NCBI GenBank assembly: GCA_964476405.1
Contig: CAYZCH010000027.1
Span: forward strand, 1 to 35,607
DNA from: an uncultured Desulfurococcales archaeon
GTDB lineage: Archaea; Thermoproteota; Thermoprotei_A; Sulfolobales; Pyrodictiaceae
Reading direction: 5' to 3'
DNA: 35,607 nt
Numbering within the stretch: the stretch's first letter is position 1; each line of letters begins with the position of its first letter. The translations under genes were made by a program, and so were the position numbers. Below the pieces are notes generated by a model that saw only the letters and a list, made by a program, of their open reading frames with translations, did no database searches and was not told the origin of the DNA. Below are positions 1 through 35,607 of this stretch, piece by piece.

Positions 1-2
1 AG

Positions 3-905
3 GCCGGCGCCGCCCAGCCCTGGCTCCTAAGCAGTATAGCAGCCGTGGCGTCCGCGTCACCACTCCTAACCGCCGCCTGCGGCTTCATAGTCGCGGGCTT
101 CAGTGTTAAGGCGGGCCTCTTCCCGGTCTACATGTGGCTCCCAGACGCCTACGCCGAGGCGCCCACGCCGGTCTCCGCGCTGCTCTCAGGCGCACTGACC
201 TACCTGCCGCTCTACGTGCTGCTACGCATACTCCACTGCCTGGCGCCGGCCTCGGGGAGGGCTGTGCTGATGCTCGCCGTCCTGGGGCTGGCGTCGATGC
301 TCTGCGGCGCCGCCGGGATGTATAGGACTGGCGACGCCAAACGCCTCTACGCCTACTCGAGCGTCGAGCACATGGGTGTACTCGCGTTCCTGGCCGCGGC
401 CGCGCTCGGGCTCGGAGCCCCCGAGGTGGCTTTGGCCGCCTTCAACCTCCACGCGATAGGCCACGCCGTCAGCAAGGCCGCAGCATTCGACTCGGCGGGC
501 TTCCTCGAGGAGAGGTACTCGCTGAGGAGCCTAAGCTCCCTCGACCCGGCCGTGGACAGGGTGGCTGGCTGGGGCCTCCTCGGCTTCACGGTGAGCCTCG
601 CCGGCATACCCCCGTTCCCGCTCTTCATAAGCGAGCTCCTCGGCGCCTTCAGCGTGGCCGGCAACGCCGTGCTCTTAACAGCATACATAGTATGCGTGTT
701 CGCCGCATTCACGGCCCTCGCCGTCAGGATCGGCGACATCTACTCCGAGAAGAAGGGCGACGAGGTCGCCCCCGTCAAGGCCCCAGGAGCTGCGGCGGCC
801 AAAGCCGCGATACTCCTCGCCGTGGCCCTCCTACTGGTGATCACACTCCTCTACCTCTCACCCCTCCACCTCCAGGCCCTACTAGCCGCCCCGCCGGGTG
901 CGTAG
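3..905 (+). CDS. Antiporter-like membrane subunit of a group-4 [NiFe]-hydrogenase/complex-I module (HycC/HyfB/CooM, NuoL/M/N family); 5' end lies outside the window
   Basis: The frame is open from base 3, with no stop upstream of the GTG at 45. The protein is very hydrophobic and carries FPVYMWLPDAYAEAPTPVSALLSG, typical of NuoL/M/N-HycC proteins. A HycD/NuoH-like gene follows 2 bp later. Confidence 0.8.
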   Translation, partial: AGAAQPWLLSSIAAVASASPLLTAACGFIVAGFSVKAGLFPVYMWLPDAYAEAPTPVSALLSGALTYLPLYVLLRILHCLAPASGRAVLMLAVLGLASMLCGAAGMYRTGDAKRLYAYSSVEHMGVLAFLAAAALGLGAPEVALAAFNLHAIGHAVSKAAAFDSAGFLEERYSLRSLSSLDPAVDRVAGWGLLGFTVSLAGIPPFPLFISELLGAFSVAGNAVLLTAYIVCVFAAFTALAVRIGDIYSEKKGDEVAPVKAPGAAAAKAAILLAVALLLVITLLYLSPLHLQALLAAPPGA

Positions 906-907
906 CC

Positions 908-1747
908 ATGCAGGCCCAGGAGCTAGCCCTACCCATAGTAGCGGCCGCGGTGACGCTGCTAGCCCCGCCCCTCATGGATGGGCTCAGGAGGAAGGTGTAC
1001 GCCTGGATCCAGCTGAGGGTTGGGCCACCGCTGCTGCAGACATGGTACGACCTAGCCAAGCTGTTCAGGAGGAGGACTACCATGCCGTCTACAGGGAACT
1101 GGCTGTACTACGCCGGCCCGGCCGCCGCACTGATAACGGTGCTCCTAGCAGCCGCGGACGCCGCCTCACCCAGCCTCTCAGCCGTCCTCGGGGGCGTCAT
1201 AGGCTTCTACATGCTGGTCGAGGCCTCCGTGGCCCTCCTAGTGCTCGGCTCCCTGGGGCTCACACCCTACACGAGCATAGGCGGGGTCAGGATGCTGGCG
1301 GTGTCTGGGGCCTCCGGGCTCGGCGTCCTCCTAGGGCTGGCGGGCTACGCGGCCATCAGCCATAACCCGGGGTGCCTGGCCGCCTTCGGGGTGCCGGCGC
1401 TGCCGGCGGCCGCCGCGCTCATCATCGCCGGCGTCGTCGAGCTCGAACTACCCCCCTACAACGTCGCCGAGGCAGGCCCAGAGATAGCCGCTGGCCCCTA
1501 CACGGAGTATCAGGGGCCGCTGCTGGCGGCCGCGCTCATGTCGTCGTGGGGTAGGGGGTACGCGCTGCTCCTCGCAGGCTATACGCTGCTGGCGGGCCCC
1601 CTTGCCGGCATCGCCGCCGCCCTCGCCACGCACGCCGCGTACAGCTTCGTGGCGGGCGTCACGGGGAGGCCTAGGCCGCTGAGGGCCGTGGGGCTGGCCG
1701 CGCTGAGCGTGGCCCTCGGGGCCGCGGCGCTGGCGCTCGCCGCCTAG
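908..1747 (+). CDS. Hydrogenase membrane subunit, HycD/CooK/EchB (NuoH-like)
   Basis: The ATG at 908 comes right after the upstream stop. The N-terminus LMDGLRRKVYAWIQLRVGPPLLQTWYDLAKLFRR matches the NuoH/HycD signature, and the protein is polytopic and hydrophobic. The 692-907 part of the listed ORF overlaps gene 1 and reads as Arg/Pro-rich junk. Confidence 0.8.
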   Translation: MQAQELALPIVAAAVTLLAPPLMDGLRRKVYAWIQLRVGPPLLQTWYDLAKLFRRRTTMPSTGNWLYYAGPAAALITVLLAAADAASPSLSAVLGGVIGFYMLVEASVALLVLGSLGLTPYTSIGGVRMLAVSGASGLGVLLGLAGYAAISHNPGCLAAFGVPALPAAAALIIAGVVELELPPYNVAEAGPEIAAGPYTEYQGPLLAAALMSSWGRGYALLLAGYTLLAGPLAGIAAALATHAAYSFVAGVTGRPRPLRAVGLAALSVALGAAALALAA

Positions 1748-2784
1748 CCGCCGAGCGTTTTCTTGACCTCAAGGTACCTCTTCACTATCGCCTCCCCGAG
1801 CGGGGTCAGTATAGTGTAGCCTCCTCCCCTGCCGCCGCGGTGGCCCTCGAGCAGCCTACCCCCTATCCTCTCCTCGATCTTCTTTATGGCCGAGGCTATG
1901 TATGATGGTTTCAGCCCGAGGGTCCTGCACGCCGCCCTCAGGCTGTGGAGCATTGACACCACCACGAGCACCTCCAGTACCTGCTCGGGTATCCTCACGC
2001 CGCCGCACTCTATCTCGACCCTCACCCTTATCGGTGGGAGGGCCTCCCTGCCGCCGTGGCTGCAGGGGGCGGAGGCTAGCCTGACGAGGTCGGTTATCTT
2101 CGCCCTCTCGAGTGGAACCCCCTGGCCCTGTGGGGCGGTCAGCGGGCACTTGTAGGCGGTGCAGCCGTCTATGTAGAGCTTCCTGCAGTTGTAGGGGCAT
2201 GGGGGCTCGAGCAGGGTGACCGCCCTGCCGCCGGCGTACGCCCTCCTCGCCGCGTAGCCGTACAGTAGGCCGAAGGGGAGGCCCACCCTGTCAAGCAGCT
2301 TCCTGGCCTCCGCGACCACCCTTGGGTCGAAGGGCTTGTAGAGCCTGGGTGCTACACGTATCCTGACGGGCAGCCCGTTGACCTCCAGCTGGGAGGCTAT
2401 CTCGACGCTCCTCTTAGCCTCGTCTATGGAGGTGTAGGCGTAGAGTATTGAGAGCTCCTCCACCCCCTGCTCGTAAAGCATCCTGAGCGACTCGACCGCC
2501 TCACCAAGGTTAGAGGAGGGGGTTAGGACTAGCAGAACCTCCGTGTTCGGCGCACCATAGGTCTTGACGAGGCCGGCGACCCTCCTCACCATGGACGGCG
2601 GCGTCGAGACGACAAGCTTCCTGCTAAGATCCGCCGCGAGCCTGAATACGCCGGGTGTCAGGTGCTCGGGGCTCCACTCGAGAACCAGCGTCTCCCTTGG
2701 GTAGAGGGAGTCGAGTACCTCCTCTAGCCAGTCCTCCCTCATGGGCGTCGTGATGCGGAGGATGAGGGTGTCGAGGGCCGGCAT
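1744..2784 (-). CDS. Putative CO-responsive transcription regulator (CorR-like): unknown N-terminal domain, Cys-rich segment, and C-terminal ModE/LysR-type winged HTH
   Basis: The C-terminus SMLHSLRAACRTLGLKPSYIASAIKKIEERIGGRLLEGHRGGRGGGYTILTPLGEAI fits the ModE-N/LysR HTH pattern. Cys residues lie at aa 196, 200, 208, 213, 241 and 260. The start abuts the V4R gene (ATG directly follows its TAA), and the gene sits next to cooFS. Confidence 0.6.
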   Translation of the reverse strand: MPALDTLILRITTPMREDWLEEVLDSLYPRETLVLEWSPEHLTPGVFRLAADLSRKLVVSTPPSMVRRVAGLVKTYGAPNTEVLLVLTPSSNLGEAVESLRMLYEQGVEELSILYAYTSIDEAKRSVEIASQLEVNGLPVRIRVAPRLYKPFDPRVVAEARKLLDRVGLPFGLLYGYAARRAYAGGRAVTLLEPPCPYNCRKLYIDGCTAYKCPLTAPQGQGVPLERAKITDLVRLASAPCSHGGREALPPIRVRVEIECGGVRIPEQVLEVLVVVSMLHSLRAACRTLGLKPSYIASAIKKIEERIGGRLLEGHRGGRGGGYTILTPLGEAIVKRYLEVKKTLGG

Positions 2785-3375
2785 TTACGCTGCCCTCACT
2801 ACCACCATGAACTGGCAGTAGGGGTCTCCCCTCAGCCAGCAGCTAGTCTCCCTGACTGTCGGTGCTGCACGCATCACGGACTCGACGAGGTACTCTATTA
2901 TGCCGGCCTCCCACTCGCACATAGTCCCCCCTATGCCTATGGAGGGGGTGAGCCCGCTGCAGGATAGGCAGTCGTAGACCCTGAATATGCACCTACCCCT
3001 CCTGCAGCCGAGGAAGTCGAAGAGGCCTATACCCCTCCTCGCGAGCTCGATCCCCGCCTCGACGAAGTCGTCGATGGGGCCGAGGGTCTTCTCAGCATAC
3101 ACGTACCCTGCCCTCCTGACCAGCATCCTGCCGAGGACGGGGTCCGCCATGTATAGTGTGACTAGAAGCCTCCTGTGCGCGGCTGTGACCGCCTTGTCGC
3201 TGGCGCCGTGTATCCTCTGCGCGAAGAACGCCCTCGGCTTCAAGCCGCCGAGCCTCCTAGGATCCTTCACCCTCCTCCACTTCTCCACAGCCTCCCTGAA
3301 CTCCCCCCTACCCACCCTGTACTCCACGTCATCGACTATCTTCTCGAAAAGCCTTATCTTATCGGCTGTATGCAC
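2785..3375 (-). CDS. V4R (4-vinyl reductase) domain protein, CorQ-like sensor partner
   Basis: The C-terminal half YDCLSCSG...MCEWEAGIIEYLVESV...VRETSCWLRGDPYCQFMVVV matches the V4R pattern (E-x-x-C-x-x-x-G-D-x-x-C-x-F). It has a GTG start, is divergent from cooF, and is tightly coupled to the downstream HTH gene. Confidence 0.65.
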   Translation of the reverse strand: MHTADKIRLFEKIVDDVEYRVGRGEFREAVEKWRRVKDPRRLGGLKPRAFFAQRIHGASDKAVTAAHRRLLVTLYMADPVLGRMLVRRAGYVYAEKTLGPIDDFVEAGIELARRGIGLFDFLGCRRGRCIFRVYDCLSCSGLTPSIGIGGTMCEWEAGIIEYLVESVMRAAPTVRETSCWLRGDPYCQFMVVVRAA

Positions 3376-3425
3376 GTCCCATACCCCACAGTAGCTATAC
3401 GTTTCGCTAGGTGAAGATAAAGCTT

Positions 3426-3458
3426 ACCATTATCTCCATGCATCTATGGTCAACCATG
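3426..3458. promoter_or_regulatory. Candidate operator: phased CCAT/ATGG repeats with two overlapping palindromes
   Basis: ACCAT lies at 3426, CCATG at 3436, ATGGT at 3446 and ACCATG at 3453, spaced about one helical turn apart. ATGGT-CA-ACCAT spans 3446-3457 and CCAT-N6-ATGG spans 3436-3449. The element sits in the corQ/cooF divergent intergenic region. Confidence 0.4.
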
Positions 3459-3508
3459 CTCGTCTACGTCGACGGGCCTCGTATACATTAGGTGGTTAAC
3501 TCGACCCG

Positions 3509-3516
3509 ATTATAAG
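3509..3516 (+). promoter_or_regulatory. TATA box for cooF-cooS (near-leaderless transcript)
   Basis: ATTATAAG is centred about 29 bp upstream of the GTG at 3542, within an AT-rich patch of an otherwise GC-rich sequence. Confidence 0.5.
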
Positions 3517-3541
3517 TATTCAAGAGTCCACAACCTACACG

Positions 3542-4105
3542 GTGTGGCTAGTGGCTCCAGCGACACGTGCACAGTACATCATCTACATCGACTACGAGAG
3601 GTGCACTGGCTGTAGGAGCTGCGAGATAGCCTGCGCCGTCGCCCACTCAGCCACCAAGAGCATCTACACGGCGCCTAGGGAGAAGCCTAGGCCGAAGCCG
3701 AGGATAAGGGTGTTCAGGGTCGGGGAGCTGAACGTGCCGATGAGGTGCCTCCACTGCGCCAACGCCCCATGCGTCCGCGTCTGCCCGACAGGCGCGATGC
3801 ACTACACCGAGGAGGGCTTCGTCGTGGTCGACGAGGTCAAGTGTATAGGCTGTGGCCTCTGCACCCTCGTCTGCCCCATAGGGCACCCATACGTGGACCC
3901 GGAGACCGGGAAGGCTGTGAAGTGCACGTTCTGCTACAAGCGTATACGTGAGGGGAGGCTGCCGGCCTGCGTCGAGGCGTGCCCCGTCGACGCGCTGATC
4001 TTCGGCAAGACGAGCGAGGTGCTCGAGGAGGTCAGGGCCAGGAAGGCCTCCGTCCTAGCCCAGGCCTACCTCCTGGGGAGGGACATCCTCCCCAGCCCAG
4101 CCTAG
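3542..4105 (+). CDS. cooF: CooF-type iron-sulfur electron-transfer protein (4x[4Fe-4S] ferredoxin-like)
   Basis: It carries four Cys clusters: CTGCRSCEIAC, CLHCANAPCVRVCP, CIGCGLCTLVCP and CTFCYKRI...CVEACP. It lies directly upstream of cooS. Confidence 0.85.
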   Translation: MWLVAPATRAQYIIYIDYERCTGCRSCEIACAVAHSATKSIYTAPREKPRPKPRIRVFRVGELNVPMRCLHCANAPCVRVCPTGAMHYTEEGFVVVDEVKCIGCGLCTLVCPIGHPYVDPETGKAVKCTFCYKRIREGRLPACVEACPVDALIFGKTSEVLEEVRARKASVLAQAYLLGRDILPSPA

Positions 4106-4109
4106 ACCC

Positions 4110-6032
4110 GTGCCCGGGAGGTGTGCCCCCGTGAAGTCCCCCAAGTCCCTCAGGATAAAGCCGGAGGACGTCACGACCGTCAAGGGCCTTGACAAGCTCA
4201 TATACAAGGCTGAGGAGGAGGGCGTCGAGCTAGCCTGGCACAGGTTCATGAAGCAGCAGCCCCAGTGCGGCTTCGGCCTCCTAGGGATATGCTGTAGGAA
4301 CTGCGCTATGGGGCCGTGCAGGATCAACCCGTTCGGCGGCGAGCCAAGCAGGGGCGTCTGCGGGGCCACCGCCGACACTATAGTGGCGAGGAACCTCATT
4401 AGGATGATAGCGGCTGGCGCCGCCGCGCACAGCGACCACGCCAGGGACATACTCTACGTGTTCCGCGACGTGGTGTGGGGTAGGAACAAGGCGTACAAGA
4501 TAACCGACCCGGAGAAGCTCAAGTGGGTGGCGGGCAAGCTGGGGGTCAAGGTAGTCGGCCGCAACATCATGGAGATCGGCAGGGACGTCGCCGCGATACT
4601 GGAGAAGGAGTTCGGTAAGCAGGACGAGGAGCCCTTGGCGCTCGTGAAGGCGCTGGCGCCGAAGAAGAGGCTGGCGGTGTGGATGAAGGCCGGGATATGC
4701 CCGAGGAACATAGACAGGGAGATAGTAGAGATAATGCACCGCACCCACATGGGTGTAGACGCTGACCCCGTCAGCCTCATAGCACAGGGCGCCAGGGCGG
4801 CGCTGGCCGACGGCTGGAGCGGCTCGATGATGGCCACCCTCCTAAGCGACATAATGTTCGGCACCCCGAAGCCCGTCAAGGCCGTAGCCAACCTGGGTGT
4901 ACTGAAGGAGGACTACGTCAACATCATAGTGCACGGCCACAACCCGCTGCTATCAATGAAGATAGTGGAGGCCGCGATGAGCAAGGAGATGCAGGAGCTA
5001 GCGAGGAAGTATGGGGCTAAGGGAGTCAACGTGGCCGGCATGTGCTGCACGGGGAACGAGGTGTTGATGAGGCTCGGCGTACCAATAGCAGGGAGCATGC
5101 TTATGCAGGAGCTAGCAATAGTTACGGGGGCCGTTGAAGCCGTGGTAGCCGACTACCAGTGTATAATGCCTGCGCTAGTCACCGTCGCCCAGTGCTACCA
5201 CACCAAGCTCATAACCACGGAGAAGAAGGCGAAGATACCGGGGGCGCTACACATAGAGTTCGACCCCGCGAGGGCGGACGAGTGCGCCAGGGAGATAGTG
5301 AGGATAGCGATTGAGAACTACCAGAACAGGGTGCCCGAGAAGGTGTTCATACCGAAGGAGAAGGTGGAGCTGGTGGCGGGCTTCAGCGTCGAGGCAATAC
5401 TCGCCGCCCTAGGCGGCACCCTCAAGCCGCTCGCCGACGCGCTGAGGTCGGGAGTGATAAAGGGTGTCGTCGGCATAGTGGGCTGCAACAACCCGAAGGT
5501 CAAGCACACCTACGGCCACGTCGAGCTGACAAAGGAGCTCATAAAGAGGGACATACTGGTAGTCGGCACAGGCTGCTGGGCGATAGCCGCCGCCCTCCAC
5601 GGCCTCCTCACGCCGAAGGCCGCCTCGATGGCAGGGCCCGGCCTGCGCAGGCTATGCAGCAAGCTCGGCATACCGCCAGCGCTACACATGGGCAGCTGCG
5701 TCGACTGCAGCCGCATGCTCCTGCTCCTCGGCATGCTGGCCGACGAGCTAGGCGTCGACATCTCAGACCTCCCGGTGGCCGGCTCGGCCCCGGAGTGGAT
5801 GAGCGAGAAGGCCGTGAGCATAGGAACCTACTTCGTCGCGAGCGGGGTACTGGTGCACCTCGGAGTCGTGCCGCCAGTGCTGGGGAGCGAGAAGGTCACG
5901 AAGATACTGACCGAGGATCTCGAGTCCATAGTAGGGGCAAGGTTCTACGTCGAGACGGACCCGAAGAAGGCCGCCGAGTACATAGCCGAGTACATCGAGG
6001 AGAAGAGGAGGAAGCTGGGCTGGCCCGCCTAA
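4110..6032 (+). CDS. cooS: Anaerobic Ni,Fe carbon monoxide dehydrogenase catalytic subunit
   Basis: The N-terminus has QPQCGFGLLGICCRNCAMGPCRI (B/D-cluster region). The length is about 635 aa and CooS-like sequence runs throughout. The more likely start is the GTG at 4131, 8 nt after GGAGGTG. Confidence 0.9.
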   Translation: MPGRCAPVKSPKSLRIKPEDVTTVKGLDKLIYKAEEEGVELAWHRFMKQQPQCGFGLLGICCRNCAMGPCRINPFGGEPSRGVCGATADTIVARNLIRMIAAGAAAHSDHARDILYVFRDVVWGRNKAYKITDPEKLKWVAGKLGVKVVGRNIMEIGRDVAAILEKEFGKQDEEPLALVKALAPKKRLAVWMKAGICPRNIDREIVEIMHRTHMGVDADPVSLIAQGARAALADGWSGSMMATLLSDIMFGTPKPVKAVANLGVLKEDYVNIIVHGHNPLLSMKIVEAAMSKEMQELARKYGAKGVNVAGMCCTGNEVLMRLGVPIAGSMLMQELAIVTGAVEAVVADYQCIMPALVTVAQCYHTKLITTEKKAKIPGALHIEFDPARADECAREIVRIAIENYQNRVPEKVFIPKEKVELVAGFSVEAILAALGGTLKPLADALRSGVIKGVVGIVGCNNPKVKHTYGHVELTKELIKRDILVVGTGCWAIAAALHGLLTPKAASMAGPGLRRLCSKLGIPPALHMGSCVDCSRMLLLLGMLADELGVDISDLPVAGSAPEWMSEKAVSIGTYFVASGVLVHLGVVPPVLGSEKVTKILTEDLESIVGARFYVETDPKKAAEYIAEYIEEKRRKLGWPA

Positions 6033-6037
6033 GGCAG

Positions 6038-6044
6038 TCTTTTT
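6038..6044 (+). terminator. Oligo-T tract after cooS (archaeal-type termination signal)
   Basis: TCTTTTT begins 6 nt after the cooS TAA stop. It is followed by a TGTACA-N8-TGTACA hairpin at 6059-6078 and a gap of about 128 bp before cooC. Confidence 0.4.
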
Positions 6045-6160
6045 CCCCTCCAAACTCCTGTACATTAGTTGATGTACACGGCTGAAGCACGTGTAGATGC
6101 TCCTCCATCGCTAGCTCGGCTTATCCGAGGGTGCCGTGTTTAGGGTCTAGAGATGGGTGG

Positions 6161-6994
6161 ATGGTTATCCGGCAGGAGCCCTTCAAGATAATAGTTGCCG
6201 GTAAAGGGGGAGTCGGTAAGACGACGGTCAGCGCCTCGCTGGCGATCATGCTCGCCAAGAGGGGGCATAGGGTAGTCGCTCTCGACACAGACTCGGTTCC
6301 AAACCTTGCCCTGAGCCTAGGCATCCCGCCGGAGGAGGCTTCGAGGATAACCCCCCTGGTCGAGAACACTGAGCTCGTCGAGGAGAGGACTGGGGCCAGG
6401 CCTGGAGGGGGGTGGGGGCTCCTCTTCACCCTCACGCCCAGGGTCGACGACATACTCGACAGGTACGGTGTCGAGGCCAGGCATGGGGTTAGGCTGGTCG
6501 TTGTCGGGGGTATAACGAAGCCTGGTGAGGGGTGCCTCTGCCCCTCCATAGCCCTCGCCAAGGCGTTCCTCGCGCACGTGTTCAGGAGCTTTGAGGGCGT
6601 AGTGATAGTCGACTCGGAGGCGGGCGCGGAGGTGTTCGGTAGGGGGCTGGCCGAGTACTTCGACCTCATGGTGGCGGTCTCGGAGCCCACCGTGAGGAGC
6701 CTCTCGATAACCAGGAGGCTCATAGAGCTGGCGAGGGGGCTGAGCGTTAAGAGGTTCGTCGTGCTGCTGAACAAGGTGAAGGACGAGCTGGCCGCCAAGA
6801 AGCTCTACGAGAAGGTGATGGGCGACCTAGGCGTCCCCGTGTTCACAGCCCCCTACGACCCTGTACTTGAGGAGTACGAGTCGAGGGGCTTGAGCGTGGC
6901 CGATCTCCCGGACGACTCGGAGCTCTTTTTAGCATTATCCAGCCTCGTCTCCTATATAGAGTCCCTGGTCAAGGGGGAGGGTAGGCGTGTGTGA
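6161..6994 (+). CDS. cooC: CooC-type Ni-insertion ATPase (MinD/ParA-class P-loop) for CODH maturation
   Basis: It has IIVAGKGGVGKTT (deviant Walker A) and the Cys-x-Cys metal motif EGCLCPS. The ATG at 6161 gives a canonical N-terminus, although the ORF is open from the GTG at 6131. Confidence 0.85.
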   Translation: MVIRQEPFKIIVAGKGGVGKTTVSASLAIMLAKRGHRVVALDTDSVPNLALSLGIPPEEASRITPLVENTELVEERTGARPGGGWGLLFTLTPRVDDILDRYGVEARHGVRLVVVGGITKPGEGCLCPSIALAKAFLAHVFRSFEGVVIVDSEAGAEVFGRGLAEYFDLMVAVSEPTVRSLSITRRLIELARGLSVKRFVVLLNKVKDELAAKKLYEKVMGDLGVPVFTAPYDPVLEEYESRGLSVADLPDDSELFLALSSLVSYIESLVKGEGRRV

Positions 6995-7184
6995 GTCGAA
7001 GATAGTCGTCAGGAGGGATTCGGGGGAGGAGGTGCTGGCCGACGAGGTCGCGGCCCTGAAGCCCGGGGAGGCCAAAGCCTACCTGGTTGACGGGAGAGTG
7101 GTCGACCTGAGCGGCTACACCATAGAGTTGATAGACTTCATCAGGCACCGCGTCTACGTTAAGCCCGCCGGGGGGAGATCCTAG
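6987..7184 (+). CDS. cooT: CooT-family small nickel-binding CODH accessory protein
   Basis: The 65-aa product starts Met-Cys (MCESKIVV...) and ends ...IELIDFIRHRVYVKP. This resembles the CooT pattern, with an N-terminal Cys2 Ni ligand and a C-terminal IDxxxHxI motif. The gene overlaps cooC by 8 nt. Confidence 0.7.
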   Translation: MCESKIVVRRDSGEEVLADEVAALKPGEAKAYLVDGRVVDLSGYTIELIDFIRHRVYVKPAGGRS

Positions 7185-7187
7185 GCT

Positions 7188-8783
7188 TTGATAGACCCGC
7201 CGATGGGGGAGCTGAAGGCCCTCCTAGACCTGGTCGGGCTCGGGGGGCGCTGCAGGGAGGCTGGGGGAGGCCTGGTCTACTGCCGCGCCCCGCCGGGCGA
7301 GGGGCTCCGCGCAGCCGTGAGGCTCCACGAGGACACCGGCTGTAGGCTGACCACGTGCCTGGCCTACGACTATAGGCTCGTTGACGGCTCCTTCCACGTA
7401 GTATACGTGTTCGACTGCCCGAGGCTCGGGAGGTACATAGACGTAGACATAGCCCTCAGCGACTCGAGCGCCGAGTCGCTCGCAGCCCTTATAGACTCCA
7501 TGCAGTGCACGTGGTGCGAGTGGGAGGCGAGAGACCTCTACGGTATACGGTTCAGGGGGCACCCGGGTAGGGGGAGGCTCATACTCCCCGACTCCTGGCC
7601 GGAGGACTACCACCCGTTGAGGAAGGATGCGCCGAGGAGGCCGCCCTCCCCCGTCAGCCAGGCGCCGAGGAGGCTGCGGGGCCCGGGTATGCCGCTGGGC
7701 CCGTACCACCCGGCGCTCCATGAGCCGGAGTACTTCGAGCTTGAGGTCGAGGGGGAGAGGGTAACCGGCGTCAGGTACCGTGGCTTCTTTGTTTATCGTG
7801 GTATTGAGAAGCTTGCTGAGGATAGGTTTGGTTTTATGCAGGTGCCGTTCCTGGCTGAGAGGATATGCGGTATATGCGGCTGCGTGCACTCATCATCATA
7901 CTGCAGGGCCGTCGTGATCGCTCTAGGCGTGGAGCCGCCCGAGAAGGCTAGGTATGTGCGTACACTGCTCCTGGAGCTGGAGAGGATACACAGCCACCTA
8001 CTATGCACGGCTGTCATGCTTCACGCAGCCGGCTACGACACGGGATTCATGCAGCTGATGGGGCTCAGGGAGGAGGTGATGTCGGTGGCCGAGCTGTTGA
8101 CAGGCAACAGGAAGACCTACTCAGCCAACATACCGGGCGGGGTGAGGGTTGAGGTCGACAGGGACAGGGCTAGGGGCTGTGTTGAGAGGGCGGCGGCCGC
8201 CGCCCTGAAGGCGGTGAAGCTGGCCAGGAGCTTCCTCGACGTCTCCGAGGTCTACACGAGGCTCAGCGGAGTGGGCGTGTTGAGCAGGGAGGATGCGTGG
8301 AGGCACGGCGCCCTCGGCCCCGTCGCCAGGGCCTCCGGGATAGACGTCGACGTGAGGAGGGATCACCCGTACGCGGCCTACGGGGAGGTCGAGTTCGAGG
8401 TACCCGTAATGGATGAAGGGGACGCCCTCGCAAGATACCTGCTCCGGCTAGAAGAAGTCGAGCAATCGGTCAGGATACTCAGGCAGGTGGCCTCCTCCCT
8501 CCCGGAGAAGGGCGCCTGGAGGACTGAGCCCCCCTACGAGGAGCTAAGGGTGGGGCAGGCGGCCTCGGAGGCCCCGAGGGGTGAGTGCATACACTACGTC
8601 ATCACGGGGCCCCATGGGAGGCTCTGGAGGTGGAAGGTGAGGGCGCCGAGCTACAACAACATACCGCTCCTCAGCCTCATGCTCAAAGGCTACACGGTTG
8701 CAGACGCCCCCGTCATAATCTCCAGCATAGACCCATGCTTCTCATGCACAGACCGCGTAGCCGTGGTGGTGAGGCGTGGGTAG
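7188..8783 (+). CDS. Group-4 [NiFe]-hydrogenase large subunit fused to an N-terminal NuoC/CooU-like domain (HycE-type architecture)
   Basis: The N-terminal Ni-binding motif RICGICGCVH lies at 7860-7889 and the C-terminal motif DPCFSCTDR at 8730-8756. The first ~165 aa carry the NuoC-like LYGIRFRGHPGRGRLILPDSWPEDYHPLRKD. The start is the TTG at 7188 or the ATG at 7203. Confidence 0.9.
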   Translation: MIDPPMGELKALLDLVGLGGRCREAGGGLVYCRAPPGEGLRAAVRLHEDTGCRLTTCLAYDYRLVDGSFHVVYVFDCPRLGRYIDVDIALSDSSAESLAALIDSMQCTWCEWEARDLYGIRFRGHPGRGRLILPDSWPEDYHPLRKDAPRRPPSPVSQAPRRLRGPGMPLGPYHPALHEPEYFELEVEGERVTGVRYRGFFVYRGIEKLAEDRFGFMQVPFLAERICGICGCVHSSSYCRAVVIALGVEPPEKARYVRTLLLELERIHSHLLCTAVMLHAAGYDTGFMQLMGLREEVMSVAELLTGNRKTYSANIPGGVRVEVDRDRARGCVERAAAAALKAVKLARSFLDVSEVYTRLSGVGVLSREDAWRHGALGPVARASGIDVDVRRDHPYAAYGEVEFEVPVMDEGDALARYLLRLEEVEQSVRILRQVASSLPEKGAWRTEPPYEELRVGQAASEAPRGECIHYVITGPHGRLWRWKVRAPSYNNIPLLSLMLKGYTVADAPVIISSIDPCFSCTDRVAVVVRRG

Positions 8784-9291
8784 GGCTACAGCACTCCTCA
8801 CAGCCCTGAGGCTCGGGAGACTGACCACCAGGTACCCCTACCAGCCGTCGCCAGCCCCACCCGAGTACCGCGGCCCCCCAGTGTTCCTCGAGGACAGGTG
8901 CGTCGGCTGCGGAGCCTGCATGTATGCGTGCCCGGCGCAGGCCATAAGCGTGAGGTATGAGGAGTCCGACGACATAGTCGTCCTCGAGCACAGTGTAGCC
9001 AGGTGCATCTTCTGCATGTTCTGCGCCGATACGTGCCCGCATGGAGCCATAGTGAAGACCAACATCTATGAACTGGCCACAGACAACCCCAGGGACCTCA
9101 TACAGAGGGTCGAGCACAGGCCAGCCCACTGCGCCGACTGCGGCGAGGCATACTCCACGCTCAGGGCGGTCTCGAGGGCGGCTGAGGGGGCCGGGGGGCT
9201 GCAACGCTACATGCTCCGCTGCCCGGCCTGCAGGGCCCGAGGCGTAGCCGAGGTGATAGCGTCCTCGAGGAGGGGTGGCCTGGTTGCCTAG
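8776..9291 (+). CDS. Hydrogenase 2x[4Fe-4S] ferredoxin subunit (HycF/CooX/NuoI-like)
   Basis: It has CVGCGACMYACP and CIFCMFCADTCP, plus a C-terminal CADCG...CPACR pair like that in E. coli HycF. It overlaps the large-subunit stop. Confidence 0.85.
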   Translation: MGRATALLTALRLGRLTTRYPYQPSPAPPEYRGPPVFLEDRCVGCGACMYACPAQAISVRYEESDDIVVLEHSVARCIFCMFCADTCPHGAIVKTNIYELATDNPRDLIQRVEHRPAHCADCGEAYSTLRAVSRAAEGAGGLQRYMLRCPACRARGVAEVIASSRRGGLVA

Positions 9292-9760
9292 GAGGAGGAG
9301 CCTCTGGGTCTACCACGTGAACACCGGTGGCTGCAACGGGTGCGACATAGAGCTCCTCGCAGCCCTAAGCCCTGTCTACGACCCGGAGAGGTTCGGCGTC
9401 AAGCTCGTAGAGTCGCCGAGGCACGCGGACGCCTTCGTCCTCAGCGGCCCGGTGACCGTGCAGAGCCTCCCGAGCGTGCTGGAGGCGTTCAGGGTCGGCA
9501 GGCCGGAGGCCGTGGTGGCGCTCGGCTCCTGCGCCTGCGGCGGCGGCATATGGCACGACAGCGCGGCAGTCCTAGGAGGCATAGACCCGCTGCTCAAGCT
9601 GCTCGAGGAGGAGGGGATCCCCAGGCCTAGGGTTATACGCGTGCCTGGCTGCCCGCCGAGGCCCCACGCGATACTCTACGGGGTCGCAGTCCTCCTCGGC
9701 CTCGCCGAGGTGAAGGCAGCCAAGCTCCTGGCGGAGGCGAGGCAAGCGGCTAGGATTTAA
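9275..9760 (+). CDS. Group-4 [NiFe]-hydrogenase small subunit (HycG/CooL/NuoB-like)
   Basis: It carries the NuoB-family proximal cluster ligands NTGGCNGCDIE, GSCACGGG and VPGCPPRP. Confidence 0.9.
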   Translation: MAWLPRRRSLWVYHVNTGGCNGCDIELLAALSPVYDPERFGVKLVESPRHADAFVLSGPVTVQSLPSVLEAFRVGRPEAVVALGSCACGGGIWHDSAAVLGGIDPLLKLLEEEGIPRPRVIRVPGCPPRPHAILYGVAVLLGLAEVKAAKLLAEARQAARI

Positions 9761-9850
9761 AAGGCTCCCTCCCAGAGCACCCTTGGGATGCACATAGAGT
9801 GGCCCCGGGAGAGCCTTGGAGGGTGATGTGGGCTGCCGCGTGAACCCGAG

Positions 9851-10291
9851 GTGGAGTATAAGTATATTGTACGCATAGCCGCGACGGACATACCCGGAGA
9901 CCTGAAGGTACCCTACGGCCTAGCAATGATAAAGGGCGTGGGCTACAACCTGGCCCTGGCGCTGTGCAGGCTCCTCGGCATAGACCCGAACAAGAGGATA
10001 GGGTTCCTCACAGACGCCGAGATCGCGAGGCTCGAGGAGGCGATAAAGAACCCGAGGGCTGTCGGTGTACCCTCCTGGATGCTTAACAGGAGGAAGGACT
10101 ATGAGACCGGCAGGGACATGCACCTCGTCGGAGCCGACCTGATATACTACGTGAGGAGGGACATCGAGAGGGAGAAGAGGATTAAGAGCTGGAGGGGTAT
10201 ACGCCACGCCCTCGGCCTCAAGGTCAGGGGCCAGAAGACTAGCCGTACTGGGCGCCTCGGCGTGACAGTCGGCGTGTCGAAGAGGAGGTGA
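9851..10291 (+). CDS. rps13: 30S ribosomal protein S13 (uS13)
   Basis: It has [31 protein letters not shown] and [17 protein letters not shown], and it heads the conserved S13-S4-S11-RpoD block. Confidence 0.95.
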
Positions 10292-10296
10292 CGGCC

Positions 10297-10812
10297 ATGG
10301 GTGACCCGAAGAAGCCCCGTAAGAAGTGGGAGAGCCCCAAGCACCCCTGGATAAAGGAGAGGCTGCTCAGAGAGATAGAGCTCATGGGCCGCTACGGGTT
10401 GAGGAACAAGAAGGAGATATGGAAGGCCGAGACGATGGCTAGGAGGGTGAGGCACCGCGCCAGAGCACTCCTAGCCCTCCCGCCCGCGATAAGGGAGGCT
10501 GAGGAGAGGAGCCTCCTGCACAGGCTGATACAGCTCGGAGTCCTCCCCGAGAACGCGACGCTCGACGACGTGCTGGGCCTCACAGCCGAACACTTCCTCG
10601 AGAGGAGGCTCCAGACCATAGTCTACAAGAAGGGGCTTGCAAGGACACCCCACGAGGCGAGACAGCTCATAGTCCACGGCCACATAGCGATAGGGGGTAG
10701 GAGGGTGCGCTCCCCAGGCTACCTGGTCAAGAAGGAGGAGGAAGACCTCGTAGACTACGCCCCCACAAGCCCCTACTTCAAACGCAGGCTCGAGGCCGCC
10801 CAGCAGGCCTAG
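10297..10812 (+). CDS. rps4: 30S ribosomal protein S4 (uS4)
   Basis: The product begins [18 protein letters not shown]. The ATG lies 8 nt after GGAGGTGA, and the ORF listed from 10288 includes 3 extra codons. Confidence 0.95.
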
Positions 10813-10829
10813 GCCAGGGGTGAGGAGCC

Positions 10830-11228
10830 GTGTTCTCCGCGAGGGAGATCAAGTGGGGCGTCGCCCACATATACTCGAGCTACAACAACACTATAATCCA
10901 CATAACCGACCTCACCGGAGCCGAGACCTTCGCCAGGATAAGCGGGGGGATGGTGGTCAAGGCGGACCGTGAGAAGCCCTCACCCTACGCCGCCATGATG
11001 GCGGCCGCGAGGGCTGCCCAGCAGGCAATGGAGAAAGGGATAATGGCGATACATATAAAGGTGAGGGCGCCGGGCGGCCACGGCCCAAAGACGCCGGGGC
11101 CGGGCGCGCAGGCCGCCATAAGGGCGCTCGCCAGGAGCGGCTTCATAATAGGGAGGATAGAGGACGTCACACCACTACCACACGACACGACCAGGAGGCC
11201 CGGCGGCCGCAGGGGTAGGAGGCTCTGA
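10830..11228 (+). CDS. rps11: 30S ribosomal protein S11 (uS11)
   Basis: It has [18 protein letters not shown] and [15 protein letters not shown]. Confidence 0.95.
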
Positions 11229-11267
11229 GGCCCCTCCCGGGCCGCCACCCCCGCGAGGTGTATTGTT

Positions 11268-12125
11268 TTGGGTAGGAGTATCAGGCTCCTCGAGGAGGGC
11301 AAGTATAGGCTCAGGCTGCTGGTCGAGGGCTACCCCCTACCCCTAGTCAACTCTGTGAGGAGGGCGTGCTTCACCGAAGTCCCCGTCATGGCTATAGATA
11401 TTGTCGAGTTCATCGAGAACAACACCGTGTTGTACGACGAGATAATAGCGCATAGGCTCGGACTGATACCGTTGACCAGCGAGGAGGCGCTGAGCCGGTA
11501 CGACCCCCCCGAGAAGTGCAGGGACGCCCCCCTCGAAGACACCCGCTGCTACGCCGTCCTCACACTAGAGGTTCACACCACGAAGACGGAGCCGCAGAGG
11601 ATTGTCTACAGCGGCGACCTCCAGCCAGAGGACCCGGACGTGAGGCCCGTCTACCCCAATATACCGATAGTAGTCATGGCCCAGCAGCAGAGGCTCAGGC
11701 TGCAGGCATACGCGAGGCTCGGGTACGGGAAGGAGCATGCCAAGTGGATACCAGTAACCGTCGCCGCCCACAAGTACCTCCCAGTGCTCAGCTTCGACCT
11801 CGGGAAGCCAGGCGCAGAGGAGTGTGTCAGGTGCATCGAGCAGGCCTACCCCTCGATAGCGGAGAAGATGAGGGAGATGGGTAAGGGGAGCATAGAGGTA
11901 GTAGACGACGTGAACACATCCGCCCTCTACTGGTGCGTCAACAAGAAGTGTGGTGAGGCGGCTAGCCTCAACTATATGCAGGACAGGCTGATACTGACCA
12001 TAGAGACTACAGGCTCCCTAACAGCCCGCAGAGTCCTCTTGAAGGCCGTGGAGGCGGTCGAGGCTAAGGCTAAGAAGCTCCTGGAGGAGGTTGAAGCACT
12101 TAAAACCGGGAACGAGCAGGGCTAG
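11268..12125 (+). CDS. rpoD: DNA-directed RNA polymerase subunit D (Rpo3)
   Basis: It has LVNSVRRACFTEVPVMAIDIVEFIENNTVLYDEIIAHRLGLIPL, and four Cys (CVRC...CVNKKC) consistent with the archaeal subunit-D Fe-S domain. The TTG start lies 7 nt after GAGGTG. Confidence 0.9.
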   Translation: MGRSIRLLEEGKYRLRLLVEGYPLPLVNSVRRACFTEVPVMAIDIVEFIENNTVLYDEIIAHRLGLIPLTSEEALSRYDPPEKCRDAPLEDTRCYAVLTLEVHTTKTEPQRIVYSGDLQPEDPDVRPVYPNIPIVVMAQQQRLRLQAYARLGYGKEHAKWIPVTVAAHKYLPVLSFDLGKPGAEECVRCIEQAYPSIAEKMREMGKGSIEVVDDVNTSALYWCVNKKCGEAASLNYMQDRLILTIETTGSLTARRVLLKAVEAVEAKAKKLLEEVEALKTGNEQG

Positions 12126-12145
12126 GGCAAGGGGTGCGCGCCTGA

Positions 12146-12517
12146 ATGCAGGCAGTCAAGAGGACTGGGCCTACCAACATAGTGCTCCGTAAGACGCTGA
12201 GGAGGCTGAGGAGCCAGGCCAGGAGGGAGAACGCCCCAATATGGCGCTACGTATACGAGCTCTTGTCGAGGCCGAGGAGGCTCAGAATAGTCGTCAACCT
12301 GTCAAAGATAAACAGGCATACGAGGCCCGGAGACGTGGTCGTCGTGCCCGGCAAGGTGCTGGGGGCAGGCACCATAGACCACCCGGTCACCGTCGCCGCC
12401 GCCGCGTTCTCATACACGGCGGTGAGGAAGATAAGGGAGGCCGGGGGGAGGGTTCTACACATAACGCAGCTCATGGAGGAGAACCCGAGGGGGTCGGGGG
12501 TCAAGATAATAATCTAG
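12146..12517 (+). CDS. rpl18e: 50S ribosomal protein L18e (eL18)
   Basis: The assignment rests on the KRTGPTNIVLRKTLRRL N-terminus and the conserved position after rpoD. Confidence 0.9.
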   Translation: MQAVKRTGPTNIVLRKTLRRLRSQARRENAPIWRYVYELLSRPRRLRIVVNLSKINRHTRPGDVVVVPGKVLGAGTIDHPVTVAAAAFSYTAVRKIREAGGRVLHITQLMEENPRGSGVKIII

Positions 12518-12530
12518 GAGGGTGTGCGCG

Positions 12531-13013
12531 ATGGTGGTAGAGGTCGAGCCCCCCAAGCCGCCCGCTAGGATGCTCGTCGTCGACGCGGAGGGCCAGATAC
12601 TTGGGAGGATGGCGAGCATAGTGGCTAAGAAGCTGCTCGAAGGCTACAGGGTAGTGATAGTGACCGCCGAGAAAGCGGTCGTCAGCGGAGACCCGCTCAT
12701 GGTCATAGAGAGCTACCAGAAGCTCCTAGGAGTCAAGGTGCACGTCAACCCCTACAAGTGGGGGCCTAGGAGGCCGAGGGATCCGAGGTGGATAGTGAGG
12801 GATGCCGTCGAGGGCATGCTCCCCAGGTGGAAGGAGCAGGGGAGGAGGGCGGCGAAGAGACTGAAGGTATACATAGGCGTCCCGAAGGAGTACGAGAAGG
12901 CCGAGAAGGTGAAGTTCCCTGAGGCCGACTACAGGAGGCTGGGGCACAAGTTTATACTTGTAGGCGAGATTGCACGCGCAATGGGATGGAAGGGGGTGGC
13001 TGAGAAGCCTTGA
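12531..13013 (+). CDS. rpl13: 50S ribosomal protein L13 (uL13)
   Basis: It has VVDAEGQILGRMASIVAKKLLEG. The ATG at 12531 follows GGAGG, and the ORF is open from the GTG at 12522. Confidence 0.9.
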   Translation: MVVEVEPPKPPARMLVVDAEGQILGRMASIVAKKLLEGYRVVIVTAEKAVVSGDPLMVIESYQKLLGVKVHVNPYKWGPRRPRDPRWIVRDAVEGMLPRWKEQGRRAAKRLKVYIGVPKEYEKAEKVKFPEADYRRLGHKFILVGEIARAMGWKGVAEKP

Positions 13014-13063
13014 GCGAGGCCGCGCAGGGGCAGGGAGCCGGCGGCCAGGAAGTAAGGGTGTTG

Positions 13064-13504
13064 ATGGCTAAGGCCGTCGAGGCCCCGACCAGGAGGGGGA
13101 AGATAAGGATAGTTATAGCGACCGGTAAGAGGAAGACCGCGGTGGCGAGGGCCGTCATAAAGCCGGGGAAGGGCAGGGTGTGGGTCAACGGTGTACCCAT
13201 AGAGCTCTGGCCCGTAGAGATGGCGAGGCTCAAGATGATGGAGCCGCTGCTCCTCGCCGGCAGGGAGATATGGGGGAGCGTCGACATCAGGGTGAACGTG
13301 AAGGGCGGGGGGTACATGGCGCAGGCGGACGCAGTCAGGATGGCTATAGCGAGGGGCCTAGTGGCGTACACGGGGAGCCAGCAGCTGAAGGACATCTACG
13401 AGCAGTTCGACCGCTCAATGATAGCCGGCGACCCGAGGCAGACGGAGCCGGAGAAGCCGATGAGGAGGGGTGCGAGGAGGAGGTGGCAGAAGAGCTACAG
13501 GTGA
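13064..13504 (+). CDS. rps9: 30S ribosomal protein S9 (uS9)
   Basis: It has [23 protein letters not shown] and the C-terminal RRRWQKSYR. The start is uncertain, since the ORF is open from the TTG at 13010. Confidence 0.9.
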
Positions 13505-13511
13505 GGAGGCC

Positions 13512-13712
13512 GTGATAATCCCTGTAAGGTGCTACACGTGCGGGGCCCCGATAGCGAGGTACTGGGAGGAGTTCGCCAGGAGGGTTAAGGCTGGGGAGGA
13601 GCCGGGCAAGGTGCTGGACGACCTAGGGGTTAGGAGGCTCTGCTGCCGCCGCATCCTCCTAGCCCATGTCCCCCTGATACACGAGGTGACAAGGTTCAAG
13701 AGGATACTCTAG
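13512..13712 (+). CDS. rpoN: DNA-directed RNA polymerase subunit N (Rpo10)
   Basis: The 66-aa product begins [15 protein letters not shown] and contains [13 protein letters not shown], the zinc-binding pattern of RpoN/RPB10. The GTG follows GAGGAGG. Confidence 0.9.
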
Positions 13713-13724
13713 CCGGGTGGAGAG

Positions 13725-14360
13725 GTGGTCGCCTTGGCCGAGCAGGGCGGTGGAGTAATAGAGCTCCTGGTCCCGCTCGAGACGTACCTCTCAGCGGGAG
13801 TCCACATAGGCACGCACATATGCACCAAGTACATGGAGCAGTTCGTGTACAGGGTGAGGCCGGACGGCCTATACGTGCTCGACATAAGGAGGGTTGATGA
13901 GAGGATAAGGGTGGCGGCGAAGTTCCTAGCGAGGTTCCCCCCGGAGAAGATAGTGGCCGTGTCCGTGAGGCAGTACGGCTGGAAGCCCGTCCAGAAGTTC
14001 TGCAGCTACATAGGCTGCAAGATGCTGACGGGGAGGATACTCCCGGGCACCTTCACGAACCCCGCGCTCGAGTGGTACCTCGAGCCCGAAGTCATAGTGG
14101 TCACAGACCCGAGGTCGGACAGCCAGGCGATAGACGAGGCGGGCCGCATGGGGATACCCGTGGTCGCGCTCGCAGACACGGACAACAAGATAGAGAACCT
14201 AGACCTGATAATACCCTGCAATAATAAGGGCAGGAGGAGCCTCGCGCTCGTATACTGGATACTGACCAGGCAGGTGCTGAGGGAGAAGGGGCAGCTCGCC
14301 CCAGACCAGGATCTACCCGAGCCCCCCGAAGCCTTCGAGTTCAAGCCCAGGAGGAGGTGA
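13725..14360 (+). CDS. rps2: 30S ribosomal protein S2 (uS2)
   Basis: It has [34 protein letters not shown] and [11 protein letters not shown]. Confidence 0.95.
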
Positions 14361-14366
14361 CCCCCC

Positions 14367-14606
14367 GTGAGCCAGAAGGAGGAAGAGGTGAACGTGATAG
14401 AGGAGTTCGGCTTCCCGGCGGAAGTCATACAGATAATAGGCAGGACGGGCGTCCACGGAGAGGTCATACAGGTCAGGGTGAGGGTGCTGGAGGGGAGGGA
14501 CAAGGGCAGGGTGTTGACCAGGAACGTGCTAGGCCCCGTCAGGCTCGGCGACATACTGATACTCCGTGAGACCGAGCGTGAGGCCCGCAGGCTGGGCAGG
14601 AGGTGA
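14367..14606 (+). CDS. rps28e: 30S ribosomal protein S28e (eS28)
   Basis: It has [58 protein letters not shown]. Confidence 0.9.
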
Positions 14607-14613
14607 CGCCGGC

Positions 14614-14799
14614 ATGGTGCTCATACGCACATGCAGCTACTGCGGCCGCGACATAGAGCCCGGCACAGGCCTCATGTACGTGAAGAACGACGGCACCATA
14701 CTGTGGTTCTGCAGCTCAAAGTGCTTCAAGCTGTGGAGGATGGGGCGCGACCCAAGGAGGCTCAAATGGACTAAGAAGTATACTACGCTGAGGAAGTGA
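14614..14799 (+). CDS. rpl24e: 50S ribosomal protein L24e (eL24)
   Basis: The product begins [39 protein letters not shown], a zinc-ribbon pattern. The listed ORF from 14566 carries a spurious extension. Confidence 0.9.
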
Positions 14800-14812
14800 G
14801 GGGTGTAGGGCC

Positions 14813-15241
14813 GTGGCGCGGGAGCAGACCTTCATAATGATAAAGCCTGACGGTGTCCGTAGGGGGCTGGTGGGGGAGATAATAGCGAGGTTCGAGAGGA
14901 AGGGTTTCAGGATTAAGGCGTTGAAGATGAAGTGGCTGAGCAGGGAGGAGGCGGAGAGGCTCTACGAGGAGCACAGGGGGAAGCCGTTCTTCGAGAACCT
15001 GATAAGGTTCGTTACGAGCGGCCCCGTGGTGGCGATGATAATCGAGGGTGACTCCGCAGTCAAGGTGGCTAGGCTCATGATAGGGCCCACCGACGGCAGG
15101 GAGGCGCCCCCGGGCACGATAAGGGGCGACTACGCGTTAAGCAAGGGGGAGAACGTAGTACACGCCTCAGACTCGCCGGAGAAGGTCTGGAAGGAGGCGT
15201 CGGTGTTCTTCAGCAGGGACGAGGTCGTCGGCGACTACTAG
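14813..15241 (+). CDS. ndk: Nucleoside diphosphate kinase
   Basis: It has [27 protein letters not shown] and NVVHASDS (active-site His region). Confidence 0.95.
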
Positions 15242-15575
15242 CGGTGGCGCCGCCCCCCGCGAGCCAGACCAGGTTGTGGAAGCAGCTCCTCCTGCCCGTA
15301 TGGCATGCGGGGCCCCCCTCCACAACCATGTATAGTACGGCGTCGTGGTCGCAGTCGGTGAGTATGGCTGCCACGTGTAGGAGGTTTCCGCTCTCCTCCC
15401 CCTTCATCCAGAGCCTCCTCCTGCTCCTGGAGTAGAAGTGGGCGAGGCCTGTCTCCATGGTCTTCTCTATGGCTCTCCTGTCCGCGTAGGCTAGCATCAG
15501 TACTGCGCCGTCCAGGAGGCTCTGGACGACGACTGGTACTAGGCCCCCCTGCTTCTCGAAGTCTATGCACGCCAC
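15210..15575 (-). CDS. hisI: Phosphoribosyl-AMP cyclohydrolase
   Basis: It has GLVPVVVQ...[39 protein letters not shown]...DCDHDAVL...[12 protein letters not shown]. The GTG at 15575 overlaps the hisH end by 13 nt. The ORF extension up to 15722 lies inside hisH. Confidence 0.85.
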
Positions 15576-16216
15576 CGCCTCTCCGACGCCACCTCTATGA
15601 AGTTCCTCAGTACCTTCAAGCCCTCCCTGCTGCTCTTCTCCGGGTGGAACTGCGTCGCGTAGACTGGGGGCTTCTCCACCGCCGCCACGAACACGGTCTC
15701 CCCGTGCCTCGCCGTAGCGCATACCGTCTCGTCCCCCTCCCGGTATGGTACGGCGTAGCTGTGGATGAAGTACATGTATGTGCCGTCCCTCACGCCTCGG
15801 AGGAGCCTGCAGCGCCTAAGGATCCTGACCCTGGTCCAGCCTATGTGCGGGAGCTTCCTCGCCTTCATCTTCTTCACGGTTCCCCTGAGCAAGCCGAGGC
15901 CTCTGAGCGGCTTGCCGCTATAGTCTATCGACTCCTCGCTCCACTCGTAGAGGAGTTGTAGGCCGAGGCATATCCCTAGGAGGGGTCTTCCCTCCTCCAC
16001 CATGCCGCGGATGGCCTCTGCACCCCTCTCACCTATCCTCTTCATGGCTGCGTCGAAGCAGCCAACCCCGGGGAGTATGACTGCGTCGGGGTCTGCGGCG
16101 ACCAGCTCCTCCGCGCTCGTCACCACGACGGGGTCTCCGCCGGCCCTGCGGACGCCGCTCGAGATACTGTATATGTTGCCGACGCCGTACTTGAACACCG
16201 CCACCCTAGGCCTCAC
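15563..16216 (-). CDS. hisH: Imidazole glycerol phosphate synthase, glutamine amidotransferase subunit
   Basis: It has ILPGVGCFDAAM, GICLGLQLL (catalytic Cys), FIHSY and QFHPEKS. Confidence 0.95.
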   Translation of the reverse strand: MRPRVAVFKYGVGNIYSISSGVRRAGGDPVVVTSAEELVAADPDAVILPGVGCFDAAMKRIGERGAEAIRGMVEEGRPLLGICLGLQLLYEWSEESIDYSGKPLRGLGLLRGTVKKMKARKLPHIGWTRVRILRRCRLLRGVRDGTYMYFIHSYAVPYREGDETVCATARHGETVFVAAVEKPPVYATQFHPEKSSREGLKVLRNFIEVASERRWRA

Positions 16217-16511
16217 GCTCCCTCACCCTATGCCTCCTCTCGAGCTCGGCTACGACGTCGCGTATCGATAGGCCGCGTAGGGCTAGGAGCACCATGAGGT
16301 GGTAGACTAGGTCTGCGGCCTCGTTTACGAGCGCCTCGTCGCCCCCTCTGAGGGCCTCGACTATGGTCTCGACGGCCTCCTCGCCGAGCTTCCTGGCGGC
16401 GTAGCCTATACCCCTCCTCGCCAGGTAGGCTGTGTAGGAGCCCTCAGGCATCCTCCTAAGCCTATCCCTTATCACCGCCTCGAGCTCCTCCAGGAACCCT
16501 ACGCCCTCCAC
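16206..16511 (-). CDS. hisE: Phosphoribosyl-ATP pyrophosphohydrolase
   Basis: It has SYTAYLARRGIGYAARKLGEEAVETIVEA...EAADLVYHLMVLL, the MazG-like HisE pattern. Confidence 0.9.
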   Translation of the reverse strand: MEGVGFLEELEAVIRDRLRRMPEGSYTAYLARRGIGYAARKLGEEAVETIVEALRGGDEALVNEAADLVYHLMVLLALRGLSIRDVVAELERRHRVREREA

Positions 16512-24392: not shown

Positions 24393-25442
24393 TCAGCCGG
24401 TGCGGCGGCCTGCCAGGCTCCTGACGACCGACATGTTTAGGAGCACCTCCATGAGGTCTATCGTGTAGTCTATGAGCCTCCGCGTAGACTCGAGCGCCTT
24501 GAGGGTCTTCTCGAGCACGCCTATGTCGTCTATGCATGACGCCTCCGCGTAGACCCTCCTACCCTGCCTCCTCAGCTCCTCGGCCACCGCTATGACCTTG
24601 TCTGTGTCCGGTGTGTCCTGGCCCGAGAACACCCTGGCCGCCTCCCTGTAGAGCTTAAGGACGCTCGAGTAGTGCTGCATGTATACACCCCTTATACAGT
24701 CTGGGAGGGGGTCGCCGCCGGCAGACGCGATCGCTGCGAGGCTGTCGGCTATGCTTGACGCGTGGTCAGCCATCCTCTCGAGGATCTTGGCCGCCGAGGC
24801 GTAGAGCGATGCCTCGGCCAGGGAGCCGACCCCGAGCTCGCCCGGTGTCACGAGGCCGCGGAGCAGCTTCATTACCTGCCTGGAGACATACAGGTAGAAT
24901 TTGTCGGCGAGGTCGTCCCTCGATACTATTTCCTCTAGGAGGGGCTTAGAGGACTCCTCGAGCGCCGTCGATATATCTGTAAGCATGCTCTTCACTATCC
25001 CTATGAGCCTCCTCAGGGAAGCCGAGAGGGGGAGTGCTGTGTCGTTCACTATGCTCTGCACGGTTATGCTCGACGCTGACTCCTCGACGACCTCAACCCC
25101 TATAAGCCTGCTGTTTATGAAGCTCCTAATCCTCCTCGCCAGCCCGGTATCTATAGCCTCAGGGAACACTACCTTGATGACGTCGACGCCGGCCATATAG
25201 TAGGATATTATCCTCCTCACGACAGCCTCGAACCTAGCCCCCCGAGGCACCCTAAGAACAGCCTTCTCCCCGCCGACACCCCTCCCCCTCGAGGGGGGCA
25301 TGACGCGCAGCGAGCCGTCCGCCTCACGCACAATAACCACTACGTCGCCCTTCCCCAGCCCATGCAGCCTAACCCAGTCCTTAGGCAGGCTTATCACGTA
25401 TGAGCCGCCGCCCGTTAACTGGATGCGCCGAGTCTCCCTCAA
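24393..25442 (-). CDS. phoU: Phosphate-uptake regulator: N-terminal AbrB/SpoVT DNA-binding domain fused to PhoU repeats
   Basis: The N-terminus RRIQLTGGGSYVISLPKDWVRLHGLGKGDVVVI is an AbrB-like swapped hairpin. The rest is helical and PhoU-like (DDLADKFYLY..., ERMADHASSIADS). The gene is divergent from pstS and has a TTG start. Confidence 0.75.
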   Translation of the reverse strand: MRETRRIQLTGGGSYVISLPKDWVRLHGLGKGDVVVIVREADGSLRVMPPSRGRGVGGEKAVLRVPRGARFEAVVRRIISYYMAGVDVIKVVFPEAIDTGLARRIRSFINSRLIGVEVVEESASSITVQSIVNDTALPLSASLRRLIGIVKSMLTDISTALEESSKPLLEEIVSRDDLADKFYLYVSRQVMKLLRGLVTPGELGVGSLAEASLYASAAKILERMADHASSIADSLAAIASAGGDPLPDCIRGVYMQHYSSVLKLYREAARVFSGQDTPDTDKVIAVAEELRRQGRRVYAEASCIDDIGVLEKTLKALESTRRLIDYTIDLMEVLLNMSVVRSLAGRRTG

Positions 25443-25578
25443 GGCGCCTCACTTCCAGCAGGGCTGGGTCACCACGGCACCCCCTGTGAGCCCCGCGCAG
25501 GAGCCCTCGGGTGTCTATGCGGCGGGGTGTAACTAATACTCGTTTGGAGAGCCTCCATCGGCCAGCTGCGAGCCTCTA

Positions 25579-25608
25579 CCCTCTATACCCTTATAGAGGG
25601 GTATAGAG
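25579..25608. promoter_or_regulatory. Nested TATAGAG inverted repeats in the phoU/pstS divergent region (operator and/or paired TATA boxes)
   Basis: CTCTATACCC (25581-25590) pairs with GGGTATAGAG (25599-25608) as perfect 10-bp arms. CCCTCTATA (25579-25587) also pairs with TATAGAGGG (25592-25600). Confidence 0.45.
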
Positions 25609-25671
25609 CCTATCCACGATACCACCTTAAACACTAGCAGGGCGTCTACCCGCCAGACGCGGAGAGGGGCT

Positions 25672-26763
25672 GTGGGCAGGACTATCCTCATAGTGGTGGT
25701 CGTCGCCGTAGCCGTGGCGGCTGCAGCTGCGCTGCTCCTAATGCATGGAGGAGGGGGAGGGGGTGGCGGAGGAGTCGTAGTCCTCCGGGGGAGCGGGGCC
25801 ACCTTCCCGATGCCGGCGCTGTACCGCTGGATAGACGTCTTCACCAAGCAGCACCCCGGTATAAGGATCGACTATAGTGATGGGGGGAGCGGTAAGGGGC
25901 TCAGCGATATACTCCAGCACCTCGTCGACTTCGCCTGCAGCGACCCCCCACTACCCCGCAGTATATGGGAGAAGTATAGGGGTGAGCTCCTCCAGTTCCC
26001 CGATATAGCCGGCGCGGTGGTCGTCGTCTACAACATCCCCGGCCTCGGCAACAAGACGCTAGTGTTGTCGGGGAAGGTGCTCGCAGACATATACCTTGGG
26101 AAGGTGAAGTACTGGGACGACCCCGAGATACTGGAGCTGAACCCGGGCCTGAAGGGAGTCCTACCACACCACGAGATAATAGCTGTGCACCGCAGCGACG
26201 CGAGCGGGACGACGCAGATCTTCACCACATTCCTCTCCAAGGCTGACCCCGAGTGGGCCAAGAGGGTCGGGTACGGCAAGGTGGTTAACTGGCCCGTCGA
26301 CAGGAGCGGCAGGGGGATAGGCGCTGAGGGTAACCCGGGCGTCGCCAAGGCGGTCATGAACACGCCGTACTCGATAGGCTACGTGGAGTGGGCCTACGCG
26401 CTACGCTACAACATGAGCTACGCAGCTATACTGAACCCGCTCGGCGAGCCCGTGAAGCCGACTGTCAGGAGCGTGCTGGAGGCGGTGGCGTACATAAAGC
26501 CCCTCAGCCCGGCCGACGACTGGTCGGCCGACGCGCCCAGGGCGATCTACGCTCCGAGGAAGGGGGCCTACCCTATATCCTCGGTGTCGTTCATGCTCGT
26601 CTGGAGGAGGGTGCCGGGGGACAAGTGCGCCGCGATGAAGCAGTGGCTGCGCTTCATAGGGGAGGAGTCCTACAAGTACATCCCTGAGGGCTATGCACCC
26701 CTCCCCAAGAGCCTTAGGGAGGTCGCGTTGAAGGCGGCCGATATGCTCGAGTGCGGGGGGTGA
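25672..26763 (+). CDS. pstS: Phosphate ABC transporter substrate-binding protein
   Basis: It has an N-terminal TM anchor and a Gly9 linker, followed by GSGATFPMPALYRWIDVFTKQHPGIRIDYSDGGSGKG and HRSDASGTT. Confidence 0.9.
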   Translation: MGRTILIVVVVAVAVAAAAALLLMHGGGGGGGGGVVVLRGSGATFPMPALYRWIDVFTKQHPGIRIDYSDGGSGKGLSDILQHLVDFACSDPPLPRSIWEKYRGELLQFPDIAGAVVVVYNIPGLGNKTLVLSGKVLADIYLGKVKYWDDPEILELNPGLKGVLPHHEIIAVHRSDASGTTQIFTTFLSKADPEWAKRVGYGKVVNWPVDRSGRGIGAEGNPGVAKAVMNTPYSIGYVEWAYALRYNMSYAAILNPLGEPVKPTVRSVLEAVAYIKPLSPADDWSADAPRAIYAPRKGAYPISSVSFMLVWRRVPGDKCAAMKQWLRFIGEESYKYIPEGYAPLPKSLREVALKAADMLECGG

Positions 26764-26784
26764 GTGTTTTTGGAGTGGAGGAGG

Positions 26785-27717
26785 ATGAGTAGGGGTGACC
26801 GCCGCTTCCTGCTGAGCCTCATCCCCTTCCCGCTCATCCTCCTCGGAGTCCTCCTCTCCATGCTGGCCGTATTCATCATAAAGTCGCTCCCGATCCTCGA
26901 GAAGGAGGGGCTAAGCGTATTCACGACCAACGTCTGGAGGGCTTCCGAGACCAACCCCGCCGCAGAGCAATACGGCCTCCTCGCCGCCATATGGGGCAGC
27001 GTCTACACGGGCATCATAGCAGTCCTCGTCGGCGGGGCGCTCTCTATAGGGTTCGCAGTCACCGTCGAGGAGCTGGCCGGGGGGAGGATCAGGGAGCTCC
27101 TCTCCGGCCTCATGGACATGATGGCTGCGACGCCGACCATAATATACGGTTTATGGGGCGTCGTGTACCTGGCCCCGCTGCTGAGGAACTACGTCTACCT
27201 CCCGCTCCACCGCTACCTCGGCTGGCTGCCCTTCTTCCAGGAGTACCCGACGACGGGCTACACTATAGGGACCGCCGGCGTGCTCCTCGGCATAATGATA
27301 ACGCCCTACGCCGCGATGATCATAAGGGAGGCGTACGCCTCGATACCCTTCAGCCTACGGGAGGCCGCCTACGGGATAGGGGCCACGAGGTTCGAGGCGA
27401 TAAGGCTCCAGCTAGGCCTCGTCAAGCCGGCGGTAATCTCGGCGCTCGTCCTGGGCTACGGGAGGGCCATAGGCGAGACCGTGGCCGTCGCCCTCGTGGT
27501 CGGCAACTGTAGGAGCATAACGCTCAGCATAACAGCCCCCGGGATAACGGTCGCCAGCCTCATAGCCAGCATGTTCAAGGCGGCCGCATACTACCACTAC
27601 ATGGAGAGCGCCCTGTACGCCGGCGGCCTAGCCCTCTTCCTCATAGGCCTAGCCGTGAACCTCGCAGGCCTCTACCTCGTGAGGAGGTGGGAGGAGAAAT
27701 GGGCGAAGTACATGTAG
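26785..27717 (+). CDS. pstC: Phosphate ABC transporter permease PstC
   Basis: It is a polytopic protein with the EAA-loop REAAYGIGATRFE. The ATG at 26785 follows GGAGTGGAGGAGG, and the ORF is open from the GTG at 26764. Confidence 0.85.
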   Translation: MSRGDRRFLLSLIPFPLILLGVLLSMLAVFIIKSLPILEKEGLSVFTTNVWRASETNPAAEQYGLLAAIWGSVYTGIIAVLVGGALSIGFAVTVEELAGGRIRELLSGLMDMMAATPTIIYGLWGVVYLAPLLRNYVYLPLHRYLGWLPFFQEYPTTGYTIGTAGVLLGIMITPYAAMIIREAYASIPFSLREAAYGIGATRFEAIRLQLGLVKPAVISALVLGYGRAIGETVAVALVVGNCRSITLSITAPGITVASLIASMFKAAAYYHYMESALYAGGLALFLIGLAVNLAGLYLVRRWEEKWAKYM

Positions 27718-28571
27718 GCGTCGGGCTCGCCAGGAGGGTTAAGAACGCCCTGGGCCTAGCCGTGCTCGTCGCGCTAGCATGCATCGCCCTCCTACCACTA
27801 CTCCACATAGCCGTCAGCGTGTTCGCCCAGGGCGCCTCGACGATAATGAAGTCTGGGCTGCCCGAGTTCCTGCTCGGAACCCCGCACCCCATGAACCCCG
27901 CAGACCCTGGTGGTATAGGACCGGCGCTCGAGGGCACACTCATAATACTCGCGCTCAGCCTATGCATAACGATACCCGTGGCGCTCAACACGAGCATATT
28001 CATAGCCGAGTTCAAGGGCACCGGTATCTCGAGGGCAGCCCTCCTGCTAAGCCTCCTACTCGTCGAGTTCCCGACGATACTCGTCGGCCTCTACATATAC
28101 AGCGTCGTCGTCGAGCCCATGCACAGGTTCAGCCTCCTGGCCGGCGCCCTCGCCGTCTCCATAGTGATGCTCCCATACATGGTCGTCGAGATGAGCGAGG
28201 CGCTGAAGAGTATACCGAGGGAGCTGAGGGAGGCAGCCTACAGCCTCGGCGCCTCAAGGTTCAAGACCGTCTACAGGATCCTCCTCGGGGCCGCCAAGAG
28301 AGGTATACTAGCCGGGATCCTGCTGGGCGCGGCTAAGGCCGTCGGCGAGACCGCACCACTCCTCTTCACCCTCTACGGGGCCTTTAACACGTACCCGCGG
28401 AGCATCCTAGACCCCGGTGCAGCCGTCTCGCTGCTGATCTACGAGTATGCCTGGCAGCCGTCCCCCGGGTTCAGGGAGCTGGCGTGGGGGGCGGCGCTCG
28501 TCCTCCTAGTGATGGTGGGCGTCCTCGTGGCCGTCGCGAGGATGATCGGGGGCAGGAGGGTCATCTACTAG
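27687..28571 (+). CDS. pstA: Phosphate ABC transporter permease PstA
   Basis: It is a polytopic protein with the EAA-loop REAAYSLGASRFKTV. An alternative start is the ATG at 27699. Confidence 0.85.
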   Translation: MGGEMGEVHVGVGLARRVKNALGLAVLVALACIALLPLLHIAVSVFAQGASTIMKSGLPEFLLGTPHPMNPADPGGIGPALEGTLIILALSLCITIPVALNTSIFIAEFKGTGISRAALLLSLLLVEFPTILVGLYIYSVVVEPMHRFSLLAGALAVSIVMLPYMVVEMSEALKSIPRELREAAYSLGASRFKTVYRILLGAAKRGILAGILLGAAKAVGETAPLLFTLYGAFNTYPRSILDPGAAVSLLIYEYAWQPSPGFRELAWGAALVLLVMVGVLVAVARMIGGRRVIY

Positions 28572-28984
28572 GCTAGGCGTCCCTCCTCCCCCTTGTAGAT
28601 GCAGCCTATGGACTCGAGAACCTCCACCGCCTCCCTCCTGTACTGGCTCGGGACGAAGAGGTAGTCGTGCTCGTAGCAGCTGTAGGCGAGTATCGATATA
28701 CCCCTCCTCGCGAGCGCCGTGCTGACAGCGGCTATGAACCCAACGGTACCCGGGTCGAGGGGCTCAAACACTATGGCGGCCAGGGGCCCCATGCACTTCT
28801 CCCCCCTCTTCTCGCCGGAGATACAGGTGTAGGTGCCGTACACGCTCCTCACAGTCACCAGGCACCTGCCCGGATCCGGCGGGCTGCCGCCTACAAGGCA
28901 GAGCCAGAGGCCATCCACAACCGTGAAGCCCAGATCCTCCGGGCACCGTAGGAGGGGGTCTAGCAGTGTCACGCCGCAGCGCAC
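28568..28984 (-). CDS. ACT-domain (ACT_7-like) small-molecule-binding protein
   Basis: The C-terminus GTVGFIAAVSTALARRGISILAYSCYEHDYLFVPSQYRREAVEVLESIG fits the ACT pattern. The ORF is open to the ATG at 29050, but TAAATAAA abuts that ATG, so I prefer the GTG at 28984. The start is uncertain. Confidence 0.6.
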   Translation of the reverse strand: MRCGVTLLDPLLRCPEDLGFTVVDGLWLCLVGGSPPDPGRCLVTVRSVYGTYTCISGEKRGEKCMGPLAAIVFEPLDPGTVGFIAAVSTALARRGISILAYSCYEHDYLFVPSQYRREAVEVLESIGCIYKGEEGRLA

Positions 28985-29134
28985 CCGGGCCCTAGAGGGC
29001 CTGGGGCTGGTGGGCTGTAAGCCTTGTCCCCCAGGGAGCCCACCGCGCATGTTTATTTACACTCCTTCGAGGGAGGCCTCACCCATCTGTAAGGCCCCAC
29101 ATATTGGAGCCCCGGGCTCCGTGGTGTTAAATCG

Positions 29135-30049
29135 GTGGAGTATAGAGCCTTGAGGGGCGGCAGCGGCTCCGTCAGGGTCAGCGTCGACGGCGTCAAGCAC
29201 CATAGGGGTACGAGTGTGGAGGTCAAACCCTTCACCCTCCTCCTAGGCCCCCCGGGCGCGGGTAAGTCCAGCTTCGCGCGCGCCCTCTACCTGGCCGTCT
29301 GGCTCGCGTATGGGAGGAGGCCGGACAAGCTCATACCAGCGGTTCTGGCGCCGCCGCCGGAGAGGTTCTGCGTCGGTATGGGGGGCTCGCGTGTCTGTTG
29401 GAGGGGTGGCGGCGTCGACGTTGAGGGAGGGGTTCCGTGGAGCGGGGCGGTGCTGCTCCCCTGCGACTACTACTCCAAGCTCCGGATGATGAACGAGCTG
29501 GGCATAGTGGCCGCTACCGTTGTGAGGGGTAGGCTGAGGAGCACGGGCTTCGGCGTACTCCTCGGGGTGGCCATGAAGACCCTCGGCGAGGCCAGCTTCC
29601 TCGGGAGCCTCGGCCTGCTCGCCTCAGACCTCTCCCACGTGTACCGGGGGGAGCACCTGCTCACCCCGCTCGGCGGGCTGGCGAGGATAGTCAATGGCGC
29701 CATGAAACCGGTCATGGAGAGGCTTATGAGGGGCTTGAACCCCTCCTCCTCGCCCACCAGCGTGCTGGCCGCGAGGGCGCTTAGGAGCCTCCTCCTCGAC
29801 GCACCCCCCTTAACGCTGCTCGTGGCCGAGGAGCCCTTCCTACCCCTGCTCGGGGCGCCCGACACGGTGTTCGCCGGCGAGGCTGCGGAGAGGGTTAGGA
29901 GGGGGGAGGTGTACGTCGTCGCCACGCTATCGCTCAGCCACAGGGAGGACGCCGTGAGGGCTGCCAAGAGGATACTGGAGGGCACAGGCCTCCAGGGCTC
30001 GGCCGCCGTGTACGTGTTTACGGGCGGGGGCGCGGAGAGGGTGCTGTAG
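29135..30049 (+). CDS. Uncharacterised P-loop NTPase (possibly ABC/AAA_21-like fold)
   Basis: The Walker A motif LLLGPPGAGKS lies at 29246-29269 and follows a beta-rich N-terminus. A distal acidic box LTLLVAEEPF lies at 29810-29836, followed by VYVVATLS, which resembles the Walker B and H-loop spacing of ABC-type ATPases. Confidence 0.5.
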   Translation: MEYRALRGGSGSVRVSVDGVKHHRGTSVEVKPFTLLLGPPGAGKSSFARALYLAVWLAYGRRPDKLIPAVLAPPPERFCVGMGGSRVCWRGGGVDVEGGVPWSGAVLLPCDYYSKLRMMNELGIVAATVVRGRLRSTGFGVLLGVAMKTLGEASFLGSLGLLASDLSHVYRGEHLLTPLGGLARIVNGAMKPVMERLMRGLNPSSSPTSVLAARALRSLLLDAPPLTLLVAEEPFLPLLGAPDTVFAGEAAERVRRGEVYVVATLSLSHREDAVRAAKRILEGTGLQGSAAVYVFTGGGAERVL

Positions 30050-30127
30050 GGCCCTAAGAACGCGTGTCACCTACTCCAAGGGGTTACCCCGGCCCCGCCA
30101 CACTAGCACGCGTAGACGGGGCCCGCT

Positions 30128-31060
30128 GTGCCTGCACTCGAGCTCCCGCCGCCGCCCGAGGACATACTGGAGATGGACAACGAGGAGGTACTCGAAGAGT
30201 TCCTGGCGGCGCTCATGGCTGCCGGCGCGAGCGAGAAGACTATAAAGTCGTACAGGGCCGCCATAGCAGACTTCCTAGCCTTCATCAAGGATAAGAGGCT
30301 GAGGGATGTGAAGAGCAGCGACGTGAGGAGGTGGCTACAGGACAGGCTCGCCAGGGCCAGGGGTAGGGGCTGGGAGGAGAGGAGGAGGGTGCAGGTAACG
30401 ATGCACTACTACAGCCTGTTCCTCCGCAGGTTCCTCCGCTGGGCCGGGGTGAGGGCGAGGGTCCCCGTCGTGCGTAAGCCCAGGAGGGGGGTTGTCGACG
30501 CCCTTACCAGGGAGGAGGTGTTGAAGCTGTTGAGGGCAGCCAGGGACACGTTAGACCTGCTGATAGTGTCGCTCCTCCTCGAGACGGGTCTCAGGGCCGA
30601 GGAGGCCGTCTCGCTGAGGCTGAGGGATATAGACTTGGAGAGGAGGGAGATAAGGGTGAGGAACGCGAAGTACGGCGAGGAGAGGATAGTCTTCTACGGT
30701 GACATGACCGCGGAGGCGCTGAGGGCCTGGCTGGAGGAAAACCCTGGACTGGGGCCGGACGACCGCCTACTCGGCATAAGCTACTCGGCGCTCTACAAGA
30801 GGTTGAAGAGGCTCGCTGAGAGGGCTGGCGTCGACCCGAGGAGGGTGAGGCCGCACGTCCTCCGCCACACATTCGCAACCGAGGCCCTCAGGAGGGGGAT
30901 GTCGCTGCCGGCCGTCCAGAGGCTCCTCGGCCACCACGACGTGAGGGTCACAGAGATCTACCTCCACCTCGTGAACGACGATATACGCCGCCAGTACGAG
31001 GCCGCCTTCACCGCCGCTGGTAGGAGGAGGGGTAGGCTACTTGAGGAGGCCGAGGTATAG
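30128..31060 (+). CDS. xerA: Tyrosine recombinase, XerA/XerC-D type
   Basis: It has an N-terminal SAM-like core-binding domain (EEFLAALMAAGASEKTIKSYRAAIADFLAFI). Catalytic residues appear in ETGLRAEE, HVLRHTFAT and LLGHHDVRVTEIYLH. An alternative start is the ATG at 30173. Confidence 0.85.
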   Translation: MPALELPPPPEDILEMDNEEVLEEFLAALMAAGASEKTIKSYRAAIADFLAFIKDKRLRDVKSSDVRRWLQDRLARARGRGWEERRRVQVTMHYYSLFLRRFLRWAGVRARVPVVRKPRRGVVDALTREEVLKLLRAARDTLDLLIVSLLLETGLRAEEAVSLRLRDIDLERREIRVRNAKYGEERIVFYGDMTAEALRAWLEENPGLGPDDRLLGISYSALYKRLKRLAERAGVDPRRVRPHVLRHTFATEALRRGMSLPAVQRLLGHHDVRVTEIYLHLVNDDIRRQYEAAFTAAGRRRGRLLEEAEV

Positions 31061-31771
31061 CTTGCCCAGCTCGGGGTGCGACAGTATCTCCGTGGAGGGC
31101 CCCTCGTATATCACCTGGCCCTGAACCATTATGTAGCCCCTGTCGCTTATCTCGAGGGCCCTCTTAGCGTTCTGCTCGACGAGGATGACGGTTATCCCGC
31201 TCCTCGCTATCTGTATAATCGTCTTGAACACCTCCTCAGCCACCTTCGGGGAGAGCGCGGCCGTCGGCTCGTCGAGGAGCATCAGCCTAGGCTCCATCAT
31301 CAGCGCCCTCCCTATGGCCAGCATCTGCCTCTCCCCGCCGCTCAGCGTGCCGGCCTTCTGCCTCCTCCTCTCACGCAGCACCGGGAACATGTCGAAGACC
31401 TCCTCCATCTTCCTCTTCAGCTTACCAGTGTCCCTCAGCACGAGGCCGGCTATCTTGAGGTTCTCCTCCACGGAGAGGCTGGGGAACACGTTGTTCACCT
31501 GCGGCACATACGTCACACCGTGATAGGGCTTCCTGTTTGGCGGGGTTCTCGTCATGTCCTTGTCCCCTATTATTATCCTCCCCCTGTATATGCTCGTGAA
31601 CCCCATTATCGTCTTGAGCAGCGTCGACTTCCCGCTACCGTTAGGCCCGACTATCGCGACGAGCTCGCCTGGCTCAGCGTACATGTTGACGCCGTGGAGT
31701 ATCTCCAGTTTGCCGTAGCCCGCGTATATATCGACGACTCTTAACGGGAGGCCCTCCGGCACGGCCACCAC
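31037..31771 (-). CDS. livF: Branched-chain amino acid ABC transporter ATP-binding protein (LivF-type)
   Basis: It has GPNGSGKSTLLKT, LSGGERQMLAIGRAL and LLDEPTAALSP. Confidence 0.9.
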   Translation of the reverse strand: MVAVPEGLPLRVVDIYAGYGKLEILHGVNMYAEPGELVAIVGPNGSGKSTLLKTIMGFTSIYRGRIIIGDKDMTRTPPNRKPYHGVTYVPQVNNVFPSLSVEENLKIAGLVLRDTGKLKRKMEEVFDMFPVLRERRRQKAGTLSGGERQMLAIGRALMMEPRLMLLDEPTAALSPKVAEEVFKTIIQIARSGITVILVEQNAKRALEISDRGYIMVQGQVIYEGPSTEILSHPELGKLYLGLLK

Positions 31772-31773
31772 CC

Positions 31774-32535
31774 CTATCCTCCAAGGTATACGTCTATCAC
31801 TACGGGGTTCTCCGCCACCTCCTCGGGCTTACCCTCAGCTATTACCCTGCCGCGGTGCATCACGTACACGTAGTCGACGTAGTCGAAGAGTATCTCGAGC
31901 CTGTGCTCTATAATGAAGAATGTTAAGCCGTACTCGTCCCTCAGCCTCGATATGTTCTGGAATATCTGGTGGGCGAGCGTCGGGTTGACGCCCGCGGCGG
32001 GCTCGTCGAGGAGCAGCATCTTCGCCTTAGACATCAGGGCCCTCGCTAGCTCGGTGAGCTTCATCTGGCCCCCGCTTATATCGGAGGAGAGGGAGGCCGC
32101 GACCCTCCCGAGCTGCACGAACCTCACCCAGTCGAGGGCCTTCCTCGCGTAGTCGACCTCCTGGCCCCTCCACAGCCTGTGCACGGGGGCCCTAACCGGG
32201 TTCTCCCCCTTCTGATCCCTCCCGGCGGCCAGCACGTTTTCGAAGACTGTGAGGCTCAGCCACAGCCTCGGGTTCTGGAAGGTCCTGACGAGGCCCAGCT
32301 TGTATATCTTGTGCGGCTTCCAGCCCGTTATGTCGACCCCATCGAAGATGACCCTCCCCCTGTCAGGCTTGTACCTGCCGGCTATCGTGTTGAACAGCGT
32401 CGACTTCCCGCTCCCGTTGGGGCCTATTAGCCCCACTATCCCCTTCTCCGGTATCCTGAGGCTGACGCCGTCGACTGCCCTTATGCCGCCGAAGTACTTG
32501 TGTAGATCCTCGACCACGAGTATGTCCCTCGCCAC
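31774..32535 (-). CDS. livG: Branched-chain amino acid ABC transporter ATP-binding protein (LivG-type)
   Basis: It has FGGIRAVDGVSL, GPNGSGKSTLFN, ISGGQMKLTELARAL, LLDEPAAGVNP and the C-terminal VIDVYLG. Confidence 0.9.
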   Translation of the reverse strand: MARDILVVEDLHKYFGGIRAVDGVSLRIPEKGIVGLIGPNGSGKSTLFNTIAGRYKPDRGRVIFDGVDITGWKPHKIYKLGLVRTFQNPRLWLSLTVFENVLAAGRDQKGENPVRAPVHRLWRGQEVDYARKALDWVRFVQLGRVAASLSSDISGGQMKLTELARALMSKAKMLLLDEPAAGVNPTLAHQIFQNISRLRDEYGLTFFIIEHRLEILFDYVDYVYVMHRGRVIAEGKPEEVAENPVVIDVYLGG

Positions 32536-32537
32536 GG

Positions 32538-33680
32538 CTAACCACCCTCCCCCGCCGACCTCCTCCTCGTGAGCCTCCTGAGCCTAGCCCATATCGGCTT
32601 GAGGAAGCCGGGGACCTCCCCGGTCTCCTCTACATAGACGCTCCAGGCGGGTGTCTTCACGGGCTTCTCGGGGATGAGGCCCTGGGGCCTGAACGCTATC
32701 GCTATTATTATCGCGAGTCCATAGACTATGTAGTATAGGTAGCCTCCCCACAGCATGCCGTACTCCGTGGCCAGCCTCGAGCCTATTATGTAGCCGACCC
32801 TGTCCATGAGGGCGAGCAGCATCGCCCCCGCTATGGCCCCCCAGTTGTTCCCGACGCCCCCCACCAGCACCATCGCTAGTATCATGAACGTTATGTCCGG
32901 CAGGAAGTAGTCGGGGTTGACGCTTGACAGGTGGACGAGCACGTATATCGCTCCCGCGACGCCGGCCAGGAAGCTCCCTATCATCATGGCCTGCAGCCTT
33001 GAGAGGGGCACGTTCTTGCCGAGCGCCTCCGCGGCCACCTCGTCGTCCCTGACAGCCCTAAGCATCCTCCCGAAAGGCGAGTTCATGAGCTTCTCGCTGT
33101 AGTAGAGGAACAGGGCCACCAGGCCCCAGAGGAACAGTACCTTGACGACGCTGTCGGGTACGTGCAGCAGCTTAGCCGCCGGCGTGAAGTCGGGGCCCGG
33201 CAGAACCATCGAGAAGGTGCCACCCATTATCTGCTTGTCGACCCTCAGCACTATCCAGACTAGCTGGGCCGCCATCAGCAGCGCTATTGCGAGGTAGTCC
33301 TCCCGCAGCCTGACCGCAGGGAAGGTGAACAGTACGCCAAGCACCATGGCGACGACGCCGCCTATGATGCACGAGAGCACCAGCACGCCCCACGTCGCCG
33401 CAGGGTGGGACGCGTAGAGGTTCAGCAATGCATTATACTTGGCGAAGAACCCTAGGCCGCCGGGCACGACGCCCTTAACACCGAGCAGGAGGGGAGGCCC
33501 CAGCTGCGCCGCCACTATAGCCGCGGCCGCGCCGCCAGCCGCTATGAACGCCGCCTTGCCGAAGTTGGGTATGCCGGCCCACCCATACTCTATGTTCATG
33601 CTTATCGATAGCAGCGAGTAGACGGCGGCTACCGAGAGGTAGGCGAGCAGGAAGCTAACTAGCCCACCCACCGGCACCAC
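32538..33680 (-). CDS. livM: Branched-chain amino acid ABC transporter permease (LivM-type)
   Basis: It is polytopic, has the YSLLSISMNIEYGWAGIPNFGKAAF N-terminal pattern, and lies in a liv operon. Confidence 0.85.
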   Translation of the reverse strand: MVPVGGLVSFLLAYLSVAAVYSLLSISMNIEYGWAGIPNFGKAAFIAAGGAAAAIVAAQLGPPLLLGVKGVVPGGLGFFAKYNALLNLYASHPAATWGVLVLSCIIGGVVAMVLGVLFTFPAVRLREDYLAIALLMAAQLVWIVLRVDKQIMGGTFSMVLPGPDFTPAAKLLHVPDSVVKVLFLWGLVALFLYYSEKLMNSPFGRMLRAVRDDEVAAEALGKNVPLSRLQAMMIGSFLAGVAGAIYVLVHLSSVNPDYFLPDITFMILAMVLVGGVGNNWGAIAGAMLLALMDRVGYIIGSRLATEYGMLWGGYLYYIVYGLAIIIAIAFRPQGLIPEKPVKTPAWSVYVEETGEVPGFLKPIWARLRRLTRRRSAGEGG

Positions 33681-34659
33681 GGATCACCCCCCTCAACCTC
33701 CTATACAGCCTACCCCAGTTGAGGCCCGCGAGGCCCTCAGGCATGAAGAGGAGCACTGCGAGCGTCACGCCGAAGGGGACTGCGAGGGCCAGGCTGGGGT
33801 CGAGCCCATAGTTAAGCAGTATCGCCGACACCTCGTTGAACGCGAGGCCGAGTATGAAGCTGGCCACCAGGGTGCCATAGAAGCTGCCGAGGCCGCCGAG
33901 CACCGTCGCAGCGAATATCGGGAGCAGATCCATCCAGCCGAGCTCCACTATAGGCCTCTCACCAGGAGGCCCCGTCAGTATGAACATCAGGGCGCCGCCG
34001 ACAGCAGCCAATCCACCACCAATGAACCACGCCACCAGCTGCACCAGGAACACGTTTATCCCGGAGGCCTCGGCCAGCCCGGGGTTGTCGGCCACAGCCC
34101 TCATCGAGACACCTATCATAGTCCCCCTAGTGAACCATGCAACGAACAGCGTCGCTATCAGCGCGAGCAGCAGGCTCCCGAAGATACCGGCGGTCACCTC
34201 GACGCCACCTATACTCGCTATAACCGAGGACTCAGGCGTCGGCAGGGTGAGCCAGTCGAACGCACTTGCTATAAAATATAATATGAAACGCAGAACGAAC
34301 ATGAGGCCTATACTGACGACCATCAATTGGAGAGGCGTCGACCCCCTCTTCATCAGCGGCCAGAAGACGGCCGCGAACGTCGCCGCGGAGACGGCCCCGC
34401 CGATAAAGAATATCGGGATCAGCAACGCCAGCTTATCAACAGTAAACTTCGCGGGTTCAACAATATTGAAGCCGGTCACATTGTGGAAGCCGTGGAGCAG
34501 CGCCACCAGTATAAGGTATGCTATCACGCCGACGCTCACGTATTCGCCGTGGGCGAAGTTAGCGACCTTACTCACGCTGTAGTATAGCGCCAGCCCGCTC
34601 GCCATGAGGGCCAGCGCTGCGCCCCAGGCGAACGAGTAGAGCCAGAACTGCAACGCCAT
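33655..34659 (-). CDS. livH: Branched-chain amino acid ABC transporter permease (LivH-type)
   Basis: It is polytopic and has VANFAHGEY. The ATG at 34659 lies 8 nt after GGAGGTGA, and the ORF is open from the GTG at 34677. Confidence 0.85.
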   Translation of the reverse strand: MALQFWLYSFAWGAALALMASGLALYYSVSKVANFAHGEYVSVGVIAYLILVALLHGFHNVTGFNIVEPAKFTVDKLALLIPIFFIGGAVSAATFAAVFWPLMKRGSTPLQLMVVSIGLMFVLRFILYFIASAFDWLTLPTPESSVIASIGGVEVTAGIFGSLLLALIATLFVAWFTRGTMIGVSMRAVADNPGLAEASGINVFLVQLVAWFIGGGLAAVGGALMFILTGPPGERPIVELGWMDLLPIFAATVLGGLGSFYGTLVASFILGLAFNEVSAILLNYGLDPSLALAVPFGVTLAVLLFMPEGLAGLNWGRLYRRLRGVIRGAGGWAS

Positions 34660-34731
34660 AATCCACGTCACCTCCACCAGGTGGTAGCCTTCCCCCTTGC
34701 AGCCCCTCGCCCCTCACAGCGGCGGCTCTCC

Positions 34732-34739
34732 TTAAAAAT
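34732..34739 (-). promoter_or_regulatory. Candidate TATA box for livHMGF
   Basis: The minus strand reads ATTTTTAA. It is the only AT-rich element upstream of livH, which implies a leader of about 45-50 nt. Confidence 0.35.
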
Positions 34740-34770
34740 GTTAGCAGGTGGTCTATGTGTAGGATTTGTT

Positions 34771-34782
34771 CCCATTAATGGG
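34771..34782. promoter_or_regulatory. Perfect 12-bp palindrome CCCATTAATGGG in the liv divergent promoter (candidate regulator site)
   Basis: The sequence is its own reverse complement and lies midway between the two candidate TATA boxes. Confidence 0.4.
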
Positions 34783-34838
34783 TATAGATATGGACATAAT
34801 TCATACCAGTATTTTACCTATCTATAAAGCCGGTTAGA

Positions 34839-34847
34839 ATTTAAATA
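34839..34847 (+). promoter_or_regulatory. Candidate TATA box for the LivJ-type binding-protein gene
   Basis: ATTTAAATA lies about 45 bp upstream of the ATG at 34888. A second TATA-like CTATAAAG lies at 34822-34829. Confidence 0.45.
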
Positions 34848-34887
34848 GTGGGAGGCCCGGCTCACTGGCCCAGAGGGTTTGAAAGCC

Positions 34888-35607
34888 ATGAGGAGGCTTC
34901 TCCGCGGCCACACACCAACCGGCCTACTCATAGCCCTGTTCATCATAGGACTGATAATAGGCGCAGCAGCAGCCTACTTCGCCGCCAAGCCCGGCGCGAC
35001 CAAGACAGTCACCGTGACGAAGACGGTGACTGGTGGGGGAGGCGGAGGAGGAACAGTGACCGTAACCGTCACTAAGACTATGGCGGCTGGCGGTGGAGGG
35101 AAGGGGGCAGGCGGCCTGAAGGGCGAGATACCTATCGGGATCCTGCTCCCCCAGACAGGCAGCCTGGCCGCCGACGGCAAGGACATGGTCGCCGCCGCCA
35201 AGAAGGCTATAGATGACTTCAACAACTTCCTGGCGGAGATAGGGGCGCCGTTCAGGTTCAAGGCGGTCGTCGCAGACACTGGCACCAACCCTGAAAAGGC
35301 GCTGGCCGGCCTGCAGACCCTCTACAGCCAGTACGGAGTACAGGTCGTCGTCGGTACCGCGAGCAGCTGGGTTCTGAGCGGAGTAATGAACTACGCCAAC
35401 AAGCACCACATAGTGATGATAAGCCCGAGCAGCACCAGCCCCGCCCTCGCGATACCAGACTACATATTCAGGGTTGTGGGCAACGACGCCGGGCAGGGTA
35501 AGGCGCTGGCCACACTAGTCCACAGCAGCGGCTTCAACGGGGCGGTGGTGATATTCAGGGACGAGGCGTACGGCAGGGGCATAGCAGAGTACTTCAAGAA
35601 GTACTTC
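34888..35607 (+). CDS. Branched-chain amino acid ABC transporter substrate-binding protein (LivJ/K family); 3' end lies outside the window
   Basis: This gene is not in the ORF track because no stop is reached. My translation from the ATG at 34888 reads MRRLLRGHTPTGLLIALFIIGLIIGAAAAYF (TM anchor), then TKTVTVTKTVTGGGGGGGTVTVTVTKT (linker). It continues IPIGILLPQTGSLAADGKDMVAAAKKAIDDFN...VVVGTASS...MISPSSTSPAL...FRVVGNDAGQGKALA, typical of type-I periplasmic binding proteins. Confidence 0.85.
   Translation, partial: MRRLLRGHTPTGLLIALFIIGLIIGAAAAYFAAKPGATKTVTVTKTVTGGGGGGGTVTVTVTKTMAAGGGGKGAGGLKGEIPIGILLPQTGSLAADGKDMVAAAKKAIDDFNNFLAEIGAPFRFKAVVADTGTNPEKALAGLQTLYSQYGVQVVVGTASSWVLSGVMNYANKHHIVMISPSSTSPALAIPDYIFRVVGNDAGQGKALATLVHSSGFNGAVVIFRDEAYGRGIAEYFKKYF

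Follow-up and report, generated by a model that had tools for sequence, protein, structure and literature searches.

Coupling of a Ni-containing CO dehydrogenase (CODH) to a formate hydrogenlyase (FHL)-like hydrogenase, as well as the CorQR regulators, is already known from Thermococcus. The CODH-hydrogenase-Mnh cluster with CorQR of the Thermococcus onnurineus and Thermococcus sp. AM4 type we take to be HydDB group 4b. In the locus representing this type here (L015, from an uncultured Thermococci archaeon), the genes are co-directional and contiguous in the order corQ-corR-cooF-S-C-T-hycC-hycD-hycE-F-G, followed by seven mnh genes. The overall reaction predicted for the locus described below, together with the accessory logic of cooF, cooS, cooC and cooT, is also that of the group 4c systems of Rhodospirillum rubrum and Carboxydothermus hydrogenoformans (cooMKLXUH and cooFSCTJ), whose large subunit CooH is unfused and accompanied by a separate NuoC-like CooU, whose membrane subunits differ, and whose regulator is CooA. 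CooS of this latter type belongs to CODH clade F and not to clade E, where the Thermococcus enzyme is placed (PMC6344411), while CorQR was described as a CO-responsive regulator pair in Thermococcus (PMC13077300).

The original prediction for this DNA proposed a CO-dependent hydrogenase built on an FHL-like chassis. Such a chassis is not new, since the Thermococci-type cluster already has a HycE-type large subunit (46% identical to the one studied here), group 4b plus cooS has been reported in Desulfurococcaceae (PMC11467010), and a korarchaeal locus combines cooFSC with a contiguous Hyf-type gene set. What is new is that the CO genes separate the membrane-arm from the catalytic-arm genes of the hydrogenase, with chemistry of a known kind; no paper describing this interleaved order was found in a literature search.

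Gene content and layout of the locus

The stretch analysed, hereafter the window, is an entire 35.6-kb contig of a metagenome-assembled genome (MAG). Eleven genes were confirmed by Pfam and NCBIfam in positions 1-9760, with coordinates that equal the predicted ones or differ by a few codons, and are followed downstream of the hycG-like gene by a ribosomal operon (S13, S4, S11, RpoD). The features are, in order:

1..905 (frame from base 3), plus strand: HyfF-like (NuoN/M-type) antiporter-like membrane subunit, 3′ part; Pfam PF00361 Proton_antipo_M, 1.3e-31
908..1747 (ORF from 692), plus strand: HyfC/HycD-like (NuoH-type) membrane subunit; Pfam PF00146 NADHdh
1744..2784, minus strand: corR-like regulator; Pfam HTH_1 at residues 270-331, at the C-terminus
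2785..3375, minus strand: corQ-like V4R-domain protein; Pfam V4R, 2.1e-10
3376..3541, unstranded: candidate divergent promoter region, corQ/cooF intergenic (166 bp); sequence and AT-box scan
3542..4105, plus strand: cooF, four-[4Fe-4S] ferredoxin, HycB/HyfA homologue; Pfam Fer4_11, four Cys motifs
4131..6032 (ORF opens at 4110), plus strand: cooS, Ni-CODH catalytic subunit; TIGR01702, 750 bits against a cut-off of 478
6033..6160, unstranded: cooS-cooC spacer, candidate partial terminator; oligo-T run at 6040-6044, directly after the cooS stop
6161..6994 (ORF from 6131), plus strand: cooC, Ni-insertion ATPase; Pfam CbiA, GKGGVGKT P-loop and CLC (CXC) motif
6987..7184, plus strand: cooT-like small Ni chaperone; Pfam CooT, 26.1 bits, slightly under the cut-off of 27
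7188..8783, plus strand: [NiFe] large subunit, NuoC-NuoD fusion (HycE/HyfG type); Pfam PF00329 Complex1_30kDa, PF00346 Complex1_49kDa and PF00374 NiFeSe_Hases
8776..9291, plus strand: HycF/HyfH-like 2x[4Fe-4S] subunit; NCBIfam PRK12387 (formate hydrogenlyase Fe-S subunit), 2.2e-33, and blastp
9275..9760, plus strand: HycG/HyfI-like small subunit (NuoB type); Pfam PF01058 (Oxidored_q6)

The gene calls bear out the predicted position of the CO module between membrane-arm and catalytic-arm genes, and all gene identities were predicted correctly apart from the first. The product of 3-905 had been called HycC-like, an identity rejected here because E. coli HyfF is more similar (40% identity) and NCBIfam ranks "hydrogenase 4 subunit F" first; loci L088, L090 and L092 contain full-length homologues (474-487 aa). 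The hyfC-like gene likely starts at ATG 908, giving a protein of 279 aa (homologues 276-302 aa) that matches Thermococci HycD-like proteins and E. coli HycD and HyfC in blastp. Since the 5′ end of the contig falls inside the hyfF-like gene and removes three more membrane genes that are present upstream in relatives, only the final one and a half membrane-arm genes lie within the window, and the promoter of this arm is therefore unreadable here. In complete relatives (full loci L088 and L090), the arm consists of five Hyf-type genes, HyfD-, B-, E-, F- and C-like, so that the hycC-D-E-F-G order first proposed has to be replaced with a hyfF-hyfC-like flank. Outside the clade defined below, the nearest relatives of these membrane proteins are bacterial HyfF-type proteins.

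The subunits of the clade correspond one-to-one with those of E. coli hydrogenase-4 (hyfABCDEFGHI, FHL-2; group 4a), with identities of 40% for HyfD, 26-30% for HyfB, 32-37% for HyfE, 35-40% for HyfF, 28-30% for HyfC/HycD and, for the large subunit of the window, 38% to HyfG/HycE. However, the electron donor here is a Ni-CODH instead of formate dehydrogenase H, and the order D-B-E-F-C, CODH module, then G-H-I differs from that of E. coli. As predicted, formate dehydrogenase genes were absent from the annotated parts of the window (Pfam: 9851-12125 and ten ORFs between 20.7 and 33.7 kb), and none occurs among the called genes of locus L001, with which the intervening stretch is syntenic. The sole HycB/HyfA-type ferredoxin seen is CooF, whose identity to HycB and HyfA of E. 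coli is 27-29%. The annotated window parts also yielded no hyp or maturation-protease genes.

In the CO module, cooS likely starts at GTG 4131, preceded by GGAGGTG. The top match of CooS among solved structures is 6t7j (1037 bits); the protein is closest to the CODH of Thermococcus AM4 and 72-75% identical to CooS of Thermococci/Desulfurococcales loci (tblastn). The protein retains all Cys/His ligands of the D-, B- and C-clusters, along with the acid-base His and Lys. The likely start of cooC is ATG 6161, and its stop is overlapped by cooT by 8 nt. The CooT-like product begins with Met-Cys-Glu, and its orthologue in L004 is listed with CooT.

The large subunit of 531 aa has the invariant nickel CxxC pairs C227/C230 and C517/C520, and the HycG-like subunit is 45% identical to E. 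coli HycG. That the locus could be an ordinary CooH-type (group 4c) CO hydrogenase is suggested by the presence of cooF, cooS, cooC and cooT, but this reading is refuted on architecture and keeps a negligible probability. The large subunit is a NuoC-NuoD fusion with HycE as its top solved match (7z0s_E, 3e-101, 343 bits, versus 2e-61 and 211 bits for MBH), in line with the original view that it does not belong within the 4c CooH clades; the membrane subunits are Hyf-like, the regulator is CorQR-like and not CooA, and the clade E relationship of CooS separates it from the R. rubrum and C. hydrogenoformans CODH-I/II types.

Conservation of the interleaved order

A single small clade of Desulfurococcales/Pyrodictium-like archaea, uncultured and heat-loving, carries the interleaved order as a heritable signature, and in the present comparison this order was found nowhere else. 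It is common to five lineages in independent assemblies (NCBI MAGs, JGI, Logan), every clade member being an uncultured lineage known from MAGs or metagenome contigs. In four of these assemblies, the convergent genes hyfC and corR share the identical 4-nt stop-codon overlap (CTAG), and corQ homologues adjoin corR in all interleaved loci. A chimeric MAG contig or mis-assembly joining unrelated loci might be suspected from a metagenome-assembled contig that ends inside hyfF, but is hardly conceivable: the hyfC/corR and corQ/cooF junctions recur in NCBI MAG, JGI and Logan contigs from different samples at 58-80% protein identity, and synteny between the window and L001 extends over 16 kb. Such recurrence in independent assemblies shows that the order is neither a chance event nor an assembly artefact.

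In a neighbour-joining tree of large subunits, containing no reference sequences for groups 4b to 4i, the window, L001, L003, L004, L005 and L007 form a clade with 100% bootstrap inside the archaeal Thermococci/Desulfurococcales radiation, with the E. coli proteins as a distant outgroup; its sister position to the clade with CODH genes upstream has a bootstrap of only 10%. Outside the clade, all CODH-linked loci among the 80 GTDB species-representative loci compared keep their hydrogenase genes contiguous, as the original prediction had stated for characterised systems. Such relatives show either corQ-corR-cooF-S-C(-T), then hycC-D-E-F-G and mnh, or divergent cooCFS. The Thermococci type shares with the window corQ (V4R), corR (HTH_1), cooF, cooS, cooC, cooT, the NuoC-NuoD-fused large subunit and HycF- and HycG-like subunits (38% and 55% identical), whereas the window has its membrane genes upstream and its corQR pair in the opposite orientation. 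Moreover, the Hyf-type membrane arm of the clade stands against HycC plus HycD in the Thermococci type, and the Mnh small-subunit genes of the latter are missing from the fetched DNA of clade loci; an Mrp module is likewise absent from the window and from this fetched DNA. In Candidatus Methanodesulfokora washburnensis (L021, Korarchaeia), cooF-cooS-cooC (CooS 69-70% identical) stand beside a Hyf-type hydrogenase that has a fused large subunit as well as subunits resembling HyfD, B, C, E and F, but the hydrogenase genes are contiguous, lie downstream of cooFSC and are arranged B-C-E-F, similar to E. coli; the 10 kb fetched gave no corQR matches.

Two further loci (L003 and L093) present a colinear variant, with all ten genes in one operon; cooF and a CooS-like gene occupy the corresponding slot, and the regulators are missing. 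The product of this CooS-like gene is degenerate, is nearest to Thermococcus-type CODH and shares a MAG with a canonical copy.

Regulators and transcription units

The corQ-like gene, whose product has a Cys-rich C-terminal half, is the first gene of the divergent corQ-corR unit. The corR-like product has a radical-SAM/TIM-like N-terminal domain with four invariant Cys and a C-terminal LysR/ModE-type winged HTH; the fold of its AF2 model (pLDDT 84.7) matches 7vob and LysR DNA-binding domains. In tblastn, CorR of the window clade shares 28-32% identity with the regulator that precedes cooF in loci of Thermococci/Desulfurococcales, and it lacks the N-terminal CX3CX2C motif of the Thermococci-type protein (alignment). 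Induction by CO through CorQR would be expected by analogy with Thermococcus.

A promoter role of the corQ/cooF intergenic region is suggested by its sequence. In the AT-box scan, GATTATAAGTATT (3508-3520) ranks as the top AT-rich box within the first 10 kb; it lies 22-34 nt 5′ of the cooF GTG, with GTAACTCGA immediately upstream. The combination of GTAACTCGA and a TATA-like box after it recurs in L001/L092 and L090/L005, and is not clear in L088 or L095. After cooS, a T5-T7 run and then a C-rich stretch are kept in five loci from four lineages, the remaining spacer being unconserved; within the first 10.4 kb, only one other T5 run occurs. The RNA fold of the spacer was not significant (z 0.63) and an Rfam search gave no match. 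Partial termination after cooS is a possible role of this segment.

The opposite-strand corQR pair implies at least two separate plus-strand transcription units, in agreement with the original claim that the two arms sit on separate transcripts. At least three units would be expected: the membrane arm, the divergent corQ-corR, and cooF-cooS-cooC-cooT-hycE-F-G, the last probably driven from the 166-bp intergenic region, so that the two arms may be regulated separately. It could also be that the membrane arm is not dedicated, being shared by canonical and CooS-like peripheral arms or forming an independent antiporter-like complex, with incidental adjacency. The separate transcription unit and the opposite-facing regulators between the halves fit such a view, as does one MAG in which the membrane arm (L091) is unlinked from the catalytic genes (L007), which weakens the assumption that both arms always act together. 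Nevertheless, we consider it quite improbable: the catalytic unit lacks its own NuoH-type docking subunit, the adjacency is kept with the identical 4-nt junction in four assemblies, all ten genes form one operon in the colinear variant, and in the MAG with two peripheral arms each copy appears to own a membrane arm (L003, and L092 for the L001 type).

Predicted function and possible origin of the order

Most probably, the locus encodes a CO-oxidising, H2-evolving, ion-translocating membrane complex of a Ni-CODH and a group-4 [NiFe] hydrogenase, in an order that is the signature of a small clade. The predicted net reaction is CO + water -> CO2 + H2. CooS (clade-E type), loaded with nickel by CooC and CooT, would oxidise CO, and electrons would pass through the four CooF clusters and the HycF- and HycG-like Fe-S subunits to the NiFe site, where the HycE-type large subunit would reduce protons. 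The peripheral arm is expected to dock on the HyfC/HycD-like subunit and the Hyf-type arm, which would use the little free energy released to build an ion gradient. Counting against this reading are the missing hyp and maturation-protease genes in the annotated window parts, the absence of an Mrp module from the window and the fetched clade DNA, the membrane arm that is unlinked in one MAG, and the divergence of CorR from the Thermococci-type protein together with its missing motif.

In regard to the origin of the order, the original prediction described the CO module as spliced into the operon, which is one possible history. According to such a scenario, a CO cassette that carried its own regulators, corR and corQ, in divergent orientation to cooF-S-C-T entered an existing Hyf-type operon between its hyfC and large-subunit genes, thereby placing the catalytic arm under a CO-responsive promoter. 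We regard this as a tentative possibility. It explains the order by a single insertion; the bacterial HyfF-type affinity of the membrane arm, next to a CooS of Thermococci/Desulfurococcales type, suggests separate origins; and the arm can stand alone, as in L091, where it lies beside an integrase. On the other hand, an uninterrupted hyfDBEFC-GHI operon without CODH was not found inside the clade, a cassette of divergent corRQ and cooFSCT was not seen elsewhere, and the colinear loci already hold cooF and a CooS-like gene in that slot. The tight junctions (the CTAG overlap and a 3-nt gap between cooT and the large-subunit gene) point to an old arrangement whose direction is unreadable.

Alternatively, the clade could descend from a contiguous corQR-cooFSC(T)-membrane-hycEFG ancestor of the Thermococci/korarchaeal type, in which the membrane genes shifted to an upstream position and corQR changed orientation; the colinear variant would then be a more recent duplicate in which corQR and cooCT were lost and CooS degenerated. 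This history, too, is conceivable rather than probable. It needs at least two rearrangements and finds little backing in the weakly supported sister position of the clade. In its favour, the nearest outside relatives of the large subunit, CooS, CooF, CooC, CorQ and CorR all lie in contiguous archaeal clusters, the degenerate CooS-like protein has a Thermococcus-type affinity and co-occurs in one MAG with a canonical copy, and the korarchaeal locus already pairs cooFSC with a Hyf-type arm.

Gene content and surroundings of the locus

All of the genes named in the original prediction, which described a CO module spliced into a hyc-ordered group 4 hydrogenase operon, were recovered by ORF listing and profile searches. 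They are arranged in the window as follows:

3-905, plus strand: Proton_antipo_M protein, HyfF-like, cut by the contig end (profile search)
ORF from 692, likely start ATG at 908, plus strand: NuoH-type protein, 279 aa, as in its homologues
1744-2784, minus strand: CorR-like protein, 346 aa, with a C-terminal LysR-type HTH (Pfam HTH_1)
2785-3375, minus strand: CorQ-like protein (Pfam V4R)
3542-4105, plus strand: CooF, with four 4Fe-4S motifs
likely start GTG at 4131, after GGAGGTG, plus strand: CooS (TIGR01702)
likely start ATG at 6161, plus strand: CooC, with P-loop and CLC motif
6987-7184, plus strand: CooT, with N-terminus Met-Cys
7188-8783, plus strand: [NiFe] large subunit, a 531-aa NuoC+NuoD fusion (PF00329 and PF00346)
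8776-9291, plus strand: HycF-like subunit
9275-9760, plus strand: HycG-like subunit

Downstream of the hycG-like gene lie the genes for S13, S4, S11 and RpoD, and the annotated remainder of the window, which makes up nearly the entire 35.6-kb MAG contig, holds housekeeping functions (a class I/II aminotransferase, a phosphate-transporter-like ABC system and an integrase-family gene). As predicted, no formate dehydrogenase is found downstream in the annotated parts of the window, and neither hyp genes nor a hydrogenase maturation protease gene are present in the annotated parts. The gene of the phage-integrase family, a tyrosine recombinase located amid the housekeeping genes at 30128-31060, may encode a XerA-type chromosome resolvase rather than mark a mobile element.

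Positions 1-17962 are syntenic with two related loci from other assemblies, L001 and L092, and nucleotide identity to L001 amounts to 80-83%, including the S13 operon beside hycG. At the protein level, the window shares 95-100% identity with L001 in ribosomal proteins and 97-98% in CooF/CooS, while the large subunit (79%), HycF (74%), CooT (72%) and CorR (76%) are far more diverged. A recent transfer of cooFS between the two lineages was considered as a source of this difference and rejected, as CooS is the slowest-evolving protein (81% vs 61%) throughout the window clade, formed by the window and loci L001, L003, L004, L005 and L007; the difference is thus attributed to stronger constraint on CooS. 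In L004 and L005, the cluster is found in genomic surroundings other than those of the window and L001.

The CO dehydrogenase and a hydrogenase of mixed affinities

CooS scored 749.9 bits against TIGR01702 (cut-off 478) and 5.8e-187 with Pfam Prismane. Its best solved match, aligned end to end with 1037 bits, is 6t7j, which we take to be the CODH of Thermococcus sp. AM4, followed by CODH-IV (725 bits) and the enzymes of D. vulgaris (699) and R. rubrum (600) and CODH-II (585). The C-cluster ligands are all kept in the alignment with relatives (one His and five Cys), and the B- and D-cluster cysteines as well as the acid-base His and Lys are complete, the same as in solved CODHs, with the ligands numbered after the C. 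hydrogenoformans enzyme. Since CooS of T. onnurineus was assigned to structural group E-1 (PMC6344411), the match to 6t7j suggests that the window CooS is clade-E-type and not of clade F, the CODH type found with the classical CooH hydrogenases, an assignment made by best solved match. In the accessory proteins, CooC holds the P-loop GKGGVGKT and the CXC metal motif GCLCP, while CooT starts with MCE (N-terminal Cys2) and scores 26.1 bits with Pfam CooT, 0.9 under the cut-off; its orthologue in L004 is listed with CooT.

True group 4 hydrogenases are set apart from Nuo/Mbs homologues by N- and C-terminal CxxC motifs. Both nickel-binding motifs, RICGICG (C227, C230) and DPCFSC (C517, C520), are invariant in 12 large-subunit sequences. 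The window protein ends 8 residues (VAVVVRRG) past the DPCFSCTDR motif (8760-8783), and several large subunits of the clade are 20-30 residues longer overall; E. coli HycE carries a 32-residue extension that is cleaved in maturation.

Group 4c hydrogenases are encoded by the cooMKLXUH genes; their large subunit, of ~360 aa, is unfused, and the NuoC-like CooU is a protein of its own. Membership in ordinary group 4c (CooH) is ruled out, on architecture and sequence matches, by the 531-aa NuoC fusion, by the best solved match to E. coli HycE (3e-101, compared to 2e-61 for Pyrococcus MBH) and by the Hyf-like membrane subunits. A protein search with the large subunit yielded eleven close clusters, the window's own included, with 52-100% identity, after which the score falls from 601 to 528 bits. 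Neighbour-joining of 85 large subunits (100 bootstraps), among them those of 80 GTDB species-representative loci and E. coli HycE and HyfG, groups the six members of the window clade as monophyletic with 100% bootstrap, within the archaeal Thermococci/Desulfurococcales radiation. There they stand apart, with a sister relation of only 10% bootstrap, and their nearest relatives outside the clade, from Thermococci and Desulfurococcales, share 44-52% identity. E. coli HycE/HyfG (group 4a) form a distant outgroup on a long branch, and the window large subunit is 38% identical to them vs 46% to the Thermococci type, so that neither tree nor identities cluster it with the enterobacterial proteins.

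The first gene of the window, originally called HycC-like, proved to be of another type: it shares 40% identity with E. coli HyfF, and 'hydrogenase 4 subunit F' ranks top in NCBIfam. In two complete relatives, L088 and L090, the membrane arm comprises five genes in the order HyfD, HyfB, HyfE, HyfF and HyfC/HycD. Together, the HyfF-like first gene and the five-gene arm of the relatives indicate a chassis that is Hyf-type, or E. coli hydrogenase-4-like, in composition. By reciprocal-style best blastp matches for each subunit, L088 and L090 hold the full Hyf-type set (HyfB, C, D, E, F, G, H, I and a HyfA-like ferredoxin), of which the window itself holds homologues of F (partial), C, G, H and I, in addition to CooF. 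The composition is like that of E. coli hydrogenase-4, with the difference that CooF stands in for HyfA/HycB, at 27-29% identity.

Group 4b, the Mrp-linked formate/CO hydrogenases of Thermococcales, has an adjacent Mrp/Mnh module, whereas the window clade has none in the fetched DNA. The six small Mnh subunits of L015, a Thermococci-type CODH-hydrogenase-Mnh locus, had no match in the fetched locus DNA of the 11 window-clade sequences searched, window included; the same six subunits do match L034, a Desulfurococcales CODH locus. By its nearest neighbours the large subunit would be 4b-like, but the Mrp linkage that names 4b is not found locally and the arm is 4a/Hyf-like. The combination of CODH and a Hyf-type membrane arm also occurs outside the window clade, as the locus of Candidatus Methanodesulfokora washburnensis (L021:205-12493) contains cooF-cooS-cooC and, after them, a contiguous set of HyfD-, B-, C-, E- and F-like genes, a fused large subunit, HycF and HycG.

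On homology, a CO-dependent H2-evolving membrane complex is well supported as the predicted function, of a known kind and without new chemistry. CO-driven proton reduction is among the lowest-energy respirations known, and the energy conserved depends on the membrane arm. The clade pairs a CODH and regulators of Thermococcus type with a five-subunit Hyf-type arm, no Mrp being found in the fetched locus DNA, and it adds candidates for hydrogenogenic carboxydotrophy among Pyrodictium-like Desulfurococcales. Its genes are divided between a membrane unit and a peripheral unit that the regulators would control; if this split reflects separate regulation or assembly, the locus would offer a natural system for studying how complex-I-like modules are made and matched. 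In regard to related organisms, a group 4b cluster with cooS was reported in a Desulfurococcaceae genome (PMC11467010).

An interleaved gene order and its variants

Gene order was mapped by tblastn synteny and called-gene tables. Outside the clade, six loci (L014, L015, L019, L028, L034 and L052) share the order corQ-corR-cooF-cooS-cooC(-cooT)-hycC-hycD-hycE-hycF-hycG-mnh, while in L060 and L074 cooCFS is divergent from the hydrogenase; among the loci compared, the hydrogenase genes are contiguous in every CODH-linked locus outside the clade. Inside the clade, on the other hand, hyfC and the large-subunit gene are separated by the CO module. The comparison thus bears out the expectation that other CO-hydrogenase loci keep their hydrogenase genes together, and makes the interleaved order clade-specific. 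Five lineages show this form, in which corR and corQ run opposite to the other genes: the window; L001 and L092; L004/L088; L005/L090; and L095/L096, where L095 carries the label Pyrodictium sp. The sequences were assembled from different samples, as NCBI MAGs or by JGI and Logan.

Furthermore, the convergent stops of hyfC and corR overlap by 4 nt in four assemblies (window 1744-1747, L092:2472-2475, L095:2194-2197 and L096:1039-1042). In the window, the overlap is the palindromic CTAG giving both stop codons, which leaves no room for terminators between the hyfC and corR units. The recurrence of the order in assemblies from different samples, together with the same 4-nt overlap, shows that it is due neither to chance nor to a chimeric assembly. 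The interleaved order is old enough to persist at 58-79% large-subunit identity. In regard to its origin, it could have arisen by insertion of the CO module or, alternatively, by relocation of the membrane genes, and the data decide for neither.

Other members of the clade present different organization patterns. Two lineages, L003/L089 and L093/L094, hold one co-directional ten-gene operon, hyfD-B-E-F-C, cooF-like, CooS-like and hycE-F-G, with no corQR, cooC or cooT in these loci. The CooS-like gene is located as follows:

L003:7639-9282 (also in L089): CooS-like paralogue
L093:7558-8898: CooS-like paralogue
L094:5204-6463: CooS-like paralogue

L001 and L003 belong to one MAG, which makes the CooS-like gene a paralogue. 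Its product is complete in L003, where it measures 547 aa, and retains every cysteine of the B-, C- and D-clusters. It has lost the segment with the C-cluster His, and in L003 Arg takes the place of both the acid-base His and the Lys, with the same His-to-Arg change in the cut copies of L093 and L094. Its score on TIGR01702 is 200 bits vs the cut-off of 478. Only Ni-CODH groups with complete motifs were reported to co-occur with [NiFe] hydrogenases (PMC6344411), a pattern to which this hydrogenase-linked paralogue would be an exception.

A further variant is found in GCA_964615085.1, where the genes that come after the five-gene Hyf-type membrane arm (L091:6062-14063) are not corR/corQ but those of an amino-acid kinase and a phage-type integrase, while cooC-large subunit-hycF-hycG lie on another contig of the same MAG (L007:1-3864). 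The two halves therefore appear unlinked in this genome, which indicates that membrane and catalytic halves can be separated.

New among the systems compared are the conserved, clade-specific placement of the CO module and inverted regulators between a Hyf-type arm and the peripheral-arm genes, the lack of Mrp genes in the DNA fetched around the locus, and the existence of colinear and unlinked variants. No description of the interleaved order was found in the literature searched, an incomplete search whose outcome is absence of evidence only; one clade assembly looked for, GCA_013153145, is missing from the supplement of one study, and Thermofilum carboxyditrophus did not rank among the top 80 loci in the genome scan.

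A broader reading, which we consider improbable, would be that the clade regulates its Hyf-type membrane module and its CO-sensing peripheral module independently, as separable units, with a membrane arm that may be constitutive or shared with the arm of the CooS-like paralogue and a peripheral arm made only on CO, and that the clade represents an undescribed group 4 subgroup, archaeal, Mrp-less, Hyf-type and CODH-coupled. If true, it would be an example from nature of a complex-I-like enzyme that is put together in modules.

Regulators, probable transcription units and candidate signals

The pair of V4R and LysR-type-HTH genes (Pfam V4R and HTH_1) is adjacent in all interleaved loci. By tblastn, corQR has homology, with 27-32% identity, to the regulator pair that precedes cooF in the Thermococci/Desulfurococcales loci, and CorR alone shares only 28-32% with the regulator of the contiguous clusters. 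CorQR has been described as a CO-responsive regulator pair of Thermococcus (PMC13077300). In the AlphaFold model of CorR (pLDDT 84.7), a C-terminal LysR/ModE-type winged helix is preceded by an N-terminal alpha/beta barrel-like domain with weak radical-SAM/TIM-barrel matches (7vob, E 9.5e-5, TM 0.41). The C-terminal position of the HTH sets CorR apart from classical LysR proteins. Thermococci-type CorR (e.g. L015:2261-3376) has an N-terminal CX3CX2C motif which the clade CorR lacks; in the latter, four cysteines (C196, C200, C213 and C241) are invariant. A search for CorR homologues reached only seven members of the clade. The V4R domain of CorQ is Cys-rich.

With corQ-corR on the opposite strand between two plus-strand blocks, gene orientation points to at least three transcription units. 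The strongest AT-rich box of the first 10 kb, GATTATAAGTATT at 3508-3520, is positioned 22-34 nt before the cooF start codon, which would fit an archaeal TATA box and a nearly leaderless cooF transcript. Just upstream of it stands the word GTAACTCGA, which is shared with L001/L092 and L090/L005 although the DNA around it cannot be aligned.

Immediately past the stop codon of cooS, an oligo-T at 6040-6044, one of two T5 runs in 10.4 kb, is kept in five loci of four lineages (window, L001, L088, L090 and L005), and with the C-rich stretch that follows it is the only clearly conserved feature of the ~130-nt spacer before cooC. It could plausibly act as a partial terminator, which would raise cooFS transcripts over those of the downstream genes. 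A structured RNA in this spacer was rejected, as the fold is no better than shuffles (z 0.63), and an Rfam scan of the whole window gave no match. The second T5 run (6926-6930) falls within the 3' end of cooC, as does a TATATAGA box (6953-6960) whose distance to the start of cooT is 27-34 nt, and cooT together with the hydrogenase genes could be transcribed from an internal promoter here. Further downstream, cooC and cooT overlap by 8 nt, hycE/F and hycF/G overlap as well, and a gap of 3 nt separates cooT from the large-subunit gene, an arrangement that suggests coupled translation.

In a search for operators, the corQ/cooF intergenic regions were compared with the membrane-arm promoter regions of L088, L090, L091, L089 and L093. 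In L088, GTGTTCTAG is common to the two regions, while L090 and L091 have recurrent words resembling CGTGTTC; the chance of such a shared 9-mer is estimated at about one in five and the word is absent from the window and L001, so it is not claimed as a shared CorR operator. No T-run is present between hycG and S13. Some 90 nt ahead of the S13 start, GATTTAAAAG (9754-9763) overlaps the stop codon of hycG and is a candidate promoter of the ribosomal-protein operon.

Follow-up and report, generated by a model that had tools for sequence, protein, structure and literature searches.

The window analyzed here, a 35,607-nucleotide stretch of archaeal DNA, encodes a CorQ/CorR pair whose CorR consists of three parts: a radical-SAM-derived (beta/alpha)6 barrel, a twitch-like hairpin/helix subdomain and a C-terminal ModE-type winged helix. 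The two proteins probably act as a CorQ/CorR-type two-protein regulator of the adjacent divergent CODH/energy-converting hydrogenase genes, with sensing at metal/thiol centres of a CorQ-CorR complex. CorQ/CorR pairs as such were already known; the variant here belongs to a clade whose CorR is devoid of the radical-SAM cluster loop. To our knowledge, no archaeal CO-responsive regulator other than CorQR has been described. Our literature search found no paper explaining how CorQR senses its signal (reviews say only that it is a V4R + LysR pair) and none linking CorR to radical SAM, the original CorQR paper lying outside this search. The radical-SAM/twitch fold gives a concrete lead on signal sensing by the poorly understood CorR.

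The CorQ/CorR locus and its relatives

Both open reading frames of the preliminary description were recovered on the reverse strand. The corQ-like gene (2785 to 3375) encodes a 196-aa V4R protein (Pfam V4R, 2.1e-10), and the corR-like gene (1744 to 2784) encodes a 346-aa regulator, assigned by its reading frame and its homology to CorR of Thermococcus onnurineus. The two genes abut, as described earlier, the junction being TAA ATG with no spacer, and they are divergent from cooF, cooS and cooC, with a 166-bp intergenic region (3376 to 3541), the presumed promoter/operator region, in between. The presumed target operon begins on the forward strand (3542 to 7184) with cooF (3542 to 4105; Pfam Fer4_11), cooS (4110 to 6032; Prismane, 5.8e-187), cooC (6131 to 6994; CbiA/ArsA) and cooT (6987 to 7184; CooT). 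It continues with the soluble subunits of an energy-converting hydrogenase (7188 to 9760, forward strand), whose Pfam matches indicate a NuoB-like small subunit, a 2x[4Fe-4S] subunit and a large subunit in which the 30-kDa and 49-kDa parts are fused. The membrane subunits, one Mrp/NuoL-like and one NuoH/HycD-like (Pfam), the latter probably 908 to 1747, are encoded on the forward strand at 45 to 1747 and converge on corR, the two stop codons overlapping in CTAG. This convergent arrangement recurs in loci L003, L006, L012 and L013.

Kim and colleagues are said to have described CorQ/CorR in 2015 as a pair that activates the CODH-Mch-Mnh3 cluster of T. onnurineus in response to CO, deletions of corQ and corR reportedly impairing CO-dependent growth. 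The genetics connecting the T. onnurineus pair with the CO response is referred to in later papers (PMC4791640, PMC6557876), and a CO response of the window pair would be an extrapolation from it. For comparison we used the locus of strain NA1 (L010, CP000855.1), in which CorR is P0206 and CorQ lies at L010:9447-10001. By gene numbering, cooF is TON_1017 and the cluster regulator TON_1016 is directly upstream (PMC4463584, PMC2718504); in L010, TON_1016 is a 369-aa HTH_1 protein preceded by a 184-aa V4R protein. The window CorR is 26% identical to P0206 (BLASTP, E 2e-26, aa 52-342) and the window CorQ 27% identical to its counterpart (E 4e-15), which bears out the earlier view of a CorQ/CorR-like pair; on these alignments, the two are true homologues of T. 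onnurineus CorQ and CorR.

In both species the V4R gene comes first with corR abutting it, and the pair adjoins cooF-cooS-cooC-cooT and hydrogenase genes. They differ in that the T. onnurineus pair is co-directional with cooFS whereas that of the window is divergent, and in that the window has its hydrogenase membrane-subunit genes on the opposite side of the pair, where they converge on corR. The window comes from an uncultured archaeon; among named organisms its closest relatives are Thermoproteota MAGs, not Thermococcales.

A word-indexed protein search gave 7 to 9 relatives, a scan of genome contigs yielded two loci, and the Thermococcus clade was reached by exhaustive profile search. The CorR family profile matches its relatives over the full length, Thermococcus-type members over positions roughly 20 to 346. 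All 12 distinct loci examined have the V4R-then-CorR order, across Pyrodictium-like, Acidilobales, Desulfurococcales and Thermococcus genomes. The expected co-occurrence with cooS was likewise seen, cooF/cooS being visibly adjacent in 10 of the 12 loci, while in the remaining two the contig stops short of the neighbouring genes. At L019 the pair precedes cooFS and then Hdr-like genes instead of hydrogenase genes, and at L014 it adjoins a molybdenum enzyme of the xanthine dehydrogenase family, so that the output does not seem tied to a single physiology. A 2026 survey based on KEGG K02019 did not detect CorQR in either of its two Thermoproteota genomes (PMC13077300). Annotation-based surveys miss these regulators, and the count of CODH/ECH loci said to be regulator-less is therefore probably overestimated.

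A radical-SAM-like barrel without its cluster loop

The N-terminal part of the window CorR (aa 1-165; 2290 to 2784, reverse strand) had been left without assignment. In the AF2 model (pLDDT 90) it forms six beta/alpha units, a radical-SAM-type barrel, and Foldseek against the PDB placed BlsE on top, with AbmM and GDGT-MAS also listed; the fold E-values are modest (7.8e-5), with generic TIM barrels close behind. The model of T. onnurineus CorR (pLDDT 87) matched MoaA (1.5e-8) and SuiB (3.8e-8), as well as SkfB, viperin, BlsE, SpeY and anSME. A profile of the N-terminal domain matched the twitch radical SAM enzyme SpeY (E 0.0014), with CxxxCxxC aligned on CxxxCxxC and CPNPLxHP on GGEPLLHP. Pfam Radical_SAM gave sub-threshold, in-register matches in 5 of 26 family members and no match in the window CorR itself. 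The models and their fold matches identify the N-terminal part of the CorR family as radical-SAM-derived, the window protein included.

The cysteines were tabulated for 42 family members, 10 of them in the window clade and 32 outside it. All 32 of the latter, T. onnurineus CorR among them, have three cysteines in a loop at the radical-SAM position, in the canonical CxxxCxxC form in 27, and triad and C56 are retained in 31 to 32; an invariant Cys-Pro-Asn replaces the SAM-binding GGE, being aligned to the GGE of SpeY and SuiB. The triad plus the GGE-position Cys is a feature that we define from these 32 sequences rather than take from the literature. Neither triad nor C56 occurs in any of the ten members of the window clade, and the window CorR has E-W at the GGE position. 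That the 346-aa protein contains no CxxxCxxC motif had been noticed at the outset, and indeed both this motif and the C56/GGE-position motif are absent from its reading frame, the deletion being visible in alignments A2 and A7. A misplaced gene start does not account for the missing CxxxCxxC, as 346 aa is the longest possible reading frame, corQ adjoins the gene directly and the same N-terminus is found in ten homologues. The comparison shows that the whole loop and C56 are deleted in the window clade, most of the family having kept the loop. With cluster loop and GGE motif both absent, we discarded an active radical SAM enzyme as a description of the window CorR, which is presumably non-catalytic.

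The twitch-like subdomain and its cysteines

The barrel is followed by a beta-rich, twitch-like subdomain (aa 166-262; 1999 to 2289, reverse strand), delimited from the secondary structure of the AF2 model (strand region 166-211, then helix 230-238) and the cysteine table. A GLPxGxLYGY hairpin is found family-wide. The cysteine cluster is as first described and reads C196-PYN-C200-x7-C208-x4-C213 ... C241 ... C260. C196, C200, C213 and C241 are kept in all ten members of the window clade, across roughly 36 to 76% identity, as is C286 inside the HTH, whereas C208 and C260 are not conserved. In twitch auxiliary clusters, cysteines flank a beta-hairpin and one more follows the next helix; the window CorR model has the same layout, with cysteines before and after the hairpin and after the helix. 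The C200-x12-C213 spacing compares with CX9-15GX4C in SPASM/twitch domains, and relatives have C-x8-G-x4-C.

The preliminary description had likened this spacing to SPASM/twitch segments. The likeness stands at the level of topology, fold matches (about 290 to 300 alignment columns in the case of the twitch enzymes BlsE, AbmM and SpeY) and radical-SAM descent. It does not extend to the sequence of the subdomain alone, since a profile of aa 160-262 matched nothing in Pfam and gave only chance PDB matches (TRPA1, E about 1). With twitch/SPASM radical SAM enzymes (MoaA, BtrN, SpeY, BlsE, SkfB, SuiB, anSME) CorR shares the partial (beta/alpha)6 barrel and, after it, a hairpin and helix that bear cysteines, and its relatives align CxxxCxxC on CxxxCxxC. 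The window CorR differs from these enzymes in having neither cluster loop nor GGE, in its fusion to a DNA-binding domain and in matching neither SPASM nor Radical_SAM in Pfam. The four cysteines could also bind structural Zn or form disulfides.

Window and T. onnurineus CorR have barrel, Cys-rich hairpin and C-terminal winged helix in common, together with C200, C213, C241 and C286. The window protein is distinguished by the missing CxxxCxxC loop and GGE-position Cys and by the extra C196, which completes its four-Cys set. Three cysteine genotypes occur in the family: both sets (Thermococcus), the radical-SAM site only (P0028, P0029) and the four-Cys twitch site only (window clade). C200, C213 and C241 are missing in P0028, P0029 and P0155.

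The V4R protein CorQ

That 2785 to 3375 encodes a V4R protein was confirmed by Pfam (aa 131-191; 2803 to 2985, reverse strand; 40.9 bits, cut-off 31), which detected no HTH in it. In an alignment of 12 CorQ sequences (A5), C153, E176, C179 and C187 are invariant and C136-x2-C139 is near-invariant, present in 11 of the 12. CorQ is thus a V4R homologue of the T. onnurineus partner down to the conserved cysteine set. The V4R protein MJ1460 (PDB 2osd) matched at E 1.2e-6, and the C-terminal V4R of MsvR at 6.6e-8 (32.5 bits, against a family cut-off of 220). The Cys...Glu-x2-Cys-x7-Cys spacing is that of the PoxR V4R domain (PDB 5fru), with which CorQ aligns in register in a weak match (E 0.78). 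In PoxR/MopR this Cys/Glu/Cys/Cys site is a structural Zn site, and MsvR is a thiol-based redox regulator. In MsvR an N-terminal HTH is fused to the Cys-rich V4R; CorQ has no HTH and, unlike MsvR, PoxR, MopR and DmpR, contains neither a DNA-binding nor an AAA+ domain, working instead with a separate partner protein.

Where the signal may be sensed

In the mechanism that we favor, the barrel of CxxxCxxC-bearing relatives would not be an enzyme but a sensor carrying a [4Fe-4S] cluster. CorR of the window clade would retain a single candidate metal site, the four cysteines of the twitch-like subdomain, which most likely hold one [4Fe-4S] cluster of the auxiliary type, fully ligated, though Zn is possible. 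CorQ would add a second Cys-rich site, the PoxR-like Cys/Glu/Cys/Cys metal site, together with a CxxC pair of the kind found in the redox sensor MsvR. CorQ and CorR would form a complex whose metal and thiol centres change state in the presence of CO, either by direct binding at the CorQ metal or Fe-S site or indirectly, via CODH/CooF-driven reduction, and this change would license CorR to activate cooFSCT-ech. A bolder extension, which we put forward tentatively, is that the CorR family may represent a previously unrecognised radical-SAM-derived, non-catalytic Fe-S sensor class on a ModE-type winged helix, of which the window pair would be a minimal CorQR: one twitch-type [4Fe-4S] cluster plus a Cys-rich V4R partner would be enough for CO/redox-dependent activation of CODH genes.

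Neither CorR site is universal, given P0028, P0029 and P0155 on the one hand and the window clade on the other, and sensing could consequently reside in CorQ alone. CorQ would then sense through its V4R domain (binding of CO to a metal with thiolate ligands, or a change in the redox state of the CxxC pair), with CorR as the DNA-binding output and its cysteines as structural remnants of enzyme ancestry that serve Zn binding or fold stabilisation. No Cys-bearing element persists in all lineages except the V4R partner with the cysteines and glutamate listed above, while the CorR sets were lost mosaically; its V4R is closest to that of the thiol-based MsvR, and published papers place sensing in the V4R domain (PMC6557876). 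Against this, the four twitch cysteines are invariant in the window clade over a wide range of identity, and triad and C56 persist nearly throughout the other relatives despite the loss of GGE. Such conservation is stronger than expected for relics. The Cys/Glu/Cys/Cys site is also not an obvious CO binder, as it is a structural Zn site in PoxR/MopR, and we regard sensing by CorQ alone as rather doubtful, preferring centres on both proteins.

A less probable reading, which we consider unlikely, is that the pair responds through an Fe-S/thiol switch not to CO but to cellular redox or ferredoxin state or to another metabolite, CO induction following only indirectly from CODH activity. In the window clade, a cluster ligated by Cys alone would leave CO without an open Fe site, the V4R belongs to the MsvR type, and the contexts of L019 and L014 differ from hydrogenase. 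However, cooF/cooS adjoin the pair at every locus with visible flanks, and the T. onnurineus deletions of Kim and colleagues reportedly impair growth that depends on CO.

If the reading as a minimal CorQR is correct, the window pair would provide a haem-independent gas-sensing mechanism. The haem-based bacterial CO sensors CooA and RcoM resemble it in their output, the induction of coo genes by CO (PMC6557876, PMC13077300), and have folds unrelated to CorQ/CorR (Crp/FNR and PAS-LytTR, respectively); no haem-binding domain was detected in the window pair by Pfam. The residues to probe are, in most relatives, the three-Cys loop together with a fourth Cys at what was the SAM site, and the four cysteines of the twitch-like hairpin in the window clade. 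Natural loss-of-site variants can also be compared, the window clade being without the first cluster site and another clade without the second.

The winged helix and the intergenic region

The preliminary description had placed a ModE/LysR-type winged HTH at the C-terminus of the 346-aa protein, where Pfam HTH_1 was found at aa 270-331 (1792 to 1977; 34.5 bits, cut-off 26.6); V4R and HTH_1 thus both score above their Pfam cut-offs in the pair. The NCBIfam ModE N-terminal domain (TIGR00637) covers aa 267-343 (1756 to 1986, reverse strand) with an E value of 2e-10 and 40.5 bits, under its curated cut-off of 98.5. The closest solved structure is the ModE-like 2ijl (6.5e-11 with profile A2, 2e-13 with profile A4), and 1b9m also matched. 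The winged helix carries an RGGxGGGYTxLT wing and the conserved C286. Its C-terminal position, regarded earlier as unusual, is so with respect to LysR regulators but standard within the CorR family, T. onnurineus CorR having its HTH at aa 287-333. Since both proteins are true CorQ/CorR homologues and relatives keep the V4R-CorR order, this is the normal CorR architecture. Within its family, the window CorR stands out by having lost the radical-SAM Cys loop and not by where its HTH lies.

Membership in the LysR-type family (LTTR) was rejected: the HTH is C-terminal, Pfam gave no LysR_substrate match and NCBIfam LTTR equivalogs reached 12 to 18 bits against cut-offs of 200 to 470. Membership in ModE was rejected as well, because only the HTH part matches and neither Pfam nor NCBIfam found Mop/TOBE domains. 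The likeness to ModE is limited to its N-terminal DNA-binding domain, a winged helix with an RGG-x-GG-x-x-LT wing; in ModE this domain is N-terminal with Mop domains after it, whereas in CorR it is C-terminal. That the 346-aa protein is an ordinary LysR/ModE-family regulator (molybdate- or tungstate-responsive, for example) lying beside CODH genes by chance would fit database names such as "LysR family transcriptional regulator" and "periplasmic molybdate-binding protein", the use of K02019 (modE) to detect CorQR (PMC13077300) and the ModE-like HTH, but is highly improbable in view of the absent substrate-binding and Mop/TOBE domains, the C-terminal HTH, scores far under the equivalog cut-offs and full-length homology to CorR.

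The winged helix should bind the 166-bp intergenic region. Comparison of corQ/cooF regulatory regions from 10 loci yielded no conserved operator, no 6- to 8-mer occurring in more lineages than in shuffled controls. An inverted repeat in the window, AGATAA-N9-TTATCT (within 3412 to 3438), is at most a lead, since the nearest relative, at 76% identity, keeps only half of it. The window region also has a TTATAA box at 3510 to 3515 and CGTATA(C/G) elements, and CGTATAC/CGTATAG and ATACGAGG recur among the regulatory regions of the 10 loci.

Identification of the CorQ/CorR pair

The two regulatory genes of the window lie next to each other on the minus strand. The corQ-like ORF (2785-3375) encodes 196 amino acids with a Pfam V4R domain at residues 131 to 191 (40.9 bits against a cut-off of 31), and the corR-like ORF (1744-2784) encodes 346 amino acids with a Pfam HTH_1 domain at residues 270 to 331 (34.5 bits against a cut-off of 26.6), which bears out the reading of the preliminary description for both. 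As it had also described, the genes abut and lie divergent from cooF-cooS; the junction reads TAA-ATG, and 166 bp separate the pair from cooF. The nearest NCBIfam model to the CorR HTH is the ModE N-terminal domain (residues 267 to 343, 2e-10, under the model's curated cut-off), identifying a ModE-type DNA-binding domain, and the CorQ V4R is nearest to the C-terminal V4R of MsvR.

A word-indexed protein search with the window CorR returned seven close relatives, and an exhaustive profile search gave about 30 full-length cluster representatives of 345 to 381 amino acids. The HTH is C-terminal in all of them, so that this position, highlighted earlier as unusual, is real but the norm throughout the CorR family. 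One cluster includes proteins of Thermococcus barophilus, and a search from there led to a protein of T. onnurineus NA1 (P0206) whose gene is located directly upstream of cooF in CP000855.1, with a gene for a 184-aa V4R protein directly upstream of it. In the gene numbering of T. onnurineus, cooF is TON_1017 and TON_1016 is the transcriptional regulator that starts the CODH cluster (PMC4463584, PMC2718504). The window CorR aligned to the T. onnurineus protein with 26% identity (E value of 2e-26) and the window CorQ to the V4R protein with 27% identity (4e-15). As their products are homologous to a pair of CO regulators defined by genetics, the suspected CorQ/CorR-like genes are identified as CorQ/CorR.

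CorQR is already known as a regulator. The literature covered, which did not include the original 2015 description, presents it only as a V4R protein with a LysR-type DNA-binding protein and makes no mention of radical SAM. A 2026 survey detected CorQR through KEGG K02019 (modE) and failed to detect it for both Thermoproteota genomes with Ni-CODH/ECH (PMC13077300). What is new in the window pair is its lineage, with Thermoproteota MAGs as the nearest named relatives, its divergent gene arrangement and the loss of the radical SAM cluster site in CorR. The pair is worth pursuing for a point at the family level, namely, that CorR would be a radical SAM-derived sensor domain with three natural cysteine genotypes.

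Genomic context and conservation of the locus

Across the 166-bp region, and divergent from corQ and corR, are found cooF (3542-4105), cooS (4110-6032; Prismane, 5.8e-187), cooC (6131-6994), a cooT-like ORF (6987-7184) and three hydrogenase subunit genes (7188-9760). About 90 bp past the last of these hydrogenase genes, and in the same orientation, begins an operon of ribosomal protein and RNA polymerase genes (S13, S4, S11, RpoD/Rpb3-like, L18e and L13; 9851-13504). The other flank of corR carries a NuoH/HycD-like gene and a gene for an Mrp-like membrane subunit, both convergent with corR. The stop codons of corR and the NuoH/HycD-like gene overlap as CTAG (1744-1747), and this convergent overlap of a few bases is kept across the clade (window, L003, L006, L012 and L013). 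Likewise conserved across the window clade is the division of the ECH genes between the two flanks of corQR.

We compared 12 distinct loci. Six, the window among them, belong to the window clade, and the others come from T. onnurineus, Acidilobales, Desulfurococcales, two unnamed sources and one Asgard-labelled MAG. The order of V4R gene followed by CorR gene is kept in all 12, and cooF-cooS is visibly adjacent to the pair in 10; of the other two, the Asgard contig stops right after CorR, and the L013 contig is short and contains only corQ, corR and hydrogenase membrane-subunit genes. The preliminary description had staked its reading on V4R and HTH similarity together with co-occurrence with cooS, and both are present. 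In one locus (L019:4552-13953), CorQR and cooF-cooS-cooC precede a set of genes that encode an HdrA-like flavoprotein, an FlpD/MvhD-like protein, and Fer4 and CCG-domain (HdrB-like) proteins, after which comes cooT. Since these Hdr-like genes stand after cooC where the energy-converting hydrogenase would be, they suggest that CO oxidation is coupled to a heterodisulfide reductase-like module. In the Asgard-labelled MAG among the 12 (Candidatus Asgardarchaeia; L014:4271-9128), the V4R-CorR pair is divergent from a gene for an 881-aa fused Fer2/xanthine dehydrogenase-family molybdoenzyme and a MobA-like gene.

CorR has a radical SAM-derived, probably twitch-type fold

The AF2 model of the window CorR alone (26-sequence alignment; pLDDT of 90 and pTM of 0.70) comprises six beta/alpha units (residues 6 to 163), a beta-rich segment (166 to 211), a helix (230 to 238) and a winged helix (267 to 344). 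Its top fold match in the PDB is the radical SAM enzyme BlsE (7.8e-5, 291 columns), and AbmM and GDGT-MAS also appear amid generic TIM barrels. Matches were much clearer for the model of the T. onnurineus CorR (pLDDT of 87), which retrieved MoaA (1.5e-8; TM of 0.59 normalised to the target) and SuiB (3.8e-8) as well as SkfB, viperin, BlsE, the twitch enzyme SpeY, AbmM and anSME. Distant relatives have a CxxxCxxC motif a few residues past the N terminus, which in T. onnurineus reads C14-DAT-C18-AN-C21. Sub-threshold matches to Pfam Radical_SAM were found in 5 of 26 members, in register from profile position 1 to 4, and the profile of the N-terminal domain matched SpeY (E value of 0.0014) with CxxxCxxC aligned on CxxxCxxC. 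In this profile, the invariant C-P-N-P-L-x-H-P of the CorR family aligns to the G-G-E-P-L-L-H-P of SpeY and SuiB. Because of the fold matches, the Radical_SAM register and the SpeY alignment, models and alignments together assign to CorR, in the roughly 265 residues ahead of its HTH, a radical SAM-derived, probably twitch-type fold in which the SAM-contacting GGE is replaced and a conserved cysteine occupies that position. The protein is predicted to be non-catalytic, and this cysteine (C56 in T. onnurineus) may be a fourth cluster ligand.

Cysteine sites are retained and lost by lineage

The cysteine pattern originally described in the window CorR is present, but C208 and C260 are unconserved; only C196, C200, C213, C241 and C286 are invariant in close homologues. 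Across the 42 family members tabulated, the N-terminal triad and C56 are missing in all 10 of the window clade by a deletion of about 20 residues, and the five invariant cysteines are present in all 10. Outside this clade, the canonical CxxxCxxC is found in 27 of 32 members and close variants in the other 5, C56 is present in 31, and C200, C213 and C241, unlike C196, occur in most. Three proteins (P0028, P0029 and P0155) keep the triad and have lost C200, C213 and C241, replaced by R/S, H and G/E, so that by alignment the cysteine losses of this subclade are the reverse of those in the window clade. The gene for P0029 (L018:2339-3442) is flanked by a V4R gene and cooF-cooS-cooC-cooT.

In twitch domains, the ligands of the auxiliary cluster are laid out before a hairpin, after it and after the next helix. 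The window model places C196 and C200 before a beta-hairpin, C213 after it and C241 after the next helix. The earlier suspicion of a SPASM/twitch-like element fits the modelled fold and the CxxxCxxC of distant relatives, but the middle region, searched alone by sequence, matches no SPASM or twitch relative. By analogy of layout, C196/C200/C213/C241 are a candidate site for a twitch-type cluster.

The Thermococcus orthologue (T. barophilus cluster) has two annotated starts, giving 372 aa (P0160 and P0163) or 340 aa (P0164, P0169 and P0162, one version being named "periplasmic molybdate-binding protein"). The second start lies 32 residues downstream and would drop the CxxxCxxC loop (residues 14 to 21 of the 372-aa form), which may explain why the motif escaped notice.

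CorQ and a possible mode of regulation

All 12 aligned CorQ sequences have C153, E176, C179 and C187, and 11 of them also carry C136-x2-C139. The V4R domain matches MJ1460 (2osd; 1.2e-6), and the spacing Cys...Glu-x2-Cys-x7-Cys lines up without a shift on the PoxR V4R (5fru), although this match is weak (E value of 0.78). In the V4R of PoxR and MopR, the Cys/Glu/Cys/Cys residues bind structural Zn. The CxxC pair and the MsvR-like character suggest, at the sequence level, a redox- or metal-reactive element.

The corQ/cooF intergenic region contains CGTATA(G/C) at 3395-3401 and 3481-3487, facing each other about 80 bp apart, and an inverted repeat, AGATAA-N9-TTATCT, within 3412-3438 that overlaps a TTTATC box. 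L001, L012 and L016 have CGTATAC in their corresponding regions as well, and CGTATA(C/G) and ATACGAGG elements recur in corQ/cooF regulatory regions. The operator search yielded no candidate with statistical support: each of these two elements and the inverted repeat was either not above shuffled controls or unconserved.

In the mechanism that we propose, CorQ and CorR would work as a complex, the four-cysteine site of the window CorR would hold an Fe-S cluster or, alternatively, Zn, and the metal or thiol centres of the pair would be changed by CO directly or by CODH-driven reduction, enabling activation from 3376-3541. The leading alternative, that CorQ alone senses and the cysteines of CorR are structural, has the mosaic loss of CorR sites as its main argument, and we consider it improbable, at about one chance in four.

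Related regulators

A second archaeal family (P0041, P0043 and P0053; L020:6001-7026) combines a radical SAM-like N-domain, with GGE kept and only an FCxWC motif, with the same ModE-type C-terminal HTH. It is found without a V4R partner and divergent from a CooF-like Fer4_11 operon. As it shares the layout of N-domain and HTH, radical SAM-fold regulators may form a broader class. In a Thermofilaceae MAG, a tblastn match to the HTH part only (L002:6671-6898; residues 258 to 340, 39% identity) may mark a further regulator, either of ModE type or CorR-like.
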